A stretch of DNA of 64,000 nucleotides. Source: Patescibacteria group bacterium. Its GTDB lineage: Bacteria; Patescibacteriota; Minisyncoccia; Phycocordibacterales; UBA9973. The notes under the pieces were generated by a model. The model worked only from the letters and a program-made list of their open reading frames with translations. It did not search any database and was not told the DNA's origin. Location: assembly GCA_038063515.1 (NCBI GenBank), contig JBBTUY010000001.1, positions 10,972 to 74,971 of the forward strand. The letters are read 5' to 3'. A program made the translations under genes and the position numbers. Positions 1 through 64,000 of the stretch are shown one piece after another (position 1 is the stretch's first letter; each line of letters begins with the position of its first letter).

Positions 1-675
1 GATGGAGTAGTCATATACAACGAAGAAGACGAACATGTAAAAGAAATAGTAGAAGAGTATACAGGCAATAAAATTAGTTATGGCTCATACATAGAAGAAC
101 TACCAAAACTCTCAGTTCCTGGGATCCATAATAGGAAAAATGCCGCTTGTGCACTTGCTTTGGCGGATGCACTTAGTTTAAACAAAGAAGATGCAAAGAA
201 TTCACTTCAGAACTTCTTAGGCACTTGGAGACGACTTGATAGAAAAGGGGAAACTAAAGAAGGGACTATTGTTTATGATGATTACGCTCATCACCCAACA
301 GAGATACAGGCAAGTATACAGGGTTTACGTGAATTGTACCCAGTAGGTACTAAGAAAATTACCATAATCTTCCAGCCGCATTTGTATAGCCGTACTAAGG
401 CTCTCTTTGATGACTTTGTGAAAAGCTTTAAGGGTGCTGACCAGATACTACTTTTACCCATATATTTTGCTAGAGAGCAGAACGATCCGACTGTGTCTAG
501 TGAGAAATTAGCTATGGCTATGTGCATGGAGGGGGAGAATGTGCAGGCTTTTCCCGACTTTGCTTCTGCAGAAGCTGCTGTTTCGGCATTAAACTTAGGA
601 TCAAGTGACGTACTTGTCACCATGGGAGCAGGGGAAGCTTACAAAATTGGGGATAAGTTGCTAGTTAAAGTTTAA
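1..675 (+). CDS. murC: UDP-N-acetylmuramate--L-alanine ligase (MurC), C-terminal part; 5' end lies outside the window
   Basis: Frame 1 is open from position 1; translation carries the Mur-ligase C-terminal domain with a DDYAHHPTEI motif typical of MurC. Confidence 0.65.
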   Translation, partial: DGVVIYNEEDEHVKEIVEEYTGNKISYGSYIEELPKLSVPGIHNRKNAACALALADALSLNKEDAKNSLQNFLGTWRRLDRKGETKEGTIVYDDYAHHPTEIQASIQGLRELYPVGTKKITIIFQPHLYSRTKALFDDFVKSFKGADQILLLPIYFAREQNDPTVSSEKLAMAMCMEGENVQAFPDFASAEAAVSALNLGSSDVLVTMGAGEAYKIGDKLLVKV

Positions 676-687
676 AAACCCACAAAA

Positions 688-717
688 TACCGAAATTTTT
701 CCGGTACGAATTTTTTT
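688..717 (+). terminator. Hairpin TACCG...CGGTA followed by a T7 run, downstream of murC
   Basis: 5-bp stem read directly, with a T-rich tail 4 nt downstream. Confidence 0.35.
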
Positions 718-925
718 AAGCTTAAAAAATTCTGAAATTCTCAGCCCGTCGGCCTCGAAACCCCTCCAAAATTTGTATTTTATGTGTTTTTAAACTTTAA
801 CCTGCTGTCGAGACTCAATACATCATCCAATCTTCATACTCTTTTGTCAAGGAGTTATGCCTAAAATACCCTTATAAAATAAGGATATTTTGCATTTGAC
901 ATATGAGAAAAACATGGTCTAACTA

Positions 926-954
926 TTGACTTTTTATTCAAAACATGCTAGTAT
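926..954 (+). promoter_or_regulatory. Candidate sigma70 promoter TTGACT-17-TAGTAT
   Basis: -35 TTGACT (926-931), 17-nt spacer, -10 TAGTAT (949-954), upstream of the 1059 CDS. Confidence 0.35.
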
Positions 955-1058
955 ATTAGTAAGTCCTTATCGTATAGGCGTAAAGCTTATTGAATAAGGA
1001 TTTTTCAGTTATAGCTTGTAAAAGAGCTTTGAGTTTGGCGGGGCAAAACCGCTACAAT

Positions 1059-1709
1059 ATGCAAAAGAAAAACTTAATACGCTTCATGGATTCTTTCGTT
1101 TTATTACCTCTCCTTACAATGTCTATGCCATTTAATGGCTTTATAAACAACATTGTAAAGACTGATATAAACAGTTATCCTCAAGTCGTATTAGCAAAAA
1201 AACAAAATACGGAGAAAGATGCTCTTGTAGCCTCCAATCAGGCTAAAGAAGCAGCTATCCAAATAAATGACCTTAAGGCGAAAGCCATAGATGCTTATTT
1301 TGAGGATCGTAATATGCCCTTAAAAGGAGTAGGTAAAAAGATGGTTGAGGAGGCAGAGAAAAATGACCTCGATTATCGTCTTCTACCAGCTATTGCAGTG
1401 CGTGAATCCACAGGGGGTAGACACGCTTGTATTATGGTACCAAACAACCCTTTTGGTTGGGGTTCTTGTAAGATAGGCTTTTCTTCAAACGATAAAGCTA
1501 TCGAAACAGTGGCCCGTAACCTAGGAGGTAACAATCCAAATACTGATCACCATTACGCTAATAAGACTACAAAGGAGATACTTCAGAAATACAATCCTCC
1601 TTCTATTGTGCCAAAGTATGCAGAGCAAGTGATGGGCATTATGGATGTTATTGGAGCTGCAGAAATTACATTAAATACTAACGTCGTTGCTATTAACGAT
1701 TCAAAATAA
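1059..1709 (+). CDS. Hypothetical secreted protein, possible glucosaminidase-like fold
   Basis: Open frame from 990 (TTG); first ATG at 1059 (MQKKNLIRF...) with a hydrophobic N-terminus. No confident family assignment. Confidence 0.45.
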   Translation: MQKKNLIRFMDSFVLLPLLTMSMPFNGFINNIVKTDINSYPQVVLAKKQNTEKDALVASNQAKEAAIQINDLKAKAIDAYFEDRNMPLKGVGKKMVEEAEKNDLDYRLLPAIAVRESTGGRHACIMVPNNPFGWGSCKIGFSSNDKAIETVARNLGGNNPNTDHHYANKTTKEILQKYNPPSIVPKYAEQVMGIMDVIGAAEITLNTNVVAINDSK

Positions 1710-1718
1710 TAAACAATA

Positions 1719-1746
1719 AAAAAACCCGCATATGCGGGTTTTTTTA
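1719..1746. terminator. Bidirectional rho-independent terminator (CCCGCATATGCGGG flanked by A and T runs)
   Basis: Perfect GC-rich palindromic stem with A7 upstream and T8 downstream, between convergent genes. Confidence 0.8.
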
Positions 1747-1763
1747 TTGTTTATTTCTATTAC

Positions 1764-2873
1764 CTATTCTAGGTGCACCAAAGTCATCTTTTGATCTTTT
1801 GGTTCAAAGAGAGTTATTTGGAAATTGTAGTTTTTTCCAAGCTCTAATTTTTCACGTAGTTTGGTTTCAGAAGTAAATGTAGAGTTGTGAACAAGACCAG
1901 CTACTCCTTCTTTTATGGATATGAGTGCGCCGTGTTTGTTGTATTTTATAACAACACCCTTAATGATGTCTCCTTTCTTTAGTTTACCTTCAAACTCCTT
2001 CCAAGGGTTTTCTTTTAGAGCCTTTGTAGATAGGGATATTTTACCATCTTTGATCTCTATTACTTTAGCTTGAACCTTATCACCAACTTTAAACATAGTA
2101 CGTGGATCGTCTACAAGACCCCAATCAAGCTCTGATATGTGTACAAGTCCTTCAAGTCCGTCTTCGAGTTTTAAGAACACACCGAAATCAACAATACCAG
2201 CTACAGCACAATCTACAGTATCTCCGATAGTGTACTTGCTTAGGATTTCTTTCTTTTCTTCTGGGTTGTTGTCTTTCTCAGAGAATATCAATTTACCTTC
2301 TTTAGGAAGTGTAGATATTATCATTACTCCGATACTCTGACCTACTAATTTCTTTAATTCCTTTAAGATCTTATCTTTGTCAGAATCAAGTACTCGAGGA
2401 TAGTGTTCGCTCTTTAACTGAGAAGCAGGTAAGAAACCTTGTATGCCTTGCCATTCTAGGATAAGTCCTCCTTTGTTTGCGTCTTTTATCTCTAGGTTTA
2501 GTACAGTTTTAGACTTTATAGCCTTTTCTGCTTCATTCCAGATTACTGCTTGTCGTGCTTCTTTTAGTGAGAGCTCTGTGTAGCCATCTTCGTTTTCTGT
2601 TTCTACGACTTTTGCTTTAATTACATCACCTAGGTTTATCTTCTTTATTATGTCTTTAGCATTTATGAACTCACGACCGTATATGATACCAGTACCAAAA
2701 GGTGAAAGGTCAACGAATACTGATGACTTTTTGACTAAAATCACAGGACCTTCTACGAGTGTGTCCACCTGAGGCTTGTTTATACTTTTCGCTACAATAG
2801 ACTTTAAAACAGGGTTTTCATCCTGATCTTCGTTGTTTATTTGAGCTACTACTTCTTTTTTAATATTACTCAT
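1764..2873 (-). CDS. rpsA: 30S ribosomal protein S1 (multi S1-domain, short form)
   Basis: Four repeated S1 OB-fold signatures (e.g. GDVIKAKV..., FKVGDKVQAKVIEI...). Confidence 0.8.
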   Translation of the reverse strand: MSNIKKEVVAQINNEDQDENPVLKSIVAKSINKPQVDTLVEGPVILVKKSSVFVDLSPFGTGIIYGREFINAKDIIKKINLGDVIKAKVVETENEDGYTELSLKEARQAVIWNEAEKAIKSKTVLNLEIKDANKGGLILEWQGIQGFLPASQLKSEHYPRVLDSDKDKILKELKKLVGQSIGVMIISTLPKEGKLIFSEKDNNPEEKKEILSKYTIGDTVDCAVAGIVDFGVFLKLEDGLEGLVHISELDWGLVDDPRTMFKVGDKVQAKVIEIKDGKISLSTKALKENPWKEFEGKLKKGDIIKGVVIKYNKHGALISIKEGVAGLVHNSTFTSETKLREKLELGKNYNFQITLFEPKDQKMTLVHLE

Positions 2874-2988
2874 TATTTTATATATAAATTAAAACATCCG
2901 CATGAAAGCGGATATAAGGCTAGGTTCTCTTTCTGCTTAATGCTTGAGAGGGTTATCCTAAATCCATACTTTTAATAAAAATACTTAC

Positions 2989-3017
2989 TTTTAGTTTAGC
3001 AAAAAATATGCTATAAT
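2989..3017 (+). promoter_or_regulatory. -10 box TATAAT (3012-3017) placed 7 nt before ATG 3025; candidate leaderless promoter
   Basis: Consensus TATAAT read directly. Weak -35; spacing implies TSS at or next to the start codon. Confidence 0.3.
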
Positions 3018-3024
3018 GCAAATA

Positions 3025-3651
3025 ATGATAATCACATATTTCGGCAAACAATTTTTTAAAATTACCCAAGGAGAGATGGTCTTAGCCTTCAATCCAGTGA
3101 GCAAGGATTCCAAACTAGACATTTCTACTAAGTTTGGGGCAGATATAGCCCTCGTTACCACAAACCATCCTTTTTACAATGGCATAGAGCAAGTCTCTCA
3201 TGGGGACAGGACACCCTTTACCATCACTGGTCCTGGGGATTATGAGATTAAAGACATATTTATTAAAGGTGTGTTATCTGACGCATCTATCGGTGGTAAA
3301 AAGTATATAAACACTATCTATGCATTTTCTGTCGACAATGTAAAAATAGTCTTTTTAGGTGCATTAGGAGATGGAGGTTTATTAAAAGAGTCACTTGAAA
3401 TGATAAATAATCCTGACATACTTTTTATTCCCGTCGGAGGGGGTGACGTACTAGATGCAAAGTCTGCTGCCAAGCTAGCATCTTCACTCGAACCAAAAAT
3501 GATAATTCCAATGGATTATGACGCAGTCTCCCTTAAAGCATTTTTGAAAGAGACAGCAGAGGAAAAGGCAGAAGTCGTAGAAAAATTAACTTTGAAATTA
3601 AAAGACTTAGATGGCAAGGAGGGTGAAGTACTAGTTTTGAAAGCTATATGA
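3025..3651 (+). CDS. MBL-fold metallo-hydrolase (UPF0173-like)
   Basis: N-terminus MIITYFGKQFF resembles the MKITYLGHSSF start of the family; beta-lactamase-fold motifs are present. Confidence 0.55.
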   Translation: MIITYFGKQFFKITQGEMVLAFNPVSKDSKLDISTKFGADIALVTTNHPFYNGIEQVSHGDRTPFTITGPGDYEIKDIFIKGVLSDASIGGKKYINTIYAFSVDNVKIVFLGALGDGGLLKESLEMINNPDILFIPVGGGDVLDAKSAAKLASSLEPKMIIPMDYDAVSLKAFLKETAEEKAEVVEKLTLKLKDLDGKEGEVLVLKAI

Positions 3652-3860
3652 GGAAATTTATCCATAACATAAGAAGACAATCAGACGAAACTAAGAGACA
3701 CATCTTGCACGGCCTCACTCTGTTTTGTGCTTGTTTACTTTTCGTACTTTGGGTATATTCTTTAAGTGGGGGTTTGATTAATGAAGCTTCAGAAGCAGAG
3801 ATTCAAAATGAAGCGAACCCCCTTTCTGTATTAAAAGATAATATTACACCGTTATGGTAA
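3648..3860 (+). CDS. Small membrane protein, hypothetical
   Basis: ATGA overlap with the upstream gene; one TM helix. Confidence 0.3.
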
Positions 3861-6313
3861 AGAAGATTGAAGAATTAGAAAAAGAACCTCCAAAAGACGA
3901 AATCCTACAAGTTGACGTAGTTAAGGAGATGAAAGAGTCATACCTTGCGTATGCTATGTCTGTTATTACGTCACGTGCATTGCCTGACGTTAGAGACGGA
4001 CTCAAGCCTGTGCACAGGAGAATTCTCTTTGCTATGAATGAAATGGGGCTCACTGCTAGTGCACGTTTTCGTAAGTCTGCTGCAGTAGTCGGAGATGTGC
4101 TTGGAAAATACCATCCACACGGAGATGTGGCTGTGTACGACTCTATGGTGGGTATGGCACAAGAGTTTTCATACAGGTATCCTTTCATATTAGGCCAAGG
4201 TAACTTTGGTTCTATAGATGGAGACAATGCAGCTGCTATGCGTTATACCGAGGCTAAAATGTCTAAAATTTCTTCAGAGCTTATGAGGGATTTAGAAAAG
4301 GAGACAGTAGACTATCGTCCTAACTACGATCAGACTCGCAAAGAGCCAATAGTTTTTCCTTCATCTGTACCGGCACTTCTTTTAAACGGGACTCTCGGTA
4401 TTGCTGTTGGTATGGCGACAAATATCCCTTCGCACAATTTAGGCGAGGTTCTTGATGCAACAAGCCATCTGATTGAAAACGAAGATGCTACTACAGAAGA
4501 TTTAATGCAATTTGTAAAAGGACCTGATTTCCCTACAGGGGGCATAGCATACGGATACAAAGACATGCTTCACGCATACTCTGGTGGACGTGGTGGAGTG
4601 GTCACTAGAGGTGAAGCAGAAATAGTAGAACAAAAAGACGGTAATTTTTCTATAATTATTACTTCTATTCCTTTTAGAGTAAACAAAGCAAATCTAATCA
4701 TGGCTATTGCAGAATTAGTCCAAGAGAAAAAGCTTGAGGGTATAAAAGGCCTTCGTGATGAGTCTACGAGAGACATTCGTGTCGTTATAGATCTAAAGCC
4801 TAGCGCCCATCCAGAAAAAGTTTTAAATTATATTTACAAAAACACTCAGCTCGAGTCAAATTTCAATTTTAACATGGTAGCACTTGTGGACGGTGTGCCT
4901 CAGACTCTGTCTCTTAAGTCTATACTCGAGCAATTTATTTTACATAGAAAAGAAGTAGTACGAAGACGAAGTGAATACGATCTTAAAAAAGCACAAGAAC
5001 GTGAACACATTTTGCTTGGTTTGAAAAAAGCACTCGACAAGATTGATCGTGTTATCACCATCATTCGTGGCTCTAAGAATTCTCAAATTGCAAAACTAAA
5101 CTTAATGAAAGAATTTAAGTTTTCAGATTTACAGGCTACTGCCATACTTGAGATGAAGCTTTCAAAGCTCGCTGGTCTTGAGAGAAAGGCAGTGGAAGAT
5201 GAATTGAAAGAAAAACAAAATTTCATAGCAGAAATGAAAGATCTTCTTGCAAGTCCAAAAAAGATTTTGAAACTTATCGCAACAGAATTAAAAGAAATTC
5301 GTGAAAAATACGCAGACGAAAGAAGAACAAAGATCATCAAAGGGGGAGTAAAAGAAATCTCTGATGAAGATCTCGTGCCAGAAAAGGAGACTATGCTTGT
5401 GCTTACTGCCGGAGGATATGTAAAGTGTACAGATCCTAAAGAATACAAGTCACAAAAGCGTGGCGGTGTCGGCGTGATCGATCTTGAAACTAAAGAAGAA
5501 GACTTTGTTACAATGCTTGTCTCTGGTTCTACACATAGCAACATGCTTTTCTTCACAAACCTTGGTAAAGCATATCAAATGAAAATGTATGACATACCTG
5601 AGGGTCATCGTGCTACAAAAGGTAAGTCCATCATGAATTTCCTCTCACTTTCCGGTGATGAAAAGGTAAGCTCAATACTCGCCATGCCTAAAGATTTAAA
5701 TAAATCTTCTGCTTCACTTCTGCTTGTGACAAAAGACGGCACAGCAAAGAAAATGGCAAGTTCAAGCTTCCATGATGTGAGGAGGAGCGGAATCATAGCT
5801 ATTCGTCTCGACAAAGGCGACGAGCTCGTGGCCGCACTGAGTGTGGACAAAGGTGATGAGGTAATGATTGCAACAGGCGACGGACAAGCAATAAGATTTA
5901 AAGAGTCTGATGTGCGTGAAATGGGTAGAACTGCAGGAGGAGTTACCGGTATGAAATTAAAGAAAGGGGATATTGTCATAGGTGTGGATGTTATTAAAAA
6001 GGAACACAAAGATGGAACATTCCTCACCATGAGTGCAAATGGTTTTGGTAAAAAGACCAATCTTAAAGAATACAAAGTTCAGAAACGTGGTGGCTCTGGT
6101 ATAAAGACTGCAAAGGTTACAGGAAAGACAGGTAAGCTCATTGTCGCAAAAGTTCTAGCAGGGGAGGAAGAAGAGCTCGTAGCTATGTCTAAAAAAGGTC
6201 AGGTCATACGTACAGCACTCAAAGATATCTCAGCACTTGGTCGTCAGACACAAGGTGTCACGATAATGCGCCTACGCGCAGGTGACGGCATTGCATCACT
6301 TGCGTGCATATAA
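3854..6313 (+). CDS. gyrA: DNA gyrase subunit A
   Basis: [18 protein letters not shown] motif containing the active-site Tyr region; 819 aa with C-terminal beta-pinwheel repeats. Confidence 0.95.
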
Positions 6314-6328
6314 TATAATGTCTAAAAG

Positions 6329-6904
6329 ATGACAAACACAAAAATACAAATAGCCTTCAGAGATTTTAATGTAACATATTTTAAACCGGATAATAAAGAA
6401 ATTGTAATTTTTTCGTTAGGTAATTGTGAGATTGGAATACCCATTGTACGTATTCACTCTTCTTGCTTGTTTGGGGAAGCTTTTAATTCACAAGATTGTG
6501 ATTGCGCACAACAACTCAATGCTACTATTAAAAGAATTGTTCAAAATGGTGCAGGTATCATAGTTTATGTTTTTGAAGAAGGTAGAGGGATAGGGCTAGA
6601 AAATAAAATAAAAGCAATAGAAATTGAACGTACAGAAGAGGTAGACACAGTAGAGGCTTTTAGAAAATTAGGCTTTGAACCAGACCCGCGAGATTTGGAT
6701 ATTCCAGCTAAAATACTTTCAGATTTAAACACAAGTAAAACTATTGGATTATTTTCTGGAAATCCAAAAAAGAAACAATCATTAGAAAAGTTCGGATTTA
6801 AAATTGTTGAAGAATATGAAACTAGTGAACCTTTATTATCAGTAGTAGCAAAAAAGGAAAAAGAAACTAAACGTACAAAACTCGGATATAGTTACAAAAA
6901 ATAA
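6329..6904 (+). CDS. ribA: GTP cyclohydrolase II-like (RibA family)
   Basis: RIHSSCLFGEAF...CDCAQQL...EGRGIGLENKI closely matches the RibA zinc and catalytic motifs. Confidence 0.7.
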   Translation: MTNTKIQIAFRDFNVTYFKPDNKEIVIFSLGNCEIGIPIVRIHSSCLFGEAFNSQDCDCAQQLNATIKRIVQNGAGIIVYVFEEGRGIGLENKIKAIEIERTEEVDTVEAFRKLGFEPDPRDLDIPAKILSDLNTSKTIGLFSGNPKKKQSLEKFGFKIVEEYETSEPLLSVVAKKEKETKRTKLGYSYKK

Positions 6905-7230
6905 TGTTTAAAATCATAAAAATTTTCTTAAACACAATACCTATAATTTTTATGGTTTTTCTGATACCCATTGTGGAGGATGATTATTTGCTCACTGGTA
7001 TCTATATAGCAATAATCATCGCTCTTTTTTCATTTAAAAAAGAACGAAAAGAAATACTCATCTTTACTCTCGGATTTTTCTCTATGATATTTTTTGAGTA
7101 TATCTTTATAAGTACTGGAGTAGAAACTTTTTTAAGAAATAGTTTATTCGGCATAATGCCACTCTGGCTTCCATTTCTCTGGGGTTATGGTTTTGTAGTT
7201 ATTAAGCGCTCTACCTACCTATTAAATTAA
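6904..7230 (+). CDS. Small polytopic membrane protein, hypothetical
   Basis: Three hydrophobic segments; start overlaps the ribA stop. Confidence 0.3.
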   Translation: MFKIIKIFLNTIPIIFMVFLIPIVEDDYLLTGIYIAIIIALFSFKKERKEILIFTLGFFSMIFFEYIFISTGVETFLRNSLFGIMPLWLPFLWGYGFVVIKRSTYLLN

Positions 7231-7235
7231 CTCTG

Positions 7236-7256
7236 TGTCAAAGACCGTCTTTGACA
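7236..7256. repeat. Terminal hairpin TGTCAAAGAC-C-GTCTTTGACA
   Basis: Perfect 10-bp stem read directly; overlaps the transposase stop codon. Confidence 0.8.
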
Positions 7257-7873
7257 GTACCTTCCTTGCATAATTCTAGTGTTTCTTGCTCAAAATCTTT
7301 TTCGTCAAATGTGGACATTATGAGATCTTTAGATAGTATTGTTAGATTTCTTTTGTTTATGAAATCTATGTAACTACTCCATGGATATTCTCTGGGGTGT
7401 TGCGTCATTTTAGCTTTGACAGGATTCATATGCATATATGCTGATATCCACATTAACTGAGGATTATTTTGTATTAGTACAGCTTTGAATTTATCTTGAA
7501 AAACATGCCCAACTCTTTTGTATTTTTTGTTTATGTATTTAGAATAACTTGTACAGAGTTTTGAAATTAATTTTGAAATTGGAACATCTTTAGTTTGTTC
7601 TATGAGTAAATGAAAATGATTCGGCATCAAACAGAAAGCGTGGAGCTTAAAGTCACCCTTAACAGTTCCAGTAATTCTAATTCTTGAGTAGGGCATAGAA
7701 GTTAGCTTCTCTTTATTTAGTTCTTCTTCGGTAAATCCTAAGCATAGTCCGAGTCTAAAAAGAAAAGCTGTGTGATCTTGATTGTCAAAAAATATTTTTT
7801 CTTTGTTGTTACCACGATTGTAGATATGTAAAATATTGCCAGAGGCAAAATTTTTATAGTCTCTATTGTTCAT
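7238..7873 (-). CDS. tnpA: IS200-like / REP-associated tyrosine (Y1 HUH) transposase
   Basis: LHIYNRGNNKEKIFFDNQDHTAFL and CLMPNHFHLLIE (HuH) motifs of the Transposase_17 family. Confidence 0.75.
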   Translation of the reverse strand: MNNRDYKNFASGNILHIYNRGNNKEKIFFDNQDHTAFLFRLGLCLGFTEEELNKEKLTSMPYSRIRITGTVKGDFKLHAFCLMPNHFHLLIEQTKDVPISKLISKLCTSYSKYINKKYKRVGHVFQDKFKAVLIQNNPQLMWISAYMHMNPVKAKMTQHPREYPWSSYIDFINKRNLTILSKDLIMSTFDEKDFEQETLELCKEGTVKDGL

Positions 7874-7883
7874 AATTATATTA

Positions 7884-7904
7884 TGTCAAAGACGGTCTTT
7901 GACA
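7884..7904. repeat. Terminal hairpin TGTCAAAGAC-G-GTCTTTGACA (reverse complement of 7236-7256)
   Basis: Perfect 10-bp stem, 10 nt upstream of the transposase start. Confidence 0.8.
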
Positions 7905-7966
7905 ACAAGTGTATAACTTAGATTTTGTCTAATGCATACAATATTTTTTTGAGTTATAATTAAATA

Positions 7967-8497
7967 ATGTTCTCTGATCCGGTAAAAAATTTAAAATTGT
8001 TTGGACTAAGAGAAGATAGTATTGTTGCAGACTTGGGAGCTGGGACAGGATTTTATTCTGTGGCTGCGGGGGGCATGGTTCCAAAAGGGAAAGTTTATGC
8101 TATTGAAATAGTAAAAGACTTTTTAACAACAATCAAAAACAAAGTAAAAGACGCACATTTAGACAATGTAGACATCATCTGGGGCAATGTAGAGGACAAA
8201 CACGGCACACATTTGGCTGACAGCATAGTGGACGCAGTTATTGCTTCTAATATTTTCTTCCAAGTAGAAGACAAAAATCAATTTATCGAAGAAATAAAAA
8301 GAATATTAAAACCTTCTGGGAAAATACTTATCATTGACTGGCTTCCCGAAGATTCAAAAGATGCTTTACCTATCAAATTCAAAGGCTCTATGTCTAAAGA
8401 AAGGGCACGGGAGATGTTTGAGAAAAAAGGTCTTTTGTTTGATCGTGACATAGACGCAGGTGTGCATCATTATGGTATGATATTAAAAAAGCAATGA
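7967..8497 (+). CDS. Class I SAM-dependent methyltransferase
   Basis: VADLGAGTGFYS glycine-rich SAM-binding motif. Confidence 0.6.
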   Translation: MFSDPVKNLKLFGLREDSIVADLGAGTGFYSVAAGGMVPKGKVYAIEIVKDFLTTIKNKVKDAHLDNVDIIWGNVEDKHGTHLADSIVDAVIASNIFFQVEDKNQFIEEIKRILKPSGKILIIDWLPEDSKDALPIKFKGSMSKERAREMFEKKGLLFDRDIDAGVHHYGMILKKQ

Positions 8498-9789
8498 AGG
8501 CAAGCTTCCAAATTATATTTATAGTTTTATTTATAGCATCTGCCATATTTGGTGTCTTAGTTTTTTCTGGAATTATAAAACTAGGTGGTGATGATGCTTC
8601 CTCGACTGGTGGTACGGTAGTGCTTTGGGGTACCATTCGAAGTGAAGTTATGGTCGGAGCCCTCGAAGGTTTTAATAACAATAATCAAAATTTTAATGTA
8701 AAGTATGTACAAAAGTCAGCAGAGACTTTCGACAACGACTTACTCGAAGCCCTCGCATCTGGCAAAGGTCCAGATATGTATTTCTTGCCTGACAACCTTG
8801 CGTATCACTATGCAAACAAAATAGGCATCATACCTTACACGAGCTATTCACTCACTTCCTTTAAGAACAACTTTGCCGGAGCAGGGGAAGTTTTCCTCAC
8901 CCCTACGGGGCTACTCGCCTTTCCTATGACCATAGACCCTCTTGTGATGTATTACAACAGGAGCACTTTTGACTCAAATGGTATTATTTATCCACCAACT
9001 ACTTGGGATGAGATCTCAAATGACATAGTTCCTGTTCTTACAAAAAAGAATGAATTAAATAAAATAACAAAAAGTGCAGTGGCACTCGGGCATTTCTCAA
9101 ACGTAAATCATTCAAAAGACATCCTAGCAACTCTTTTCATGCAGGCAAAGAATCCCATTACGACTTTAAATGGCGGAAGACTTCGATCTTCTTTGAGTGA
9201 TTTAAATCCTAAATACAATTTAGGTTCTGTGCTTAAGTTTTATACTGATTTTGCCGACCCATCTCATCCTACTTATTCTTGGAATAAATCTTTTTCAAAT
9301 TCTCTAAATACATTTAGCTCTGAAGACCTCGCTATTTATTTTGGTTTTGCATCTGAGCTGAAGTCTCTCGTAGATAGGAATCCAAATCAGAATTTCTCTG
9401 TAGCACCAGTTCCTCAGATCAAAGGCGAATCTGTTAAAGTCACGGGTGCGAGAGTCATGGGGCTTGCCATATCTTCATTTTCTAAGAATTTTAATACTGC
9501 ATTTACCGCAGCTAGTCTCATGGCAACAGGGGACTTTGCATCTAAGCTCTCTCTTGCTTTAAGTGTGCCCCCTGCAAGGAGAGATTTGCTTGCCATAAAG
9601 CCTGTGGACTCTTATTCACCAATATTTTACAATTCTGCATTATATGCGAGAAGCTACCTTGATCCTTCTTCAGATCAGACAGATGATATTTTCCGTACTA
9701 TGATTGACGGTGTGCTTTCTAACAACATGACCCCAAACGATGCCATATCAGACGCAAGTTCCAAATTAGATCTTTTACTAGCTAAGTAA
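8494..9789 (+). CDS. Membrane-anchored extracellular protein; possible solute-binding (SBP family 1-like)
   Basis: N-terminal TM helix, then TVVLWGTI... and a periplasmic-binding-like composition. Weak assignment. Confidence 0.35.
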   Translation: MKASFQIIFIVLFIASAIFGVLVFSGIIKLGGDDASSTGGTVVLWGTIRSEVMVGALEGFNNNNQNFNVKYVQKSAETFDNDLLEALASGKGPDMYFLPDNLAYHYANKIGIIPYTSYSLTSFKNNFAGAGEVFLTPTGLLAFPMTIDPLVMYYNRSTFDSNGIIYPPTTWDEISNDIVPVLTKKNELNKITKSAVALGHFSNVNHSKDILATLFMQAKNPITTLNGGRLRSSLSDLNPKYNLGSVLKFYTDFADPSHPTYSWNKSFSNSLNTFSSEDLAIYFGFASELKSLVDRNPNQNFSVAPVPQIKGESVKVTGARVMGLAISSFSKNFNTAFTAASLMATGDFASKLSLALSVPPARRDLLAIKPVDSYSPIFYNSALYARSYLDPSSDQTDDIFRTMIDGVLSNNMTPNDAISDASSKLDLLLAK

Positions 9790-9800
9790 TTTATGTTTAT

Positions 9801-10238
9801 ATGAAAAGCTTAACCAAAATTTTAATTTCTTCTTTAGTTTTTATAATTCTCTTGACCCCTGTCATATCTTTTGCCTTTTTGGATTTAAGACAAGGCTTAG
9901 TGACATGTGGTAGAGGTGTAGCTCCTGGTGTACCCGAAGCATACACCCACCCATGTGGATTTAACGACATGATGGATTTTATAAATAACCTTATTCATTT
10001 TGTATTATTTTTCTTAGCTTTACCTATCGCTGCTATAATGGTTGCATATGCAGGATTTTTACTTGTTACCGCAGGAGAAGAGAGTGGCCATGCACGGCAA
10101 AAAGCAAAGAACATATTTACTCATGCTGTTGTCGGCCTTGTCATAGCCATTGCTTCGTGGCTCATTATTCGCTCAGTACTGTCTATAGTAGGATACGATG
10201 GGGCATGGATAGGTTTACCTAAAACAAATGTATTTTAA
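9801..10238 (+). CDS. T4SS pilin-like protein (TrbC/VirB2-type), paralog 1
   Basis: Signal peptide plus two hydrophobic helices around an AGFLLVTAGEE...KAK motif. Confidence 0.55.
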   Translation: MKSLTKILISSLVFIILLTPVISFAFLDLRQGLVTCGRGVAPGVPEAYTHPCGFNDMMDFINNLIHFVLFFLALPIAAIMVAYAGFLLVTAGEESGHARQKAKNIFTHAVVGLVIAIASWLIIRSVLSIVGYDGAWIGLPKTNVF

Positions 10239-10275
10239 TTTTGCCAAAAATTCAATTTGGCGTTACAATATAAAT

Positions 10276-10668
10276 ATGAAATTTTTTATAAGTAACCTGG
10301 TTGTTTTTACTTTTTTAGCTTTTGTTTTATTACTACCAACCTTAACTTTATATGCAGACACAAACCCTGTTCCGCCTACGACTACCCCTACTCCTTCCGG
10401 TAAACTAGTAAATCCAATACCAAGTATCACTTCGATACCTGGCCTTATTAAGACTATATTAGAGGGTCTGCTTAAGATCGGCCTTCCGCTCATAGCACTC
10501 GCTATTATTTATTGTGGATTTCTCTTTGTCGTGGCTCAGGGTAGTGAAGAGAAGCTTACTAAAGCAAAGGATACTTTGCTGTATACGATCATAGGATCAG
10601 CGATACTTCTCGGTTCTTGGGCTATTGCCAAGTTAATAGAGACGACTGTCACAGGTCTTGGAGCATAA
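10276..10668 (+). CDS. T4SS pilin-like protein, paralog 2
   Basis: IYCGFLFVVAQGSEEKLTKAKDTLLYTIIGSAILLGSWAIAK module; ATG 10276 chosen after the upstream stop. Confidence 0.55.
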   Translation: MKFFISNLVVFTFLAFVLLLPTLTLYADTNPVPPTTTPTPSGKLVNPIPSITSIPGLIKTILEGLLKIGLPLIALAIIYCGFLFVVAQGSEEKLTKAKDTLLYTIIGSAILLGSWAIAKLIETTVTGLGA

Positions 10669-10672
10669 ATAT

Positions 10673-11227
10673 ATGCTAAATTTACTAAACACAATACAAG
10701 AAATTCTAAATTCTCTCATACCGTTATTTGTAACTATCGGCATAGTGTATTTCGTATTCGGTGTTGTGCAGTATTTTATAGCTGATGCAGAAGAAGCAAA
10801 AAAGAATGGACGAGATAGGATCATCTATGGAATTATAGGCCTAGCGGCTATTACAGGCCTCTGGGGGCTTGTAAAAATAGTGCAGGACACCTTTGGAGTC
10901 AGCAACTTGTACGATCCAAACGTATCTGTTTCTGGTGTGTGTCGCGTGGGCACAACTTTCGCGACTTTGGTTTATTATATTATTTGCATAATAAATAAAT
11001 CCGTCATACCTCTTTTATTTGCGGTATCCATTTTAGTATTTGTATACGGGACGGTAAACTTCTTCATCATAGGTGCAGGCGAAGAAGCAAAGAGGACTCA
11101 AGGCAAGCAGTTTATGATCTGGGGAGTTGTAGCTCTCACGGTGATGCTCTCAGTTTGGGGATTAGTTAAAATTTTTGGTAGCACTTTTAATATTAATACA
11201 AGCGTCATACCACAGACTAAAGAATAA
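10673..11227 (+). CDS. T4SS pilin-like protein with two tandem pilin modules
   Basis: Two consecutive modules (…ADAEEAKKNGRDRIIYG… and …IIGAGEEAKRTQGKQFMIWG…). Confidence 0.55.
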   Translation: MLNLLNTIQEILNSLIPLFVTIGIVYFVFGVVQYFIADAEEAKKNGRDRIIYGIIGLAAITGLWGLVKIVQDTFGVSNLYDPNVSVSGVCRVGTTFATLVYYIICIINKSVIPLLFAVSILVFVYGTVNFFIIGAGEEAKRTQGKQFMIWGVVALTVMLSVWGLVKIFGSTFNINTSVIPQTKE

Positions 11228-11229
11228 TT

Positions 11230-11682
11230 ATGCTTTGCACATTTGCTACTGACTCAAAAATACAAGACGTACTGAACTACATTACCTGCTTTGTGTCAAA
11301 ATCTATATTGCCTCTCATTTTTACAGTGGCTATAGTCCTCTTTGTTTGGGGTATAGTGCAGTTTTTCATTATAGGTTCAGGTGAAGAGGCAAAGAGGACT
11401 CAGGGCAAGCAGTTTATGATCTGGGGAATACTCGCTATGGCAGTGATCTTGTCTCTCTGGGGGCTCGTACGTATCCTAGGGAGCACTTTTGGCTTAAATA
11501 CAAGTATTTTACCAGGTACTCGGCCCTCGTCTTCTTCTAATTTTAATCCCGCAGGTACAGACCCAATAGACCCAGGGAATTTCCCTATTACCTTACCTGG
11601 GTCTGAGAACAGTGATAACGTGGATTCTCCCATACCTTGTGAGTTTAGTGCAGAAGGTTGCGGTGGTCAGGTTGAGAGTTAG
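11230..11682 (+). CDS. T4SS pilin-like protein, paralog with a Pro/Ser/Gly-rich C-terminal tail
   Basis: IIGSGEEAKRTQGKQFMIWG module nearly identical to the one in the upstream gene. Confidence 0.55.
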   Translation: MLCTFATDSKIQDVLNYITCFVSKSILPLIFTVAIVLFVWGIVQFFIIGSGEEAKRTQGKQFMIWGILAMAVILSLWGLVRILGSTFGLNTSILPGTRPSSSSNFNPAGTDPIDPGNFPITLPGSENSDNVDSPIPCEFSAEGCGGQVES

Positions 11683-11776
11683 CTTTTTATTTAGCGTGTA
11701 GTATAATATATAGGTATTATTTATTATTAAAATAGGTCGCTTATTATTATAAATTTATGTTTGTTAAAAATTAGTT

Positions 11777-12190
11777 ATGAAAAATAAATTAATGGTTTTA
11801 TCAGGTTTAGTTATGATGTCTGCTCCTGTCGTTGCTTTAGCACAGGTGCAAATACAGAGCGGTGGGGCATGTAGTGGTCTTATTGGTACTGGTACAACAC
11901 AAGGAGGAGTAAAGGAGATCATATGTCGTGTTGGAGATATATTAAGTACAATAGTCCCAGTATTGATGGTGCTTGCTATCATCTACTTCGTATGGGGAGT
12001 TATTAACTACGTTATCGCTAGTGATGAAGAAGCTAAAAAAGCAGGAAGAGATAGAATTATCTACGGAGTTATAGGTCTTGCTGTTATCGTCGGTGTATGG
12101 GGACTTGTAAAAATCGTTCAAGATACATTTGGTTTTGATAACACTAATACAAACCCTATAGTTCTACCAACTATCGATATCTATAACTAA
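11777..12190 (+). CDS. T4SS pilin-like protein, paralog
   Basis: Signal peptide ending in ALAQ, plus a VIASDEEAKKAGRDRIIYGVIGLAV module. Confidence 0.55.
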   Translation: MKNKLMVLSGLVMMSAPVVALAQVQIQSGGACSGLIGTGTTQGGVKEIICRVGDILSTIVPVLMVLAIIYFVWGVINYVIASDEEAKKAGRDRIIYGVIGLAVIVGVWGLVKIVQDTFGFDNTNTNPIVLPTIDIYN

Positions 12191-12192
12191 GC

Positions 12193-12516
12193 ATGATGAA
12201 TTTGTTTTCTACTAACATAGCCTATGCTGCGACGCCGGAGCTTGATAAGTTTATCAGGAACGTGGATCGACTTATTATAAATCCCATCATTACCTTACTT
12301 TTTGCTATTGCTGTCGTATATTTTCTTTACGGTGTGTTTCAGTTTTTGTGGGCTAGTGCAAGTGAAGAGAAAAAGACAAATGGCAAGTCGCACATGCTCT
12401 GGGGCATCATCGGGATCACGATCATGATGAGCGTCTGGGCTATCCTTGGTATCGTAATGCGTACCATAGGAGTCACAGGTATTAACCCACAGCAGGGAAC
12501 AGTGGAGCTAAGGTAG
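12193..12516 (+). CDS. T4SS pilin-like protein, paralog
   Basis: LWASASEEKKTNGKSHMLWGIIG module. Confidence 0.5.
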   Translation: MMNLFSTNIAYAATPELDKFIRNVDRLIINPIITLLFAIAVVYFLYGVFQFLWASASEEKKTNGKSHMLWGIIGITIMMSVWAILGIVMRTIGVTGINPQQGTVELR

Positions 12517-12540
12517 TAGAAATAAAATAAATAGAAATGT

Positions 12541-12575
12541 AAAAGAGCCGAATCATAAACGATTCGGCTCTTTTT
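12541..12575. terminator. Bidirectional rho-independent terminator AAAAGAGCCGAATC-ATAAAC-GATTCGGCTCTTTTT
   Basis: Perfect 10-bp stem flanked by A4 and T5, between convergent transcription units. Confidence 0.8.
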
Positions 12576-12644
12576 GTGCTAGCCAACAGCACGATTTTTC
12601 GGCTAAGACCCTTTGACGGGGGTCAGCCGTGTCATCTACAATCG

Positions 12645-13043
12645 TCACCAGCGATTGTAGATGACAACCTCCTGCCCTTTATCAGGGCGGAAGGTGTAAA
12701 ATCCCGCGGGTTCCTCGGGAGCATGATCGCTCCCGGGGCAGTCGTGAATCTCACGACCGCTGGGTGTGTCTATATAGATACACCCACCCTTCGGGTAGAT
12801 GGCTGGAGAAAGCTCTAGCCACTTCCGAAGGCCTTCCTTTGGAATCTTGAAACGCTTGGGGGTTTTAGCCCCGCTCCCACTGGTGGTGGTACCAGTGGAG
12901 GAATTTTTGGCTTCGACTTTTTGAGGGGCCTCAGCCAGTTGGGTTTTTTTGGTGCTACCCGCTTTCTTTATCAGAAAAGTAGTAACACCTAAGATGATCG
13001 CAGCAACAATGGCAATCAACAGAAGCCCGCTTATTTTTTTCAT
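12645..13043 (-). CDS. Small membrane-anchored protein; C-terminal part encoded by a GC-rich palindrome-dense segment
   Basis: Start codon shares one nucleotide with the upstream stop (TAATG). N-terminal TM anchor. The C-terminal 60 aa come from a region of about 58% GC. Confidence 0.4.
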   Translation of the reverse strand: MKKISGLLLIAIVAAIILGVTTFLIKKAGSTKKTQLAEAPQKVEAKNSSTGTTTSGSGAKTPKRFKIPKEGLRKWLELSPAIYPKGGCIYIDTPSGREIHDCPGSDHAPEEPAGFYTFRPDKGQEVVIYNRW

Positions 13044-14062
13044 TAGTTTTTACTCCCTAAGAATTTTGCAACCAGGGCTGCAGTTGCAGGGTCAAGGCTA
13101 AAATTTTGTGCAGCAATATTCTTCGTGGCCTTACCCAAAGCCATTTGAACTTGCTCTTCTGCTCTTAGCCTGTCCATGCCACCTTTGATAATATTTCCGT
13201 CTTCATCTTGACCTCCATTTACAAGGAGATCAACCATACTATCAAAGTGTCCAATTTCGACGATCTGTCCTTTACGTTGCAGCTTTTCTCTGGTTTTTAA
13301 GGCCAGGTCTTCAGCTACTTTTGAGTCCGAAGGAGCTATCTGAGGTATTACAACATTCGTTATTTTGATACCCCAGGCATCGCTGTCATCTTCGTTTAAT
13401 CTCTCAAGGAGTTGGTCTCCCAACTCCTCATTCGAACTAAGCACTGTTTCAAGATTCATTTGACGCACGCGCACTCTGATTACTTGGTCACGTGCGTCAT
13501 CGATACCTTGCTTTATGTCTTTCATTTCTACCCCGAGATATTCGTAAAGATTGTCGGGGTAATAAGTTACTGTTGCGCTTACAGTAACTTCTACGTTATC
13601 TGCGGTCATAACTCTTAGTTTGTCGAGCGGCATTATCTGCAGTTTGACGTCCTGCGTTTTCAAGGAAAATGGGAGAGGGATCCAACGTAGTCCTTCTCCA
13701 ATTTGAATTCTTTGCCGTTCGCCAAAAAGGAGGAGTAATCCTCTATGCCCAATTTCGACGGTGATGAGCCCATTGACGACCCACCACCCTAAGAATATCG
13801 TCCAAGCTAATAGCCCGAACCATATCCATGACATCGAGAAGCTTAGAAACGTTTCGTAGGCGCTTAGTAATACTAATCCCGCGCCCAGTATGCCCAGTAT
13901 TCTGTCGCCTTGTTCTTTTAAGAATACTAGACATACGATTCCGCCAATAATTCCGGCTACCACACTTAGGCCTTCGAAGCCGTAGATGCGGTAGATGAAT
14001 ATGGTGATTAATCCCAGCAGAGCTGCTGCCAGAACTAATCCTAAAAATTTTTCTTTTCCCAT
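13043..14062 (-). CDS. SPFH/band-7 (stomatin/HflK-like) membrane protein
   Basis: N-terminal multi-TM region, then an SPFH core (…IGHRGLLLLFGERQ…VMTADNVEVTVSATVTY…); AAGGAGA SD 5 nt before the ATG. Confidence 0.7.
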   Translation of the reverse strand: MGKEKFLGLVLAAALLGLITIFIYRIYGFEGLSVVAGIIGGIVCLVFLKEQGDRILGILGAGLVLLSAYETFLSFSMSWIWFGLLAWTIFLGWWVVNGLITVEIGHRGLLLLFGERQRIQIGEGLRWIPLPFSLKTQDVKLQIMPLDKLRVMTADNVEVTVSATVTYYPDNLYEYLGVEMKDIKQGIDDARDQVIRVRVRQMNLETVLSSNEELGDQLLERLNEDDSDAWGIKITNVVIPQIAPSDSKVAEDLALKTREKLQRKGQIVEIGHFDSMVDLLVNGGQDEDGNIIKGGMDRLRAEEQVQMALGKATKNIAAQNFSLDPATAALVAKFLGSKN

Positions 14063-14300
14063 AACGTCTCCTTCGCGCCAGAGGCGCAGTGTTGCGCCCG
14101 CGACGGCGCGGGTGAGTTAACGTTTCTGGATAAATAAATTTACCCAGCTTTAAAAATTCCACTACCTCAAGGTCTCCCTCGAAATACTAAAATTTTTACG
14201 AACTGCATAGTTTGCTCACTAAAGAGCCAGTTTTTACTCGCTACTTGGTAAGCAAACCATGCAATTCTTATTTTATTGTCAGGGGACAGTCTACTGGTGT

Positions 14301-14329
14301 ATTATAGCATATAAATACAGAAAAGTCAA
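14301..14329 (-). promoter_or_regulatory. Consensus sigma70 promoter TTGACT-17-TATAAT (minus strand) with overlapping palindrome GTCAATATTGAC
   Basis: Read on the reverse complement: -35 at 14329-14324, -10 at 14306-14301. A 12-bp perfect palindrome (14325-14336) overlaps the -35. Confidence 0.55.
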
Positions 14330-14375
14330 TATTGACGTTACTTCAAATAGCCTATATTATATAGGTATAACTATG

Positions 14376-14422
14376 AAAAAGACCCTTATATAGATACGTC
14401 TATATCGGGGGCTTTTTCTTTT
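14376..14422 (-). terminator. Hairpin plus U-run directly after the NYN gene stop
   Basis: AAAAAGACCC...GGGGGCTTTTT outer stem with an inner TATAGA/TCTATA stem; on the minus strand it is followed by a T-run. Confidence 0.55.
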
Positions 14423-14903
14423 AGGACTGACTAGAGAATTTATGATAATGATCATTTAAGAAGGTCAGTTCAATATTCTTATTTCGGAGTAAAATAGAAC
14501 ATTTGTTCTTATCTGGTGCTAAAACACAGGTTAATGACTTGTTTTGCTCTAAAAACTCAACAAGGCAACCAAAGTCACCATCCCCAGTTATTAAAATACA
14601 TGAATTAAAAGCTTTAGTATAGAAATCTGAAACATTTTTTAGAACGAGTTCAGCATCACAGTTACCCTTTATTCTTCCATCAACAGATATGGTTTGTTTA
14701 AAAACAAGAATAAAACCACACTCTTGAAGGTATTCATAAAATTTTACCCTATTTGGAACAAGACCTATAAATAGGTATATATTTTCTGGGTTATATTTTT
14801 GACGAAGCCAGCCTCTAAATTTCTTATAGTCTATTTCGAAACCAAGTTCTTTTGCTGCTCTGTAGAGATTATTTCCATCAATATAAATATTAATTTTATT
14901 CAT
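14421..14903 (-). CDS. NYN-domain (LabA-like) protein, putative RNase
   Basis: IYIDGNNLY, GNCDAEL and ITGDGDF motifs of the NYN fold. Confidence 0.7.
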   Translation of the reverse strand: MNKINIYIDGNNLYRAAKELGFEIDYKKFRGWLRQKYNPENIYLFIGLVPNRVKFYEYLQECGFILVFKQTISVDGRIKGNCDAELVLKNVSDFYTKAFNSCILITGDGDFGCLVEFLEQNKSLTCVLAPDKNKCSILLRNKNIELTFLNDHYHKFSSQS

Positions 14904-14927
14904 TTAAAGTATATTTTACCATAAATC

Positions 14928-14954
14928 AAAAAATCCCCAAGTTGGGGATTTTTT
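14928..14954. terminator. Bidirectional terminator AAAAAATCCCCAAGTTGGGGATTTTTT
   Basis: Perfect stem with flanking A and T runs. Confidence 0.8.
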
Positions 14955-14965
14955 GATTACGATTA

Positions 14966-15661
14966 TTAATCGTGCTTCGCAGGCTTTGCGTGATATCTAG
15001 CTTCTCCACCAAAGATTTTTCGGACGAGGACGACTATTATAAGTATGATTATTGCAAATAGTATCCACTGTAGAAGTCCTGAGGGCATGAAGCTACCGTT
15101 ACCAAAGATTGCATTCGAAGCGAGGTCAGAATAATTTCCTATAGATTTATCTTCTGTCGTACTTTTGTTTTGGTTATATAGGTAGTTGTTAGGATCTTCG
15201 TTCTTTTGAGTATTTGTAGTTTGTGCAGTTTTTACATAACCCTTTATTTTAAAGAATATTGCAACAGAATACGCACTTCTACTAGGGTTGTATACGTTTA
15301 TGTATCCACCGTCAGAGCTCGAAAGGTCTGCATTAGTTAGGTGTATAAAGAGGTGCCTTCCATCTATGAAAGTCGTAGGGCGAGGGGAGCCTTTCCATCT
15401 TGCGACAGAGTTAGCCATAAATCCACGACCCGTAAGAGTAACAGTTGTATCAGGTTCACCTGAGTTTGCTGATCCAGGCTTTAAAGAATAAAGCTGTGGT
15501 ACGGGGTTCTGTGAGGGTGCTAGGAAGTGGTCGTATCCATCATCATAATACTCTGCTTTTGCAGTATGAGGCATAAATGCGAGTCCTAAAGAGAAAATAG
15601 CTAGTATTATCAATGTAGAAACTACTCCATATTTGATTTTTAGACTATTTATTTTATTCAT
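14966..15661 (-). CDS. Secreted, C-terminally membrane-anchored protein with an Ig/IPT-like segment
   Basis: Signal peptide MNKINSLKIKYGVV...AKA; TVTLTGRGF...ARW segment; C-terminal TM plus a basic tail. Start set at ATG 15661 because the longer frame would overlap tRNA-Leu. Confidence 0.45.
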   Translation of the reverse strand: MNKINSLKIKYGVVSTLIILAIFSLGLAFMPHTAKAEYYDDGYDHFLAPSQNPVPQLYSLKPGSANSGEPDTTVTLTGRGFMANSVARWKGSPRPTTFIDGRHLFIHLTNADLSSSDGGYINVYNPSRSAYSVAIFFKIKGYVKTAQTTNTQKNEDPNNYLYNQNKSTTEDKSIGNYSDLASNAIFGNGSFMPSGLLQWILFAIIILIIVVLVRKIFGGEARYHAKPAKHD

Positions 15662-15700
15662 ACCTATATAATAGCATATTTTAAATAAAAAGTCAAGTTG

Positions 15701-15782
15701 TGCTGGAGAAGGGACTCGAACCCTTAAGCCTTGCGGCACTAGTTCCTAAGACTAGCGCGTATACCAATTCCGCCACTCCAGC
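15701..15782 (-). tRNA. tRNA-Leu (anticodon TAG)
   Basis: Cloverleaf with a 7-bp acceptor stem, CTTAGGA anticodon loop, long variable arm, GGTTCGAGTCC T-arm. Confidence 0.8.
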
Positions 15783-15786
15783 AATG

Positions 15787-15859
15787 TGCGCCCTGAAGGG
15801 ATCGAACCTTCGACCTTATCCTTAAGAGGGATCTGCTCTACCAGCTGAGCTAAGGGCGC
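15787..15859 (-). tRNA. tRNA-Lys (anticodon CTT)
   Basis: GCGCCCT acceptor stem, GCTCAGCTGGTAGAGC D-arm, CTCTTAA anticodon loop, GGTTCGATCC T-arm. Confidence 0.8.
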
Positions 15860-15902
15860 ATTATTTTAAATTTTTTAACTTCTATTTTATAACATTCTTC
15901 TG

Positions 15903-16087
15903 TTGAATCCGCTACAGCTGAGCTAAGGGAGTATTTTATATTTTTAAAACCTACCTATATTATTATCTAATAAATTATTTTGTTGAACCCGCTACATCTA
16001 AACTAAGGGCGCATACGTATTTACATCTTATTTTAAACTATAATCTTACTAAAAATCTAACGACCTACCAAAACAACTAAGGGTGCA
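15903..16087 (-). repeat. Three degenerate copies of the 5' portion (acceptor plus D-arm) of tRNA-Lys at about 75-79 bp periodicity (15903-15934, 15983-16013, 16056-16087)
   Basis: Shared core CTAAGGG[C/A/T]G[C/T]AT and GCTACAGCTGAGCTAAGGG; similarity decays with distance from the intact tRNA-Lys. Confidence 0.5.
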
Positions 16088-16117
16088 TTTATAAAACAAA
16101 AAAATTTCAAAAAACGG

Positions 16118-16199
16118 TGCCCGGAGTGGGAGTCGAACCCACATCCCTTACGAGACACGATTTTAAGTCGTGCGCGTATACCAATTCCGCCATCCGGGC
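16118..16199 (-). tRNA. tRNA-Leu (anticodon TAA)
   Basis: GCCCGGA acceptor stem, CTTAAAA anticodon loop, long variable arm, GGGTTCGACTCCC T-arm. Confidence 0.8.
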
Positions 16200-16259
16200 A
16201 ATTTATTTATAACCTTCCTAATATATCAGAGAAATAAAGAAATGTTAAATAAAATGCTG

Positions 16260-16332
16260 AGGCCACGGTGGGATTTGCACCCACGCGTCGCGGTTTTGCA
16301 GACCGCTGTGTTAGCTACTTCACCACGTGGCC
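16260..16332 (-). tRNA. tRNA-Cys (anticodon GCA), non-canonical T-loop UGCAAAU
   Basis: 7-bp GGCCACG acceptor stem, 5-bp anticodon stem with CTGCAAA loop, 5-bp T-stem; 3-bp D-stem. Confidence 0.65.
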
Positions 16333-17040
16333 TTCTATTATCCTTTTCATTACTTTATCGATAACTTGCGGTCGTAATTTAAAGTAATTATTGAATATTC
16401 TAAATTTTCGCATAAAAAAGGAATTAATGCTAGTGCCTTTATACATCAGCTTAAATAACTCTAAAGAATCTTTTGTATTATATATTAATTGATAGGATCT
16501 TTTACTTACATATATTTTACCATTTTTAATCTCAGCAATTTCTAAAGAAGCCTGCATTTCTTGAAGAAATAATTTACTACCACTTGTAAATATTACACGT
16601 ACTCTTTTGATAATTAATTTTTGAGTTTTACCTTTAGTTTGTAGAAAACTAACACAACCATCACCATCAAAATATCCTCTGACAAAGTCACCTAAGTATT
16701 TTTTTGGAATTTTAGGAAAATTTATCGTTAAGGATTTATTTGGGTATAATCCTAATTTAAAAAGGTCGTTATATATTTTATGGCTGCCTATTCTTAATAT
16801 AAAACAAATTTTTCCTCCTATGAAATTTGATTTTTTCTGACCAATTTTATGCTCAGAATTTAGCCAGTTTTTAATTCTATATATAGAATCTTCATCTGTG
16901 CTTGTTATTTGTATGTATTTACCACGCATGTAAGGGGAATCATCTAAGCTTCCATCAGCGTAGATATAACCTAAAACATATCCCATAGTCGGTGACCATT
17001 TTTTAAAAAACTTTTCGTTAACTTTATATTTTAATCCCAC
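16315..17040 (-). CDS. LAGLIDADG homing endonuclease, double-motif, free-standing
   Basis: Two motifs, LGYIYADGSL and VRGYFDGDGCVSF, about 100 aa apart. The 3' end overlaps the 5' end of tRNA-Cys by about 18 nt. Confidence 0.75.
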   Translation of the reverse strand: MGLKYKVNEKFFKKWSPTMGYVLGYIYADGSLDDSPYMRGKYIQITSTDEDSIYRIKNWLNSEHKIGQKKSNFIGGKICFILRIGSHKIYNDLFKLGLYPNKSLTINFPKIPKKYLGDFVRGYFDGDGCVSFLQTKGKTQKLIIKRVRVIFTSGSKLFLQEMQASLEIAEIKNGKIYVSKRSYQLIYNTKDSLELFKLMYKGTSINSFFMRKFRIFNNYFKLRPQVIDKVMKRIIEGHVVK

Positions 17041-17085
17041 TTTTATATTATAGGTGGTAATTATGTATACTGCAAGTTAATTGCT

Positions 17086-17403
17086 CTATCTAAGCAATTC
17101 GTCAATTCTTTGTCTGTTCTTTTCTCCTTGATCTATCTCAATATCAATAAAAGGAATTATTTTAACAGGCATATTCTTTTTCAAGTATTCTCGGAGTTCT
17201 GGTCTTTTGCGTTTTGCGAATTCTAGCGCAGTCTTTTCTTTGTCAGTAGGAAGTACTGTCATAAAAATTGTTGCACGCTTTAGGTCAGGGGAACAGCTCG
17301 CATTTGTAACAGTCAAAAGGGAAGTTTTATTATTTTCTCTTCCTAGGAATTCTGCTGCCAGTTCTTTTATTTTATTTGTGACTTTCTCGTTTCTTTGGGT
17401 CAT
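17086..17403 (-). CDS. rbfA: Ribosome-binding factor A
   Basis: RbfA-like SPDLKRATIFMTVL core; lies directly downstream of infB. Confidence 0.7.
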   Translation of the reverse strand: MTQRNEKVTNKIKELAAEFLGRENNKTSLLTVTNASCSPDLKRATIFMTVLPTDKEKTALEFAKRKRPELREYLKKNMPVKIIPFIDIEIDQGEKNRQRIDELLR

Positions 17404-17412
17404 ATTTGTCTA

Positions 17413-18942
17413 TTATTTATGCACGACTGAAAATGATTCTATTACGTCTCCTTCAGCTATTTCTATCTTTGATTCGATCATCATTCCAAATTCTGTTCCA
17501 GTGTTTACTTCACTTGTCTTAACCTTTCCTTTTTCTAGGTTTACTATTTTACCGCGTCCTATTTCAAAGTCTCTGCGTGTTATTTTCACCATAGCATTCA
17601 GGCTGATGCCTCCTTCGAGTACTCTGCCTCCTACTATTTGTCTTTCTTTTGTACGACTAAAAGCTCTTAAGATTTTTGCTTTTCCTATAACCACGTTTGT
17701 CTCCACTCGTGGTCTCCTTGCTTCCATTTCAGTTTCTAGCCATTCAGACATTTTATATATTATTTCAAAGAATGAAATTTTTATACCTCTATTCTCTGCT
17801 ATCTCGACAGCGGTAGCGTCAGCCTTTACATTAAATCCAATTATTATTGTGTCTTCTGCTGTGGTTATAGATTTCATGTCTCTTTCTGTGATGGGTCCCA
17901 CACCTTTTGCAATAATTTTAAATTCTACTGTTTGATCATCTACGCCGTCTATGGATTTTGTTTTTATTTTAGATATTTCTTTTTCTATTGCCTCTAATGA
18001 CCCAGATACATCAGCTTTTACTATCACAGCTATTATTTTCTTGCCTGTTTCTTCGGTATTTTGACTGTTTGTTTCATTTTTATTATCACCTTGCCATTTC
18101 TCCGCATATTCTATGGCGTCCTTTTTATTTTCGAAAGATTTAAATTCTGCACCAACGCGAGGCATTTTATCAAAACCAAAAATTCTAACAGGTGAAGAAA
18201 AGTGAGCTTCATCAACAGGGGAGCCTGTAAAGTTTTCTATCATACGAGTAGAACAAATGCTGTGTTCGGTGACCACTGTCATGCCTTTTTTTAATACACC
18301 TTCTTTTATGAGCATAGTAGCTTGCATTCCACGTTTTGAGTCGAGGTTTGCTTCGAGTATGTAGCCTGATGCATTGCCAGTCTCTATGCCGGCTATGTTT
18401 TCTACTTCTGCAATGAGTAGTATGAGTGAAAGGAGGCTGTCTACTCCAGTGCCTACTTTTGCAGAGATCTCTACGTATGGTATTTTACCCCCATAGTTTT
18501 CTAGATAGATTTCATGCTCTGCGAGCTCCATTTTTGTTTTTTCTACATTTGCGCCTGGTTTATCTATTTTATTTATTGCTACTATGGCAGGGAGCTTCAT
18601 GTCTACGACTGTTTTCCATGCTTCTAGTGTTTGTGGCTTTACCCCATCTTCTGCAGAGACGACGAGTATTGCTATGTCTGCAATCATGGCTCCACGCTCA
18701 CGCATCTTAGAAAAGGCTTCGTGTCCGGGTGTATCTAAAAAGGTGATTTTCTTTTTCTCACCAGTTTCATCTTTGTGTAAAACTTCGTATGCAGAAATCC
18801 TCTGGGTGATGCCTCCAGTCTCACTATCAACTACATTTGATTTTCGTATATAGTCGAGGAGCGTAGATTTACCATGATCGATGTGACCCATAACTACCAC
18901 GACTGGTGGTCTACTTGTAATTGTATTTTCTTTTATATTCAT
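17413..18942 (-). CDS. infB: Translation initiation factor IF-2, short form without the N-terminal extension
   Basis: G-domain [12 protein letters not shown]...DTPGHEAF, then the IF-2 beta-barrel domains; 509 aa. Confidence 0.9.
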
Positions 18943-19397
18943 TTTACGTGAGCTTTGTCTAATACTTCTTTTTCTTCTGTGGTAAGTTCGTAATCTGATT
19001 TTCTATTTTTAATTGGCTTGGCAAATACACTCATTCGTTCACGAGCATACAGACTTGAAAGTATAACTCCGTCTCCATCTTCGTTTAGAAGTCCAATTGC
19101 AAAGCTTTGATTGCTACCTTGATCAGAGAATGGATTAAATCTTATGGTTTCAAGTCCGCGAATACTTTTTCGCATTTTTAGATTCATAACACCCATTTCT
19201 TTCTCTATGTCCTCTCTCGCTTTCTTTAATTTCACAATTTCGTTTTCAAGTGCTAGTATATTGTCTTCGAGGTTTTTTCCATTTTTACCCATAAAGAATC
19301 TCTTAAGACGCTTTTCTGTCATAGTTACCCAAAAAGACCCCACAAGGAGAAAAAAACCAAATACAACAAACAAAACTATTTCGAGCTTTATATCCAT
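18939..19397 (-). CDS. Membrane-anchored hypothetical protein (DUF4446-like) occupying the position usually held by nusA
   Basis: N-terminal TM, coiled-coil, ATGA overlap with infB. Confidence 0.35.
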   Translation of the reverse strand: MDIKLEIVLFVVFGFFLLVGSFWVTMTEKRLKRFFMGKNGKNLEDNILALENEIVKLKKAREDIEKEMGVMNLKMRKSIRGLETIRFNPFSDQGSNQSFAIGLLNEDGDGVILSSLYARERMSVFAKPIKNRKSDYELTTEEKEVLDKAHVK

Positions 19398-19421
19398 ACA
19401 TTTTCAATATATACTATTTTC

Positions 19422-20636
19422 ATGAGGAGATCAATGAATAAATTTAATAAAACAAAGAATACAGTTTACCTAGACCATGCTTCTTCGGCTAACTTTGCGT
19501 CTTCAAATCCAAGTGCCATTCACGCACTCGGAGTACAAGAGAAAAATAAATTAGAAAATGTGAGAAAAAAAGTGGCAGACATTTTACATGCACACTCTGA
19601 TGAAGTCGTTTTCACATCAGGTGCTACTGAGAGCAATAACTTAGCTATCTTGGGACTTGTTTCTGATTTTAATAAACCACATATTGTTACTACAAACATA
19701 GAACATGCATCTGTATTAGAACTTTGTAAACATTTAGAAGAAACAAAGAGAGCAACAGTGACGTATGTCGAAGTGGGTAACGACGGAATAGTTGATCCAA
19801 AGAAAATAAAAAAAGCTATAAAAGAAAATACAGTACTTGTGTCTGTGATGTATGCAAATAATGAAATAGGTACAATACAACCGATACAAGAAATTGCAAA
19901 AGAGATTCGACACTATAATAAAAGAAACAGGAAAATGAAGTTTTTGGAATGGTCTTCTGATTTTTTCCGAGGACCTGAGAAAAATTTGCATTTTCCTGTT
20001 TCTTTTCATACCGACGCTACACAAGCTGTAAATTATTTATCTATAAATGTTGCCAAGCTCGGTGTAGACTTGATGTCTTTTAATGGCGCAAAAATTTATG
20101 GCCCAAAAGGTGTTGGAGTTTTGTATGTAAAGAAAAATACACCTATTAAGAAAATAATGTTTGGCGGAGACCAAGAGCACGGATTGCGCCCAGGCACAGA
20201 AAATGTTTCAGGTATTACAGAGCTTGCATTTGCTTTAGAGCACACAGAAAAGATTAAGGAAAGGGAAGTCGCGCGTCTCTCTAAGCTCCGTGAATATTTT
20301 ATAAATAAATTATCAAATATTTCACACGCTCACGAAATAAATGGTGATCTGGTAAATAGATTACCAAACAACATAAACATTACCTTCCCAAATATCCCAA
20401 GTGATCTTCTTGTCATAGAATTATCAGCACACGGAATAATGTCTTCTGCGAAGAGTGCGTGTAAATCAGGCGACGGCAAAGCATCACATGTAATACAAGC
20501 AATAAATAAAAATATTAAAGATACAGACGGATCATTGCGTTTTTCTCTCGGTAGAGATACTGCAAAACATGATATCGACTACACTATTACAGTTTTAAAA
20601 AATGTTTTGCAAAAATTAGAAAAATGGTATAATTAA
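19422..20636 (+). CDS. Cysteine desulfurase (class V aminotransferase, IscS/NifS-like)
   Basis: PLP-lysine region SFNGAKIYGPKGVGVLY, HASVLE, GATESNN. Confidence 0.8.
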   Translation: MRRSMNKFNKTKNTVYLDHASSANFASSNPSAIHALGVQEKNKLENVRKKVADILHAHSDEVVFTSGATESNNLAILGLVSDFNKPHIVTTNIEHASVLELCKHLEETKRATVTYVEVGNDGIVDPKKIKKAIKENTVLVSVMYANNEIGTIQPIQEIAKEIRHYNKRNRKMKFLEWSSDFFRGPEKNLHFPVSFHTDATQAVNYLSINVAKLGVDLMSFNGAKIYGPKGVGVLYVKKNTPIKKIMFGGDQEHGLRPGTENVSGITELAFALEHTEKIKEREVARLSKLREYFINKLSNISHAHEINGDLVNRLPNNINITFPNIPSDLLVIELSAHGIMSSAKSACKSGDGKASHVIQAINKNIKDTDGSLRFSLGRDTAKHDIDYTITVLKNVLQKLEKWYN

Positions 20637-20639
20637 ATT

Positions 20640-21170
20640 ATGGATGTAAAAGATTTAAACAAATCACAGCTTATACTTCTTGCGATACTACTTTCTTTCG
20701 TTACGTCTATAGCTACTGGTATCACCACTGTGACATTGCTCCAGCAAGCACCTACGTCTGTGAGCATTCCTATCACTCGTGTTGTTCGTGAGACAGTAGA
20801 GAAGATAGTCCCGACTGTTGTCACCCCCACTGTAAATACTCCAGCACTATCTGATGAACAAAAGAAGCTTTTAGAAGAGTTAAAAGCTATTAAGCCACTC
20901 ACTGTCACTCTAGTTTTAAAAGGAGACAAAGAGGATAAAGTTTTAGGCACAGGATTATTTTTAGGGGATAACAAAGTTGTGATAGCATCCTTAATATCAG
21001 GACCAAAAGAAGGTGAAGTGTATCTCGTACGATCTGTCCTAGGAGAGCAAAAAGTTTCTAAAGTAACACAAGAAAAAGATTTTACAATCATTGAGTTAGT
21101 TAAAACCGAAGTTACACCTCCTCCATCTGTCCCTACTCCAAAAGAAGGAGAGCCTGAAATAAAACAATAA
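20640..21170 (+). CDS. Membrane-anchored Pro/Thr/Val-rich hypothetical protein
   Basis: Single N-terminal TM helix and a low-complexity ectodomain. Confidence 0.3.
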   Translation: MDVKDLNKSQLILLAILLSFVTSIATGITTVTLLQQAPTSVSIPITRVVRETVEKIVPTVVTPTVNTPALSDEQKKLLEELKAIKPLTVTLVLKGDKEDKVLGTGLFLGDNKVVIASLISGPKEGEVYLVRSVLGEQKVSKVTQEKDFTIIELVKTEVTPPPSVPTPKEGEPEIKQ

Positions 21171-21289
21171 TCTGCACATCATATTCATATATAGAAAGTT
21201 CTCATGTGTTGACACAAAAGTGTATTATGAGATTATAGACCATATATTTTTGAGAACCTTAAAATATCGTTATAAATAAATAAAATATA

Positions 21290-24007
21290 ATGCCACCATT
21301 ACATAAATTTACAACTAAAGCTAAAGATGCAATAAAAAAGGCTCACGAGCTTGCCATAGAGCGTGGTGTTAACCACGTGTCATCTTTGCATTTACTAGGA
21401 GCACTGCTTTTAGCAGAGGAGTCTATGGTAAATTCTATTTTAGATAAATTAGACATAGACACGATGCTTTTGACGGATTCTGTTTTAGAGTTGATAGAGC
21501 TACCAGAGGCACATTCGACTTTGTCACCTGCGTATCAGATTTATTTAAATCCAGATCTTGCACAAGTTATAGAACACTCAGCCAAGCTTGCAGAATACAT
21601 GAAGGATGATTTTGTTTCGACAGAGCATTTGTTCATAGCCATTTTAGAAGTTACAAGTGAAGCTCGCGAGACACTGGCTCGTTTTAGGATTGGGAAAGAT
21701 CAGGTTTTGAAAGTCCTCGAAGAGCTTCGCAGTCAAAACATCACAGATGTAAATGAACCAAAGAAATTTAAATTAATTTTAAAATATACAAGGAATCTCA
21801 CAAAATTAGCAAAAGAAGACAAGCTCGATCCTGTCATTGGTCGTGATAGTGAGATTACACGCATCATGCAGATACTTTCTCGAAGGACAAAAAACAATCC
21901 GATACTGATTGGTGAAGCTGGCACAGGTAAGACAGCAGTGGTGGAAGGGCTTGCAGAACGTATAGTAAAAGGTAATGTTCCAGAATCACTAAAAGATAAA
22001 GAGCTTGTATCTCTCGACTTAGGTATGCTTGTCGCCGGTACAAAATACAGAGGCGAATTTGAAGAAAGACTGAAAGGCATAATGAAAGAAATAGAAAGAT
22101 CAGATAATAAAATTATTCTTTTTATTGATGAGATCCACACAATAGTCGGAGCTGGTGGGGCAGAAGGTACTATGGATGCTTCAAATATGCTAAAACCCGC
22201 ACTTTCACGCGGTGAGCTACGTGCGATAGGTGCAACTACTTTAAAAGAATATCAAAAGCACATAGAGAAAGATCCTGCACTCGCTCGTCGTTTCCAGCCT
22301 GTTTACATAGATGAGCCTAGCATCGAAGATGCAGTTACAATACTACGCGGACTTAAAGAAAAGTACGAGCTATTTCACGGTGTGAGGATTACTGATGATG
22401 CGATAATCTCCGCAGTAAATCTTTCTGCTAGATACATCACAAATAGATTTCTTCCAGATAAAGCAGTGGACTTAATAGACGAAGCTTCTTCTTCACTTAA
22501 AATAATGCTTGAGAACAAGCCTGCTGTTTTAGAAGATGCACATAGAAAAATAATGCGTTTTGAAATAGAGAAAGAAGCCCTGAAAAAAGAGCTCTCTGTT
22601 TTAGCTGGAGAAAAAGGTAAAGAAGAGAAAGAAAAAGACAAAGAAATACGAAATAGAATAAAAGAAGTGGATCGTGAAATAGGAAATCTGTATGAAAAGA
22701 CAAAAGAACTCGAGTTAAAATGGACAAATGAAAAGGCTATCGTCACCGAAATCAGAACTATAAAAAAAGAATTAGAGACTATTCGTCTCGAGGCTGAAGA
22801 TGCAGAGATGAAATCAGATCTTTCTCGTGCAGCCGAGATACGCTACGGGAAAATCCCTTCTCTTAAAAAAGATTTAGAAGTAAAACTCACAAGACTTAAG
22901 AAATTACAGAAATCTCGCCGAATATTAAAAGAAGAAATTACAGCGGAAGATATTGCAGAAGTTGTTTCTCGTTGGACAGGTATTCCTCTTACAAAGATGC
23001 TTGAAGAAGAGCGTGTAAAGTTAGAGAAAATGGAGCTTGAATTAAATAAAAGAGTTGTCGGACAGACTGAAGCCATATCTCGTGTGGCAAATGTTATCAG
23101 ACGTTCTCGTGCTGACATAGGAGATCCCAATAGACCCATAGGCTCATTTATGTTCCTAGGTCCTACTGGTGTCGGTAAGACAGAGCTTACAAAGACTCTC
23201 GGGCAATTTATGTTTAATGACGAGCGAGCAATTATCAGGGTGGACATGTCAGAATACATGGAAAGACATTCTGTATCAAAACTCATTGGTTCACCTCCTG
23301 GATACATAGGATATGATGAGGCAGGACAGCTGACCGAGTCTGTACGACACAGACCGTACTCTGTTGTTTTATTTGATGAGATTGAAAAGGCACATCCTGA
23401 AGTTTTCAATATGCTTTTGCAAGTTATTGACGAGGGAAGACTTACGGATGGAAAAGGAAGAATGGTTAATTTTAAAAATACAATTATCATTCTTACCTCC
23501 AACCTAGGATCACAGTTTGTAGAGAAGATGGAGTCTATCGGTTTCTCTAATAACTCTAAAAAGGATGACTATACCAACATGAAAGAAAAGGTTATGGAAA
23601 CCTTAAAAGATAGTTTCCGTCCAGAATTTTTAAACCGTCTTGATGAGATTATAGTATTCGATATTCTTACACCCGAGTCTATTCGTGAGATTGTAAACCT
23701 CAGGATTAAAGTTGTGCAACATCGTTTATTTGCAAAGGGTATTACCTTATCTCTCGATGATGACGCTATCTCTTATTTGGTAAAAGAAGGATACGATCCA
23801 CATTATGGCGCACGACCTTTGAACCGCTTAATTCAAAATAAAATATTAAACCCTGTTGCTTCATATATAATAAGCAATCAAGTAAAGAAAGGGGACAGTG
23901 TCTTTGTAAGTGCTAAAAATAACGAGCTTGTTATTGAAAACAGAAAACCTGCTAAAACTGGTAAAATAAAAAGCACCATTCACACTAGCTCTCGCTCTAA
24001 AGTTTAA
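21290..24007 (+). CDS. clpB: ATP-dependent chaperone ClpB
   Basis: Clp N-domain repeats, two AAA+ modules (GEAGTGKT; [10 protein letters not shown]) and a long coiled-coil middle domain. Confidence 0.9.
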
Positions 24008-24075
24008 AATTTTAAATTTGTAAAAATACATAAAAAAGTGTATAGTTTTTTGTATGCATATATCTGTGCATACAT

Positions 24076-24159
24076 GCGTCGGTGGTAGAGTGGTCAAATA
24101 CAACAGACTGTAAATCTGTCGGCCTTAGGCCTACGAAGGTTCGAATCCTTCCCGACGCA
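24076..24159 (+). tRNA. tRNA-Tyr (anticodon GTA)
   Basis: GCGTCGG acceptor stem, CTGTAAA anticodon loop, long variable arm, GGTTCGAATCC T-arm. Confidence 0.8.
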
Positions 24160-24165
24160 CAATAT

Positions 24166-24196
24166 AAAAACCCTAAGCTTTTGCTTTAGGGTTTTT
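24166..24196 (+). terminator. Rho-independent terminator CCCTAAGC-TTTTG-CTTAGGG plus T5
   Basis: Perfect 8-bp stem with a U-run. Confidence 0.7.
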
Positions 24197-24342
24197 ATAT
24201 ATATGTGCTCGAGAGGAAGAGTGCTTGCACAAGACTGACCCTTTTTTTATTTGTTATTTTCCGAGAAGTATGTTACAATTATAGGGTGTTAAAAGAGCCT
24301 CCGGGCTTTTTTTCTTTATTATTTACTTAAATTCTTAAAATT

Positions 24343-26145
24343 ATGGAAATTCGAAACATAGCTATTATCGCTCACGTGGACCATGGAAAGACAACTCTTA
24401 CAGATGCTTTAATGAAGCAAAATGGTGGTCTACAAGATGAAGGACTGTCCATGGACTCAAATGCTCTAGAAAAAGAGCGTGGTATTACTATTTATTCTAA
24501 AAATACATCTATCACGTACAAGGGTACGAAGATAAACATAGTAGATACTCCAGGTCACGCTGACTTCGGATCTGAAGTAGAGCGTGTGCTTCGTGCTATT
24601 GATTGCGTGCTTCTTTTAGTTGACGCTGTCGAAGGTCCTATGCCTCAGACGAGATTTGTTTTGAAAAAATCACTCGAGCTTGGTTTAAAACCAATAGTTG
24701 TTATAAATAAAATAGACAAGCCCGCATCTGACCCACACAGAGTACACGAAGAAGTTTTAGAATTATTCTTTGAATTAGGTGCTAGCGAAGAGCAGGCAGA
24801 TTTTGAAACCATATACGCAATAGGACGTGAAGGAAAAGCATTTAAAAATCTAGGTGATGAGTCTTCAGATTTATCTCCTCTGGTTGATTTAATTTTAGAA
24901 AAAGTTCCTCCAGCTTCTGTAAAGGAAGGAGAGAAAATGGCCGCACAAGTTTTCAACTTGGGTTACGACAATTTCTTAGGAAGAATGGCTGTATGCAGAA
25001 TATACAGTGGTAAGATTGTCTCTGGTAGTACTGTTTTCGTAAAAGGTGAAAATGGAACTCGTAAAGGAAAGATAACTAAACTTTTTTCCTTCGAAGGTAT
25101 TGCAAGAAAAGACATAGACAATGCGACTTCTGGAGACATAGTTTTACTCTCAGGTATTCCAGACATCTACATAGGAGAAACTTTATGTGAAGATGAAACA
25201 GTAGACCCGCTTCCACACATAGCCATAGATGAGCCGACTTTGTCTCTTAACTTTTTAGTTAACGACTCTCCATTTGCAGGAACAGAAGGAAAGTTTGTGA
25301 CATCTCGTCAGATAAAAGAAAGACTAGAAAAAGAGCTTGAAATAAACGTCGGACTAAAAGTTGATTTTGCTCCAGATCAAGGTGACAACAAAGGTGGCCC
25401 TAGCTTTTTCAAAGTCTACGGACGAGGTGAGCTTCACATAGCTATTCTTTTAGAAAACATGCGCCGTGAAGGATTTGAAATGCAGGTATCACAGCCAGAG
25501 GTTATTGTGAAAGAGGAAAATGGAATGAAGACAGAGCCATACGAAGAACTCGTAATAGATGTTCCTATGGAATTCTCTGGAAGTGTTATAGAGAAGATTG
25601 GCAAGAGACGTGGAATCATGAAAGACATGGTAGAGAAAATGAATATTGCCAGAATAACCTTTGACATACCTACTCGTGGACTACTTGGTTATAGAGGAGA
25701 GTTTATAATTGATACAAAAGGTGAGGGGATCATGAGCTCTCGTGTTACAGGATTTAGAGAGTATGCAGGTGAGATAAAAAAGCGTTCTTATGGCTCTATG
25801 ATTTCCATGGTGGCAGGTAAAGCAGTTGCCTTTTCCTTGGCAAACTTGCAAGAACGTGGTATACTATATATAGAACATGGTAGTGCTGTATACGAAGGAA
25901 TGGTTGTCGGTAATGTTCTCAAAGGTGAGGACATGTCAGTAAACCCTACTAAAGGAAAACAGCTTACAAACATGCGTGCATCTGGTACAGATGAGGCCAT
26001 AACTTTAAATCCGGTGTTTATTTTGAGTATAGAACGTGGTCTTGAGGTTATGAACGGAGACGAATACTTAGAGGTTACCCCTCAGTCTGTGAGACTTAGA
26101 AAAAGATACTTAACAGAAGTTGATAGGAAGAAATTAGGTAAATAA
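24343..26145 (+). CDS. typA: Translational GTPase TypA/BipA
   Basis: IRNIAIIAHVDHGKTTL G-domain; 600 aa; BipA-type C-terminal domain. Confidence 0.9.
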   Translation: MEIRNIAIIAHVDHGKTTLTDALMKQNGGLQDEGLSMDSNALEKERGITIYSKNTSITYKGTKINIVDTPGHADFGSEVERVLRAIDCVLLLVDAVEGPMPQTRFVLKKSLELGLKPIVVINKIDKPASDPHRVHEEVLELFFELGASEEQADFETIYAIGREGKAFKNLGDESSDLSPLVDLILEKVPPASVKEGEKMAAQVFNLGYDNFLGRMAVCRIYSGKIVSGSTVFVKGENGTRKGKITKLFSFEGIARKDIDNATSGDIVLLSGIPDIYIGETLCEDETVDPLPHIAIDEPTLSLNFLVNDSPFAGTEGKFVTSRQIKERLEKELEINVGLKVDFAPDQGDNKGGPSFFKVYGRGELHIAILLENMRREGFEMQVSQPEVIVKEENGMKTEPYEELVIDVPMEFSGSVIEKIGKRRGIMKDMVEKMNIARITFDIPTRGLLGYRGEFIIDTKGEGIMSSRVTGFREYAGEIKKRSYGSMISMVAGKAVAFSLANLQERGILYIEHGSAVYEGMVVGNVLKGEDMSVNPTKGKQLTNMRASGTDEAITLNPVFILSIERGLEVMNGDEYLEVTPQSVRLRKRYLTEVDRKKLGK

Positions 26146-26148
26146 AAC

Positions 26149-27180
26149 ATGTCTATAACAATATCTTTTAAACCAAAAAAAGTTACTAAAAAAATAACAT
26201 CAGAACTCGCATCTCGCGCTTCTGATGTTATTGTCAATCGTTTCGGATTAACTCTTGACGGTAAAAGAAAAACTCTCGAAGAGATAGGAAAGAAATACAA
26301 CATCACCAGAGAAAGAGTTCGCCAGATTGAAGAAGTAGCAATAGCTTCTATAAAAAAGTCTGGTGCGTACCACACAGAGCAAGCTATTTTCGAAGAGTTG
26401 AAGCAACTTATGCACAAGCTAGGATCAGTCGTAGCGGAGCATGAGCTTCTTCCTTATATTTCTAAAGATAAAATAACTCAGAATCATATTCATTTCTTGC
26501 TTACACTAAGTGATTCTTTTAAAAAGCATCGTGAAGATCAGCATTTTCATTCACGTTTTAGTGTGGATGATGAGATGGCATTACGTGTGCATGAAGCACT
26601 ACGTAAGTTGTATTCGAGTTTAAGTGACGAAGACCTGGTTACAGAAACTGAAATAATAAAAAAGTTTTTTGATCACCTTAAAGAGGTTGCAGAGGAATAC
26701 AGAGATGATGAGATAGTAAAGAGGTGGCTTTCTATGTCTAAGACTATTGCTAAGAATCCGCTTGGTGAGTGGGGTAAAGCTTCTTCTCCAAATATAAAGA
26801 TTCGCGGAGTTAAAGATTACGCTTTTCTTGTCATGAGAAGTCATGGTTCTCCTATGCATTTTCGTGAAGTTGCAGACTCTATATCTAAGACTTTTAGTAA
26901 AAAGATACACTACGCTACATGTCACAATGAATTAATCAAAGATCCACGATTTGTTTTAGTAGGTCGCGGTATATACTCGCTTGCTGAGTGGGGATACAAG
27001 TCTGGTACCGCTCGCGAAGTTATGATAGATATATTAAAAAAAGAAGGACCACTCTCACGAGAAGATATAATTTCCAAAGTTAATAAAGAGAGATACTTTA
27101 AGAAAAATACTATTTTAGTAAACCTTGTAAACTCTAAGTTTTTCAAGAAAAACAAAGAAGGACTCTATATTCTAGCTTAA
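26149..27180 (+). CDS. Putative transcription factor: N-terminal sigma-70 region-4-like HTH, C-terminal HARE-HTH-like domain
   Basis: KRKTLEEIGKKYNITRERVRQIEEVAI (sigma region 4.2 signature); C-terminal GRGIYSLAEWGY (HARE-HTH/RpoE-delta-like). Confidence 0.4.
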   Translation: MSITISFKPKKVTKKITSELASRASDVIVNRFGLTLDGKRKTLEEIGKKYNITRERVRQIEEVAIASIKKSGAYHTEQAIFEELKQLMHKLGSVVAEHELLPYISKDKITQNHIHFLLTLSDSFKKHREDQHFHSRFSVDDEMALRVHEALRKLYSSLSDEDLVTETEIIKKFFDHLKEVAEEYRDDEIVKRWLSMSKTIAKNPLGEWGKASSPNIKIRGVKDYAFLVMRSHGSPMHFREVADSISKTFSKKIHYATCHNELIKDPRFVLVGRGIYSLAEWGYKSGTAREVMIDILKKEGPLSREDIISKVNKERYFKKNTILVNLVNSKFFKKNKEGLYILA

Positions 27181-27250
27181 ATAAAGTTACATTTTCTTTA
27201 TAATGCATTTTTTCATTTCTTTTTTATCGTTTATGTATTATTATTAGTAC

Positions 27251-28651
27251 ATGACTGAGTTTGGAGATAATCTCGAACACATTATAGCAAATTATTGGCA
27301 CTACATTTTAGCTTTAATAGCTATATTTTTTCTTTGGTACTACGATTTGCTTCGTGGAGCTATAGAAGCAGCACTAGCCCTTGCCGGAGTTATTATACTT
27401 GGACGTATGGCTTGGAAGGTATGGGTGCATTATGTTCAGCAGGATTTTATCTCAGGTATCGATTATGTTTTACTTGAGATCATCCCTCCACGAGAAGTTT
27501 TAAGAAATCCTAAAGCAATGGAGCTTTTTTTTAGTAATGCACTCTATCACTGGAGTTTAAAAGGAGGAAAAGAGGAATACTGGCAGGGTGCAGTGTGGTT
27601 TTGGTTTTCTCTTGAGATCGCATCCATTGACGGACAAGTGCATTTTTATGTACGTACACCCACTCGTATACGAGGGCTCATAGAGACACAGATGTACGCT
27701 CAGTATCCTCAAGCACAAGTAAAGGAAGTGGAAGACTATACTATGGCTGTGGATAAAATAAGCCCTGATAGTAAATGGATGGGTTGGGGTTGTGAATTTA
27801 AATTAAAGAAAAATGAAGCATATCCTATTAAAACTTATGTGGATTTCGGTCTTGATAAGGATCCTAAAGAAGAGTATAAGGTTGACCCTATTTCACCTCT
27901 TATAGAGCTTTTTGGTTCACTTAAAAAGGGTGAGCAAATGTGGGTGCAGATAGTCGTAACGCCTTCTAAAAAAGCTTACAAAACTAAAGGGACATTGTTT
28001 GGATCTCATGACTGGGTACAAGAGGCGCAAGATGAAGTTTTAAGATTTCTTGCTCCATACACAAGCCATAAGGAGGTTAAGGAAATAGGTGATTATGGAA
28101 TAGGTAGGAGTCGTATTGAAACTCGTGTGCCGCCATTTTTAGATAGAGCAGTAAAAGCCATGGGTGCAAAGACTACAAAGCTTGGTTTCGACACCGGTAT
28201 ACGTGCATATTATGTAGCTCCTAAAGAAATATACGACATGAGTAGTAGGAGAAACATCCGTCTCATCTTCCGTCAGTATGATGCTCCTGATAGTAATGGA
28301 CTTATCCGTACAAATCCTACTCAGGCTGATGCGCTCGGTCGTTTCGGTGTTTTTTCTCTTTCCGCTGAGCAGGTCATGGTATTAGCAGACAGGATGCTCA
28401 ATGAGTACAGAGAAAGACAGTTTTTTCATCCACCACTTCGTCATCAAATTTTAAATAACCATAATATAAAATGGCCTTTTAATATTTTTGTACATCCATT
28501 TTTCTTACCATATCTTCATGGTAGTACTTTTGTTTTAAATACTGAAGAGCTTGCGACACTCTGGCATTTCCCTGGTCAGATACTCAAAGTTCCTACACTC
28601 GAACGTATCGAATCTAAAGAAGCTTCTCCTCCTACTAACTTACCGACTTAA
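27251..28651 (+). CDS. Large membrane-anchored hypothetical protein
   Basis: One or two N-terminal TM helices; no recognisable catalytic motif. Confidence 0.35.
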   Translation: MTEFGDNLEHIIANYWHYILALIAIFFLWYYDLLRGAIEAALALAGVIILGRMAWKVWVHYVQQDFISGIDYVLLEIIPPREVLRNPKAMELFFSNALYHWSLKGGKEEYWQGAVWFWFSLEIASIDGQVHFYVRTPTRIRGLIETQMYAQYPQAQVKEVEDYTMAVDKISPDSKWMGWGCEFKLKKNEAYPIKTYVDFGLDKDPKEEYKVDPISPLIELFGSLKKGEQMWVQIVVTPSKKAYKTKGTLFGSHDWVQEAQDEVLRFLAPYTSHKEVKEIGDYGIGRSRIETRVPPFLDRAVKAMGAKTTKLGFDTGIRAYYVAPKEIYDMSSRRNIRLIFRQYDAPDSNGLIRTNPTQADALGRFGVFSLSAEQVMVLADRMLNEYRERQFFHPPLRHQILNNHNIKWPFNIFVHPFFLPYLHGSTFVLNTEELATLWHFPGQILKVPTLERIESKEASPPTNLPT

Positions 28652-28654
28652 TAT

Positions 28655-29587
28655 ATGGAAAATGTCCCTTTCAACCCTAAAATACTAGGTGATAGTTCTA
28701 AGTTCCACAAGCATAGATATGCTATTTTTTCTTTTTTAATAATAGGTTTTATTTTTTTTGTATATTATTTATTTTTTTCTACACCTAGAAGTTTTCCTGT
28801 AAATTATAAATTACAAATAGAGCAAGGAGAGACTTTGCATGCTATATCAAATGAGCTTAAGAGAAATAATGTTATCCGGTCAAGTATTGCATTCGAGGCT
28901 TTCGTTATATTTTATAATGCAGAAAATAGTATAGTAGCTGGAGATTACTTGTTTGAAAAGAATATGCCTGTATGGCAAGTCGCAAGACGTATTTCTAAAA
29001 ATGTACGATTTGTTCCATCTGTTATAGTGGCTATTCCAGAAGGTTACGATATATATCAGATAGCCGATACGTATGCTAGCAAGCTATCTCTTTTCAGTAA
29101 AGAGAAATTTTTAGCCTATGCAAAAACCAAAGAAGGATATTTTTTCCCTGATACATATTACTTTTTAAACAATGACACAGAAAAGAATGTGATAGATTCT
29201 ATGAGTAAAAATTTTGAGAAGAAGCTTGCGCCCATTCGTCCAAATATACTAGCATCTGGTAAAAGTGAAAAAGATATCATAACCATGGCCTCTATTATAG
29301 AACGTGAATCAAGAGGATATTTCGATCGTAAGGAAATATCTGGAATTTTATGGAAGAGAATTTCTATAGGTATGAGACTGCAAGTAGACGCTGCACCGGT
29401 AACTTACCAAGCAAAAGGCTTACCAACAAATCCAATTTCTAATCCAGGATTAGAGGCAATAGATGCTGCCATTAATCCCAAAATTTCGAATTATTTGTAT
29501 TATTTACATGACAAAGATGGAAATATACATTATGCAAAAACTTTCGGTGAGCATAAGGCTAACATAGCGAAATATTTGACGAAGTAG
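28655..29587 (+). CDS. mltG: Endolytic murein transglycosylase MltG (YceG-like)
   Basis: N-terminal TM and the YceG signature ...MASIIERE... Confidence 0.75.
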   Translation: MENVPFNPKILGDSSKFHKHRYAIFSFLIIGFIFFVYYLFFSTPRSFPVNYKLQIEQGETLHAISNELKRNNVIRSSIAFEAFVIFYNAENSIVAGDYLFEKNMPVWQVARRISKNVRFVPSVIVAIPEGYDIYQIADTYASKLSLFSKEKFLAYAKTKEGYFFPDTYYFLNNDTEKNVIDSMSKNFEKKLAPIRPNILASGKSEKDIITMASIIERESRGYFDRKEISGILWKRISIGMRLQVDAAPVTYQAKGLPTNPISNPGLEAIDAAINPKISNYLYYLHDKDGNIHYAKTFGEHKANIAKYLTK

Positions 29588-29612
29588 TTTATTCTGTTAG
29601 ATTAAAGAATAA

Positions 29613-30851
29613 ATGATGAAGTCAGATAAAAAGAAAATAACTAGAAATAAAAAAACTCGAGAAAAGAAAGTTGTTTTTGTGGGTCTCTCTGGGGGCGTAG
29701 ATAGTGCTGTTTCGGCTAGCCTATTACTTCAGTCTGGGTATGAAGTAGTGGGAGTTTTCATTAAAACTTGGCACCCTGATTTCTTAGAATGCAACGAAGA
29801 AGAAGAGAGGCGTGACGCTATGCGTGTGGCAGCACACCTAGACATCCCATTCCTTACTTTTGATTTTGAAGATGTTTATAAAAAGGAAGTTGCGGACTAT
29901 ATGATAAGAGAGTATAGGCTAGGTCGTACTCCAAATCCCGATGTGATGTGTAACAAAGAAGTAAAATTTGGAGCATTTTTACAGAAGGCACTTTCTATGG
30001 GGGCAGACTATGTGGCGACGGGCCACTACAGTCAGATCAGCGAAGTTGGAAATGACTTTTTATCAGGTCCTCGGTTCTCTGGGTCCCTATCCCGGCCAGA
30101 CCATGCTAAAAAGTATTTCCAACTTTGCCAGAGCTCGGATCCTTCAAAAGACCAAAGTTATTTTCTCTGGACTTTAAAACAAGAACAGATATCTAAAATA
30201 ATTTTTCCTATAGGCAGTTTTAAGAAAATTGAAGTGAGGAAATTAGCAAAGAAATTCAACCTACCTGTTGCCGAAAAGCATGACAGTCAAGGCATATGTT
30301 TTTTGGGCGATATAGATTTAAAAGAATTTTTAAAACATTATATTAAAGAAAAGAGAGGTAAAGTTTTAAATGATACAGGTGAGGAGATAGGGTATCACGA
30401 TGGCGTGGTTTTCCATACACTCGGAGAACGTCATGGATTTACTATTACTAAAAAGAGCACAAATGATGGACGATACTATGTAGTTAGTAAAGATGTAAAG
30501 AAAAATACTTTGATTGTTAGCCAAGAAAAAAATATGCTTCTTTCTCACGGCTCGCACTTCATCTTGAATATGGATGACCGAGCTTTGGTAGCGAATGCCG
30601 AAGAAAGAACATATTTTAATCTTGGCTTAGAAAATGTAAATTGGATTTCTCAAATTCCAGAAGAAAATAAAATCTATAAAGCCCAGATACGATATCATGG
30701 GGAATTTTTACCATGCAAAATAAAATGTTTAACACCGAGTGTTGAACAAAACACAGAAATTATTTTTGAGAAGCCTGTTTTAGTTGCACCTGGGCAGTCT
30801 ATAGTTCTCTACGACAAAGACGTTTGCCTGGGTGGCGGAGTTGTGAGATAA
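29613..30851 (+). CDS. mnmA: tRNA-specific 2-thiouridylase MnmA
   Basis: PP-loop GLSGGVDSAV and catalytic-Cys regions MCNKEVKFGAFL / DQSYFL. Confidence 0.85.
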   Translation: MMKSDKKKITRNKKTREKKVVFVGLSGGVDSAVSASLLLQSGYEVVGVFIKTWHPDFLECNEEEERRDAMRVAAHLDIPFLTFDFEDVYKKEVADYMIREYRLGRTPNPDVMCNKEVKFGAFLQKALSMGADYVATGHYSQISEVGNDFLSGPRFSGSLSRPDHAKKYFQLCQSSDPSKDQSYFLWTLKQEQISKIIFPIGSFKKIEVRKLAKKFNLPVAEKHDSQGICFLGDIDLKEFLKHYIKEKRGKVLNDTGEEIGYHDGVVFHTLGERHGFTITKKSTNDGRYYVVSKDVKKNTLIVSQEKNMLLSHGSHFILNMDDRALVANAEERTYFNLGLENVNWISQIPEENKIYKAQIRYHGEFLPCKIKCLTPSVEQNTEIIFEKPVLVAPGQSIVLYDKDVCLGGGVVR

Positions 30852-30858
30852 TGTATTT

Positions 30859-31320
30859 ATGTCTCAATTTTTAATACAAAATGGTCCTATAATTTTAAAA
30901 TTATTTATAGCTGCTGGTTTAGGTATGCTTATAGGTTTAGAGAGGGTCTTAGTACATAAAGAAGCAGGTATGAAAACCCACGCACTGGTCTCTCTTGGTG
31001 CAGCTGTTTTTATAATTATTTCCGAATTAATAGCTGTAAAATACGCAATAACAGGCGGGCTCGATCCAAGTCGTGTTGCTTCACAGATAATAGTAGGTAT
31101 TGGATTTTTAGGTGCAGGGTCAATAATTTTACAAGGTAATAAACTTATGGGACTCACTACTGCGGGCGGTCTTTGGGTCACAGCAGGTATTGGTATGGCT
31201 GCTGGTTTTGGATTTTATTCTCTAGCTATCATGACTACAATAATTGTACTTTTCATATTAATAGTTGTGTACTTATTTGAAAAACCTATTCGTGAAAGAT
31301 ACAATGATGCAATCAAGTGA
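30859..31320 (+). CDS. MgtC/SapB family membrane protein
   Basis: GLERVLVHKEAGMKTHALV motif; four TM helices. Confidence 0.6.
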   Translation: MSQFLIQNGPIILKLFIAAGLGMLIGLERVLVHKEAGMKTHALVSLGAAVFIIISELIAVKYAITGGLDPSRVASQIIVGIGFLGAGSIILQGNKLMGLTTAGGLWVTAGIGMAAGFGFYSLAIMTTIIVLFILIVVYLFEKPIRERYNDAIK

Positions 31321-33046
31321 AATAAGAAATAGATTTTTAAAATTTTTTGAAAATAGGGGACATAAAATAATTCCTTCGGCTTCTCTCGTGCCCGAGAATG
31401 ATCCCTCAGTACTCTTTAATACTGCAGGCATGCAGCCACTCGTGCCGTATCTTTTAGGACAGGATCACCCTATGGGTAAAAGGATTGCTGATGTTCAGAA
31501 GTGTGTACGTACAGGAGACCTAGATGACATAGGTGACAATAGACATTTTTCTTTTTTTGAAATGATGGGAAACTGGTCACTTGGGGATTATTTCAAAGAA
31601 GATGCGATAAAGTGGAGTTACGATTTTTTAACTTCCAAGGAAGAGGGTCTAGGCTTAGATGTAAAAAGACTTTATGTTACAGCATTTGAAGGAGATGAAA
31701 ATGCCCCCAAGGATATAGAATCAAGAGATATTTGGAAAAGTTTAGGAATACCGGAAAACAGAATTTATTTCTTACCCGCAGAGGACAATTGGTGGAGTCC
31801 AGGAGACAATGGCCCATGTGGACCTTGTAGCGAAATGTTTTATGATATGACTGGTAATGTTGGGGATCTTTCCCATGAGGAGTTTCTAGATGCCACAAAT
31901 AAAGAAACAGTCATAGAAATATGGAATGACGTCTTTATGGAATACGAAAAGAAAGACGGAAAGGTTATAGGTAAATTAAAGCAGAAAAATGTAGACACAG
32001 GTGCCGGACTTGAGCGTATCACAGCAGTAATGCAAGGTAAACAAACTGCGTATGATACTGATTTATTTGATGGTATTTTAGATTTAATAAAAAGTAAATC
32101 TAAGGATTTTGATGGAAAGAAAGCAAGAATTATAGCTGATCATATGCGAACAGCACTTTTTCTTGTGTCTGATGGAGTTATTCCTTCAAATAAAGATAGA
32201 GGATACGTTTTACGTAGATTACTGCGACGTGCGGGTACAAGAGCCCAACAAATGGGCCTCACAACCTCTGATTTAATTGAAGTTTCTAATATATATAGAG
32301 AAAAATACAAAGAAGCATATCCAAATATACATAATAGTAAAAATAATGAGATGCTTGTAGAGGAGTTGAATAAATTTAATCAAACACTGGTTTCCGGCTT
32401 AAAAGAATTTGAAAAAGGTACAGATGTATTTATTTTAGCAACTACATACGGCTTTCCTGTTGAGCTCACTGTTGAGCTTGCTAAGGAAAATGGAAGAGAG
32501 ATTGATCTCGAAGACTTTAATAAAAAAATGTCTGAGCACCAGAGACTTTCACAGACTGCGTCAGCAGGTATGTTTAAGGGAGGGCTTGCAAATCACAACG
32601 AAAAGACTGTAAAGTTACACACTGCTCACCATTTGCTTCTCGCGGCCCTTCAGAATGTTGTCAGTAAAGAAGTAAGACAAAGAGGAAGTAACATTACCGA
32701 AGAGCGTCTTCGTATAGATTTTCTCTGTGACCATAAATTAACAGATGAAGAGAAGCAAAAAGCGGAAGATTTAGTAAATGATAAAATATCTCAAGGCTTA
32801 AACGTAGTACGTAGAGAGATGTCAAAAGATGAAGCCTTGCGTATAGGTGCTGAGATGGAGTTTGGTGCAAAATATGCTGACCAGGTCTCTGTATATTTTA
32901 TTGAAGATAAAGATGGTAATGTCTTTTCAAAAGAATTCTGTGGTGGTCCGCACGTTTCTAATACAAAAGAGCTTACAAAATTTAAAATTCAAAAAGAAGA
33001 AGCAGTTGCTCAAGGAATAAGGAGAATAAAGGGTGTACTTTTGTAG
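31304..33046 (+). CDS. alaS: Alanine--tRNA ligase, truncated form (catalytic, tRNA-recognition and editing domains; no C-Ala domain)
   Basis: N-terminal motifs (FNTAGMQP, FFEMMGNWSLGDYFK) and the editing HxxxH ... CGGPHV motif; ends about 280 aa short of canonical AlaRS. Confidence 0.8.
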   Translation: MMQSSEIRNRFLKFFENRGHKIIPSASLVPENDPSVLFNTAGMQPLVPYLLGQDHPMGKRIADVQKCVRTGDLDDIGDNRHFSFFEMMGNWSLGDYFKEDAIKWSYDFLTSKEEGLGLDVKRLYVTAFEGDENAPKDIESRDIWKSLGIPENRIYFLPAEDNWWSPGDNGPCGPCSEMFYDMTGNVGDLSHEEFLDATNKETVIEIWNDVFMEYEKKDGKVIGKLKQKNVDTGAGLERITAVMQGKQTAYDTDLFDGILDLIKSKSKDFDGKKARIIADHMRTALFLVSDGVIPSNKDRGYVLRRLLRRAGTRAQQMGLTTSDLIEVSNIYREKYKEAYPNIHNSKNNEMLVEELNKFNQTLVSGLKEFEKGTDVFILATTYGFPVELTVELAKENGREIDLEDFNKKMSEHQRLSQTASAGMFKGGLANHNEKTVKLHTAHHLLLAALQNVVSKEVRQRGSNITEERLRIDFLCDHKLTDEEKQKAEDLVNDKISQGLNVVRREMSKDEALRIGAEMEFGAKYADQVSVYFIEDKDGNVFSKEFCGGPHVSNTKELTKFKIQKEEAVAQGIRRIKGVLL

Positions 33047-33078
33047 TATTTATATCAATCTTTTGATATAATTTACTT

Positions 33079-34263
33079 ATGGGATTTTTTGGTGAAACTA
33101 AAACAAATGAAGAATTAATATTAGTTTTTGATATCAGGTCTTCTTCTGTCGGAGCAGCTTTTTTTTATACTGATAAGAACCAAAAAAGTAGAATTATTAT
33201 GTCTGTATCTGAGCCCATCCCTGCTGAGGACAAGGGAGACATAGACAGATTTCTTTTTCTTACTATGAAAGCACTCGAAGTAGTAGTTGGTCGCATCATA
33301 GTCAAAGGTTTAGGTGCACCAGACAAGATTTTTTGTGTTCTATCTCTACCATGGTACATATCAGAGTCCCGTGTTGTTAGCCTTAAAAAAGATACACCAT
33401 TTTTATTTACTCCCAAAGTCGCTGATAGTTTGATTGAGCAAGAAGTTGCTTTAGTAAAAGAGAAATATTTGAAAATGTACACAGATATCGGTGATAGTTT
33501 GCGTAGTATTGAACTTAAAAATGTTAAGATAACTATGAATGGTTATGAGGTATCAAATCCTATAAATAAACACGCTAAAGAAGTTGAGATGAATTTATTT
33601 ATTTCACTAAGTGCTGAGAAAATATGTAAGAAAATAGAAGAAACGATAGCCACACATTTCTCATCTAGGCAAATAAAGTTCTCGCCTTTTTCTATGGCTG
33701 CATTTTCTGTAGTACGAGATATATTTAGTGACTTTCTTGTTATCAATATAGGCGGAGAAATCACAGATATATCTATGGTAAAGGGCAGTACATTACGTGA
33801 ATCCATCTCCTTTCCCATCGGAACAAATTCTATGACCCGTGGTGTTGCATCGAGTATGAAATGTACTCTCGATGAAGCACGATCCTTTGTATCTATTTTT
33901 AAAGATAGTCATGCTTCACCTAGCCTCATTGCAACACTAGAGCCCATAATGAAGAAATTAAAAGCAGAATGGCTTGTAAAATTTCAAGAATCTTTAGCAA
34001 ATATTTCTAATGACATTTCTGTACCAGCCCTTTTGTATATCACGATAGATAGTGATCTAGAAGAATTGTTTAGAGAATTAATAACCACAGAACAATTTAA
34101 CCAGTATACACTTACAGAATCCAAGTTTCAGCTTGTCTTTTTAAATATCGAAACATTGCGCAATTTTATAGTATTTGAAAGAGATGTACCTTTCAATTCA
34201 TATCTGGTGATAGATGCTATTTATATTAATCATTTTTTAACCAATCCTAAAACATATGCCTAA
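33079..34263 (+). CDS. Actin-like ATPase-fold protein (PilM/FtsA-like)
   Basis: ILVFDIRSSSVGAAF and LVINIGGEITDISMV phosphate-binding-loop-like motifs. Confidence 0.4.
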   Translation: MGFFGETKTNEELILVFDIRSSSVGAAFFYTDKNQKSRIIMSVSEPIPAEDKGDIDRFLFLTMKALEVVVGRIIVKGLGAPDKIFCVLSLPWYISESRVVSLKKDTPFLFTPKVADSLIEQEVALVKEKYLKMYTDIGDSLRSIELKNVKITMNGYEVSNPINKHAKEVEMNLFISLSAEKICKKIEETIATHFSSRQIKFSPFSMAAFSVVRDIFSDFLVINIGGEITDISMVKGSTLRESISFPIGTNSMTRGVASSMKCTLDEARSFVSIFKDSHASPSLIATLEPIMKKLKAEWLVKFQESLANISNDISVPALLYITIDSDLEELFRELITTEQFNQYTLTESKFQLVFLNIETLRNFIVFERDVPFNSYLVIDAIYINHFLTNPKTYA

Positions 34264-35548
34264 AAATCAAATTCAAGATATGGTAAAAGTGAAGAGTATA
34301 AGGAATATTCCGAAGAGGCATCACACGGAACAGAAAAAAGTCTCACCACGTCCTCTAGAAGTCAGACAACACCATATTAGAAAAGAAGAATATTTTGAAC
34401 CAAAAAAAGGGGGAAATTCTAAATACAGCTTGTGGTTTGTTTCTATTGTTCCCATATTATTTTTTATTTTTGCCATATCGTATCTCTTTACTAGAGCAGA
34501 GGTAACAGTCGAGCCTAAAACTCAAAATTTAGTTTTAAGTCAAAGCTTGTCAGCTATTAAAAATTCTACTACTGAAGATCTAGGGTTTAATTTAGTCATT
34601 ATTTCTGGAGAAGAGGAAGAGAAAGTATTAGGAAAAGAAGAAAAAGACGTAGCCCTAGCTTCTAAGGGAACTGTGTTTGTCTACAATTCTTTTAGCTCGG
34701 CTCCCCAGAAGCTTCTGATTGATACAAGGCTCGAAGGGTCAAATGGTAAAATATATAAAACAGCATCTGCTTTCACAGTGCCAGGTATGGCAAAAGACGG
34801 CACTCCAGGCAAAGTACAGGTTTCCATATACGGAAGTGAGCCCGGACCAGAATATGATGATAAACCGCTTGATTTTAAAATCTTTGGTTTTAAAGGTACA
34901 CCCAAATACGAGAAATTTTATGCACGAAGTGAGGGAAACATAACAGGAGGATTTATAGGCAAGTCACCCGTCATTTCTGACGACGATAAAATAGCCTCAA
35001 TTAACACTCTAAAAGATAAACTAGGAGCAAAGCTTTTACAAAAGGCAGGAGATCAGATACCAAGTGGATTTATTTTATTTAAAAATGCATTTTATCTAAA
35101 TATAGACGAAGAGAAATTTGACGTAGATAGTAACAACGAACCAGTTCTAAAGGTCAAAGGCACCTTGTATGGAATACTCTTCAATGAGCAAGATCTCACT
35201 AAGAAAATTGCAGAAAGTAATATAAAGAAATACGATGGAAGTGAAATTTATATTCCTGGTATACGTGACCTCACCTTTAACCCTGGTAATGGTGGCATAT
35301 TAACTTCAAATATTGCTCTTACAGAGAGGCTGGATTTCAATCTAACTGGAAATACAAAGCTTGTATGGAAAGTTGATCAAGCTAAGCTCACAAAGGATCT
35401 CGCAGGTAAATCTAAAAAAAGCTTTGGCCAAACTCTCGGAGAATATCCAAACATAGAGTCTGCAAATTTGTCGATAAGCCCATTTTGGTCTAGGTCTATT
35501 CCGAGCAAGACAAAATACATCAAGGTTGTAATTGACGACACTAAATAA
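34256..35548 (+). CDS. Membrane-anchored extracellular hypothetical protein
   Basis: Basic N-terminus, one TM helix at about aa 60, large ectodomain. Confidence 0.35.
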   Translation: MPKNQIQDMVKVKSIRNIPKRHHTEQKKVSPRPLEVRQHHIRKEEYFEPKKGGNSKYSLWFVSIVPILFFIFAISYLFTRAEVTVEPKTQNLVLSQSLSAIKNSTTEDLGFNLVIISGEEEEKVLGKEEKDVALASKGTVFVYNSFSSAPQKLLIDTRLEGSNGKIYKTASAFTVPGMAKDGTPGKVQVSIYGSEPGPEYDDKPLDFKIFGFKGTPKYEKFYARSEGNITGGFIGKSPVISDDDKIASINTLKDKLGAKLLQKAGDQIPSGFILFKNAFYLNIDEEKFDVDSNNEPVLKVKGTLYGILFNEQDLTKKIAESNIKKYDGSEIYIPGIRDLTFNPGNGGILTSNIALTERLDFNLTGNTKLVWKVDQAKLTKDLAGKSKKSFGQTLGEYPNIESANLSISPFWSRSIPSKTKYIKVVIDDTK

Positions 35549-35565
35549 TTAATATTTTTCACCTA

Positions 35566-35593
35566 TTGACCATATTTTTAATTCTGGTAGAAT
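35566..35593 (+). promoter_or_regulatory. Candidate sigma70 promoter TTGACC-16-TAGAAT upstream of infA
   Basis: Both hexamers read directly; 12-nt leader without a clear SD. Confidence 0.45.
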
Positions 35594-35605
35594 ACATAGA
35601 TATAA

Positions 35606-35839
35606 ATGAGTGATAATAAAAATGAAAAACTTGAAACAGTTAGGGGAGTAGTCACAGAAGCTTTACCCTCAACATTGTTTCGAGTAGAAATTAAAGAGAA
35701 AGAAGGCGACGCAAAAGAAATTCTTGCTTACTTGTCTGGAAAGATGCGCATGCACAGAATTAAAGTTTTAATTGGGGATTCGGTTGAGGTCGTACTTGAC
35801 CCATATGGAGGCAAAGGACGCATTGTGAAGAGATTTTAA
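35606..35839 (+). CDS. infA: Translation initiation factor IF-1
   Basis: S1-like OB fold; GKMRMHRIKVLIGDSVEVVLDPYG. Confidence 0.85.
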   Translation: MSDNKNEKLETVRGVVTEALPSTLFRVEIKEKEGDAKEILAYLSGKMRMHRIKVLIGDSVEVVLDPYGGKGRIVKRF

Positions 35840-35908
35840 AGAAACACTTGTATTTTTTTTATAATAGTGTATCATAGTATGTACAGTTTTTAAAACATTT
35901 ATAGCGTT

Positions 35909-35937
35909 TAAAAATAAAGGTTTTTTCCTTTATTTTG
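35909..35937 (+). terminator. Hairpin AAATAAAGG-TTTTTTC-CTTTATTT between infA and rpmJ (possible attenuator)
   Basis: AT-rich stem with a T-rich loop and tail. Confidence 0.4.
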
Positions 35938-35957
35938 TGTTTTACGTCAAATATTTT

Positions 35958-36068
35958 ATGAAAATCAAATCAGCAGTAAAGAAAATATGTCACAATTGTA
36001 AAATGGTCAAAAGAGCTAGGCATTTAAGGATTATTTGTGTGAATCCTAAGCATAAACAAAAACAATAA
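35958..36068 (+). CDS. rpmJ: 50S ribosomal protein L36 (36 aa, below the ORF-track length cutoff)
   Basis: Manual translation: [36 protein letters not shown], with the C-x2-C...C...H zinc-ribbon pattern of L36. Confidence 0.85.
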
Positions 36069-36070
36069 TT

Positions 36071-36451
36071 ATGAGAATCCTTGGAATTACGGTACCAAAT
36101 GAAAAGAGACTTGAATTTAGCTTGACTGTTATCTACGGTATTGGGCTTTCTACTGCAAGAAAAATAATAGACAACGTAGGCATAGATAGAGGTATAAAGG
36201 CACAAGACTTAACTCCTGAACAAGAGAACAAAATTCGCGTTGTTATAGAAAGTATGACAATCGAAGGAAATTTAAAAAGAGAGATTTCAAGTAACATTAA
36301 GAGATTGAAAGATATTAAAAGTTATCGTGGTACAAGGCACATGAAAAGACTGCCTGTGCGAGGTCAGCGAACTAAAACAAATTCTAGAACAGTGAGAGGA
36401 AATGTTCGAAAGACAATGGCTTCTGGAAAGAGAAAAGAAAGTAAGACATAA
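36071..36451 (+). CDS. rpsM: 30S ribosomal protein S13
   Basis: MRILGITVPNEKRLEFSLTVIYGIG signature. Confidence 0.9.
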   Translation: MRILGITVPNEKRLEFSLTVIYGIGLSTARKIIDNVGIDRGIKAQDLTPEQENKIRVVIESMTIEGNLKREISSNIKRLKDIKSYRGTRHMKRLPVRGQRTKTNSRTVRGNVRKTMASGKRKESKT

Positions 36452-36455
36452 TTTT

Positions 36456-36884
36456 ATGGTAAAGACTAAGACAACAACAGAATCCGTGGAAGAGAAAGTA
36501 GTTGAAGAGAAGGCAGTCTCTAAAGCTCAGAAAAAGAAAATAAGTTCTGGTGTTTTACACATTGAGGCTACTTTCAACAACACAAAGGTTCTTTTTTCAG
36601 ATAAGGCTGGTAACACTTTATTTTGGTCAAGTTCAGGCTCACTTGGTTTTCGTGGAGCAAAGAAGGGTACTCCTTTCGTAGCTTCTAAGATAGGTGACCT
36701 TATAGGAGGAAAAGCAGCAATGATAGGAGTTAAGGATGCTGATGTTGTAGTTTTAGGAGTTGGATCAGGTCGCGAACCAGCTATAAGAGCTTTCATGGCT
36801 CATGGTATACAGATAAATGCCATTACAGACAAGACTCCGGTTCCTCACAATGGACCAAAAGCTAAGAAGCCTAGAAGAGTTTAA
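36456..36884 (+). CDS. rpsK: 30S ribosomal protein S11
   Basis: VLHIEATFNNT...SGSLGFRG core. ATG 36456 chosen after the rpsM stop. Confidence 0.9.
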   Translation: MVKTKTTTESVEEKVVEEKAVSKAQKKKISSGVLHIEATFNNTKVLFSDKAGNTLFWSSSGSLGFRGAKKGTPFVASKIGDLIGGKAAMIGVKDADVVVLGVGSGREPAIRAFMAHGIQINAITDKTPVPHNGPKAKKPRRV

Positions 36885-36896
36885 TTTTTAAAAAAA

Positions 36897-37496
36897 ATGA
36901 TATCCAAACCAAAGTTTAAAATTTGTAGAAGATTAGGACCAGGTGTGTATGACAAATGTCAGACTACTAAGTTTTCGACTTCAACTAAAGGCAGCATGGG
37001 CAACAAGCGTCCTAAGGCTCTCTCTGAATACGGCACTCAGTTTTTAGAAAAACAAAAAGTTAGACTTTCATACGGTGTATCTGAAAGACAGCTATCAAAC
37101 TACGTTAAAAAAGCAACAGCAATAAAGGGAACTCATACTACAGAAAAGTTTTATGAAGATCTTGAGTCTCGCTTAGACAACGTTATTTATAGAACTGGTC
37201 TCGGATCTACAAGACGTGCAAGTCGCCAAATGGTTTCTCATGGACACTTCTTAGTAAATGATCGCAAAGTGACTATACCTTCATACGAAATGAAAGTAGG
37301 TGATGTGATCAAGATTCGTGAAGGTTCTAAGAGTAGTAAATTATTTACTGATCTCGCTGCAAAGCTTAAGGATCACGTAGCACCTACTTGGATTTTTTTT
37401 GATATAAACAAGATGGAGGGAAAGGTGCTCGCAAAAGCTAAAAATGTAGAGACTTTCCTCAATTTAAATGCTGTCCTCGAATTCTATAGTCGTTAA
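36897..37496 (+). CDS. rpsD: 30S ribosomal protein S4
   Basis: N-terminal MISKPKFKICRRLG with a C-x-C zinc motif and an S4 RNA-binding domain. Confidence 0.9.
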   Translation: MISKPKFKICRRLGPGVYDKCQTTKFSTSTKGSMGNKRPKALSEYGTQFLEKQKVRLSYGVSERQLSNYVKKATAIKGTHTTEKFYEDLESRLDNVIYRTGLGSTRRASRQMVSHGHFLVNDRKVTIPSYEMKVGDVIKIREGSKSSKLFTDLAAKLKDHVAPTWIFFDINKMEGKVLAKAKNVETFLNLNAVLEFYSR

Positions 37497-37542
37497 TTTG
37501 TAAATTTATTTATTATTAAAAATTTAACTTTTTTATAAAATT

Positions 37543-38517
37543 ATGCCTGAATATAAAATAATTATGCCTTCAAAGCCAAACGTTGTTTTGGAAGATGGTA
37601 ATAAGGGAGTATTTGAAATAGACGGCCTCTATCCTGGGTACGGACATACACTAGGAAATAGTTTAAGAAGAATCATTTTGTCTTCACTTCCAGGTCATAG
37701 TATCACATCTATTAAAATAGATGGTGTTTCTCATGAGTTTCAGACTATCGATGGAATAAAAGAAGATGTAATTGTAATGATTTTGAATTTGAAAAAGACT
37801 AGATTTAGAATGACATCTGATGAACCTCAGACAGTTACACTTTCTGTAAAAGGACCAAAAGAAGTTACAGCAGCTGATATAAAAACAACAGGACAAGTAG
37901 AAGTATTAAATCCTGAGAACCACATAGCTTCTGTGACAGGAAAGGTGAATTTAAATATTGAACTTCTCATAGAGAAAGGCTTAGGTTTTATTTCAAAAGA
38001 AAATTTCCACAAAGAAAAGGTGGACGTTGGTACTATCGCTGTCGATGCTATCTTTACTCCTGTAAGACGTGTGTCTTATGAAGTAGAGAACATGCGTGTA
38101 GGTGACAAGACTAACCACAACAGACTTAGAATTTCTATAGAAACAGATGGAACTCTATCTCCACGTGAAGCCCTCACAAGATCAATAGAAATAATGATAA
38201 ATCAGCTTAAAGCTATTGTTGATTTTAAGGAACCTGAAGAAGAAACAGAAGAAGAAGTTTCTAATACAAAAGTAGCAAAAGAAGAAAAGAATGAAAAGAG
38301 CGACGCTGATTTTGCCGATGTTTTAAAGACTCGTACAGAAGACCTTGATTTCTCTACTCGAACATTGAACGCTCTAACTTCTGCAAACGTTCGAACTCTT
38401 GGAGGACTTGCTCGAAAAAAGAGAGAAGACCTTTTGGAGATAGAAGGTATCGGAGAGAAGGGAATTACTGAGATTAAAAAGATGTTGAATAAATTTAATT
38501 TAAATTTAAAAGATTAA
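37543..38517 (+). CDS. rpoA: DNA-directed RNA polymerase subunit alpha
   Basis: Alpha NTD motifs (GHTLGNSLRRILLSSL) and a C-terminal HhH domain. Confidence 0.9.
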   Translation: MPEYKIIMPSKPNVVLEDGNKGVFEIDGLYPGYGHTLGNSLRRIILSSLPGHSITSIKIDGVSHEFQTIDGIKEDVIVMILNLKKTRFRMTSDEPQTVTLSVKGPKEVTAADIKTTGQVEVLNPENHIASVTGKVNLNIELLIEKGLGFISKENFHKEKVDVGTIAVDAIFTPVRRVSYEVENMRVGDKTNHNRLRISIETDGTLSPREALTRSIEIMINQLKAIVDFKEPEEETEEEVSNTKVAKEEKNEKSDADFADVLKTRTEDLDFSTRTLNALTSANVRTLGGLARKKREDLLEIEGIGEKGITEIKKMLNKFNLNLKD

Positions 38518-38518
38518 T

Positions 38519-38872
38519 ATGAGACACCATAACGCTAATAGAAAATTTGGTAGAACGAAGACACAAAGGAGAGCACTCTTAAACTCTTTAGCATTCAACC
38601 TCATAACACGTGAGAAAATAAAGACTACACTACCTAAAGCAAAAGAACTACGACCTTTCGTTGAAAAGATAGTAACTCATGCAAAGAAAGGAGACATAGC
38701 AAGTAGGAGACTCGTAGTCTCTAAGCTTGGTGCTGGTAGTCGCGAGATTAAAAAGCTTTTTGAAGTTATAGCGCCAAAATACGAAAAGAAAAGTGGTGGC
38801 TATACAAGGATTTTAAAATTAGGAGTGAGAAAGTCTGACGGTGCACCTATGGCTGTCATAGAATTTGTATAA
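38519..38872 (+). CDS. rplQ: 50S ribosomal protein L17
   Basis: MRHHNANRKFGRTKTQRRALL signature. Confidence 0.9.
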   Translation: MRHHNANRKFGRTKTQRRALLNSLAFNLITREKIKTTLPKAKELRPFVEKIVTHAKKGDIASRRLVVSKLGAGSREIKKLFEVIAPKYEKKSGGYTRILKLGVRKSDGAPMAVIEFV

Positions 38873-38909
38873 TTTTTGACAATAGTTTAGTATGATTTAA
38901 TATCGAAAT

Positions 38910-39275
38910 ATGAAAAAAGAAAACACAAAAGAAATAAAGACGATAGATGCAGAAGGACGAACTCTCGGCCGTGTGGCTTCAGAGGTCGCTATGTCTTTAA
39001 TGGGTAAGACAAAGGCTACATTTGAGCGTCATGTGTATTCTGGTTTTCCTGTTAAAGTTGTAAATGCTTCTAAATTAAAGATCACTCCTAAGAAGCTCGC
39101 TGAGATTTATCACACTCGCTACTCTGGTATCCCAGGAGGTTTGAGGATACTTTCAGGTACTTTCACGAAAGAGACAAAAGGCTTAAAAGAGCTTATTAGA
39201 CTTGCTACATACCAAATGCTTCCTGACAACAAGATCCGCCGAACTATGATGAAAAATCTAAAGATAGAAGATTAA
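38910..39275 (+). CDS. rplM: 50S ribosomal protein L13
   Basis: IDAEGRTLGRVASEVA...YSGIPGGL pattern. Confidence 0.85.
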   Translation: MKKENTKEIKTIDAEGRTLGRVASEVAMSLMGKTKATFERHVYSGFPVKVVNASKLKITPKKLAEIYHTRYSGIPGGLRILSGTFTKETKGLKELIRLATYQMLPDNKIRRTMMKNLKIED

Positions 39276-39286
39276 TTTAAATATAT

Positions 39287-39706
39287 ATGGAAAAAAATAC
39301 AGAAGATAAATACATAGAGGCTGTCGGACGAAGAAAAACTTCGACTGCACGAGTGCGTATCTGGGTAGCAGGACGTGCAAGCTTTAAAGTAAACCATAAG
39401 GATGCTAAAGAGTATTTTCCTACAGAAGAAGAAAGAATTTTGATATTAGATCCTATAGTAAAAGGCATAGAAGGAGAAGGTAAAAATATAAAATGGGCAG
39501 TAGAAGCACATGTGTCTGGCGGCGGCATACACTCTCAGTCTGAGGCTGTACGTCACGGACTCTCTCGTGCACTCGTAAAATACGATCTAGAGCTCCGTGG
39601 TGCTCTTAAGAGTCTTGGATTCTTAAAGCGTGACCCAAGAGCAAAAGAACGCCGTAAATTCGGTCTCAAAAAAGCTCGTAAGGCTCCAAAGTGGTCTAAA
39701 CGTTAA
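39287..39706 (+). CDS. rpsI: 30S ribosomal protein S9
   Basis: GRRKTSTARV...C-terminal KARKAPKWSKR. Confidence 0.9.
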   Translation: MEKNTEDKYIEAVGRRKTSTARVRIWVAGRASFKVNHKDAKEYFPTEEERILILDPIVKGIEGEGKNIKWAVEAHVSGGGIHSQSEAVRHGLSRALVKYDLELRGALKSLGFLKRDPRAKERRKFGLKKARKAPKWSKR

Positions 39707-39710
39707 TTAT

Positions 39711-39738
39711 AAAAATCCCCTTTATAAGAGGATTTTTT
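39711..39738 (+). terminator. Terminator hairpin AAAATCCCC...GAGGATTTTTT after rpsI
   Basis: Stem with one mismatch followed by T6. Confidence 0.55.
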
Positions 39739-39739
39739 G

Positions 39740-39748
39740 TGCTATAAT
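39740..39748 (+). promoter_or_regulatory. Extended -10 promoter TGcTATAAT, 6 nt upstream of the grpE ATG (leaderless arrangement)
   Basis: TGnTATAAT read directly at 39740-39748; ATG at 39755. Confidence 0.45.
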
Positions 39749-39754
39749 ACACAT

Positions 39755-40348
39755 ATGAGTGACGAAAATGAGCTAAATAAAGAAGAAGAAATCTCTATAC
39801 CCGAAGAGGAAACTGAGGTTGAAGAATTTGAATTCAATGATGACGGGGAGGAGGATTTAAAGAAAACTCTTAAGAAATTAAGGGTGGATTTGAAAGTTGC
39901 TAAGAAAGAAAAAGAAGAATACCTGACAGGCTGGCAGAAAGAGCGAGCGGACTTTATAAATTACAAAAAAGAAGAGGCGACCAGACAGAGCATGATGTCA
40001 AATGTTTTTCGTGAAAGTATAATTTCAGAATTTTTATCTGTGGCAGATAGCTTTGATGTGGCATTTTCCAACAAGGAGGCATGGGAAAAAGTAGATGCAA
40101 ACTGGCGTACAGGCGTCGAGTACATTTATTCTCAAATGAATGGCATCTTTGAAAATTACGGAGTGAAAAGCTTGGGTGTAGAAGGAGAGAATTTTGATCC
40201 CAATATTCACCAGTCTATAGAAGTAGTAGATACAGACAAAAAAGATCTTGATCACAAAGTAGCAAAAGTAATTCAAAAAGGTTATAAGCTCGGCGAACGA
40301 GTCATGCGCCCTGCTCGGGTAAATGTATACGAATACAAAGATTTGTAG
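39755..40348 (+). CDS. grpE: Nucleotide exchange factor GrpE
   Basis: RADFINYKKE (GrpE RxEFxNYRKR-like) and C-terminal GYKLGERVMRPARVNV. Confidence 0.8.
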   Translation: MSDENELNKEEEISIPEEETEVEEFEFNDDGEEDLKKTLKKLRVDLKVAKKEKEEYLTGWQKERADFINYKKEEATRQSMMSNVFRESIISEFLSVADSFDVAFSNKEAWEKVDANWRTGVEYIYSQMNGIFENYGVKSLGVEGENFDPNIHQSIEVVDTDKKDLDHKVAKVIQKGYKLGERVMRPARVNVYEYKDL

Positions 40349-40364
40349 ACGTCCGACGTCTACA
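40344..40364. repeat. Perfect palindrome TGTAGACGTC-C-GACGTCTACA spanning the grpE stop codon
   Basis: 10-bp arms read directly. Followed by A5 rather than a T-run, so it is not a canonical terminator. Confidence 0.4.
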
Positions 40365-40402
40365 AAAAGCTTAGTTTATCATATATGATATATTAAGGAT
40401 TT

Positions 40403-42094
40403 ATGAAAAGTGAAACTAAAAACTGCCAGAATTGTAAAAAAGATTTCGTAATAGAAACTGAGGATTTTGACTTTTATGAAAAGATAAAAGTGCCTCCACC
40501 GACGTGGTGCCCAGAGTGTAGGCAAGTACGTCGCTATGCTTGGAGAAATGAACGTACTCTGTACAGGAGAAACTGTGATCTCTGTAAGAAAAATATGGTG
40601 ACAATATATTCACCGAACAAACCATTTGTAGTGTATTGCAATGAATGCTGGTGGGGTGATGGCTGGGATCCAGCTTCGTATGCCAAAGATTTTGACTTTT
40701 CAAGGCCATTTTTCGAGCAATTTTCTGAGCTCCAGCACGAAGTCCCCCGTATGGCACTTTTAAATAAAAATAGTACTAATTCAGAGTATACTAACCATGC
40801 CGCTAATAATAAAAATTGTTATCTATCATTTACACTTATTGATGATGAAAATGTTATGTATAGTGCGTGGGTTGTAAAATCTCGTGATTGTGTAGATTGT
40901 AGTTTTATATATGAGAAAGGGGAGCGGCTTTATGAAGTAATTGATTCCCGTACTTGTTATCAGTGTCAGTACGGACTTTTTTTTAAAGACTGTTCGTCAG
41001 TGTATTACTCTTATGATTGCCATAGTTGCAATGAATGCTTTTTATCTTCAAATTTACGTAATAAAAGTTATGTTTTTAAAAATGTTCAATACTCGAGGGA
41101 AGAATATTTAGAAAAAATAAAAGAATATAATTTATCTTCTTTTGAAGTACGACAGAAATTAAATGAAGAATTTAAAAATCTATTGGAAAATATTGCTGTC
41201 CACAAGTATGTCGTCAATGAAAGAAACGTAAATTCTACAGGGTCCTTAATTTATGACTGTAAGGATGTAAATAAGGCATTTGAAGTTTATAAAGGAGAAA
41301 ATGGTAAATATATTTATGGTGCAATAAATATAAAAGACTCTATGGATTTGTACCACATAGATGGAGCTGAGTTGTGCTATGAGGTTCATGCTGGTATTAG
41401 AAATACTAATTCCCAGTTTATTACTCTCTGCTATGATAATACTTATATCATTTATAGTGATACCTGTCATAACAGTCAAAACCTTTTCGGCTGTGTTAGC
41501 GTCAAGAAAGGTGAATATGTGATTTTAAATAAGAAATACAGTAAAGAGGATTATCTTATTTTAAGAGAAAAGATTATTGAACATATGAAAAAGGGAGGGG
41601 AATACGGAGAATTTTTTCCTCCCTCCATTGCTCCTGTCACCTACAATGAGACTCAGGGGAATTTATATGAGCCTATGACCAAAGAGGAGGTCTTGGCTAA
41701 GGGATGGAACTGGGAAGAAAATGTACCAGGGACATTTGGTAAAGAAACTATTCCTCACGACCAAATACCAGACAAAATAGAAGATGTCCCCGATTCATAT
41801 TTGAAAGAGATTTTTATTTGTACCGAGTGCTCGAAGAATTACAATATTAATCAAAATGAACTTCTTTTTTATAAAAAAGAAAAAATCCCACTTCCTAGGA
41901 AATGCCCAAATTGTAGATACAAAAGGAGATTTGACTTAAGACCACTTCGCAAGTTGTGGCATCGTATTTGTATGTGCTCGCAAAAGCATAATAATCATGA
42001 AGGTAAATGTGAAGTAGAATTTGAGACCCCATATTCTCCGGATAGAGTTGAAAAAGTGTATTGCGAAAAATGCTACCAGCAAGAAGTCTACTAA
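40403..42094 (+). CDS. Cysteine-rich protein with N- and C-terminal zinc-ribbon modules and internal Cys repeats (hypothetical)
   Basis: About 40 Cys. N-terminal CQNCKKDFVIETEDFDFYEKIKVPPPTWCPECRQVRR and C-terminal CTECSKNYNINQNELLFYKKEKIPLPRKCPNCRYKRR are homologous CxxC...CPxCR ribbons. Confidence 0.5.
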   Translation: MKSETKNCQNCKKDFVIETEDFDFYEKIKVPPPTWCPECRQVRRYAWRNERTLYRRNCDLCKKNMVTIYSPNKPFVVYCNECWWGDGWDPASYAKDFDFSRPFFEQFSELQHEVPRMALLNKNSTNSEYTNHAANNKNCYLSFTLIDDENVMYSAWVVKSRDCVDCSFIYEKGERLYEVIDSRTCYQCQYGLFFKDCSSVYYSYDCHSCNECFLSSNLRNKSYVFKNVQYSREEYLEKIKEYNLSSFEVRQKLNEEFKNLLENIAVHKYVVNERNVNSTGSLIYDCKDVNKAFEVYKGENGKYIYGAINIKDSMDLYHIDGAELCYEVHAGIRNTNSQFITLCYDNTYIIYSDTCHNSQNLFGCVSVKKGEYVILNKKYSKEDYLILREKIIEHMKKGGEYGEFFPPSIAPVTYNETQGNLYEPMTKEEVLAKGWNWEENVPGTFGKETIPHDQIPDKIEDVPDSYLKEIFICTECSKNYNINQNELLFYKKEKIPLPRKCPNCRYKRRFDLRPLRKLWHRICMCSQKHNNHEGKCEVEFETPYSPDRVEKVYCEKCYQQEVY

Positions 42095-42097
42095 AAT

Positions 42098-42676
42098 TTA
42101 TTTACAAAAACTCTCTAAAAGTATTTTCTTAGTTTCTTCGTCTATCATTTGAGTGACGATGATCATGATCTCAGTTGTAAATCCGAGATCTTTTTTAATA
42201 TTTATAAAAAGATGTTCGTACGGGTAGGGGGATATCCATGCAGAATTTTTAAGACATACAAAGCCTGCTTTTTTAAGGAGATAACGCATGCTTTCGCGTT
42301 CACTTTTTCTATCTTCTGGTATGTCGAGAAGTATGATCCTCCAATATCCATCCCACTTGGTGCTCACCATTCCTGTAGTGTTTTCTAGTTTGAGGCTATG
42401 AGTCTTTTTCTTACCTTCTTTTGTGAGTCTCACATAATCATTTTGAGGAGAAGAGATTTGCTCTATAAGCCCAGCTTCCCGGAGTCCTTTGAGGGATCGG
42501 GTAATAGCGTATTTCTGATCAGATAGAGGTTTAGCCTCTATCTTAGAATTATTTAAATTACTTAGGTGTCCAACACCTAAGTTGTGTATTTCAGACAGGG
42601 AAATAGCGGGTTTTTGACCTAAAATCCTTAATATTTTCTTTGAGTATTGATTGTCTTTCTTGTCTTTGCTTGACAT
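42098..42676 (-). CDS. Winged-HTH transcriptional regulator, PaaX-like C-terminal domain (tentative)
   Basis: N-terminal wHTH (KKILRILGQKPAISLSEI), C-terminal WDGYWRIILLDIPEDRKSERESMRYLLKKAGF resembling PaaX_C. Divergent from dnaK. Confidence 0.4.
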   Translation of the reverse strand: MSSKDKKDNQYSKKILRILGQKPAISLSEIHNLGVGHLSNLNNSKIEAKPLSDQKYAITRSLKGLREAGLIEQISSPQNDYVRLTKEGKKKTHSLKLENTTGMVSTKWDGYWRIILLDIPEDRKSERESMRYLLKKAGFVCLKNSAWISPYPYEHLFINIKKDLGFTTEIMIIVTQMIDEETKKILLESFCK

Positions 42677-42784
42677 GCATATATATTATCATATATACTA
42701 CTTTATACAAGTATTTGGTGGTCACGAAATACCTGTAAATATTAAAAAATATCATTAAAATTATTAAATAATCAAACAAAATAT

Positions 42785-44701
42785 ATGTCAAAAATAATAG
42801 GTATAGATTTAGGTACAACAAACTCAGCGGTCGCTTTCATCGAAGGTGGAGCACCAAAAATAATAGAAAACATAGAAGGCTCTCGTACGACTCCTTCGAT
42901 AGTTTCTGTTGCTAAAAATGGAGATAGACTCGTCGGTCTCCTTGCAAAGAGACAAGCCGTCACAAATCCAGAAAATACTGTTTACGGTATCAAGCGTTTT
43001 ATGGGTCACAATTTTGAAGATCCAGAAGTGCAGAAGGACTTAAAAAATGCATCTTTCAAAATTCAAAAAGGAACAAATGGTGGTGTTGAAGTAAAGATTG
43101 GTGATAAATGGATGAGACCAGAAGAAATCTCTGCAATGATTTTAGGTAAAATAAAGGCAGACGTAGAAGCAAAACTCGGAGAGAAGATAACAGAAGCTGT
43201 GATTACAGTTCCTGCATATTTTAACGATGCTCAGAGAAAAGCTACAAAAGACGCAGGTGCAGTCGCAGGACTTGATGTAAAGCGTATTATAAACGAGCCT
43301 ACAGCAGCAGCGCTCGCATACGGATTTAATAAAAAGAAAAATGAAAAAATAGTAGTCTACGACTTCGGTGGAGGAACATTTGATGTATCTGTGCTCGAGA
43401 TTGGTGACGACGTTATCGAAGTTAAGTCTACAGACGGAGACAGTCACTTAGGTGGTCGTGATATAGATCACAAGATCATCGCATGGATCGCGGAAGAGTA
43501 TAAGAAGACTTCAGGTGTAGATGTACGCAACGACAAGCTCGCATTACAGAGACTCGATGAGGCGGCAGAAAAAGCGAAGATCGAACTTTCTACTTCTATA
43601 GAAACAGAAATAAATATTCCATTTATAACTTCTACAGCCGAAGGCCCTCAGCACTTACTTTTGAAGATGACACGTGCACAACTCGAAGCTATAGCAGAAG
43701 AATATATAAACCGTTCTATAGAGATCACAAAGCGTGCTATGTCTGCATCTGGTTTTAAAATGGAAGACATGAATGAGATCATCATGGTCGGAGGTCAAAC
43801 AAGAATGCCTAGAATAGTGGAGGAAGTTAAAAAAGTTTTTGGTAAAACTCCAAACCTTTCTATAAATCCTGACGAAGTGGTAGCGCTCGGTGCTGCGGTG
43901 CAGGCTGGAGTATTGCAGGGTGATGTGCGTGATGTACTTCTTCTCGATGTTATACCTCTTTCTCTCGGTATTGAGACTCTAGGAGGAGTAGCGACAAAGT
44001 TAGTCGAAAGAAATACAACTATCCCATCAAATAAATCTCAGACTTTTTCTACAGCTGCTGACAACCAGACTTCTGTGGAGATACACATAGTCCAAGGTGA
44101 GCGTCCAATGGCGTCTGATAACAAATCTCTAGGAAGATTCATCTTAGATGGAGTTCCACCAGCACCACGCGGTATGCCTCAGATCGAAGTATCTTTTGAT
44201 GTGGATGCAAACGGAATACTAAATGTTACTGCAAAGGATAAAGCTTCAGGTAAAACACAATCCATAAAGATCGAAGCAAGCTCTGGACTTAAAGATGAAG
44301 ACATAAAGAAAATGCAGGCTGATGCTGAGCTTCATGCAGACGAAGATAAAAAGAAGAGAGAATTAGTAGATGTGAAGAATACAGCAGAGATGATCATCTA
44401 CACTGCGGAGAAAGCTATTAAAGATGCTGGTGATAAAATTCCTGCTGAATTAAAAACAGAAGTAGAATCCAAGATCGCTATAGTAAAAAGTGTCAAAGAT
44501 GGCACTGACGAGCTTGCGATAAAGAAAGCTACAGAAGAGCTATCTAATGAAATGTCAAAGATCGGTGAAGCGATGCAAAAAGCAGGCGCAACTGATTCAG
44601 CCTCTTCAGGACCTTCAACTCCCGAAGAACAGCCAGCAGAAGTCAATGACGCTGAATTTAAAGAAAAAGAAGGAGGAGAGGGAGAGCAACCCAAAGCATA
44701 A
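42785..44701 (+). CDS. dnaK: Chaperone DnaK (Hsp70)
   Basis: [23 protein letters not shown] and the full NBD plus SBD organisation. Confidence 0.95.
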
Positions 44702-44740
44702 ACTTTAAACTTGTTCAACATTCGGTATTGAACATTACTA

Positions 44741-44770
44741 AAAAGCCCTAAAATAAAGAGGGGCTTTTTA
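44741..44770 (+). terminator. Terminator hairpin AAGCCCT...AGGGCTT plus T5 after dnaK
   Basis: 7-bp stem with a U-run. Confidence 0.65.
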
Positions 44771-44831
44771 GTTCTCTATTTATTGCTGTGTTGTTCATGC
44801 TCTTCATTTGTTGTGATATAATATAAATCAT

Positions 44832-46916
44832 ATGGAATTTCCAGAAATACCTAAAAATAGAGATATAACCTATTTGGGTCTTACCACGTATAGAGATAAA
44901 AATACGCTCTTCGGCATAAAGCGTAAAGACAGGCGTCAGCATGTATACATTCTCGGAAAGTCCGGTACAGGTAAGTCTGTACTCATGTTTAATATGATTA
45001 TACAAAACATCCAGAATGGGGACGGTGTTTGTTTAGTTGACCCTCACGGAGAAAATGTTGAAGGAGTGCTTTCTTCTATTCCTCCACACAGAGTAAAGGA
45101 TGTAGTTTATTTTAACCCTGCAGATACGGAGCACCATATTGGTTTTAATGTTTTAGAATTAGTTGACCCTCAATACAAGCACCTAGTAGCTTCTGGGCTC
45201 ATGGGAATCTTTACAAAGATATGGGCAAATGCATGGTCTGCTCGTATGGAATACATTTTAAACAATACTATTCTTGCACTTCTTGATACTCCAGGTTCTA
45301 CAATGCTCGGCATTCCTCGAATGCTCGTAGACAAAGATTATCGTCAGAAAATAATTTCAAATTTAAAAGACCCTGTCATTAAAGCCTTCTGGGTGCATGA
45401 ATATGAAGCATGGCAAGATAAATTTAGAAATGAAGCAATAGCACCAATACAAAACAAAGTAGGGCAATTCCTCTCTACGTCTATCATAAGAAATGTTGTC
45501 GGGCAGTCAAAGAGCACTATAGACATTTTCAACATGATGAATGAGGGAAAGATTTTCCTTGTGAATGTTTCTAAGGGTCGCATAGGTGAGGACAACTCTG
45601 CGTTGCTTGGAGGTATGATCATTACCAAGATCCAGCTTGCAGCCATGGAGCGTGTGAGAATTCCTGAAGATTCTCGTCGTGACTTTTATTTATATGTCGA
45701 CGAATTTCAAAATTTCGTTACAGATGCTTTTGCTGGGATTTTGTCTGAGGCTCGAAAATACCGACTAAACCTTACAGTGGCTCACCAGTACACAGCTCAG
45801 CTCGTCTCAGACAAGAGTACGGCAGTGCGTGACGCAGTCTTCGGTAACGTAGGAACCATGATCATTTTTCGTGTCGGTTCTGACGACGCAGAATTCTTAG
45901 AAAAAGAATTTGATCCAGAGTTTACTCCACAGGATATTGTAAATCTTCCAAACTATAAAATTTATCTAAAGCTCATGATAGACGGCGTGACTTCTCGCCC
46001 ATTTTCTTCGAGGACGTTACCTCCTATGGTAAAGTCTGGAAATAAAGAAATAGAAGAGGCTGTTATAAAGTCTTCTCGCGAGCTTTATTGTAAATCAAAA
46101 GAAGAAATAGAAAGAGAAATAAATAATTGGAGTGGCATGTCTCTCGGTGGTGAAGGAGGCGAGTCGGTGAATCAGCCTACGGGTAAATTTGAAATTACAT
46201 GCTCTGCATGTAAGAAGCAGACCACTGTGCCATTTAAGCCTGAGGGAGGTAGGCCCGTGTATTGTAAGGAATGTATGGCAAAGATAAAATCAGGGGAGTT
46301 AAAAGTACAAAAAGGAAAAGACGATCAGATTAAATACGATGATTCAAAGTTTTACAAACCTCTTGCTGATCTTGGTATAGAATACAAGCCTAAGGATGAA
46401 GGCGTAAAATCTGTCATTAATTCTGCCATTAATAAGGAATTAAAAGAAGTAAAGGAGGTTCCTAAAGAAATGCAAAAAGAAAAGGTTGTAAAAAAAGAGG
46501 AAGAAAAACCTCCTTACGTGCAAAAACAAGAAGTTTCACCCCTTAAACAAGCCTTAAATAAAATTACAGAGATAATAAAAACAGAGCCTGCTCCTGTAGT
46601 GGAAGAAGTAAAGGAAACAATAAATAAAGAAGAACCTTCTCCGGAACTTTTAAAAGAGAAAATAAAAGTAATTGCAAAAAAGTCTACAATAGTAACCACC
46701 TCAAAAGATAAATCTGCAAGTAAAGAAGATATGAAAAAACTAAGAGACTTCTTGGCTTCTGCCCCTATGAAACAAACTGAAGAAAATACTAAAAAAGAAA
46801 TTCCTGAAATACAAAAAGAGCCAGAAGTAAAGCCAAGTGAAGAGGATGTTGTACCTCTTCCTAAAAAGCCAAAAGAAGTTCCAGAGGAAGTTTTACGAAA
46901 GATCTTAGAAGATTAA
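44832..46916 (+). CDS. Soluble VirD4/TraG-like (type IV coupling protein family) P-loop ATPase with C-terminal zinc ribbon and Lys/Glu-rich disordered tail
   Basis: Walker A ILGKSGTGKS, then CLVDPHGE; Walker B YLYVDEFQNF; ARKYRLNLTVAHQYTAQL (T4CP RKYG...Q..QL-like). CSACKK...RPVYCKECM ribbon. No TM helices. Confidence 0.55.
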   Translation: MEFPEIPKNRDITYLGLTTYRDKNTLFGIKRKDRRQHVYILGKSGTGKSVLMFNMIIQNIQNGDGVCLVDPHGENVEGVLSSIPPHRVKDVVYFNPADTEHHIGFNVLELVDPQYKHLVASGLMGIFTKIWANAWSARMEYILNNTILALLDTPGSTMLGIPRMLVDKDYRQKIISNLKDPVIKAFWVHEYEAWQDKFRNEAIAPIQNKVGQFLSTSIIRNVVGQSKSTIDIFNMMNEGKIFLVNVSKGRIGEDNSALLGGMIITKIQLAAMERVRIPEDSRRDFYLYVDEFQNFVTDAFAGILSEARKYRLNLTVAHQYTAQLVSDKSTAVRDAVFGNVGTMIIFRVGSDDAEFLEKEFDPEFTPQDIVNLPNYKIYLKLMIDGVTSRPFSSRTLPPMVKSGNKEIEEAVIKSSRELYCKSKEEIEREINNWSGMSLGGEGGESVNQPTGKFEITCSACKKQTTVPFKPEGGRPVYCKECMAKIKSGELKVQKGKDDQIKYDDSKFYKPLADLGIEYKPKDEGVKSVINSAINKELKEVKEVPKEMQKEKVVKKEEEKPPYVQKQEVSPLKQALNKITEIIKTEPAPVVEEVKETINKEEPSPELLKEKIKVIAKKSTIVTTSKDKSASKEDMKKLRDFLASAPMKQTEENTKKEIPEIQKEPEVKPSEEDVVPLPKKPKEVPEEVLRKILED

Positions 46917-46931
46917 TTTAATAATTTATAT

Positions 46932-48410
46932 ATGCCAAAGCCAAATAGAATACAAATAATAAAATACGGTCCACCACCACCAGAACTTCCTGTTTTCGGT
47001 AAGGTAAAACCTGAAGACGTATCTTTTATAGGCCGTACGAATTACGTGGCTGCACTTGAAGAAAAGAAATTCGTCTTTGGTATCAAAAGGGTAGATAGGA
47101 GAAGGCACCTATACATCATAGGAAAGTCGGGAGTGGGGAAGACTAAGCTTCTTGAGCTTTTTTTGCGTCAGGATATCACCTATGGACATGGACTTTGTCT
47201 CATAGACCCTCACGGAGACGTGATAGACGCAATGCTTGATTATATTCCTAAGGAACGCATTGATGACGTATGTATTATAGACCCATCTGATATTGATTTC
47301 CCTGCATCATTTAATCCTCTTTCAAACGTGGATCCTATGTTTAAGTTTCAGCTTACGCAAGGACTCATCGAAGTTTTCCAAAAGCAATTCGGAGCCAACT
47401 GGACTCCACGTCTTGAGCACGTTTTTCGTTTCACTTGCCTTGCACTTCTAGACTATCCTCATGCGACGATGCGTGGAATGATATCAATGCTTACAGATAG
47501 AAACTACAGACAGAAAGTTGTGGAATACATCACAGATGACATGGTGAAAAGATTCTTCGCTATTGAATTCGCTGATTGGTCTGAGAAGTTCGATACTGAC
47601 GCTATAATCCCGCTTGTAAACAAACTAGGACAATTTCTCTCTGACCCACTGCTACGTAATATTTTCGGTCAGAAACAAAACAAAATAGACATAAGCAAGC
47701 TCATGAATACTCAAAAGATAATTTTTATTAATTTATCTAAGGGTCGCCTCGGTGAGGAGAATTCTTCATTTCTCGGTTCTATGTTTTTAACAAAGATAAA
47801 ACAAGCAGGCATGGAGCGTGCAGGTATGCCAGAGAGTGCACGTAAAGACTTCTACATATATGTGGATGAGTTTCAGAATGTTGTGACGCAAACATTTGAA
47901 AATATTTTATCTGAGGCCCGTAAGTACGGACTCAATCTCACCATGGCTCACCAGTATGTGGGACAAATAATCACAAAAGTTCACCAAGCTGTACTTGGTA
48001 ACTGCGGTAGTATTATTACTTTTCGTATAGGTGGTGAAGATGCAGTGAAATTAAAACCAGAATTTTCCCCACTTTTTGATGTTAAAGATATGATCAATCT
48101 CGCTGTGACAGAATTTTATATAAAAATGACTATTGATGGTGAATCTTACGATCCATTTTCAGCTGAGACTTTACGAGTTTTACCTCCAACGCACGAGTCT
48201 TATAGAGAAGAAATAATTGCTGCATCTAGAGCAAAATATTCAATACCCAAAGATGATGCACAGAAATTAATTGCTGAAGAAGAAGCCACTATCATCAGAA
48301 GCGTCGAAGAAAAGGCTATGATCGAAGGTAAAGCAAAGAATAAAGACGGTATGGGTAATGAAACAACAGAAACTCCAAAAGTAAAAGAAGAAGTGCAGCC
48401 AATGATATAA
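46932..48410 (+). CDS. Soluble VirD4/TraG-like P-loop ATPase, paralog of the upstream gene
   Basis: IIGKSGVGKT / CLIDPHGD / YIYVDEFQNV / ARKYGLNLTMAHQYVGQI in the same order as in 44832-46916. Confidence 0.55.
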   Translation: MPKPNRIQIIKYGPPPPELPVFGKVKPEDVSFIGRTNYVAALEEKKFVFGIKRVDRRRHLYIIGKSGVGKTKLLELFLRQDITYGHGLCLIDPHGDVIDAMLDYIPKERIDDVCIIDPSDIDFPASFNPLSNVDPMFKFQLTQGLIEVFQKQFGANWTPRLEHVFRFTCLALLDYPHATMRGMISMLTDRNYRQKVVEYITDDMVKRFFAIEFADWSEKFDTDAIIPLVNKLGQFLSDPLLRNIFGQKQNKIDISKLMNTQKIIFINLSKGRLGEENSSFLGSMFLTKIKQAGMERAGMPESARKDFYIYVDEFQNVVTQTFENILSEARKYGLNLTMAHQYVGQIITKVHQAVLGNCGSIITFRIGGEDAVKLKPEFSPLFDVKDMINLAVTEFYIKMTIDGESYDPFSAETLRVLPPTHESYREEIIAASRAKYSIPKDDAQKLIAEEEATIIRSVEEKAMIEGKAKNKDGMGNETTETPKVKEEVQPMI

Positions 48411-48452
48411 ATATTTTCTTGACCAAAGTGTATCTATAAGTATAATACGACT

Positions 48453-49538
48453 ATGAACAAAGACTATTATGAAACATTAGGAGTAAATAAAAATGCCTCA
48501 AAAGAAGAAATCAAGAAGGCTTTTTATAAGCTCGCACACAAATACCACCCTGATAAAAAAGACGGAAATGAAGCTAAATTCAAGCAGGTAAATGAAGCGT
48601 ACCAAGTGCTCTCTGATGACTCTAAACGCTCTAAATATGACCAATACGGCTCTCAATATGAAAACATGGGTCATGCACATGCCGGACACCAAGGTGGCGG
48701 ATTTGAAGGTTTTGACTTTAGTGGCTTTGGACAGGGTGGGGCAGAGTTTGATTTTGGAAACTTAAACGATATCTTTTCTGATTTCTTTGGAGGTGGTATG
48801 GGAGCAAGAAGAGAACAAAGAAGAGGTAGAGACATTTCTACAGAAATACAAGTATCTTTTAGTGATGCTGTTTTTGGCATCACCAGAAAAGTTCTTATCA
48901 CAAAGACTTCTACTTGTGTGACATGTGATGGTAAAGGTGCGAAAATAGGTACTAAAATGGAAACCTGTAAGACATGTAATGGTCAAGGTAAGATACACGA
49001 AACAAAAAGATCATTCCTTGGAAATATTTCTACTACCAAAGTATGTGAGACATGTTTTGGTAGCGGTGAAGTACCAAAAGAAGTCTGTGATAAATGTAAA
49101 GGTAAAGGAGTACTTCGTCGTGAAGAAGAGATAACTATTATGATCCCTGCTGGCATCAGAGACGGTGAGATGATACGTATGACAGGCATGGGCGAAGCAG
49201 TTTCGAGAGGTATGACAGGGGACTTGTATATCAAGATAAACGTTGCTCCACACCCACTATTTAAACGTGACGGTAATGATTTGGTTATGAATCTCGATTT
49301 AAATTTATCTGATGCATTACTCGGTATGAAATATCCTGTAAAAACTTTAGATGGAGACATAGAAGTCACTATTCCTGAAGGAGTAAAGATAAATGAAGTG
49401 CTCCGAGTACGTGGCAAGGGTGTACCAAATAAAAATAAAAGAGGAGACTTGCTTATAAAATTAAATATAAAACTTCCACATAAGATTTCCAAAAAATCTC
49501 GTGAACTTATCGAGCAGCTTAAAAAAGAGGGGATATAA
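48453..49538 (+). CDS. dnaJ: Chaperone DnaJ
   Basis: J-domain with HPD (KYHPDK), G/F-rich linker, four CxxCxGxG repeats. Confidence 0.9.
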
Positions 49539-50129
49539 ATGAACTTCGAACAAATAATCGCTTGTATTATTCTTATTATCCAGTCTATTGGAGTTTTTTT
49601 CTATATTCGTGATATGGTGCGTGGCACCACGAAACCAAACAGGATTACTTGGTTTATCTGGGCTCTGGCCCCGCTCATTACAACATGGATTGCAGTTAAA
49701 GCTGGTTCAGGACTTTCGATACTTCCAGTATTTCTAGCTGGATTTAATCCAGTTTTAGTTCTTATTGCTTCTTTTATAATTAAAAAAGGCTATTGGGAAA
49801 TAACCAAACTTGATGTTGTGTGTGGTATTTTAGCGGGTATCTCACTTTTGTTGTGGTTATTAACGCAAAGTTTTTGGGTTTCAATATTATTTGCGATTTT
49901 AAGTGATGGACTTGCTGCAGTTCCAACATTAATAAAATCATGGAAATTTCCTGAGACTGAAACTTCTTCTGCATATCTTGGCGGTGCAGTTGCCAATGTT
50001 CTTGGTCTTATAATAATTAAAGAGTGGACTTTCCCTATATACTCGTTTGGAGTTTATAATATTTTAATCAATTTACTAATCCTTTGTTTTATCCATCGCA
50101 AAAAGATTTTATTTTGGTATACTAGATAA
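49539..50129 (+). CDS. Polytopic membrane protein, hypothetical
   Basis: About 6 hydrophobic helices; no family signal recognised. Confidence 0.35.
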   Translation: MNFEQIIACIILIIQSIGVFFYIRDMVRGTTKPNRITWFIWALAPLITTWIAVKAGSGLSILPVFLAGFNPVLVLIASFIIKKGYWEITKLDVVCGILAGISLLLWLLTQSFWVSILFAILSDGLAAVPTLIKSWKFPETETSSAYLGGAVANVLGLIIIKEWTFPIYSFGVYNILINLLILCFIHRKKILFWYTR

Positions 50130-50133
50130 TATT

Positions 50134-51000
50134 ATGCATGAAGATAAAGAAGAACATGTGCCAAACAATTTTTTAGGAATAAATGAAGTGTCCATGGAAG
50201 AGGCACAGGTTTTAGTATTGCCAATACCTCTTGAGGCGACAGTGAGCTATGGTAAAGGTACTGCAAAAGGTCCCGAAGGTATCATTACAGCTTCACAGCA
50301 AGTAGAATTTTATGACCATGAGCTAGGGTATGAGGTGAATGAAGAAGTTAAAATAAAGACATTACCTTATATTGATTTTCCTGAACAAAACGCAGAAAAA
50401 GCACAAGCTATAATATCTGACACGATTAAAGACCTCACTGATAAATTTATATTAAGTCTTGGTGGAGAACACTCTATAACTCCAGCGCTTGTAAGTGAGT
50501 ACAAAAAGAAATACCCTGATCTTTCTATTTTATATTTTGATGCACATACTGACATGCGTGAAGAATACAGAGATACTAGGTGGTCTCATGCCTGTGCGGC
50601 TAGAAGATGCCAGGATGACCATGGTATTAAAAACATAGTCTGGGTAGGTACTAGAAATACTTCTCTAGGCGAACAGCAATATATAAATAAAGATCAAGTG
50701 AATTATGGAAATACATATGACTTAAAGAAAATTTTAAGTCAGCTTTCTGATAACGTATATCTTTCTTTTGATGTAGACGTCTTTGATGTCTCTACTATGC
50801 CAGCAACAGGTACACCAGAGCCAGGAGGAATTTCTTGGTATCAAGCAATGGAGATATTTGAAGCGGTGACACGTGAGAAAAATGTTGTCGGGGCGGATAT
50901 AGCAGAATGCTCTCCGATACAGACTCCTGGATTTCATGGGTATGATTTCTTAGTAGCAAAACTTGCTTTCAAGCTTATTGGGTATAAATTTAGAAAATAA
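50134..51000 (+). CDS. Ureohydrolase family (agmatinase/arginase-like)
   Basis: GGEHSIT, DAHTDMR and SFDVDVFD Mn-binding motifs. Confidence 0.7.
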   Translation: MHEDKEEHVPNNFLGINEVSMEEAQVLVLPIPLEATVSYGKGTAKGPEGIITASQQVEFYDHELGYEVNEEVKIKTLPYIDFPEQNAEKAQAIISDTIKDLTDKFILSLGGEHSITPALVSEYKKKYPDLSILYFDAHTDMREEYRDTRWSHACAARRCQDDHGIKNIVWVGTRNTSLGEQQYINKDQVNYGNTYDLKKILSQLSDNVYLSFDVDVFDVSTMPATGTPEPGGISWYQAMEIFEAVTREKNVVGADIAECSPIQTPGFHGYDFLVAKLAFKLIGYKFRK

Positions 51001-51006
51001 AAAATT

Positions 51007-52371
51007 TTAAATCTTAGAAATTTTTTGTCCTTCCTCGGTGTCTTTTACCTCATAGCCGAGAGACTTGATCTTATCTCGTAATTCATCAGAATTTTTAAAG
51101 TCTTTATTTTTTCGAGCTTGCTCTCTTTCTTTTATTATCGACTGAATATTTTCAGGAATTTCTATTTCTTTAGCTTCTTTTAGATTTTTAAAACCAAGTC
51201 CTAAAACTTTATCAAAGTCTAATATTGTCGCCTTGCGGTCTGCTTTAGAGACATTCTCGTCTCTAATTACATCCCAAAGTACTACTAATGCTCGAGGGGT
51301 GTCTAGGTCGTCCGTGATGCATTCAGCAAACTTTTTCTGGTATTTCTTGTCTATTTTACCCACTTTAGTACCTAGTGCTATATAGAGGGAATAAAGGCGT
51401 TTTAGGGCCGTTTCTGCCCCTTCTAGGGCCTCCCAGATGAAGTTTACACGTGTCCTGTAGTTGGCCATGAGAAGCCAGAATCTGTATGCCACAGGGTTTA
51501 TGTTTTGCTCTAGTAAATCTCGCAAAGTAAAGAAATTCTTCTCTGACTTAGACATTTTCTTATTGTCTACGAGGACCCATTCATTATGCATCCAGTATTT
51601 TACAAAATGTTTTCCAGTAGCACCTTCGGACTGAGCTATCTCATTTTCATGATGGGGGAATATGTTGTCTACTCCTCCTGTGTGGATATCAAGTTGCGCT
51701 CCGAGATTTGCTATAGACATAGCAGAACATTCTATATGCCAGCCTGGACGGCCTTTGCCAAGTTTTGTTTTCCAGAATACATCTCCATCTTTTTCGTCCC
51801 ATGCTTTCCATAATGCAAAGTCTTCAGCACTGTCTTTGTCATATTCGTCTTTTTTTATTCTACCTCCTGCATTTTCTTTTTGGTTTTTGAGTACGAGGTG
51901 AGAGAGCTTGCCGTAATTTTTAAATTTCTTTATATCAAAATACACAGAGCCGTCCTCGCTTTTATATGCGAGTTTTTTCTGTAATAACTTTTCTATGATC
52001 TTCACCATTTCTTTTACGTAGCTTGTGGCTTTGGTGAATTTCTTTGGATTTGTGATATTGAGAGATTTTATATCTTTAAAAAATTCTTTAGTGTAGAATT
52101 CTGTAAATTCTTTTAAAGTTTTTCCTTCTTTTTGTGATTCACGGATGGTCTTGTCATCTATGTCTGTGAGGTTCATTATGTGCTTTACTTTGTAGCCTTG
52201 GTAGATGAGGACACGTTTTAATGTGTCAGCAAATATGTAGGCTCTGTAGTTGCCTATGTGTGGATAGTTGTAGACTGTAGGTCCGCAGCTATACATTTTG
52301 ACTTCTTTTTTAGAAAGCGGTGTGAAGATTTCTTTTTTGCGTGATAGGGTATTATAGAATTTTATTTTCAT
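51007..52371 (-). CDS. cysS: Cysteine--tRNA ligase
   Basis: HIGN (PHIGNYRAY) and KMSKS class-I motifs plus a CysRS-type anticodon-binding domain. Confidence 0.9.
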   Translation of the reverse strand: MKIKFYNTLSRKKEIFTPLSKKEVKMYSCGPTVYNYPHIGNYRAYIFADTLKRVLIYQGYKVKHIMNLTDIDDKTIRESQKEGKTLKEFTEFYTKEFFKDIKSLNITNPKKFTKATSYVKEMVKIIEKLLQKKLAYKSEDGSVYFDIKKFKNYGKLSHLVLKNQKENAGGRIKKDEYDKDSAEDFALWKAWDEKDGDVFWKTKLGKGRPGWHIECSAMSIANLGAQLDIHTGGVDNIFPHHENEIAQSEGATGKHFVKYWMHNEWVLVDNKKMSKSEKNFFTLRDLLEQNINPVAYRFWLLMANYRTRVNFIWEALEGAETALKRLYSLYIALGTKVGKIDKKYQKKFAECITDDLDTPRALVVLWDVIRDENVSKADRKATILDFDKVLGLGFKNLKEAKEIEIPENIQSIIKEREQARKNKDFKNSDELRDKIKSLGYEVKDTEEGQKISKI

Positions 52372-52380
52372 TTTATTTTC

Positions 52381-53397
52381 TTAAACTCTTTGTTCATTAA
52401 ATTCATTTCTATAAATAGATATGAGTGTGTAGAGTAGACTCACAGCAAGCGGTCCTACGAGCACCCCTATAGGTCCCAAGAAGGCTATGCCTCCTAGTAC
52501 AGAAAAGAGGATTAGAAATGGATGAATGTTTGTTTGCTTTCCGACAACAAGCGGACTCAAAACATTGTCTATCATTCCTACAATAACAATAGACCAACAC
52601 AAGAGCCCTATGGCTGCAGGTGTGTTTCCAGTTATCATTAAGAAAATAATAGCAGGTACGGATACGAGCGCAGTACCGAGAGTGGGTATGAGAGACATAA
52701 TAGCAGCGACTACACCCCAGAGTGCAGGATTTGGAACATTAAAGAGCCATAAACCAAAGCCCATGAGCATACCTTGAACGAGAGCTATCAAAAGGTAGCC
52801 TTTAACGACAGCATTAACTGCTATTACGAGGTGACTTGTAATTTTTTCATTATATTTGTCTCCGAGAGGTGAGAGGGCTCTTAGAGATTCTTTCCATCTT
52901 GAGCCATCTTTTAAGAAATAGAAAATAATTAAAAGCATTAATATGAAAGAAAAGAATGCTGACAAGGTGCTTTTAAATATATTCGCTATGTTGCTCGATA
53001 CATATGAAATGAGTTCTGTGGCTTTATCGTTTATGTCAAAAGTTACACCTACTGGTAAGTGCTTGCTTATTGTTACTCCTAGGGATTTTATAAATGGACC
53101 AGTGTCTTTGTTGTTTACTACGAGATGGTATACATCTTCACTTTGGTTGTAAACGAGAGTACCAATTAGGAGGAGCGGACCACATATTATGATAGTAAAT
53201 AGTATTACAGTTATTAGTGAAGCAAGCCATTCTGGAAGCTTTATGTTTAACCATCTGTAAATAGGGTGTAATACTATTGCAAAGCAGACACCGAGAACTA
53301 ATACTATCCAAAAAGGACGGAAAATTAAGAAAGTGAATGCTAAAGTCGCTATTAAAAGCCCAAAGAAAAAGTATCTTTCACTAGTTTTTGTTTGCAT
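52381..53397 (-). CDS. AI-2E family (PerM/YhhT-like) transporter
   Basis: Eight TM segments with an AI-2E-like topology. Confidence 0.5.
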   Translation of the reverse strand: MQTKTSERYFFFGLLIATLAFTFLIFRPFWIVLVLGVCFAIVLHPIYRWLNIKLPEWLASLITVILFTIIICGPLLLIGTLVYNQSEDVYHLVVNNKDTGPFIKSLGVTISKHLPVGVTFDINDKATELISYVSSNIANIFKSTLSAFFSFILMLLIIFYFLKDGSRWKESLRALSPLGDKYNEKITSHLVIAVNAVVKGYLLIALVQGMLMGFGLWLFNVPNPALWGVVAAIMSLIPTLGTALVSVPAIIFLMITGNTPAAIGLLCWSIVIVGMIDNVLSPLVVGKQTNIHPFLILFSVLGGIAFLGPIGVLVGPLAVSLLYTLISIYRNEFNEQRV

Positions 53398-53495
53398 GCT
53401 TTAAGTATAGCATTCGGTAGTAGAGCTTTGCAAAGTCTCGCTCCTAAGTGCTAAAAGCTTGCTTTTTAACACGATTTCTTATAATATAAGGCAAT

Positions 53496-53834
53496 ATGAA
53501 AACAGCAGAGTATGCAGTCATACAAACAGGCGGAAAACAATACAAAGTCTCAGAAGGAGACGTTGTTTCTATTGAGAAAATAAAAGCTCTAAAGGGAAGT
53601 GAATACAAAAAAGGAGACAAGGTTTCCTTTGATCAAGTTCTCTTAGTTGATAGTGGTAAAGATGTAACAATAGGTACTCCTTACATAACTGGTGCTAAAG
53701 TTGACGCTGAAATTACAGAAATAGGACGAGCAAGAAAGATACTTGTTGTAAAATATAAACAAAAGTCTCGCTACCTCCGCCGAAACGGTCACCGCCAGCC
53801 ATTCTTTAAAGTAAAAATAACTTCCATAAAATAA
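53496..53834 (+). CDS. rplU: 50S ribosomal protein L21
   Basis: YAVIQTGGKQYKVSEGD signature. Confidence 0.85.
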   Translation: MKTAEYAVIQTGGKQYKVSEGDVVSIEKIKALKGSEYKKGDKVSFDQVLLVDSGKDVTIGTPYITGAKVDAEITEIGRARKILVVKYKQKSRYLRRNGHRQPFFKVKITSIK

Positions 53835-53835
53835 T

Positions 53836-53857
53836 CTGCCTCAAGGGCAGGTTTTTT
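53836..53857 (+). terminator. Rho-independent terminator CTGCC-TCAAG-GGCAG plus T6
   Basis: Perfect stem and U-run directly after rplU. Confidence 0.75.
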
Positions 53858-53877
53858 ATTTATGTTATAATATTCTT

Positions 53878-54267
53878 ATGAAAAAATACGAGCAGATTAT
53901 TAAGAAATATTTAAAGGAAAGAGGATGGGATGATTTGCGTCCGGCGGATATTGCTAAGTCTATATCCATAGAGTCCGCAGAGCTTTTAGAGATTTTTCAG
54001 TGGAGCAATCAAAGTCTCGCAGAAGTAAAAAAAGATAAAGAAAAAATAGAAAAGATCAAAAATGAATTAGCTGATGTCTTGAATTATTGTTTTGATATGA
54101 CTGTACTTCTAAATCTAAATACTGAGAAAATACTCATGGATAAGTTAAAAAAAGTTAAAGCAAAGTATCCTGCCCATTTATTTAAAAACCGACCTAAAAA
54201 CGTAGATGCTGGCTCAGAAGAGATCTATTGGAAAATCAAAAAGGAACACAGAATGAAGGGGGAGTAA
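53878..54267 (+). CDS. MazG-like nucleotide pyrophosphohydrolase
   Basis: All-alpha NTP-PPase motifs (ESAELLEIFQW...ELADVLNY). Confidence 0.55.
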   Translation: MKKYEQIIKKYLKERGWDDLRPADIAKSISIESAELLEIFQWSNQSLAEVKKDKEKIEKIKNELADVLNYCFDMTVLLNLNTEKILMDKLKKVKAKYPAHLFKNRPKNVDAGSEEIYWKIKKEHRMKGE

Positions 54268-54294
54268 TTGGTCAAACTGCCAGGTCGACCAATT

Positions 54295-54906
54295 CTACTG
54301 CCTATTTTTTAATGCATTTTTGAGAGTTTCATTGTCTGAGTATTCAAGCTCGGTGCCTGTTGAGAGTCCACGACCTAGGGAAGATATTTTAGTATTATTT
54401 TTTTCTAGAATAAGAGCAAGCTCTTCGCGTACATAAGAGTCTGTATGGTTGCCTTGAGGGTTTAATGAAAAGGCGAGTACTATCTCTTTTATCTCTTTAT
54501 TATTTTTTATTTTGTTTTTTAATTCTTCTATCCTCACTCGACTTTTGGTATTCTTCTCTACTATAGGTACAAGTCCACCGAGTACAAAATACTTTCCAGT
54601 ATAGACTCTACTTTTCTTTACGGATTCTAGATCAGAATCTTTTTCTACTATCATAAGCATCGATGTATCCACATTTATGTCACTGCATACATCACAATTT
54701 TTATTGTTACCATTTTTGATGATGAAAAATCTAAAACATTCTCTGCACTGAGCCACTTCTTTTTTTATATCTGCTATGAGGCTTGATAAATTTTCGTTAT
54801 ACGCTCCTGTTTTAGACATTAAGAAATACACAAACCTTCTTGCTTGTCTCTCACCTATACCAGGGAATTCCTTAAATACTTCTGTTAGTTTATCTATGAC
54901 ATCCAT
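54295..54906 (-). CDS. recR: Recombination protein RecR
   Basis: N-terminal HhH (FPGIGERQARR), C4 zinc finger (CxxC...CxxC), Toprim. Confidence 0.85.
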   Translation of the reverse strand: MDVIDKLTEVFKEFPGIGERQARRFVYFLMSKTGAYNENLSSLIADIKKEVAQCRECFRFFIIKNGNNKNCDVCSDINVDTSMLMIVEKDSDLESVKKSRVYTGKYFVLGGLVPIVEKNTKSRVRIEELKNKIKNNKEIKEIVLAFSLNPQGNHTDSYVREELALILEKNNTKISSLGRGLSTGTELEYSDNETLKNALKNRQ

Positions 54907-54921
54907 CTTATTAATTTCATC

Positions 54922-56358
54922 TTAAAATTCATCCAGACTTCCAGAAATCTTTGATGGTGTAAATTCACTAATATTACTTTTCTCTAAGTTTAAGAATGTT
55001 GTCGTCTTCTCGTCGAAATAAAGTTCTACTTTACCCGTAGGACCATTTCTGTGTTTCTCTACTAGTATCTCGGCTATGTTTGTTCTCTCAGATTCATCTT
55101 TGCCTTTATCTTCACGGTGGATGAACATGACAACGTCTGCATCCTGCTCTATGGATCCAGAGTCACGTAGGTCTGAGAGGCGAGGCTTGCCCCCACGACT
55201 TTCCACTGCACGAGAGAGCTGAGAAAGTGCAAGCACGGGTACATCGAGCTCTTTTGCGAGGCTTTTGAGTGAACGAGATATCTCTGTAACTTGGTTTACC
55301 ATCGAGTCGTAATTTTTAGTTGTTGACATAAGCTGTAAGTAATCTACGACAATGAGGTCGACTCCTTTTTCAGCTTTGATTCTACGAGCAAGTGCCTTCA
55401 TGCGGACTATGGAGTTACCTGCTTGGTCATCAATGTATATTTTTGCTTTTGCAAGCTTGTCGAGAGAGTCACGAAGCTGAGAGAATTCTCTGTCTGAAGA
55501 AAGGTTTCCAGTACGGAGACTCCACGCATTTACTCGAGACTGTGCAGAAAGCATGCGGTCCACTAGCTGTTGCGAGGACATTTCAAGAGAAAATATTAAT
55601 ATTGATTTATCGTGAACGGTTGCAGCGAGTCTAGATATGTCTAGTGCAAGAGTCGTCTTACCCATACTTGGACGAGCAGCGAGAATGATGAGGTCTGAAG
55701 GCTGGAGACCAGAAAGCATCAGATCAAGATCTTTAAATCCAGTTGGTAATCCACGAAGCATGCCTTTGTTCTCATGAAGCTTCTCTAATCTTTCGTATGC
55801 TTCAGGTAGGGAATCCTTAAGAGTTACAAATTTTTGATTTTTAGGACTAGATACTACGCTAAACATTTTCTTTTCAGCTAAATCTAAAATGTCATCCATG
55901 TGGTCTTCACCTTCTTCGAATGCAAGTTCAGAGACATAGTCTGCTGCTTCTATGAGGCTTCTTAATACATATTTTTTTTGCACTATGTCTGCATAATGTT
56001 TAACATTAGTAGAAGATGGAACAATGTTTACTATTTCTGCGAGATATTGATTTCCACCGACTGCTTCTAAGAGTTTTTGTTCACCTAATTTTGTAGAAAG
56101 TGAAAGCATGTCTATAGGCTCATTCTTGAGAGATAGATCAAGCATCGCATTAAATATTTTCTTATGCTTTTCTACATAGAAAGATTCTGGTGTCACCATG
56201 TCTTCTATTTCATGCATTGCATCTTTGCGTAGCATTATGGATCCAAGCACTGCTTGTTCTGAAGGTATGCTCTGAGGAGGTATGCGGATACTGCCTGAAT
56301 TGAAATTTGGTTTTGGGTTTTGTTTATTATGAAAATTATTTTTAGCGTTCCTGTCCAT
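54922..56358 (-). CDS. dnaB: Replicative DNA helicase DnaB
   Basis: Walker A ARPSMGKTTLALD and the DnaB N- and C-terminal domains; no intein. Confidence 0.9.
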   Translation of the reverse strand: MDRNAKNNFHNKQNPKPNFNSGSIRIPPQSIPSEQAVLGSIMLRKDAMHEIEDMVTPESFYVEKHKKIFNAMLDLSLKNEPIDMLSLSTKLGEQKLLEAVGGNQYLAEIVNIVPSSTNVKHYADIVQKKYVLRSLIEAADYVSELAFEEGEDHMDDILDLAEKKMFSVVSSPKNQKFVTLKDSLPEAYERLEKLHENKGMLRGLPTGFKDLDLMLSGLQPSDLIILAARPSMGKTTLALDISRLAATVHDKSILIFSLEMSSQQLVDRMLSAQSRVNAWSLRTGNLSSDREFSQLRDSLDKLAKAKIYIDDQAGNSIVRMKALARRIKAEKGVDLIVVDYLQLMSTTKNYDSMVNQVTEISRSLKSLAKELDVPVLALSQLSRAVESRGGKPRLSDLRDSGSIEQDADVVMFIHREDKGKDESERTNIAEILVEKHRNGPTGKVELYFDEKTTTFLNLEKSNISEFTPSKISGSLDEF

Positions 56359-56460
56359 ACAAGAATATTAACATACTAGAAAATTTGAGGAAGCCTCTCT
56401 GGTGCGTAAAAGTGGGGGTAAGGTGTGGAGAATTATTTTAAGTGTGATAATATAGTAAAT

Positions 56461-57417
56461 ATGTCTAAGAAAATACTATTATCTGGTTTAAAACCAACAG
56501 GAGCCCCGCATATAGGGAATTATTTTGGTGCAATAAAACAATGGGTAGATCTAATAAATGAGTATGAAAGCTATGTCTTTATTGCTGACTACCACGCCTT
56601 GAATTTCATTCAAAATAGAGAAGAAATGAGTAAAAATATTGTAAATGTTCTGCTCGACTATTTAGCGCTTGGTCTTGATCCAGCAAAAGTTACAATATTT
56701 AAACAAAGTGATGTGAGTGTTCACACTGAGCTCACTTGGATTTTTGATACTATCACCACCATGCCTTACCTTATGCGAGCACATGCATATAAAGATGCAG
56801 AAGCGAAGAATAAAGAGATAGTAGTAGGAACTTTTAATTACCCGTTACTTATGGCTTCTGACATATTGCTTTATGATGCAAATATTGTACCTGTGGGCCA
56901 AGACCAACAGCAGCACGTAGAAATAGCGAGAGATACAGCTCAAAAATTCAACAATACTTTCGGTGAAACTTTTATATTACCAGAACACAAGATAGTGAAA
57001 GAGGTAGCTGTAGTTCCGGGTACAGACGGAAGAAAGATGAGCAAGAGTTATGGCAATACAATCCCGCTATTTGCAGAATATGAAGAAATACAAAAGTTAA
57101 TTATGGGTATTGTGACTGATTCAAGTGAAGGTATTCCTAAAAATGTTTATGAGATACACAAGCTTGTGAGAAGTGAAGATGAATTAAAAAAGATTTATGA
57201 AGAAAATTCAGGAAAGTACAAGATCTTAAAAGAGACACTAATAGAAGACTTAGAGAAATTCATCGCTCCACTTAGGGAAAAGAGGAAAGAATTTGAGAAA
57301 GATATACCAAAAGCACTAGAAATATTAAAAAAGGGTGGAGAAAAAGCAAAGAAAATTGCCGAAGAAAAAATGAAAGAAGTGAGAAAGAAAATAGGAGTGG
57401 ATGTTTATGAAAAATAA
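56461..57417 (+). CDS. trpS: Tryptophan--tRNA ligase
   Basis: HIGN (GAPHIGNYFGA) and KMSKS motifs. ATG 56461 chosen within the longer frame. Confidence 0.85.
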   Translation: MSKKILLSGLKPTGAPHIGNYFGAIKQWVDLINEYESYVFIADYHALNFIQNREEMSKNIVNVLLDYLALGLDPAKVTIFKQSDVSVHTELTWIFDTITTMPYLMRAHAYKDAEAKNKEIVVGTFNYPLLMASDILLYDANIVPVGQDQQQHVEIARDTAQKFNNTFGETFILPEHKIVKEVAVVPGTDGRKMSKSYGNTIPLFAEYEEIQKLIMGIVTDSSEGIPKNVYEIHKLVRSEDELKKIYEENSGKYKILKETLIEDLEKFIAPLREKRKEFEKDIPKALEILKKGGEKAKKIAEEKMKEVRKKIGVDVYEK

Positions 57418-57700
57418 TATAGATCTCTATAAAAAGGAAGTGACTGAAGTTATTTATAAAATAGCTAAAGATAAAGGTCTTTTGTCTGATTTTATAAAAG
57501 ATATATTAACCCCCCGAGAGTTTGAAAATCTAAGTGTTCGCTGGCAGATAGTCAAACGTCTCTCAAGAGGGGAACATCATCAATCCATAGCAGAAGATTT
57601 ACATTTAGGTGTCGCTACTGTTACCAGGGGATCCAGGGAGATGCGTAAGAAAGAAGGCGGACTTCAAAGAGCATTAAAAGTCCTTAAAGCTATTAAATAA
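57401..57700 (+). CDS. TrpR-like protein (YerC/YecD family)
   Basis: TPREFENLSVRWQIVKRLSRGEHHQSIAEDLHLGVATVTRGS matches the Trp-repressor-like HTH; 17-nt overlap with trpS. Confidence 0.6.
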   Translation: MFMKNNIDLYKKEVTEVIYKIAKDKGLLSDFIKDILTPREFENLSVRWQIVKRLSRGEHHQSIAEDLHLGVATVTRGSREMRKKEGGLQRALKVLKAIK

Positions 57701-57989
57701 AAAACAAAGTTACTCACACATATATAAAAGTCACACTTGACTTTCTTTTCTATATATACTAGCATACTAGTATGATAGTAATAAATCATTTTCAAATGCA
57801 AAAAAATACATTAAACATAATGAGTGAAAATAGGGAAGTCACTGGGTTATCTTGGTGGGGCGTAAAGCATCTAGCTTTTACGTCTCTCTGTTGATTTCTT
57901 ACTTAATTTTAATTGACTATTTAAAACAAGGAATCCATTAAGTGGCGCAAGAGCGTCATTTTTTTTGTTCTTTAAAAAAGGAGATTAAT

Positions 57990-58766
57990 ATGAAGAGAAA
58001 AGAACTACAGCTCCAGCTGCCAAACGTCGCTGAGATTCCTGCTTGGGTCTTGCGCTCTATTGAGCGCAAGATTAAGAGTGGAACACTTATACTTGTATCT
58101 GCAGTTTGCCCTGACTATGAAAGAGCAGATCGTAGATTTACTTATAAAAATGTTGGCTGGGGTGTACCATACATCGCTGGCCAACATTTGGAAGTGGTCA
58201 AAGCATTAATTTCTCAAATTCCTAATTCTGTTAAAGTTACATACCATGTAACTTTGGCTGATACTGAATTTGATTTACCACTCGTCATGGATCATTTGGT
58301 TGGAGGTGATCCAAATGAATTTCTCCAACGCTGCCAACTTAGTTGCGAGAAAATTCTAGAGCGGGCGCTGGAAATAAATTTGCCAGTCAAAAGCTCAAGC
58401 CGCTTCACTGAGGTTTTCCCTCAATGGTTTCAACTGTATGAATTAGCACTTTTGCAATTCAAACAAGAAGCTAAAGTTAGCTCTTCAACCGGATACGATT
58501 TAGAGTCGGGAGCACAGAAACGTGTCCCACTCTATGCGGCAATGGCGGGTCACGAAGTTGGTGTGGAGTATTGTCGAGAGATGGTATTACGCCAGTGGGC
58601 TCAATATGCGGCATGGGGTGAGGCTGCGCGTGGGGTCTTTGGTCAAGACTTTGTCATGATCAATCACTCGACCCCCAACCTAGGTCGGGTCAATGATCAG
58701 ATTTTCCGGAAGGATAGGGAACGAATTCCAATCCTTCAACTATCGACCACTACGACACCCGAGTAG
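57990..58766 (+). CDS. Hypothetical protein encoded by a GC-rich (about 50%) segment; unknown function
   Basis: AAGGAG SD 6 nt upstream of ATG 57990; composition differs sharply from the flanks. No family recognised. Confidence 0.4.
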   Translation: MKRKELQLQLPNVAEIPAWVLRSIERKIKSGTLILVSAVCPDYERADRRFTYKNVGWGVPYIAGQHLEVVKALISQIPNSVKVTYHVTLADTEFDLPLVMDHLVGGDPNEFLQRCQLSCEKILERALEINLPVKSSSRFTEVFPQWFQLYELALLQFKQEAKVSSSTGYDLESGAQKRVPLYAAMAGHEVGVEYCREMVLRQWAQYAAWGEAARGVFGQDFVMINHSTPNLGRVNDQIFRKDRERIPILQLSTTTTPE

Positions 58767-58810
58767 TGGTCACATCTTCACCCTTCTGTCGCTCGTGCGG
58801 TAGAAGGGTG
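58745..58810 (+). terminator. Two consecutive hairpins (GACCACTAC...GTAGTGGTC; CACCCTTCT...AGAAGGGTG) at the 3' end of the GC-rich gene
   Basis: Two perfect 9-bp inverted repeats read directly; the first spans the stop codon; weak U-tract. Confidence 0.4.
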
Positions 58811-58838
58811 TTAATATTAAAATATTAAATTAAAAAAT

Positions 58839-59465
58839 ATGCCAAAAATTATTCCAATCATTACTAGTGCGCCAATAAAGTATGCTTTTGACGGGCTCGA
58901 CACATATGATGCTTTTGACTTGGTTTCTCAGGGAATCAAAGAAGCACCTCTTTCAGAAAATGTGCTGGAAATTATAAAAAATCATAAATTCTCCTTTCCA
59001 CTTAAAGGAATAAAAATAATTTTTACTGCTGAAAAAGGTCAGACCGTAGAGACGGCAAAACTTTTTATAGACTCTGGAATCACTCCAAATGCAAAAATTG
59101 TTCGTACTTATCTTCTGAATGGTATTAATTTTTCTATGAGAAATTTAATATCAAAGGAGAAGTTTGTCAGTATGCCTCAGGGTCAGGCTCTTTCCTTGGC
59201 ACGCGAAGCTTTTGTCATAGAATTATATAAAAATAATTTAGAAGAATCTTTAGGGAGTATTATTTCACAAATGAATAGTTTACTTTCTTTACTAAAAGAT
59301 CAAAAAGGCTCAGTGCTTTGTATTTCCCACTCTTTTTATATTAAACTTTTTGAAATATATATAAAAGATAGATCCAGGTTTTTAGACGTAGAAATATTAA
59401 TAGATTCATTCAATCCAGAACATAAGCCCTATGAACCACTTTCGGGTTTTATTTTAGAGATTTAA
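58839..59465 (+). CDS. Hypothetical protein, weak histidine-phosphatase-like similarity
   Basis: LCISHSFYIKLFE loosely resembles the second conserved His region of the phosphoglycerate-mutase superfamily. Confidence 0.3.
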   Translation: MPKIIPIITSAPIKYAFDGLDTYDAFDLVSQGIKEAPLSENVLEIIKNHKFSFPLKGIKIIFTAEKGQTVETAKLFIDSGITPNAKIVRTYLLNGINFSMRNLISKEKFVSMPQGQALSLAREAFVIELYKNNLEESLGSIISQMNSLLSLLKDQKGSVLCISHSFYIKLFEIYIKDRSRFLDVEILIDSFNPEHKPYEPLSGFILEI

Positions 59466-59508
59466 TATATAAATAATAATTATATTTTTATGCTAAACTG
59501 TTTTAATA

Positions 59509-61146
59509 ATGACACAAGCGGAAGCTTTGAATATTTTAAAAACAGGGGCAAATGTTTTCTTGACTGGTGAACCCGGAGCAGGGAAAACGCATACGGTTAA
59601 TTCTTATATTTCATATTTACGTGACTCTAATATTGAGCCAGCTGTTACTGCTTCTACTGGTATCGCAGCGACACACATTAATGGTATGACTATACATTCA
59701 TGGAGTGGTATTGGTATACGACCAAGATTAGACAAATATGATTTAGATAAAATAGCGAGTAGTGAATATATTGCAAAGCGTATTCATAAGACTCGAGTGC
59801 TTATCATAGATGAGATTTCTATGTTGTCGGCTGATACTCTTGATATGGTGGACATGGTTTGCCGAGAAGTAAAACAAAACACTGAGCCATTTGGGGGAAT
59901 ACAGATCGTCTTAGTCGGTGATTTTTTTCAATTACCACCAATTATAAAAAGAGATTTTTACCATGAAGAAAAAACGAGAAAACAAAATTCTTTTTTAGAA
60001 GAAGAATCAAATTCACAAATTCCAAAAGTTTTCGCTTACGATTCGACTGCATGGGGGCGTACTGATCCTGTTATTTGCTACTTGACTGAGCAACATCGTC
60101 AGGATGATGAGTCTTTTCTTAAAATACTCGCAGCTATTCGCAGTGATGAAGTTTCTGAAGAAGATTTTGAAAAAATAATTACTCGAAAAATAAATAGGGA
60201 TAGTATGCCGTTAAATATTACAAAACTTTTTTCACACAATGTTGATGTGGACAAGGTAAACAATATTGAACTTTTAAAACTAGATAAAGATGTAAAATCA
60301 TTTGTAATGTCTACCGCTGGCAACGACAAGCTGGTGGATACTTTGAAAAAGGGTTGCTTGTCTCCAGAGAATTTGGAATTAAAAGTCGGCGCAGTTGTTA
60401 TGTGTACAAAAAATAATCCAAAAGAGAGATTTGCAAATGGAACTCTCGGCACTGTCACTTCTTTTGAAGAGTTTACGGGATATCCCATTATTAAAACTAA
60501 AAATGGTAGAAGTATTGTGATTTCACCCATGGATTGGGCTGTTGAAGAAAATGGAAAGATTCGTGCACAGATAACTCAGTTTCCACTTCGCCTCGCTTGG
60601 GCTATCACGGTGCACAAAAGTCAGGGGATGAGCATGGACGCTGCTATTATGGATTTGTCTCAAGTGTTTGAATTTGGGCAAGGGTATGTGGCTTTGTCTC
60701 GTGTGCGTAAGCTCTCTGGAATTTATTTACTCGGTATAAATGAGCGTGCTTTTAAAGTGCATCCAGAAATTCTAGAGAAGGACATATTTTTTAAAGATAG
60801 ATCACGGCAAGCAGTGGAAGTCTTCGGTAATCTTTCAGAAAATGAGATCAAGAAAATGCATGATGATTTTATCATCTCTTCTGGGGGTAAAATAAAGAAA
60901 CCTTTTCGTAGTGGCGGAGAGAAAAAAGAAGGAAAGTCTGTATCTCTAATTAAATCCTCAACAAAATCTTTTGAAGAAATACCAGAAAAATATCCAAATG
61001 CATATAGACCATGGAATGAAAATCAGGATGCAAAGTTAACAGAGTTATATACTTCCGGTTCCTCTATACCGGAATTAGTAGAGACATTTGGGAGGAAAAG
61101 AGGTGCTATTACTTCTAGGCTTGTGAAGCTTGGGTTGAGGGAATAA
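59509..61146 (+). CDS. PIF1/RecD-like superfamily-1 helicase with C-terminal HTH
   Basis: Walker A LTGEPGAGKTHT, Walker B LIIDEISML, QIVLVGDFFQLPP and C-terminal SF1 motifs. Confidence 0.7.
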   Translation: MTQAEALNILKTGANVFLTGEPGAGKTHTVNSYISYLRDSNIEPAVTASTGIAATHINGMTIHSWSGIGIRPRLDKYDLDKIASSEYIAKRIHKTRVLIIDEISMLSADTLDMVDMVCREVKQNTEPFGGIQIVLVGDFFQLPPIIKRDFYHEEKTRKQNSFLEEESNSQIPKVFAYDSTAWGRTDPVICYLTEQHRQDDESFLKILAAIRSDEVSEEDFEKIITRKINRDSMPLNITKLFSHNVDVDKVNNIELLKLDKDVKSFVMSTAGNDKLVDTLKKGCLSPENLELKVGAVVMCTKNNPKERFANGTLGTVTSFEEFTGYPIIKTKNGRSIVISPMDWAVEENGKIRAQITQFPLRLAWAITVHKSQGMSMDAAIMDLSQVFEFGQGYVALSRVRKLSGIYLLGINERAFKVHPEILEKDIFFKDRSRQAVEVFGNLSENEIKKMHDDFIISSGGKIKKPFRSGGEKKEGKSVSLIKSSTKSFEEIPEKYPNAYRPWNENQDAKLTELYTSGSSIPELVETFGRKRGAITSRLVKLGLRE

Positions 61147-61156
61147 TTATGTTAAA

Positions 61157-62518
61157 ATGCAATTACTTATGAAAAATAGAGTATATATTAAAGATTTAAA
61201 AGATCATGTGGGTAAGGAGGTAATGATTGCTGGATGGGTAGACGTGCGCAGAGATCAAGGAAAAATGATATTTTTTGATATGCGTGATATGACAGGCAAA
61301 GTGCAGTGTGTCGTACTTCCAAATCATCCAGAAGCCATAGAGAAATGCAAAGACATAAGACTCGAATGGGTGGTGAAGCTTACTGGAATGGTAAACAAGC
61401 GTCCAGAGAGAAATGTAAAAGCTGGAGTTATGAATGGTGATGTAGAGCTCGAAGTTTTAGATGTGGAAGTTCTGTCCCAGGCTGCGCCACTACCTTTTGA
61501 CATGTCTCTCGATGGTTACAATCTTGACCTTACGACAGAGCTTGATAACAGATCTTTGGTGTTAAGACAGCCAAAGGTTCAAGCAGTATTTAAAATACAA
61601 GAAACAGTCATAGACTCGTTCCGAGAATTTATGAAGAAAAATATGTTTTTCGAATTTCAAGCACCAGCCATAACTCCTGCGACAGCAGAAGGTGGAGCCG
61701 AAGTTTTTCAAGTTGATTATTTTGATAAAAAAGCATATTTAACTCAGTCACCTCAGCTCTACAAGCAAATAGTCATGTCTGCATTTGAGAGATGTTTTTC
61801 TGTGAATAAAGTTTTTCGTGCAGAGCCTTCGTCTACAACTCGACACCTCACAGAGATCGTATCTCTAGATGCTGAGATGGCATTTATTGATTCTTGGACT
61901 GACGTGCGTGACATGGCCGAAGAGACAGTGAGATTTATTTTGCAACAAGTACAAGAAAGAAATGGAGAACATTTAAAAACACTCGGAGCAACATTGCCTA
62001 CGATGATAGACAAAACTCCAACTATGTCTCTTAGAGAAGTGCAAGAAAAGATCTTTGCTAAAAATGGACGAGATGTGCGAGGAGAGAAAGATACAAACCC
62101 TCAAGATGAAAGAGAGATATGCGAAATAATAAAAGAAGAGACTGGTTCTGACTTTGTATTTATATACGGCTATCCAACACGTAAGAAGCCTTTTTATGTA
62201 TATCCAAATCCAGATGAACCAGAATACAACGAAGGTATGGACTTAATATGTCGCGGTGTCGAATGGCTCTCAGGAGGCAGAAGAATAAATGAATACGAGC
62301 AACTGATGAAGCATGTTGAGATTTGGAAAATGGATCCAAGTAAAATAAAAATGTTCTTACAAGCATTTAAATACGGAGTACCACCAGAAGGTGGCTTTGC
62401 TCTTGGTGCTGAGCGCATCACCATGCAACTTCTTGAATTAAAAAATGTACGTGAAGCTTGTATGTTTCCTCGTGATATGAACAGAATAGATGAGAAGTTA
62501 AACTTTGATGGATTCTAA
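61157..62518 (+). CDS. aspS: Class IIb aminoacyl-tRNA synthetase, most likely archaeal-type aspartate--tRNA ligase (AsnRS not excluded)
   Basis: N-terminal OB fold (VMIAGWV...GKMIFFDMRD), motif 2 FRAEPSSTTRHLTE, motif 3 GGFALGAERI. Confidence 0.6.
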   Translation: MQLLMKNRVYIKDLKDHVGKEVMIAGWVDVRRDQGKMIFFDMRDMTGKVQCVVLPNHPEAIEKCKDIRLEWVVKLTGMVNKRPERNVKAGVMNGDVELEVLDVEVLSQAAPLPFDMSLDGYNLDLTTELDNRSLVLRQPKVQAVFKIQETVIDSFREFMKKNMFFEFQAPAITPATAEGGAEVFQVDYFDKKAYLTQSPQLYKQIVMSAFERCFSVNKVFRAEPSSTTRHLTEIVSLDAEMAFIDSWTDVRDMAEETVRFILQQVQERNGEHLKTLGATLPTMIDKTPTMSLREVQEKIFAKNGRDVRGEKDTNPQDEREICEIIKEETGSDFVFIYGYPTRKKPFYVYPNPDEPEYNEGMDLICRGVEWLSGGRRINEYEQLMKHVEIWKMDPSKIKMFLQAFKYGVPPEGGFALGAERITMQLLELKNVREACMFPRDMNRIDEKLNFDGF

Positions 62519-62876
62519 AAAAAAATACAGGATTTCGGGACTTGTCGTGCACGGTGATGGATATGGGAGGAAAATTGGATTTCCTACAGTGAATTTAGAT
62601 ATAGATACGGAGGCAACGCCTCCGTATGGAATAAGGGAAGGGGTTTATTCTGGTCTAGCTTTATTAGATAAAAAAACTTATAGAGCAGGGATTGTAGTCA
62701 GTAATGTTGTTGATAAAAATATACCAAAGATAGAGGCGCATTTGATAGATTATACCGGAGACGCTTATGGTAAAAATGTAGTACTAGAAATACAAAAGTT
62801 TATCCGCGAGTATAAAAACTTTGAAACAGAAGAAGAATTAATTAATCAAATTAAAGAAGATTTAAACCAATGCTAA
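62505..62876 (+). CDS. Stand-alone riboflavin kinase domain (RibF C-terminal-like)
   Basis: GRKIGFPTVNL...GVY...AHLIDYTGDAYG pattern of flavokinase; 14-nt overlap with the aaRS gene. Confidence 0.55.
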   Translation: MMDSKKKYRISGLVVHGDGYGRKIGFPTVNLDIDTEATPPYGIREGVYSGLALLDKKTYRAGIVVSNVVDKNIPKIEAHLIDYTGDAYGKNVVLEIQKFIREYKNFETEEELINQIKEDLNQC

Positions 62877-63790
62877 ATACAGCGTTAAAAAATTACACAG
62901 GTCCTATCTTTATAATAATGGCCGCATCTCTCTGGGCCTTTGACGGTCTCATCAGACAGTACCTTTATACATTGCCACCGATAACTATAATTTTCTTTGA
63001 GCATTTAATAGGATTTATTATTTTATTTCCTTTTGTTTTTAAGTATGTTTTAAAAGCTGAGCTTACAAAAAGGGAATGGTGGCTCCTCGTACTCATATCC
63101 ATATTGAGTGGACTCTTAGGTACATTATGGTTCACTACAGCTTTAGGTAAAGTCCACTACATTTCAATATCAGTGGTATTTTTATTACAGAAACTTCAGC
63201 CGATATTTGCTATATCTACTGCCCACATTTTTCTTAAAGAAAAGTTAGATACAAGATATATCAAATGGGCTGTGCTTGCACTTCTGTCTGCATTTTTTGT
63301 GACATTCCCAAATGGGTATGTTAATTTGTCGACAGGTGATGGAACATTTATAGCAGCTCTTTATGCACTCGGTGCGTCTTTTGCGTGGGGATCTTCTACT
63401 ACGTTTTCTAAAATGCTTTTAGGGAGAGTAGACTTTAAGGTAAGTGTTTTTTACAGATTTCTCTTTACTTTAATTCTGTCTATTCCTTTTGTTTTTTTGT
63501 TTGGGAAGACAAGTGCAGGGGGTTTAGCAGTTCCAAATCTGTCGCAGTTTTGGTACCTCTTGATCATCGCTCTGTCTACAGGCATGATCGCTCTTCTCAT
63601 ATATTATAGAGGTCTTGCAAAGACGCCTGTCCACATATCCACCATCTTAGAATTAACTTTTCCATTTATTGCCATACTCCTTGATTTCATGATAAATGGC
63701 ACAGTCTTATCATTTACTCAATGGATCGCATCTCTTGTACTTGTATTTAGTATTTATCAAATTTCTAAACTAAGAGAAAAGATTATATAA
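62870..63790 (+). CDS. EamA/DMT-superfamily permease
   Basis: Ten TM helices in two 5-TM EamA-like halves. Confidence 0.55.
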   Translation: MLNTALKNYTGPIFIIMAASLWAFDGLIRQYLYTLPPITIIFFEHLIGFIILFPFVFKYVLKAELTKREWWLLVLISILSGLLGTLWFTTALGKVHYISISVVFLLQKLQPIFAISTAHIFLKEKLDTRYIKWAVLALLSAFFVTFPNGYVNLSTGDGTFIAALYALGASFAWGSSTTFSKMLLGRVDFKVSVFYRFLFTLILSIPFVFLFGKTSAGGLAVPNLSQFWYLLIIALSTGMIALLIYYRGLAKTPVHISTILELTFPFIAILLDFMINGTVLSFTQWIASLVLVFSIYQISKLREKII

Positions 63791-63797
63791 TCATAAT

Positions 63798-64000
63798 ATG
63801 AATAATTTAGCAAAAAAGAAATGCGGTCCATGTGACAAAAAGGGAATGAAGCCTTTAAGTAGAGAAGATGCACAAGATTACGTGGACGAGTCATACGGAT
63901 GGACTTTAAGTGAAGATGCGAAAAAGATTTCAAAAGAATTTAAATTCAAGGATTTTATAGGTGCCATAAACTTCGTCGAACGAGTGGCTGACGTAGCAGA
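63798..64000 (+). CDS. Pterin-4a-carbinolamine dehydratase (PCD/DCoH-like), 3' end outside the window
   Basis: CGPCDKKGMKPLSREDAQ...W.L...KKISKEFKFKDFIGAINFVERVADVAE matches the DCoH N-terminal pattern. Confidence 0.55.
   Translation, partial: MNNLAKKKCGPCDKKGMKPLSREDAQDYVDESYGWTLSEDAKKISKEFKFKDFIGAINFVERVADVA

Follow-up and report, generated by a model that had tools for sequence, protein, structure and literature searches.

Homing endonuclease genes are known from within introns and inteins or, as free-standing genes, from phages. The free-standing enzymes of T-even phages (SegA-G and MobE) spread by intronless homing, wherein a nearby conserved gene is cut in genomes without the endonuclease and the gene is passed on through co-conversion of flanking markers; one of them, SegB, lies in the tRNA gene cluster of T4 (PMC2988022). 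I-TevI represses its own expression via an operator that resembles its homing site and overlaps its promoter (PMC2988022), and collaborative homing is exemplified by the free-standing F-CphI, encoded beside the intron-containing psbA gene of cyanophage S-PM2 (PMC6083498). The LAGLIDADG fold also occurs outside introns in bacterial chromosomes, in the DNA-binding transcription factor WhiA (PMC3984707), and ClvR is a synthetic "cleave and rescue" selfish element that employs Cas9 in Drosophila (PMC6442612). The literature on LAGLIDADG proteins, tRNA, and Patescibacteria or the candidate phyla radiation yielded rRNA-intron cases only; a large cellular family of endonucleases encoded next to the 5' ends of particular tRNAs is, as far as we found, apparently undescribed.

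The window analyzed here, a 64,000-nt stretch of Patescibacteria DNA, holds a 241-aa endonuclease ORF with a GTG start, whose final five codons (GHVVK) and TAG stop (16315-16317) fall in positions 1-18 of a tRNA-Cys gene, such that the two overlap by 18 nt (Table 1). The order on the coding (minus) strand is infB, rbfA, endonuclease, tRNA-Cys, tRNA-Leu(taa), tRNA-Lys, and tRNA-Leu(tag), and the ORF is therefore downstream of rbfA-infB, not upstream as an initial sequence-only reading had placed it. The two-motif ORF which that reading described as overlapping an intact tRNA-Cys(GCA) by about 18 nt is confirmed by ARAGORN, Infernal, and the ORF list, and the decayed tRNA fragments that it reported nearby are real, representing the repeated 5' part of tRNA-Lys (four copies, at 15842, 15915, 15995, and 16069, spaced by 73-80 nt). 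An Infernal search for group I and group II introns, which it had proposed, returned no match to either in 14900-17500 with cmscan at E<=10 (only four tRNAs and noise), the tRNA-Cys being uninterrupted, and a whole-window Rfam scan at the gathering threshold likewise gave tRNAs and no intron; an intron-encoded origin was accordingly rejected for this locus. An intein was also rejected, as Pfam shows LAGLIDADG domains alone, with no Hint domain, and the ORF has an intergenic region on one side and the tRNA on the other. The description of the gene as free-standing, with no flanking intron or host-gene disruption, is thus upheld.

Table 1. Features of the endonuclease locus and its surroundings (positions within the window).
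Feature	Position	Strand	Evidence or remark
LAGLIDADG homing endonuclease ORF, free-standing, two-motif	16315..17040	minus	ORF list, Pfam, predicted fold
tRNA-Cys(GCA), endonuclease-linked variant	16259..16332	minus	ARAGORN; Infernal 16260..16332, 60.3 bits
Counterpart of the inferred recognition site in the linked tRNA-Cys, from D-loop through anticodon loop (about positions 15-37)	16296..16318	minus	
-10 hexamer TATAAT, perfect	17047..17052	minus	6 nt upstream of GTG; read from sequence
22-nt tRNA-Cys-gene mimic TTGCAGTATACATAATTACCAC, putative endonuclease binding site/operator	17054..17075	minus	
rbfA	17086-17403	minus	host gene flanking the insertion, outside the element
infB	17413-18942	minus	host gene flanking the insertion, outside the element
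tRNA-Leu(taa)	16116-16199	minus	downstream cluster, co-oriented
Three decayed tRNA-Lys pseudo-copies	about 15894-16089	minus	downstream cluster
tRNA-Lys(ctt)	15786-15859	minus	downstream cluster
tRNA-Leu(tag)	15700-15782	minus	downstream cluster; whole cluster 15700..16199

The ORF matches Pfam LAGLIDADG_3 over two stretches (E 7.4e-12; 45.8 bits, cut-off 22.5), with no domain in Pfam besides LAGLIDADG, and its two motifs, LGYIYADGS (residues 23-31) and RGYFDGDGC (residues 121-129), contain the catalytic aspartates D29 and D127, which are invariant in an alignment of 26 homologues. The AlphaFold2 model (pLDDT 89, pTM 0.87) shows a confident LAGLIDADG fold wherein helices 17-29 and 113-127 terminate at the two aspartates; the tandem alpha-beta-beta-alpha-beta-beta-alpha arrangement, in which the motif helices form the interface between the domains, is evident from this model and from Foldseek, whose top PDB match is I-Tsp061I (E 2.7e-12), with I-AniI, I-SceI, and I-OnuI also matched. 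As judged from the predicted structure, the protein is a monomeric two-domain LAGLIDADG enzyme that has kept both catalytic aspartates. The dN/dS of the gene (0.09-0.18) indicates purifying selection.

The overlap with tRNA-Cys is no accident of one locus. At about a hundred further loci in Patescibacteria, relatives of the endonuclease adjoin either tRNA-Cys or tRNA-Asp, and among 80 species-representative loci (four of which are cut by contig ends, leaving 76 informative) they abut the 5' end of one of these tRNAs in 74: 51 lie 5' of tRNA-Cys, 17 lie 5' of tRNA-Asp, and six lie 5' of an intron-bearing tRNA-Asp, while the other two lie 3' of tRNA-Cys. The tRNA-Asp-linked relatives form a more distant subfamily. 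Relatives share the strand of the tRNA and are butted to its 5' end, with the ORF edge within +/-20 nt of one specific tRNA, the stop codon usually inside the tRNA, and, in most loci, tRNA position 1 serving as codon position 1, which gives a C-terminus of GHVVK or GVVAKW. The linkage holds in all of the loci L001-L012 that hold the region and persists where the upstream context shifts (L011). The ORF/tRNA-Cys overlap is the defining feature of a large family of tRNA-linked endonucleases, which numbers thousands of members across many Patescibacteria classes, and ORFs that run into tRNA genes should be annotated as real in these genomes, neither trimmed nor discarded. Six of the linked tRNA-Asp genes bear a group I intron in the anticodon (59 bits in L090, where the exons were read directly; 50.6 bits in L078; 35.5 bits in L074), and at these loci the ORF sits outside the intron. 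Relatives in the viral collection, which served as a negative control, are at most 38% identical and none adjoins a tRNA; a phage vector was rejected on these grounds.

Distribution among hosts is patchy. Three relatives sampled via rbfA, blind to endonuclease presence, are without the gene: L095 (rbfA 79% identical) presents an empty site in which rbfA is followed by 31 nt and then tRNA-Cys, and L093 (88%) and L094 (81%) have tRNA-Cys without an endonuclease gene. The gene is carried by L001, L002, L005, L006, L009, and L013-L017, more distant hosts (infB 45-59%) bear it at the same site, and among 120 tRNA-Cys loci from metagenomes about 110 are without it; it is thus intergenic and either present or absent at the same site among close relatives, as is characteristic of a free-standing gene. 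In these distant hosts the endonuclease is more conserved than IF-2, as in L014 (74% identical compared with 53% for IF-2). The species of the window showed no presence/absence variation: the gene is carried by each of the 12 contigs with identical rbfA. The element is bounded by a few nucleotides past the rbfA stop and by tRNA +1, and the Cys-Leu-Lys-Leu tRNA order is common to loci with and without it.

Just upstream of the ORF lies a 22-nt segment (TTGCAGTATACATAATTACCAC) that constitutes an antisense copy of the common tRNA-Cys D-loop (GTGGTAA) and anticodon loop (CTGCAA), with the 9-nt spacing of the tRNA kept between the two arms and filled with AT-rich sequence. It is unique in the window (0 matches in 100 shuffles) and occurs once per locus, always in this position; across the family the arms are conserved and the center is changed. 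The segment is specific to the cognate tRNA, being found in 30 of 57 tRNA-Cys-linked loci versus 0 of 23 tRNA-Asp-linked loci (shuffles average 0.005), and tRNA-Asp-linked relatives bear an equivalent tRNA-Asp mimic in sense orientation. A recognizable mimic is missing from 23 of the 57 tRNA-Cys-linked and 18 of the 23 tRNA-Asp-linked loci. The TATAAT hexamer between mimic and start codon is conserved in group-1 loci and sits on the other side of the mimic in group-2 loci, such that the mimic is not just a promoter spacer. The -35 position coincides with TTGCAG of the mimic, a poor -35 box that matches only 3 of 6 consensus bases, for which reason a promoter scan made no call there. Given its uniqueness to endonuclease upstream regions, its inversion in L055, the occurrence of TATAAT on either side, and the lack of a promoter call, the segment is treated as a tRNA-gene mimic and not as an ordinary promoter; that it is the native promoter of tRNA-Cys was rejected because no such motif is present at the empty site of L095, and an antisense-RNA role was judged unlikely because the mimic of the tRNA-Asp subfamily is in sense orientation. 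No Shine-Dalgarno sequence could be read before the GTG, and the endonuclease mRNA is therefore probably leaderless or equipped with a very short leader. On leaderless mRNAs, GTG is an unusual start codon.

The linked tRNA-Cys is itself a variant, with a D-loop (GUAGCUAA) that is devoid of GG, a T-loop (UGCAAAU) with G55, and U73. Across hosts that share 48-66% identity in IF-2, its identity is 91-95%, against only 61-69% with the tRNA-Cys of syntenic relatives lacking the endonuclease, and tRNA-Leu(taa) and tRNA-Lys, unlike it, track the host; it would thus seem to follow the endonuclease and not the host, in a comparison between linked and unlinked sets that are differently sampled and phylogenetically non-independent. 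The variant type also occurs in L101, L102, L112, and L183 without an endonuclease gene or remnant (a six-frame hmmsearch with the family profile detected no remnants upstream of unlinked type-(a) tRNA-Cys), and it could therefore be an ordinary lineage variant that was not co-mobilized. The tRNA of L009 is a mosaic, which may reflect a conversion tract ending within tRNA-Cys. The segment of the linked tRNA-Cys that corresponds to the mimic deviates from it (antisense TTGCAG-N9-TTAGCTA versus TTGCAG-N9-TTACCAC). With the same reservation as to sampling and phylogeny, the exact site GTGGTAA-N9-CTGCAA is found in 0 of about 60 endonuclease-linked tRNA-Cys genes, against about 65 of 120 tRNA-Cys genes from metagenomes, and in none of the latter does a tRNA-Cys-type endonuclease ORF lie directly upstream. 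Some linked tRNAs are one base off the mimic (TTACCAT in L002 and L013; TCACCAC in L018), and their resistance is consequently not obvious. From the mimic and from this avoidance, we infer that the protein may be a site-specific cutter of a 22-bp candidate target, LAGLIDADG targets being 14-22 bp in length.

The reading that we favor, at a probability of roughly 0.6, is that of a selfish free-standing endonuclease gene that would undergo intronless homing against tRNA-Cys in the company of a linked resistant tRNA and under an I-TevI-like operator, the target and the operator role both being deduced from sequence. The enzyme would recognize the approximately 22-bp GTGGTAA-N9-CTGCAA in tRNA-Cys genes that have no endonuclease gene and cut there, whereupon repair from a gene-bearing donor would copy the endonuclease gene and the adjoining tRNA-Cys together. 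The altered D-loop, presumably compensated by G55 in the T-loop, would render the linked tRNA-Cys uncuttable, yielding a natural "cleave and rescue" pair, and the upstream mimic, which overlaps the -35/-10 region, would act as an autorepression operator. With the ORF forming part of the tRNA transcript's 5' leader, a normal tRNA could still be freed by RNase P and the insertion would cost the host little; the same cut would also strip the ORF of its stop and final five codons and should thereby limit expression.

The precise junction and the fixed reading frame could also be explained if the enzyme recognized the 5' end of tRNA-Cys together with its leader and inserted exactly at tRNA +1, where RNase P removes whatever lies upstream; the linked tRNA would then be the host's own, and the 22-mer a conserved promoter imported with the element. 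The element boundaries suit this proposal, and L101, where a type-(a) tRNA occurs at this rbfA site without the endonuclease gene, could represent a vacant target. We nevertheless consider it unlikely, since it leaves unexplained both the cognate D-loop/anticodon-loop copies with exact spacing in the two subfamilies and the large difference in tRNA-Cys that separates syntenic loci bearing the gene from those lacking it, gives no account of a mimic that occurs in either orientation (L055), and, because leaders are not conserved, leaves half of a site centered on the junction unspecified.

The sequence-only reading had offered domestication or the remnant of an intron or mobile insertion as further explanations; its free-standing gene without intron or intein and with catalytic acidic residues retained has withstood analysis, and these two explanations have fared poorly. 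A domesticated LAGLIDADG protein, beneficial to its host and immobile, might serve as a WhiA-like regulator of the tRNA operon or as a tRNA or ribosome maturation factor expressed with infB-rbfA, and strong purifying selection, an infB-rbfA-endonuclease-tRNA-Cys order conserved down to 59% identity, fixation in the window's species, and a binding-site-like element at the promoter are all in keeping with such a role, as is the co-option of the fold in WhiA (Foldseek rank 31; PMC3984707). Against it stand the absence of the gene from the closest relatives L093 and L095, whose gene order is the same, as well as from the majority of tRNA-Cys loci, catalytic aspartates that are invariant, unlike in WhiA, the lack of any domain other than LAGLIDADG in the protein, the varying upstream context of a constant tRNA link, and an endonuclease more conserved than IF-2 between distant hosts; we regard domestication as improbable. 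Less credible still is an ORF that was once housed in a tRNA or rRNA gene, within a group I intron, and was stranded by intron loss or rearrangement. An archaeal rRNA-intron enzyme is indeed the closest match among solved structures, LAGLIDADG proteins are commonly encoded in the rRNA introns of Patescibacteria (PMC11809585; PMC7143001), and some tRNA-Asp-linked relatives adjoin a group I intron; yet neither an intron model (14900-17500, E<=10) nor an interruption of tRNA-Cys was found at the window locus, the ORF is outside the tRNA in all 74 abutting loci and outside the intron even where tRNA-Asp has one, and an intact, conserved ORF under selection with a confidently predicted fold is not a decaying remnant.

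Should the endonuclease gene indeed home into tRNA-Cys alongside a resistant copy, it would represent a naturally occurring cleave-and-rescue drive directed at an essential RNA gene, would explain the unusual D-loop and T-loop variants of tRNA-Cys in Patescibacteria, and would provide a natural set of meganucleases whose approximate 22-bp targets are legible from their own promoters. It would also be a candidate stage in the gain of mobility by tRNA introns, since the intron-bearing tRNA-Asp relatives show a collaborative-homing layout. More tentatively, and with rather less than even confidence, the tRNA genes of Patescibacteria may be contested by an entire guild of LAGLIDADG "cleave and rescue" elements at tRNA-Cys, tRNA-Asp, tRNA-Leu(UAG), and probably others, each directed at a tRNA gene that is essential and present in single copy, cutting its common allele and carrying a resistant replacement. 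The ensuing arms race might have reshaped the tRNAs, with the near-perfect replacement of the G18:U55 tertiary pair by A18:G55 in tRNA-Cys, changes in D-loop length, and group I introns in the tRNA-Asp anticodon loop as resistance adaptations, and the 5' leader removed by RNase P might constitute a third "phenotypically silent" niche besides introns and inteins.

In comparison with known systems, the locus resembles the free-standing T-even phage genes in its intergenic position and own promoter and, in the case of SegB, in its tRNA linkage; however, those enzymes are of the GIY-YIG and HNH types, spread during phage co-infection, and cut hundreds of base pairs away, whereas the present one is a LAGLIDADG protein encoded on a cellular Patescibacteria chromosome and butted to one tRNA. 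A target-like sequence on the endonuclease's own promoter, here a putative operator, is shared with I-TevI, although I-TevI belongs to the GIY-YIG type, is modular, and has an operator with no cleavage motif at the right distance; to our knowledge, no such operator has been described for a LAGLIDADG enzyme. The fold aligns the protein with I-Tsp061I, I-DmoI, and the Patescibacteria rRNA-intron endonucleases, which are likewise monomeric, two-domain LAGLIDADG_3 proteins, but sequence identity to this group is about 19% and its members are encoded in rRNA-gene introns, whereas the window's gene is outside introns and linked to a tRNA. WhiA has lost the catalytic acidic residues, possesses an added helix-turn-helix domain, and is universal in its phyla; the window's protein shares with it the fold and the intron-free chromosomal setting but displays neither catalytic loss, nor a helix-turn-helix, nor universal vertical conservation. 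Like F-CphI, the endonuclease stands free beside its putative target gene, in a copy that is protected in the case of F-CphI, although enzyme family and host differ. A group I intron interrupting the target is found not in the window, where tRNA-Cys is intronless and protection would come from changes in D-loop sequence and length, but in the tRNA-Asp-linked relatives L069, L074, L078, L090, and L092, in which an ORF-less intron splits the putative site, the mimicked segment being divided between anticodon positions 35 and 36. Finally, the pairing of a nuclease against an essential gene with a tightly linked, uncuttable copy is in principle that of ClvR, which was engineered, and of which the tRNA-Cys locus may be a natural counterpart.

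The 241-residue ORF and its tRNA-Cys share 18 nt, because tRNA positions 1-18 double as the final five codons (GHVVK) and TAG stop of the ORF, an overlap that the sequence-only reading had recognized. The same reading had placed the ORF upstream of rbfA-infB; on the coding strand, infB is followed by rbfA, ORF, tRNA-Cys, tRNA-Leu(taa), tRNA-Lys, and tRNA-Leu(tag), so the ORF is in fact downstream of rbfA. Group I and group II intron models, a search which that reading had proposed, found no match in 14900-17500 even at E<=10 and none in the whole window at the gathering threshold, in keeping with a free-standing gene that lacks a flanking intron. The decayed tRNA fragments seen nearby are three tRNA-Lys pseudo-copies, each a 5' acceptor and D-arm joined to a T-arm-like GGTTCAACA, which form a tandem array with the intact tRNA-Lys (period 73-80 nt); the spacer at this position differs among relatives. 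The mechanically listed 257-aa ORF at the far end of the tRNA cluster probably begins at an internal ATG (MNKINSLK...), and its product has a TIG-like homologue at the equivalent position in relatives.

Features of the endonuclease locus and of compared loci (window coordinates unless an L number, denoting a contig or locus from another genome or metagenome, is given)
Feature	Position	Strand	Basis or remark
LAGLIDADG ORF, 241 aa, GTG start	16315-17040	minus	ORF list and Pfam
tRNA-Cys(GCA)	16259-16332	minus (as ORF)	ARAGORN; Infernal 60.3 bits
ORF start: perfect TATAAT, 6 nt, GTG	17038-17052	minus	no Shine-Dalgarno
Promoter mimic	17054-17075		sole occurrence in window
tRNA-Lys pseudo-copies (three)	15894-16089	minus	between tRNA-Leu(taa) and tRNA-Lys
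257-aa ORF	14966-15739	minus	listed GTG start within tRNA-Leu(tag)
tRNA-Leu(tag)	15700-15782
L093, tRNA-Cys/tRNA-Leu(taa) pair	4332-4618		inverted relative to rbfA and remaining tRNA cluster
L094, LAGLIDADG ORF	6424-7074		overlaps tRNA-Leu(tag)
L094, tRNA-Leu(tag)	7053-7135
L090, intron-bearing tRNA-Asp(GUC)	6641-6929		ORF directly 5'
L003, second tRNA-Cys	7714-7788		compared with L002
L009, linked tRNA-Cys	5664-5736		apparent mosaic
L055, reversed mimic	~40 nt upstream of 6001		before endonuclease ORF

The two-motif assignment is confirmed by two stretches of similarity to Pfam LAGLIDADG_3 (E 7.4e-12) carrying LGYIYADGS and RGYFDGDGC. AlphaFold2, given 26 homologues, yields a confident model (pLDDT 89, pTM 0.87); its best matches among solved structures, which sequence comparison reaches as well, are I-Tsp061I (E 2.7e-12), I-AniI, bI3 maturase, an intein endonuclease domain, I-SceI, and the I-OnuI family. 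The motif helices of the model terminate at D29 and D127, and these catalytic acidic residues are retained without variation across the homologue alignment. Pairwise dN/dS among relatives is 0.09-0.18, with dS close to saturation. The product is intact and under selection, and the enzyme is probably active as judged from sequence and model; an intact ORF with such dN/dS values, a confident fold, and invariant aspartates is at odds with the earlier suggestion of a remnant. As read from its start region, the endonuclease mRNA would be leaderless or almost so, with an unusual GUG start; group-2 relatives have ATG at this point.

The endonuclease gene appears to be mobile, rather than a fixed host gene. 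When neighborhoods were sampled blind to the endonuclease, starting from rbfA homologues, an empty site (rbfA, 31 nt, tRNA-Cys, Leu(taa), Lys, Leu(tag)) was found in L095 (rbfA 79% identical), and the gene was likewise missing from L093 (88%), the closest relative without it, and from the tRNA-Cys of L094 (81%). Far more distant hosts (L006, L009, L014, and L017; infB 45-59% identical) carry it at the same position, where it is better conserved than IF-2 (74% vs. 53% in L014). Among 120 metagenomic tRNA-Cys loci, just 3 show the ORF immediately before the tRNA; all 12 contigs of the window's own species (Hainich groundwater) possess it.

Linkage to tRNA genes throughout the family is solid. 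At E<=1e-3, a word-indexed database yields 2,875 relatives of the ORF product, and a library clustered at 50% identity yields 15,897 matching clusters (113 at E<=1e-30); tRNA-encoded tails (GHVVK, GVVAKW, or alike) terminate most of the 120 closest proteins. Six homologues (52-78% identical) led to contigs in which, wherever the region is covered, the ORF stops 18-21 nt into tRNA-Cys, one of them retaining the overlap within another upstream neighborhood. Scanning one genome per species gave 80 loci from many Patescibacteria classes: the ORF lies against the 5' end of tRNA-Cys in 51, against that of tRNA-Asp in 17 (a more distant subfamily, 40-45% identity), against a tRNA-Asp that ARAGORN overlooked because of its group I intron in six, and just 3' of tRNA-Cys in two, the remaining four being truncated at a contig end. 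The stop codon mostly falls -20 to +23 nt from the tRNA start, and a few ORFs extend through the entire tRNA. Viral relatives (<=38% identity) do not adjoin tRNAs, so the linkage is clade-specific and does not extend to the domain as a whole. The introns of the six tRNA-Asp(GUC) genes (L069, L074, L078, L079, L090, and L092) are ORF-less and separate anticodon positions 35 and 36, as in L090; Rfam Intron_gpI scores are 59 bits (L090), 50.6 bits (L078), and 35.5 bits (L074). A further LAGLIDADG subfamily precedes or overlaps tRNA-Leu(UAG) in L094, L105, and L169, the region upstream of the L094 ORF beginning with ATTGGTATA, a copy of the tRNA-Leu D-loop, and other LAGLIDADG ORFs immediately follow tRNA-Leu(taa) (L115, L160, L161, and L171).

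The linked tRNA-Cys is 91-95% identical among hosts with infB only 48-66% identical, and that of syntenic relatives without the endonuclease (infB 66-67%) is just 61-69% identical to the window's. As tRNA-Cys tracks the endonuclease while tRNA-Leu(taa) and tRNA-Lys track the host (99% and 96% identical between L095 and the window), the co-conserved unit comprises promoter element, ORF, and tRNA-Cys. The linked type also occurs without an ORF, or any endonuclease remnant found, in L101, L102, L112, and L183, a distribution consistent with loss of the endonuclease following fixation and also with an ordinary lineage variant. Among the tRNA-Cys genes of the window and L001-L215, one tertiary pair covaries almost perfectly (four exceptions in 172): D-loop GG accompanies T-loop TTC in 93 unique sequences, and AG (G18->A) accompanies TGC (U55->G) in 75; in the A18:G55 form, the inferred endonuclease site loses its GTGGTAA arm. 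One strain variant (L003) has a second, ORF-less tRNA-Cys of the A18/G55 type 3 nt past tRNA-Leu(tag), whose 3' flank CCAAGACAGAACTCAAA, shared with the endonuclease-linked copy, suggests recombination between tRNA-Cys copies. The L009 gene seems to combine a linked-like acceptor stem with native-like D- and anticodon arms and may record a gene-conversion tract terminating within the tRNA.

A 22-nt element, TTGCAGTAT-N6-TTACCAC, lies 6-12 nt before the start codon, usually with TATAAT after it, and equals, in antisense, the stretch of the common tRNA-Cys gene that runs from D-loop (GTGGTAA) to anticodon loop (CTGCAA) at the same 9-nt spacing, as in TTGCAG-AGGAATGCC-TTACCAC of L093 and TTGCAG-ACTTTTGCC-TTACCAC of L095; the loop sequences are retained and the stems swapped for AT-rich sequence. 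This mimic occurs once per locus, only in front of the ORF, was not found at the empty site of L095, and had no match in 100 shuffles of the window. The sense form of the site is present at <=2 mismatches in 34 of 57 tRNA-Cys-linked loci. In the tRNA-Asp subfamily (L070, L071, L074, L075, and L082), the upstream TGGTTA-N9-CCTGTCA is a sense copy of the corresponding tRNA-Asp segment and provides an independent replicate. With one mismatch allowed on either strand, the tRNA-Cys site precedes 30/57 tRNA-Cys-linked and 0/23 tRNA-Asp-linked ORFs (mean of 200 shuffles 0.005), and the tRNA-Asp site 0/57 and 5/23, respectively (mean 0). The switch from antisense to sense between subfamilies, the reversed copy in L055 (GTGGTAAGGATATATCCTGTAA), and TATAAT on one side or the other depending on the group argue for a putative protein-binding DNA site in preference to an ordinary promoter or antisense transcript.

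The exact site TTGCAG-N9-TTACCAC is present in none of ~60 linked tRNA-Cys genes and in ~65 of 120 metagenomic ones (both sets phylogenetically non-independent), and no tRNA-Cys-type endonuclease ORF immediately precedes any of the latter ~65. The window's tRNA-Cys reads TTGCAG-N9-TTAGCTA (D-loop GUAGCUAA), the L011 and L026 genes keep both arms at N10 spacing, and the intron splits the mimicked segment in intron-bearing tRNA-Asp loci; a few linked tRNAs (L002, L013, and L018) differ from the mimic by a single base.

We propose that the enzyme recognizes ~22 bp of the common tRNA-Cys gene, from D-loop to anticodon loop, and that donor-templated repair would copy the endonuclease gene along with a resistant tRNA-Cys, the mimic acting as an autorepression operator. 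With the ORF in the tRNA 5' leader, RNase P would restore a normal tRNA, its cut also stripping the final five codons and stop. Both the target and the function of the mimic as an operator are hypotheses with good grounds. If the gene instead homed into the leader at position +1 and the 22-mer were no more than a promoter, the placement of the ORF would be accommodated, but the cognate mimics would be left unexplained; this alternative is improbable. Domestication, raised previously and here envisaged as a WhiA-like regulator or maturation factor, is in conflict with a gene whose distribution is patchy, whose catalytic residues do not vary, and whose upstream context changes; we consider it similarly doubtful. 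A stranded intron ORF is very unlikely, as no intron model matched in 14900-17500 even at E<=10 and the tRNA is intact.

The paper library searched for LAGLIDADG enzymes together with tRNA and Patescibacteria or the candidate phyla radiation yielded only rRNA-intron cases. The operator proposed here has a counterpart in I-TevI, which binds a homing-site-like operator across its own promoter (PMC2988022). The layout is akin to intronless homing, including that of SegB in the T4 tRNA cluster (PMC2988022), and, for the intron-bearing tRNA-Asp relatives, to collaborative homing (PMC6083498), while the logic resembles a synthetic cleave-and-rescue element (PMC6442612). We rate the tRNA-linked family as a variant of an already known kind, the free-standing homing endonucleases.

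Follow-up and report, generated by a model that had tools for sequence, protein, structure and literature searches.

The heat-shock locus in this window, as we call the whole 64,000-nucleotide stretch of Patescibacteria DNA that was analyzed, is best explained as a clade-specific, stably inherited rearrangement in which three separate things are interleaved. We put the probability of this reading, under which there was no mobile insertion and there is probably no dedicated Hsp70-ATPase machine, at roughly 0.6. All ORFs described in an earlier note on this DNA are present at the coordinates it gave (Table 1), and the comparison with related genomes that it proposed returned the same gene order, grpE–[Cys-rich]–PaaX-like(−)–dnaK–ATPase1–[Cys-rich ×0-5]–ATPase2–dnaJ, in 80 species-level genomes (GTDB). 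The window's clade is Nomurabacteria-like, ultra-small groundwater bacteria.

Table 1. Features of the locus and the DUF8128 gene, with positions counted from the first nucleotide of the window.
Feature	Position	Strand	Details
DUF8128 protein, 466 aa	27251..28651	+	N-terminal TM hairpin + VirB4-NTD/EccE-like domain; 17 kb upstream of the ATPases, outside the earlier note's coordinates
grpE extended -10 box TGCTATAAT	39740-39748		6 nt 5' of ATG 39755
grpE	39755..40348	+	PF01025, 124.8 bits vs 25.8; probable start ATG 39755
CYS, Cys-rich zinc-finger protein, 563 aa, 31 Cys	40403..42094	+	weak treble-clef zinc-finger matches at both ends
PaaX-like PaaX_M/wHTH protein, 192 aa, candidate dnaK repressor	42098..42676	−	divergent from dnaK
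dnaK promoter TTGACA-18 nt-TATACT	42670..42699	+	11/12 consensus matches
30-bp palindrome, candidate operator ACAAGTATTTGGTGGTCACGAAATACCTGT	42707..42736	.	between dnaK promoter and dnaK start
dnaK	42785..44701	+	NF001413, 930 bits vs cutoff 648
Terminator-like hairpin + T-run 3' of dnaK	44741..44770	+	AAAAAGCCCT-AAAATAAAG-AGGGGCTTTTT
ATPase1 extended -10 box TGATATAAT	44814..44822	+	9 nt 5' of ATG; consensus match
ATPase1, 694 aa, T4CP-like FtsK/HerA-superfamily P-loop ATPase	44832..46916	+	Pfam, Walker motifs
ATPase2, 492 aa, ATPase1 paralog	46932..48410	+	45% identity to ATPase1
dnaJ promoter TTGACC-16 nt-TATAAT	48419..48446	+	6 nt 5' of ATG; 11/12 consensus matches
dnaJ	48453..49538	+	TIGR02349, 393 bits vs cutoff 377.2
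196-aa polytopic membrane protein	49539..50129	+	hydropathy; directly 3' of dnaJ, conserved

The Hsp70 system is represented by DnaK and DnaJ, both full-length and above curated cutoffs, and by a GrpE that exceeds the PF01025 cutoff and falls below that of every lineage-specific NCBIfam GrpE equivalog. The grpE gene was rightly recognized in the earlier note, but it most likely starts a little downstream of the position where the note's interval begins. The mechanical ORF begins at TTG 39737, inside the T-run of the terminator hairpin 3' of rpsI, and because an extended -10 box also sits just upstream of ATG 39755, the ATG is the more likely start. A public gene call of 197 aa matches this later start. 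The genomes appear to carry a single Hsp70 set each, which would also have to serve general proteostasis.

Where HrcA would be expected, the earlier note saw a PaaX-like wHTH regulator, and neither HrcA nor a CIRCE element, and this description holds for the window. The regulator matches PaaX_M (PF20803; 70.8 bits vs. 24) and, weakly, a MarR-type wHTH model. Its gene lies within 300 nt of dnaK in 50 of 57 genome loci and adjacent to dnaK in 76 of 119 metagenome operator matches. No HrcA domain was found among the window ORFs scanned, and the CIRCE inverted repeat had no match in the 64-kb window at ≤3 mismatches. The suggested motif search of the 42677-42784 intergenic region turned up a conserved 30-bp palindrome with the clade consensus ACAAGTATTTCGyGGTCrCGAAATACTTGT. 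It is unique in the window (0 expected by chance), and the ATPases, dnaJ, and grpE have no copy before them. At least one match on one strand occurred in 60 of 81 non-redundant loci, with several others stopping short of the junction; in those 60, it lay at the PaaX-like/dnaK junction or, where a gene had been inserted, at the dnaK-proximal promoter, and it was conserved at essentially every such junction examined. A metagenome scan tied 94 of 119 matches to this junction. The remaining 25 had no right arm and no promoter context, were mostly on much-higher-GC contigs, and look like chance. The dnaK promoter is likewise kept in related loci as CTTGACAT...TATCATATATACT, and in the window its -35 box shares positions with codons 1 and 2 of the PaaX-like gene, which runs on the opposite strand, while the palindrome overlaps a -35-like hexamer of the likely divergent PaaX-like promoter. 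Judging by co-location, dnaK appears to be under a previously undescribed repressor and operator pair instead of HrcA/CIRCE.

This pair would resemble the HrcA/CIRCE system of grpE-dnaK-dnaJ and groESL operons in Bacillota and many bacteria, as a repressor gene sits beside Hsp70 genes and an inverted-repeat operator is placed downstream of a vegetative-type promoter and ahead of the chaperone's start codon. By contrast, the window's regulator (PaaX_M plus wHTH) belongs to another protein family and is encoded divergently rather than first in the operon. Its candidate site has 14-bp arms and a 2-bp GT spacer, unlike CIRCE (TTAGCACTC-N9-GAGTGCTAA), and in the sequences examined the site is confined to dnaK and the regulator's own gene. 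PaaX, the phenylacetyl-CoA-responsive repressor of paa genes, also has a PaaX_M (Cas2-like) middle domain after a winged-helix region. Still, the window's protein lacks PaaX_C, is ~120 aa shorter, and scores 32.9 bits against the TIGR02277 cutoff of 264.55; there are no paa genes nearby, and the operator candidate is unrelated.

The earlier note reported only a terminator after dnaK. The terminator-like hairpin was confirmed, and equivalent hairpins occur 5' of ATPase1 in many relatives, but promoter-like elements also precede ATPase1 and dnaJ. The ATPase1 -10 box is so near its ATG that we predict a putative leaderless or near-leaderless start, and TTGTAAAAT or TGGTATAAT is found ~7 nt 5' of the ATPase1 ATG in most related loci. 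All of these promoters, terminators, and leaderless starts are predicted from sequence, as matches to consensus only.

That the two ATPases are paralogous and soluble was borne out: they align at 45% identity over 439 aa (E = 3e-136), and hydropathy found no TM or hydrophobic segment in either. ATPase1 has Walker A GKSGTGKS and ATPase2 GKSGVGKT, with Walker B YVDEF in both; ATPase1 adds a CxxC-x17-CxxC zinc finger (aa 453-485, nt 46188-46286), a tail rich in K, E, and P, and a conserved motif at the C-terminus. Both exceed the Pfam thresholds for TrwB_AAD_bind, T4SS-DNA_transf, and TraG-D_C, and TrwB is their only PDB sequence match. By contrast, every NCBIfam T4CP equivalog model (TraD, VirD4-like, CedD) scored far below cutoff (27-54 bits vs. 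250-650; best 54.4 vs. 366 and 52.8 vs. 250). ATPase1 has >8000 close homologs, all of those with an organism name being Patescibacteria, and the ATPase2 family comprises 21,329 representative clusters. In its passages on VirD4-like proteins, a recent study counts 5,713 T4CP homologs in 2,918 of 3,035 Patescibacteria genomes, with exaptation one possibility that "cannot be ruled out" (Quinonero-Coronel et al. 2025, PMC12102498). These "orphan" homologs, about two per genome and away from virB4, are probably the same genes. The passages on VirD4, T4CP, and DnaK in that paper make no mention of a DUF8128 pairing, Cys-rich neighbors, or a dnaK-dnaJ position. The ATPases are core, near-universal genes of the phylum, and our pair appears to be the orphan T4CP-like pair of nearly all Patescibacteria. 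They share with VirD4/TrwB the FtsK/HerA superfamily and a TrwB/TraG-type Walker A/B domain, but lack the N-terminal TM domain, occur as two paralogs per genome, and are not encoded with a T4SS or relaxase; ATPase1 further differs in its zinc finger and long charged tail, and the partner is DUF8128.

The Cys-rich (CYS) protein contains two zf_Tbcl-type modules (N- and C-terminal), a terminal CxxC-x17-CxxC-like module, and a Cys-rich repeat core without a model; hydropathy indicated no TM segment in its 563 aa, and its AF2 model (pLDDT 51) gave no usable fold. At least 7500 homologs exist, all named "hypothetical". Relatives carry 1-6 copies per locus in ~35 subfamilies, and 64 of 81 loci together contain 183 CYS-family ORFs, most of them located between ATPase1 and ATPase2 and a few being split-gene fragments. 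Because orthologous subfamilies are 52-71% identical, the family does not evolve like fast-changing effectors. As far as gene neighborhoods tell, it travels with the ATPases and not with Hsp70.

Across loci, ATPase2 is the most conserved protein (median identity 88% in 59 loci), above DnaK (82%) and S9 (72.5%). The ATPase2–dnaJ gap is <300 nt in 52 of 53 loci of the clade, the grpE–CYS gap ≤60 nt in 20 of 22, and the ATPase1–CYS gap ≤60 nt in 34 of 44 loci. Gene content around the ATPases varies among relatives, with many other genes gained or lost there. The membrane protein after dnaJ follows at a median gap of 3 nt (29 loci) and has no match in Pfam or NCBIfam. GC content is unremarkable, without a shift, and neither an integrase nor flanking repeats were found around the ATPase genes. 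An IS200-like transposase family is present in the loci of some relatives and at other places in the window. Neither in the window nor in the 80 related loci does the locus include T4SS or relaxase genes. Five VirB2-like pilin genes are located at 9801-12190 in the window, 33 kb from the locus. PADLOC identified no defense-system context: there were only weak, generic ATPase matches (mad8, HerA, DndH), while CYS gave none, DUF8128 one marginal Effector (endonuclease) match (E = 0.0052), and the PaaX-like protein weak CARF3 matches, the last two outside a system context.

Beyond the clade, the two halves of the locus come apart. A sister lineage, which is more distant from the window since its DnaJ and GrpE are only 52-61% and 42-53% identical, has S9–grpE–PaaX-like–dnaK–dnaJ contiguous and is represented by 12 metagenomic loci. 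It bears the same PaaX-like/operator/dnaK cassette, the dnaK–dnaJ gap is 21-191 nt in 11 of 12 loci, and ATPase and CYS genes are absent from all 12 in the stretch examined. In distant Patescibacteria, the ATPases are adjacent or fused to DUF8128 in eight of nine loci. Four have DUF8128-ATPase1-ATPase2 (L086, L088, L089, L095; in L088 the contig ends within DUF8128, leaving a C-terminal fragment visible), sometimes followed by MnmA-AlaRS-IF1-S13-S11-S4-rpoA. Three have DUF8128::ATPase fusions (L085, L090, L093), L085 reading CYS-CYS-DUF8128::ATPase and showing an overlap of 4 nt where the ATPase begins, and L091 has a cut DUF8128 fragment immediately 5' of the ATPase. The single exception is an ATPase pair without adjacent DUF8128 (L094). 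No Hsp70 genes were found near the ATPases of these nine loci within flanks of up to 10 kb on each side. Contiguous dnaK-dnaJ and ATPases elsewhere, which the earlier note had named beforehand as findings that would speak against coupling, are thus largely what relatives show.

DUF8128 is likely the membrane partner of ATPase1 and ATPase2. In the window, its neighbors are YceG-MnmA-MgtC-AlaRS, and its 2-TM model resembles the VirB4 N-terminal domain and EccE. This is a likeness of fold only, with a low TM-score (~0.3) and no support at the sequence level. The layout of VirB3-VirB4 (TrwM-TrwK) and T7SS EccE-EccC would be comparable, with a TM hairpin and such a domain fused or adjacent to a ring-ATPase domain, and EccC also has several ATPase modules in a row. 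However, the ATPase domain here scores as VirD4-like, not VirB4- or FtsK-like, and no other T4SS/T7SS core genes are adjacent.

We therefore favor a clade-specific rearrangement of the following kind. The older state would be S9-grpE-PaaX-like-dnaK-dnaJ, surviving without inserts in the sister lineage. In the window, dnaK would form a transcription unit of its own, repressed by the divergent regulator as a dimer, which would bind the palindrome and also autoregulate, a functional analogue of HrcA/CIRCE. DUF8128 and the ATPases would assemble into a ring ATPase docked at the membrane, similar in kind to those of T4SS/T7SS, with the expanded CYS family (~570 aa), which shares the CxxC-x17-CxxC finger with ATPase1, as its putative clients or adaptors. 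In the window's clade, the ATPase pair would have left its place next to DUF8128 and moved ~17 kb into the gap between dnaK and dnaJ, where leaderless-type promoters of its own may drive its transcription and dnaJ follows closely. The direction of this move is drawn from a small sample of nine distant and 12 sister loci, and no single genome of those lineages showed both the ATPases and dnaK-dnaJ.

The earlier note had offered either a mobile cassette or a coupling of the ATPases to Hsp70. Recent insertion of the ATPases, with or without Cys-rich genes, would suit the variable gene content around them and the IS200-like transposases, but it is largely refuted and has almost no probability left: the order is held by 80 species-level genomes with divergence comparable to flanking housekeeping genes, the ATPases are core genes with ATPase2 more conserved than DnaK, and the usual marks of insertion (integrase, flanking repeats, GC shift) are missing. 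Coupling fared better in part. Because the sister lineage has contiguous dnaK-dnaJ without ATPases, distant ATPases are linked to DUF8128, and a terminator and promoter insulate dnaK, the Hsp70–ATPase link is derived and weak, although the short ATPase2-dnaJ and grpE-CYS distances could stem from genuine co-expression with parts of the Hsp70 system. The stronger version, in which DnaK, DnaJ, and GrpE are dedicated chaperones of the ATPase motor in this clade and hold CYS proteins unfolded for handling or export by DUF8128/ATPase1/ATPase2, with interleaving selected for co-expression, would account for these short gaps, including ATPase1–CYS, and for an order that lasts despite gene turnover in the same gaps; the pilin array also shows that a T4SS is present. 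We consider it unlikely given the same observations on relatives and insulation, the lack of the operator 5' of the ATPases, dnaJ, and grpE, CYS conservation unlike that of fast-changing effectors, and an apparently single Hsp70 set needed for general proteostasis too. A broader composite is less probable again: DUF8128, ATPase1, and ATPase2 as an unrecognized phylum-wide T4SS/T7SS-like motor with CYS cargo or adaptors, into which the sole Hsp70 system of the cell was wired (grpE with CYS, ATPase2 with dnaJ) in the Nomurabacteria-like clade, with dnaK under a new PaaX_M-type repressor/operator.

It is possible, if doubtful, that ATPase1 and ATPase2 are bona fide T4CPs of a chromosomal Patescibacteria T4SS, encoded away from virB4 and with the dnaK position neutral. 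The Pfam matches and pilin genes are consistent with this, and soluble T4CPs recruited by a separate membrane protein are known from Gram-positive plasmids (pIP501 TraJ/TraI). Set against it are the equivalog scores, the missing TM domain, and a DUF8128 partner that looks like the N-terminal domain of VirB4, not like the TM domain of a T4CP. The passages on T4CPs in PMC12102498 cut both ways: T4CP genes are often far from virB4, but only 148 of 5,713 homologs are near it, the homologs occur in 2,918 genomes vs. 2,417 with VirB4, and in S. epibionticum the homolog is non-essential while the T4SS is essential. As for the palindrome, an RNA element (a 5'-UTR hairpin, thermosensor, or attenuator of dnaK mRNA) in place of a protein operator seems very improbable. 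Lying 3' of the -10 box, the palindrome would be transcribed into the dnaK leader, and perfect copies could form a 14-bp stem. Yet its variation is not compensatory: some positions are invariant in sequence, and several arm positions pair in only 36-68% of 56 sequences. Moreover, in many loci the arms also serve as the -35 boxes for divergent or tandem promoters, and the element is linked to the PaaX-like/dnaK junction.

Patescibacteria account for a large part of bacterial diversity, and to our knowledge almost no work has addressed how they regulate heat shock. The PaaX_M/wHTH protein, together with its defined 30-bp candidate site before dnaK, offers a candidate for the missing HrcA-type control that can be tested directly. 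The Hsp70-ATPase link also carries a caution, as gene order conserved in one clade can hint at a function that wider sampling undercuts. The T4CP-like ATPases rank with the best-conserved proteins of these genomes, with a function flagged as unknown in the relevant passages of the literature, and their links to DUF8128 and to a very large family of Cys-rich zinc-finger proteins supply specific candidate partners.

Every ORF that the earlier note had named in its rearranged heat-shock locus was found in place (see table), with the probable start of grpE corrected. Its remark that no HrcA and no obvious CIRCE element were seen also held: no CIRCE element occurs in the whole window, and the ORFs scanned there included no HrcA. 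A 191-kb contig contains the identical sequence of the whole window; it comes from a 0.1-µm-filtered Hainich groundwater metagenome (ENA ERZ1292624). The database entry of the ATPase1 protein is labelled “Patescibacteria group bacterium”. A bacterial ribosomal block (S13-S11-S4-rpoA-L17-L13-S9) lies upstream of the Hsp70 locus. The membrane protein gene stands directly 3' of dnaJ, as it does in 29 related loci (median gap 3 nt), and a profile search gave its product no family assignment.

Positions of genes and sequence elements in the window
Feature	Position (strand)	Description
IS200-like Y1 transposase	7238-7873 (-)	
Solute-binding protein gene	8494-9789	
VirB2-like T4SS pilin genes	9801-12190 (+)	five in tandem (PF18895; one also TrbC/VirB2), after the solute-binding protein gene
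tRNA-Cys	16259-16332	part of a cluster of four tRNA genes
LAGLIDADG homing-endonuclease-like ORF	16315-17040 (-)	abuts tRNA-Cys
clpB	21290-24007 (+)	19 kb upstream of dnaK
Sigma70_r4 + HARE-HTH gene	26149-27180 (+)	directly before DUF8128
DUF8128 gene	27251-28651	beside YceG-MnmA-MgtC-AlaRS
grpE extended -10 region	39740-39757	
grpE	probable start ATG 39755 (+)	
Cys-rich zinc-finger gene (CYS)	40403-42094 (+)	563 aa, 31 cysteines; weak treble-clef zinc-finger matches
PaaX-like gene	42098-42676 (-)	PaaX_M/wHTH, 192 aa
dnaK promoter	42670-42699	
PaaX-like -10 region	42677-42690	
Palindrome (candidate operator)	42707-42736	30 bp
dnaK	42785-44701 (+)	identity from domain/family profiles
Hairpin and T-run	44741-44770	3' of dnaK
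ATPase1 extended -10 region	44814-44834	
ATPase1	44832-46916 (+)	694 aa; soluble P-loop ATPase, TrwB/TraG type
ATPase2	46932-48410 (+)	492 aa; same type, paralog of ATPase1 (45% identity)
Last ATPase2 codons	48396-48410	
dnaJ -10 region	48441-48455	
dnaJ	48453-49538 (+)	identity from domain/family profiles
Membrane protein gene	49539-50129 (+)	196 aa, polytopic

We compared the locus with the best 80 related loci from a scan that used one genome per GTDB species; these carried Patescibacteria-type labels (Nomurabacteria, Paceibacterota, Minisyncoccia, and some mislabelled Saccharibacteria) or none at all. The relatives shared the order S9-grpE-(CYS ×0-3)-PaaX-like(−)-dnaK-(variable)-ATPase1-(CYS ×0-5)-ATPase2-dnaJ-membrane protein, and median identity to the window protein was 88% for ATPase2, 82% for DnaK, 76% for DnaJ, 72.5% for S9, and 69% for ATPase1. 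More than 8000 ATPase1 homologs were found at ~70% identity, all organism-named ones being Patescibacteria, and the ATPase2 family comprises 21,329 representative clusters. The genes of this locus are strongly constrained core genes. The placement of the ATPases between dnaK and dnaJ had led to the proposal that they form a mobile cassette, but their high identity, their conserved order in relatives, and the absence of any compositional anomaly at the locus lead us to reject such an insert.

Although the anchor genes hold their order, the dnaK-ATPase region is a hotspot of gene gain and loss. Recurrent extra genes in the dnaK-ATPase1-ATPase2 gaps of the relatives (L005-L084) were RsmE-like (on the opposite strand), CutA-like, and ArsR-like ORFs, called by eye from sequence; other gap genes were a ~590-aa ABC exporter and a pair of 118 and 96 aa. 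Two sequences (family f14) considered as CYS members also proved to be ABC exporters. Y1-transposase-like ORFs (family f28, by eye) interrupted the PaaX-like/dnaK junction of L022, L073, and L083.

The other proposal, that the ATPases are coupled to the Hsp70 system, likewise drew on their placement. Three lines of evidence, from gene sets seen in separate loci rather than in one genome, suggest that this position is derived. By scanning metagenome contigs for the operator pattern (the 30-bp palindrome) and examining matches with enough downstream sequence, we found dnaK followed by ATPase1 in 20 loci and S9-grpE-PaaX-like-dnaK-dnaJ in 12 loci, 11 of which have only 21-191 nt between dnaK and dnaJ. 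ATPase and CYS genes were absent from the fetched stretch of all 12, and two more loci had no dnaJ, ATPase, or CYS genes downstream of dnaK. DnaJ and GrpE of the 12 contiguous loci were only 52-61% and 42-53% identical to those of the window, indicating a more distant, sister lineage.

A separate sample covered 11 loci with distant ATPase homologs (L085-L095), nine of them in Patescibacteria-type contexts. In eight of these nine, the ATPase adjoined or was fused to DUF8128 (PF26449). The arrangement DUF8128-ATPase1-ATPase2 was seen in L086, L089, L095, and L088 (the last with DUF8128 cut by the contig end to a C-terminal fragment); L085, L090, and L093 encoded DUF8128::ATPase fusions, as a tandem pair in L090 and L093; and L091 had a cut DUF8128 fragment directly upstream of the ATPase. 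The exception was L094, with an ATPase pair and no adjacent DUF8128. Of the two remaining loci, L092 was too short for its context to be judged, and L087 encoded another kind of two-domain protein in unrelated surroundings. No grpE, dnaK, dnaJ, or PaaX-like gene occurred in the flanks (up to 10 kb per side) of any of the 11. In the window, the neighborhood of DUF8128 matches that of the DUF8128-ATPase1-ATPase2 genes in L086, L088, L089, L090, and L095. DUF8128 has thus kept its old neighborhood, and a shift of the ATPase pair by ~17 kb downstream, in the clade of the window, would be the simplest explanation. The Sigma70_r4/HARE-HTH gene directly before DUF8128 recurs in L090 (2857-3852) and L095 (6997-8046), and its product may belong to the DUF8128/ATPase module. 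A PDB sequence search with DUF8128 gave no match, and a literature search on it found nothing relevant.

Coupling is weakened by these contexts, in which the sister lineage has contiguous dnaK-dnaJ without ATPases and the distant ATPases accompany DUF8128 without Hsp70 genes. The outcome is essentially what the earlier note had named as contrary to its reading, the genes apart and dnaK-dnaJ intact. Still, we leave a small residual chance that the chaperones were recruited to the ATPase machinery in this clade.

In both ATPases the Walker A and B motifs are intact, and neither has a TM segment. The two proteins scored above the Pfam thresholds for T4CP domains and far under all curated cutoffs of T4CP, VirB4, HerA, and CedD models; a PDB sequence search with both matched only the TrwB P-loop region, and PADLOC assigned no defence system. 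A 2025 survey of 3,035 Patescibacteria genomes reports 5,713 VirD4-like homologs, spread over 2,918 of the genomes and near virB4 in only 148 cases. It describes the homolog of S. epibionticum as non-essential and its T4SS as essential, and says of exaptation that it “cannot be ruled out” (PMC12102498). With about two such homologs in each genome, the survey probably counted the ATPase1 and ATPase2 genes. DUF8128 plus ATPase repeats the layout of VirB3/VirB4 and EccE/EccC, a fold-level likeness with low TM-scores (~0.3) that would correspond to a membrane-docked ring ATPase. The window has no virB4, and its pilin array matches the survey's passage on Patescibacteria T4SS pilin arrays (PMC12102498).

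The CYS family has at least 7500 homologs, with no functional name among those listed. A Cys-rich repeat core is surrounded by two zinc-finger modules of zf_Tbcl type and a third of CxxC-x17-CxxC type, and a Pfam scan of diverse paralogs detected zinc-finger modules only. The CxxC-x17-CxxC type is common to CYS and ATPase1, and it binds zinc in Methanosarcina small proteins (PMC12704099). Related loci carry 1-6 full-length copies, in ~35 subfamilies below 50% identity, mostly in the gap that separates the two ATPase genes or in the one from grpE to the PaaX-like gene. With orthologous subfamilies 52-71% identical vs. 73-78% for DnaJ, the family is, by this comparison, moderately conserved rather than hypervariable. 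Because CYS genes are missing from the 12 loci without ATPases, and because two of them directly precede the DUF8128::ATPase fusion in the unrelated locus L085 (4-nt overlap), the family appears to track the ATPases rather than Hsp70, and its members may be their clients, adaptors, or cargo. The quality of an AF2 model from 48 orthologs (pLDDT 51, pTM 0.24) did not suffice to search for similar folds, and the literature searched on Cys-rich zinc-ribbon proteins in Patescibacteria held nothing relevant.

Promoters, terminators, and near-leaderless starts were called as consensus matches. The earlier note had described only a terminator after dnaK; this hairpin is present, but promoter-like elements also separate the Hsp70 genes. 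The dnaK promoter is near-consensus (TTGACA-18-TATACT), grpE has a terminator upstream and then its own extended -10 box, TTGACC-16-TATAAT stands 6 nt ahead of the dnaJ ATG, and the extended -10 box TGATATAAT 9 nt ahead of the ATPase1 ATG. Most relatives show a terminator-like hairpin and then the same extended -10 pattern before ATPase1. No promoter was seen for ATPase2 where it directly follows ATPase1; where CYS genes intervene, an extended -10 (TG-N-TAAAAT) usually lies within a few nt of its ATG, on the upstream side. By these signals, dnaK looks like a single-gene unit, and ATPase1-(CYS)n-ATPase2-dnaJ-membrane protein is a packed co-directional string with putative internal promoters (median gaps 7, 37, 42, 36, and 3 nt). 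Because -10 or extended -10 boxes lie only 4-9 nt before the ATG of grpE, the PaaX-like gene, ATPase1, and dnaJ, leaderless or near-leaderless mRNAs are suggested for all four; the short spacing recurs before ATPase1 and ATPase2 in relatives. The last ATPase2 codons (…E-P-M-I-stop; in relatives, GAGCCTATGATATAA) show conservation of the DNA sequence itself and in several relatives read as the extended -10 TGATATAAA, 6 nt before the dnaJ ATG; this coding end may double as a promoter.

Directly after the dnaK -10 box lies the 30-bp palindrome, unique in the window and with a chance expectation of none. It had at least one match on one strand in 60 of 81 non-redundant loci (several others stop short of the junction), always at the PaaX-like/dnaK junction; if this junction is split by an inserted gene, including the Y1-transposase-like ORFs, the match lies at the dnaK-proximal promoter. 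Several positions of its consensus (ACAAGTATTTCGyG-GT-CrCGAAATACTTGT) are invariant and others vary without compensation, which speaks against an RNA hairpin and fits better with a protein-binding site. The first codons of the PaaX-like gene share sequence with the dnaK -35 box. Read on the opposite strand, the left arm holds a -35-like TTGTAT; 16 nt downstream of it comes TGATAATAT, which immediately precedes the ATG of the PaaX-like gene. In many relatives, the right arm (CTTGCTAA or CTTGTCAA) forms the putative -35 of a second dnaK-proximal promoter. The metagenome scan gave 119 matches, of which 94 were by PaaX-like and/or dnaK genes (91 within 700 nt, 3 on contigs with a PaaX-like gene slightly further off). 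The other 25, mostly on much-higher-GC contigs and without right arm or promoter context, were treated as chance matches.

We propose a candidate pair, in which a PaaX_M/wHTH dimer would bind the palindrome, repress dnaK, and regulate its own gene. The logic is analogous to that of HrcA/CIRCE, but protein and site are unrelated. As the operator was found nowhere else in the window, including upstream of clpB, the candidate regulon seems confined to dnaK and its regulator. Literature searches on HrcA in Patescibacteria and on PaaX with dnaK found nothing relevant. The interest that remains lies in this candidate new dnaK repressor-operator pair and in the connection of the “orphan” T4CP-like ATPase pair of this phylum with DUF8128 and with a very large, uncharacterised family of zinc-finger proteins.

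Follow-up and report, generated by a model that had tools for sequence, protein, structure and literature searches.

A patescibacterial protein family with predicted zinc-finger modules flanking a beta-solenoid-like core, and its member between grpE and dnaK

Patescibacteria (CPR), ultra-small bacteria with genomes of about 1 Mb, form a substantial part of all bacterial diversity, yet the majority of the proteins specific to their lineages have not been characterised. What is the cysteine-rich protein that one of them encodes between grpE and dnaK, and what might it do? In the window, by which we mean the whole 64,000-nucleotide stretch of DNA analysed here, the ORF at 40403..42094 is a real gene. 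Its product, hereafter X, has the 563 residues given in a preliminary description, and both peptides quoted there occur verbatim at aa 8-44 and 473-509. The identical protein at NCBI is annotated “hypothetical protein AAB510_00310” (Patescibacteria group bacterium). X is acidic as a whole, contains 31 cysteines and 11 CxxC motifs, and is soluble, with no TM segment, no signal peptide and a maximal 19-aa hydropathy of 0.67. The gene and its neighbours are as follows.

39737..40348, + strand: grpE (Pfam GrpE, E 3.7e-36), directly 5' of X
40342..40397, + strand: grpE-X spacer with two predicted RNA hairpins (dG -20.7 kcal/mol, z = -4.45)
40403..42094, + strand: X gene, complete ORF (563 aa plus stop)
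42098..42676, - strand: PaaX_M/winged-helix regulator-like gene (Pfam PF20803, E 1.1e-19)
42785..44701, + strand: dnaK
44832..46916, + strand: T4CPa, a soluble VirD4/TraG/TrwB-like ATPase (Pfam TrwB_AAD_bind, 1.7e-10)
46932..48410, + strand: T4CPb, a second soluble VirD4/TraG-like ATPase
48453..49538, + strand: dnaJ

The position between grpE and dnaK, remarked on as unusual in the preliminary description, is conserved in homologous loci. In the window lineage X is linked to an r-protein-grpE-dnaK-dnaJ cluster, in which grpE is the last gene before X of the ribosomal-protein/rpoA operon; judged from gene order, X is fixed in an S9-grpE-X-dnaK operon and is predicted to be co-transcribed with ribosomal-protein and chaperone genes. 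The PaaX_M-like gene, which lies on the opposite strand between X and dnaK, is convergent with X and divergent from dnaK, and its position is kept in 12 loci; the TrmB-type regulators found beside Gracilibacteria arrays have no homology to it. The spacer hairpins are specific to the window genome: hairpin 1 (40342-40366) has an 11-bp perfect stem, and hairpin 2 (40370-40397) covers the Shine-Dalgarno sequence of X. Exact copies of the motif TTATCATATAT lie 5' of X and within the dnaK promoter; with at most one mismatch allowed, it is found 11 times in the window against 3.4 expected. We rejected it as a shared family operator, because elsewhere grpE and X overlap or are at most 10 bp apart, and the motif is thus not a family feature.

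X is pseudo-symmetric: a pair of zinc fingers, [zf_Tbcl][zf_Tbcl_2], is followed by a solenoid half, a helical hairpin, a homologous half, an acidic domain and a second finger pair.

40415..40540, + strand: F1, zf_Tbcl-like treble clef, aa 5-46 (C8-x2-C11-x24-C36-x2-C39; pLDDT >90)
40562..40666, + strand: F2, zf_Tbcl_2-like, aa 54-88 (C58-x2-C61-x17-C79-x2-C82)
40667..40753, + strand: connector, aa 89-117 (DP..Y..DFDFSRPFFEQF.EL...VPR; helix 103-113, pLDDT >90)
40754..41095, + strand: solenoid half 1, aa 118-231 (12-residue coils, about 8-9 in number, and the cap motif NLRNKxYxxxNxQY)
41096..41197, + strand: helical hairpin, aa 232-265 (helices 232-240 and 247-264 in the model)
41198..41542, + strand: solenoid half 2, aa 266-380 (homologue of half 1; C-terminal FGCxGLxxKxYCILNKQY)
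41543..41812, + strand: helix and acidic domain, aa 381-470 (motifs GEYGEFFP and SPFxYNET; pLDDT 93-95)
41813..41938, + strand: F3, zf_Tbcl, aa 471-512 (C473-x2-C476-x24-C501-x2-C504)
41939..42091, + strand: F4, divergent zf_Tbcl_2-like, aa 513-563 (C523(-x-C525)...C536-x17-C554-x2-C557)

The preliminary description had proposed homologous N- and C-terminal zinc ribbons. The homology stands, with 33% identity over 91 columns between aa 1-107 and 461-563 (BLASTP, E 2e-14) and an HHalign probability of 99.8% (E 3e-28) between profiles of the two modules built from 101 diverse homologues; the homologous unit, on the other hand, is a two-finger module, F1+F2 against F3+F4 (aa 8-88 against 473-563), and not one ribbon. 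Likewise, the spacing from the first CxxC to FY is 12 residues in both copies rather than the 17-20 given earlier. F1 and F3 carry the two knuckles and the F..FY..K...P.P motif of zf_Tbcl, formed in F1 by C8, C11, F22-x-F24-Y25, K27, V30-P31-x-P33, C36 and C39-R40, and in F3 by C473, C476, F489-Y490, possibly K494, P496-x-P498, C501 and C504-R505. In the model, helices 37-45 and 502-510 start at the second knuckle, and conserved arginines follow at i, i+4 and i+8 (R40, R43, R44 and R48 in the Arg-rich helix after F1; R505 and R509 in the basic helix after F3). F2 and F4 show the CxxC-x17-CxxC spacing of zf_Tbcl_2 and TIGR04272, although the first knuckle of F4 is non-canonical (C523-x-C525...C536).

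Matches to the finger models lie mostly below threshold for X itself, namely F1 to PF13451 (zf_Tbcl) at E 0.003 and 17.9 bits (gathering cutoff 24), and F4 (aa 535-561) to PF23477 at E 0.013 and 15.6 bits (cutoff 27) and to NCBIfam TIGR04272 at E 0.004 and 16.7 bits (cutoff 36). The N-module consensus scores 22.2 bits against PF23477 (Pfam cutoff 27), and a C-module (F3) consensus, assembled by hand, reaches 27.7 bits against PF13451, above the cutoff of 24. Additionally, among 70 diverse members 25 match PF13451 (best 1.4e-6) and 16 match PF23477 (best 1.2e-8) at E<=0.01, and several homologues carry a precomputed PF13451 match. The Cys pattern is kept in homologues, at 96-98% in F1, 97-99% in F4, about 80% in F3 and about 63% in F2. 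F1 and F4 are intact in nearly 100% of members, and F2 and F3 are absent from specific subfamilies: F2 is dispensable in about 37% of the family, its C61, C79 and C82 covarying with r=1.00 at a frequency of 0.63, and F3 is missing as a block in about 19% (Cys covariation r 0.86-0.94). Across 516 homologues finger cysteines are thus gained and lost as blocks (r = 0.86-1.00), so that the fingers behave as real four-ligand metal sites, and X is likely to hold four zinc sites. Taken together, the sequence comparisons identify each module as a divergent copy of the stand-alone [zf_Tbcl][zf_Tbcl_2] treble-clef pair.

Between the modules, two independent AF2 models, one of X (pLDDT 86.4, pTM 0.86) and one of a paralogue (pLDDT 90.8, pTM 0.89), and the repeat analysis agree on a duplicated core. 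HHalign aligns half 1 (116-240) with half 2 (267-392) at 99.9% probability (E 2.6e-36). The hydropathy of both halves is periodic at lag 12 (r=0.56 and 0.49, respectively) and not at lag 18 (r 0.14-0.23). BLASTP self-comparison of the middle region detected no repeats; the duplication and the 12-residue period emerged from profile-profile comparison and autocorrelation. Half 1 forms regular strands at pLDDT 93-97 in the paralogue model, and half 2 has a pLDDT of only about 70 in both models; the hairpin between them is the least conserved segment (mean top-residue frequency 0.36). In the 12-residue repeat every third position is held by a small residue, often Cys, and register positions 7-11 carry 2-3 bits against 0.5-1.4 bits at positions 1-2 and 4-5, so that a constant and a variable face can be distinguished.

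The repeated C-x2-C-x-[EY]-C segments earlier described for this region reduce to a single fit, C206-H-S-C-N-E-C212, the true pattern being the 12-residue repeat. We also rejected the core cysteines as further ribbons, metal sites or redox centres, since they fall on a strict i+3 lattice with occupancies of 0.2-0.9 and covary weakly (r <= 0.39). As expected from this lattice, they appear to be interior packing residues of a narrow beta-solenoid-like core, and the highly conserved cap cysteines C206/C209/C212(/C215) and C355/C364/C373 may form extra sites. Outside the solenoid, W88, D98, F103, Q106 and P115, in or at the connector, are invariant or nearly so, and the acidic domain (aa 381-470; net charge -10, pI 4.4) is highly conserved, with G402, P406, N415 and E416 invariant. 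Subfamilies that share 35-45% identity keep D86/D98/Q106 and E403/Y414-N415-E416-T417 either unchanged or at >90% conservation. A search of longer family members for domain fusions gave just inserted loops and a single entry of 731 aa (P0271) that appears chimeric.

The family comprises about 3,700 clusters at 50% identity, is seen only in Patescibacteria and is always annotated as hypothetical. The literature search found no description of it, and its core has no Pfam entry. In line with the preliminary description, no enzymatic motif or characterised family is recognised in Pfam (X and 70 diverse members), NCBIfam or PDB sequence searches (single query and profile), and, sub-threshold zinc fingers aside, X is likewise unmatched in PADLOC (0 families at E<=0.1) and PHROGs. 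Foldseek with both models returned no significant PDB or viral structural neighbour; its returns are LbH proteins only (E 1e-3 to >1, TM <= 0.11, rmsd 16-23 Å). Searches of IMG/VR, phages and plasmids gave no relatives apart from a finger-module match in phages, and we rejected a mobile-element or defence origin on this basis. Comparison of the same loci places the window copy in the subgroup with the strongest conservation, in which X (69-74% identity) is about as conserved as GrpE (70-75%) and S9 (68-74%), with DnaK at 81-90%. The role as an anti-phage or conflict-system component suggested earlier, for which one could cite a Cys-rich, multi-finger, array-expanded family adjacent to HerA/FtsK-superfamily ATPases that match the PADLOC mad8 and HerA models, is highly improbable in view of these searches, the fixed syntenic positions in core operons, the housekeeping-level conservation and the lack of a nuclease or other effector domain in X.

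Copies of X are scattered among many different housekeeping operons, with several loci per genome. Arrays reach 8 copies per 16 kb in 81 loci and 10 per 19.7 kb elsewhere, and in all 89 pairs of neighbouring X genes both copies point the same way, at a median spacing of 27 bp. Some loci have conserved contexts (mreB-...-X; scpAB-X-mraY-ftsW-murG). By sequence, the genes that recur beside X in Paceibacteria loci are of the ordinary housekeeping kind, and they were rejected as dedicated X partners. No radical-SAM/RiPP maturase partner is present among those neighbours in the 81 loci that recur or were labelled by homology, or in three Pfam-annotated loci; as singleton ORFs were left out of the labelling in the 81 loci, this excludes a conserved radical-SAM partner, not an occasional one.

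In 17 of the 81 loci X has a T4CP-like gene no more than 2 genes away, as it does in locus L088; in the other 64 of the 81 the X copies are not beside one. With about 2 orphan T4CP genes per Patescibacteria genome (PMC12102498), fewer than one adjacent locus in 81 is expected by chance, an enrichment that is overstated because the loci are phylogenetically non-independent. The linkage spans Paceibacteria, Peregrinibacteria, Abawacabacteria and alternative-code Gracilibacteria, and T4CPb orthologues are often directly beside X arrays and dnaJ. In the window, T4CPa carries a zf_Tbcl_2 finger (aa 453-485, 1.8e-14) of the same type as those of X, together with a K/E-rich tail, and is a candidate partner of the X family. 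Neither T4CPa nor T4CPb has a TM segment or an N-terminal membrane anchor.

Based on the conservation patterns and gene order, we tentatively propose, at less than even confidence, that X is a modular adaptor or scaffold. The constant parts, that is, F1, F4, their Arg-rich helices, register positions 7-11, the connector and the acidic domain, would provide docking, either to a nucleic acid or to the T4CP-like ATPase that is linked to X and itself carries a zinc finger, whereas the variable face (positions 1-2 and 4-5) and the dispensable F2 and F3 would set the ligand specificity of each paralogue. On this view the copy in the window would fill the housekeeping role and be made in stoichiometric amounts with the products of the chaperone operon. 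Against this proposal, the pI of the zinc modules is just 7-9, a mildly basic value that lends weak support to nucleic-acid docking; D98, Q106, N415 and E416, outside the solenoid, could instead mark a catalytic pocket; and many copies lie among unrelated housekeeping genes.

Binding of nucleic acid by the fingers is possible, and it is the premise of a second reading, which we consider rather unlikely, in which X proteins are lineage-specific regulators whose fingers bind DNA or RNA and whose solenoid is a sensor or protein-interaction domain, separate paralogues controlling separate operons or RNAs. The four fingers with their helical arginines, the zf_Tbcl_2 finger in a neighbouring DNA-translocase-like ATPase, the copies beside many different housekeeping operons and a stand-alone two-finger gene after an ECF sigma-factor gene (n=1) are consistent with it, as are related CxxC-x17-CxxC proteins, which bind zinc and for which a possible role in transcription has been discussed (PMC12704099). 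However, 8-10 adjacent paralogues are atypical of regulators, the whole protein is acidic with only mildly basic modules, no known DNA- or RNA-binding fold is matched, and no conserved operator was identified.

Alternatively, X proteins may be cargo or effectors of a type IV secretion system (T4SS), with terminal zinc modules recognised by VirD4-like ATPases and with DnaK/DnaJ/GrpE keeping them transport-competent for export into host cells through the Patescibacteria T4SS. The tandem, diversified paralogue arrays, the recurrently adjacent T4CP-like genes and the chaperone linkage would fit such a role, as would the six T4SS-pilin genes in the window and the wide distribution of T4SS in Patescibacteria; in Southlakia epibionticum, moreover, T4SS genes other than T4CP are essential for epibiotic growth (PMC12102498). 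Yet T4CP itself is not essential in that organism, only 148 of 5,713 Patescibacteria T4CPs lie near virB4 (PMC12102498), and the window ATPases lack a membrane anchor. Orthologues conserved at about 70%, like GrpE and S9, are unlike typical fast-evolving effectors; four tightly folded predicted zinc sites and a rigid solenoid would make a poor substrate for an unfolding-dependent channel; and X is predicted to be co-transcribed with ribosomal-protein genes. We regard export as unlikely.

In a more far-reaching reading, to which we assign a similarly low probability, the X family would join the orphan soluble VirD4/TraG-like ATPases in a previously overlooked cytoplasmic machine found throughout Patescibacteria. 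A large set of zinc-finger-capped solenoid proteins would load a hexameric translocase or be acted on by it, the X set serving as specificity adaptors for nucleic acid or protein, or as diversified cargo or effectors for the host, and in Nomurabacteria the machine would be coupled to the DnaK/DnaJ/GrpE operon. If true, this would explain why Patescibacteria genomes have about 2 T4CP genes far from T4SS loci.

Two further readings we find very unlikely. In the first, X proteins are bactofilin-like structural or cytoskeletal beta-solenoid rods that associate end to end through their homologous terminal modules, the paralogues forming hetero-polymers for cell shape, division or the host-attachment apparatus. 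The solenoid-like core, termini that could pair, the many paralogues per genome and the envelope/division clusters among the conserved contexts are in line with it; against this, there is no Pfam bactofilin match or other similarity, the pTM of 0.86-0.89 suggests a compact monomer and not a free rod, and X lies beside housekeeping genes of many kinds, with no particular bias towards morphogenesis. The second makes X an enzyme with an active site formed by D86/D98/Q106 and E403/Y414-N415-E416-T417, a solenoid as substrate platform and substrates that differ between paralogues. In favour of this, enzymes are common among beta-helix proteins, every one of the weak Foldseek neighbours is an LbH acyltransferase, and the candidate residues lie in segments with pLDDT >90. 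However, neither the sequence searches nor the fold search recovers a catalytic motif or enzyme family, the 12-residue coils depart from the 18-residue LbH geometry, and the conserved polar residues may simply be domain-interface residues.

Whichever reading holds, the family takes a striking share of a tiny coding space, with up to 8-10 tandem 1.7-kb genes at one locus. A family so costly and so constrained is likely to be central to CPR cell biology, and the tandem copies and the links to chaperones and secretion ATPases suggest an important cellular role. The family also supplies the puzzling orphan VirD4-like ATPases of CPR with their first candidate partner, and it would add a cytoplasmic, 12-residue-coil beta-solenoid with treble-clef caps that has no solved or described counterpart in the libraries searched. 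The family merits a Pfam/DUF entry and is tractable, being soluble, confidently modelled and predicted to be zinc-dependent.

Among known systems, VirD4/TraG/TrwB systems are related to X by position, in that arrays recurrently adjoin such ATPase genes and the window ATPase shares a finger family with X. The setting differs, with no relaxase or T4SS channel gene alongside X, and X has no similarity to known T4CP substrates or adaptors. Bactofilins are, like X, cytoplasmic bacterial beta-solenoids with multiple paralogues sometimes near cell-shape or division genes, but they differ in coil length and zinc-finger caps and share no sequence or Pfam similarity with X (query and 70 members).

With hexapeptide-repeat LbH proteins (GlmU, LpxD, PglD, gamma-carbonic anhydrase) X shares strands of about 4 residues and 2-residue turns. 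LbH coils have 18 residues, built from three hexapeptides. X, in contrast, has a period of 12 and no acyltransferase active-site context; the period, the TM <= 0.11 and the lack of a Hexapep Pfam match in X or 70 diverse members rule out membership of the left-handed beta-helices. The Tenebrio molitor antifreeze protein (TmAFP, PDB 1EZG), an insect beta-helix whose repeat is TCTxSxxCxxAx, has the same 12-residue period with a small inward residue, often Cys, at every third position. It is the sole non-zinc-finger PDB match of the sequence profile, at an insignificant E = 1. X lacks the TxT ice-binding ladder, regular disulfide pairs and any significant sequence or Foldseek similarity, and differs in being cytoplasmic and bacterial and in having, between its zinc fingers, two halves of about 8-9 coils each. 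The likeness is, by this comparison, one of geometric analogy, not of membership.

The X modules have relatives in the stand-alone [zf_Tbcl][zf_Tbcl_2] proteins, which share with them both finger types, the order of the two and their motifs (CxxC...F.F...FY..K...P.P..C..CR, then CxxC-x17-CxxC with ..VYC..C). A 93-aa ORF of the phage-like contig MT837064, for example, reaches 88.7 and 72 bits against the two Pfam finger models and aligns to X aa 8-83 at 34% identity; on a phage-like contig, one stand-alone two-finger gene lies directly 3' of the ECF sigma-factor gene (n=1). For small CxxC-x17-CxxC proteins of Methanosarcina mazei, zinc binding has been shown by experiment (PMC12704099). This kinship gives no mechanism, and the X fingers are divergent; unlike the stand-alone proteins, X carries two modules about 380 residues apart, with a core between them that has no counterpart there.

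The open reading frame at 40403..42094 on the forward strand is genuine and codes for a 563-aa cysteine-rich protein, hereafter X, which contains 31 Cys, 44 Tyr and 11 CxxC motifs and in which both peptides quoted by the preliminary description are found verbatim. The likeness proposed between the N- and C-termini is highly significant (33% identity, E 2e-14, aa 8-88 vs 473-563), and profiles of the two modules built from 101 diverse homologues match with 99.8% probability (E 3e-28). The termini are homologous as described; the repeated unit, however, is a two-finger module of ~80 residues rather than a single ribbon, and the spacing between CxxC and FY, given as 17 to 20 residues, is 12 in both copies. 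Against Pfam, X matches only weakly, to zf_Tbcl (PF13451, E 0.003, aa 5-44) and zf_Tbcl_2 (PF23477, E 0.013, aa 535-561), and the CxxC-x17-CxxC model TIGR04272 matches at E 0.004. These two Pfam families are the only recurrent ones among 70 diverse members of the X family (25/70 for zf_Tbcl and 16/70 for zf_Tbcl_2). Additionally, a tblastn search of phages retrieved a 93-aa stand-alone ORF that aligns with X aa 8-83 and represents a textbook pair of zf_Tbcl (88.7 bits) and zf_Tbcl_2 (72 bits). A hand-assembled family consensus of the X modules matches zf_Tbcl and then zf_Tbcl_2, in the order of the phage ORF, with the first finger of the hand-assembled C-module consensus scoring 27.7 bits, above the Pfam cutoff of 24. 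The matches of the consensus and the phage ORF to both models therefore indicate that a [zf_Tbcl][zf_Tbcl_2] module that already existed is present twice in X, in diverged form, as an N-terminal finger pair (F1-F2) and a C-terminal one (F3-F4).

In region 2299-3258 of a phage-like contig (MT837064.1), a gene for an ECF-type sigma factor (Sigma70_r2 3e-14, r4_2 8e-12) is followed after ~110 bp by the stand-alone 93-aa gene. The gene slot just downstream of an ECF sigma factor is usually that of an anti-sigma factor. This one case hints at a possible contact between the two-finger module and the transcription machinery.

In an X-family alignment of 516 sequences (Neff 286), the finger cysteines act as four-ligand units. 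Specifically, C61/C79/C82 of F2 covary with r=1.00 at a frequency of 0.63, C476/C501/C504 of F3 covary with r=0.86-0.94 at a frequency of ~0.8, and the cysteines of F1 (C8, 11, 36, 39) and F4 (C523, 536, 554, 557) are kept in 96-99% of members. Defined subfamilies drop the inner fingers F2 and F3 together, and the outer fingers are always retained. Small CxxC-x17-CxxC proteins of Methanosarcina mazei have been experimentally shown to bind zinc (PMC12704099), and we infer zinc binding by X itself.

The ~370-residue core between the modules has no match in Pfam, NCBIfam, PDB sequences, PADLOC or PHROGs. It is itself duplicated (aa 116-240 vs 267-392, 99.9% probability, E 2.6e-36), both halves ending in NLRNKxYCIxNKQYSKEEY followed by a helix. 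Family-averaged hydropathy has a lag-12 period in the two halves (r = 0.56 and 0.49) and is also periodic at lag 24, with a 3-residue sub-period. In the 12-residue register, small residues (C/S/A/G/T/V, 0.6-0.9) occupy positions 3, 6, 9 and 12, and K/E/D/N are found at positions 7-8. Conservation is highest at positions 10-11 (2-3 bits), where the residues are aromatic or acidic, and positions 1-2 and 4-5 are hypervariable (0.5-1.4 bits). On sequence grounds, this pattern is the signature of a narrow beta-solenoid with small residues inside and ladders outside. The 12-residue helix of beetle antifreeze protein has the same i+3 small-residue pattern, and this protein (1EZG) is the sole non-finger PDB profile match to X, insignificant at E = 1. 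The family-frequent core cysteines all fall on a strict i+3 lattice (127...224 and 275...373), whose register slips by one residue between 166 and 173 and shifts again between 278 and 286, with occupancies of 0.2-0.9 and weak covariation (r <= 0.39). Because the core carries this solenoid signature, the "internal Cys repeats" noted earlier are mostly packing residues rather than metal or redox centres, and only a single segment of X fits the C-x2-C-x-[EY]-C pattern attributed to them. The well-conserved cap cysteines C206/209/212 and C355/364/373 are possible exceptions to this packing role.

A word-indexed search with X retrieved at least 7,500 proteins, of which the top 120 share ~70% identity over the full length. 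In an exhaustive search of 50%-identity representatives, 3,747 clusters passed E<=1e-3 and 1,516 of them also E<=1e-30; the best 150 are nearly all 545-600 aa long with one full-length match. At least 555 loci of GTDB species genomes code for X relatives; none was found on the IMG/VR contigs or plasmids searched. Source names of the relatives are all "hypothetical" or derived automatically from the finger. The family contains no informative domain fusion, and added length consists of loop insertions in the fingers. In one 731-aa entry, P0271, ~110 aa of garbled, Arg/Gly/Leu-rich sequence precede a repeated "...YLILNKQHTKEEYEALVPRIIEHM..." segment; this probably reflects misassembly or a frameshift rather than a genuine fusion. 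Every named organism with an X relative belongs to a Patescibacteria lineage:

Nomura-, Pacei-, Staskawicz-, Ryan-, Brenner-, Portnoy-, Giovannoni-, Sungii-, Falkow- and Abawaca- lineages
Peregrini/Peribacteria and Gracilibacteria, alternative-code genomes included

The "Saccharibacteria" label of a few TPA bins is doubtful because their synteny and identity are Nomurabacteria-like.

Two or more X copies occur in 53/81 non-redundant loci, some reaching 8 in 16 kb; several assemblies hold 5-8 or more within the fragments seen, and one Gracilibacteria locus (L087) carries 10 paralogues in 19.7 kb. Adjacent X-X pairs are co-directional without exception (89/89), with a median gap of 27 bp. At ~48% identity, this sample by itself yields at least 155 clusters. 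The copies sit in several distinct, conserved contexts, in which T4CPa and T4CPb denote VirD4/TraG-like ATPase genes:

(i) S13-S11-S4-rpoA-L17-L13-S9-grpE-X(1-5 copies)-[PaaX-like, opposite strand]-dnaK-T4CPa
(ii) X-X-T4CPb-dnaJ
(iii) scpA-scpB-X-mraY-ftsW-murG
(iv) mreB-...-X
(v) X arrays alone

The window locus follows context (i), the S9-grpE-X-dnaK type, with one X. Its X belongs to the largest and most conserved subfamily, has all four fingers intact and shares 69-74% identity with orthologues in the same loci, where GrpE shares 70-75%, S9 68-74%, L13 78-86% and DnaK 81-90%. In most genomes no more than 10 bp separate the end of grpE from the beginning of X, or the two overlap; X is therefore co-transcribed with grpE and closes the r-protein/rpoA operon. 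The window spacer is 54 nt long and contains two predicted hairpins (40342-40397, dG -20.7 kcal/mol, z -4.45): the first, a perfect 11-bp stem, overlaps the grpE stop codon, and the second, AU-rich, covers the Shine-Dalgarno sequence of X. The spacer RNA matches no Rfam family, and the related genomes examined, in which grpE directly adjoins X, lack the hairpins. As modelled, the spacer may act as an RNA thermometer or mark a processing site.

The 11-mer TTATCATATAT occurs 11 times in the window at <=1 mismatch (3.4 expected; 0/100 shuffles reach 11), and only two copies are exact, one immediately upstream of X (40376) and one inside the dnaK promoter (42686). A 192-aa winged-helix/PaaX_M (Cas2-like) protein is encoded on the minus strand, divergent from dnaK (region 42098-42784), where one would expect HrcA/CIRCE. 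Between the two genes lie the best sigma-70-like promoter that the scan gave (TTGACA-18-TATACT, 11/12) and, in 8 genomes, a conserved TATCATATATACT box and an imperfect inverted repeat (ACAAGTATTT-GGTGGTCACG-AAATACCTGT). The PaaX-like protein and these elements may constitute a CPR-specific heat-shock regulator and its operator. In 3/3 distant loci examined, from Peregrinibacteria and Gracilibacteria, a TrmB-type winged-helix gene is divergent from the X gene or the first X of the array:

L086, 8013-8843: TrmB-type regulator gene
L087, 17823-18590: TrmB-type regulator gene
L088, 6010-6774: TrmB-type regulator gene

This gene was rejected as a counterpart of the PaaX-like gene, to which it is not homologous. 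L087 and L088 contain in-frame UGA codons, a sign of an alternative genetic code.

The sole recurrent non-housekeeping partner of X is a VirD4/TraG/TrwB-like ATPase, located <=2 genes away in 17/81 loci, which are phylogenetically non-independent, against a chance expectation of <1 adjacent locus in 81 given ~2 T4CP-like genes per ~900-gene genome. Judged by their sequences, the remaining neighbours are ordinary housekeeping genes. In Peregrinibacteria, Abawacabacteria and alternative-code Gracilibacteria (L043, L049, L068, L088), the T4CP-like gene is embedded in the X arrays. In the window, two such genes lie in tandem between dnaK and dnaJ:

44832-46916, forward strand: VirD4/TraG-like ATPase with a zf_Tbcl_2 finger (aa 453-485, E 1.8e-14) and a 200-aa K/E-rich tail
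46932-48410, forward strand: VirD4/TraG-like ATPase

Neither has a TM segment, which sets the two apart from canonical membrane-anchored coupling proteins. Both hit phrog_5156 (E 7e-62 and 6e-54) as well as the PADLOC mad8 and HerA models.

Elsewhere in the window, two further features were observed:

8494-12516: a solute-binding-protein gene, then six tandem small membrane-protein genes, of which 3/3 scanned match T4SS_pilin (PF18895, E 5e-7 to 4e-13); the array looks like an expanded set of type IV secretion pilins
16315-17040, reverse strand: a free-standing LAGLIDADG homing-endonuclease gene (PF14528, E 7e-12), adjoining apparently rbfA- and infB-like genes (putative names)

Taken together, these findings establish the X proteins as a new family, restricted to CPR and heavily expanded, whose members are soluble and join a duplicated 12-residue solenoid core to four likely Zn sites, or to two in some subfamilies. 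Its constant frame comprises the outer fingers, Arg-rich helices, one solenoid face, and the connector and acidic domains; its variable parts are one hypervariable solenoid face and the optional inner fingers. Adaptors or scaffolds with a common mode of docking but different recognition would be expected to combine a constant frame with a variable face, and we tentatively propose, as a possible mechanism that we infer, that X proteins act in this way. The best candidate for the shared docking partner would be the linked finger-bearing soluble ATPase. That X proteins are instead nucleic-acid-binding regulators seems rather unlikely, and that they are T4CP-dependent cargo or effectors is unlikely. 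It is quite improbable that they form cytoskeletal rods, and equally so that X is an enzyme using its invariant D98/Q106/YNET residues. The earlier suggestion of an anti-phage factor is very hard to credit, as no positive support was found, X is missing from defence libraries and mobile elements, and its conservation is at housekeeping level.

Literature searches found no description of the X family, the family as a whole and two-thirds of X have no described relative in the libraries searched, and Foldseek, run against PDB and BFVD only, found no solved structural neighbour. The size, conservation, operon position and T4CP linkage of the family would surprise a specialist in CPR biology. Compared with known systems, the terminal modules appear to be divergent members of two Pfam families of unknown function.
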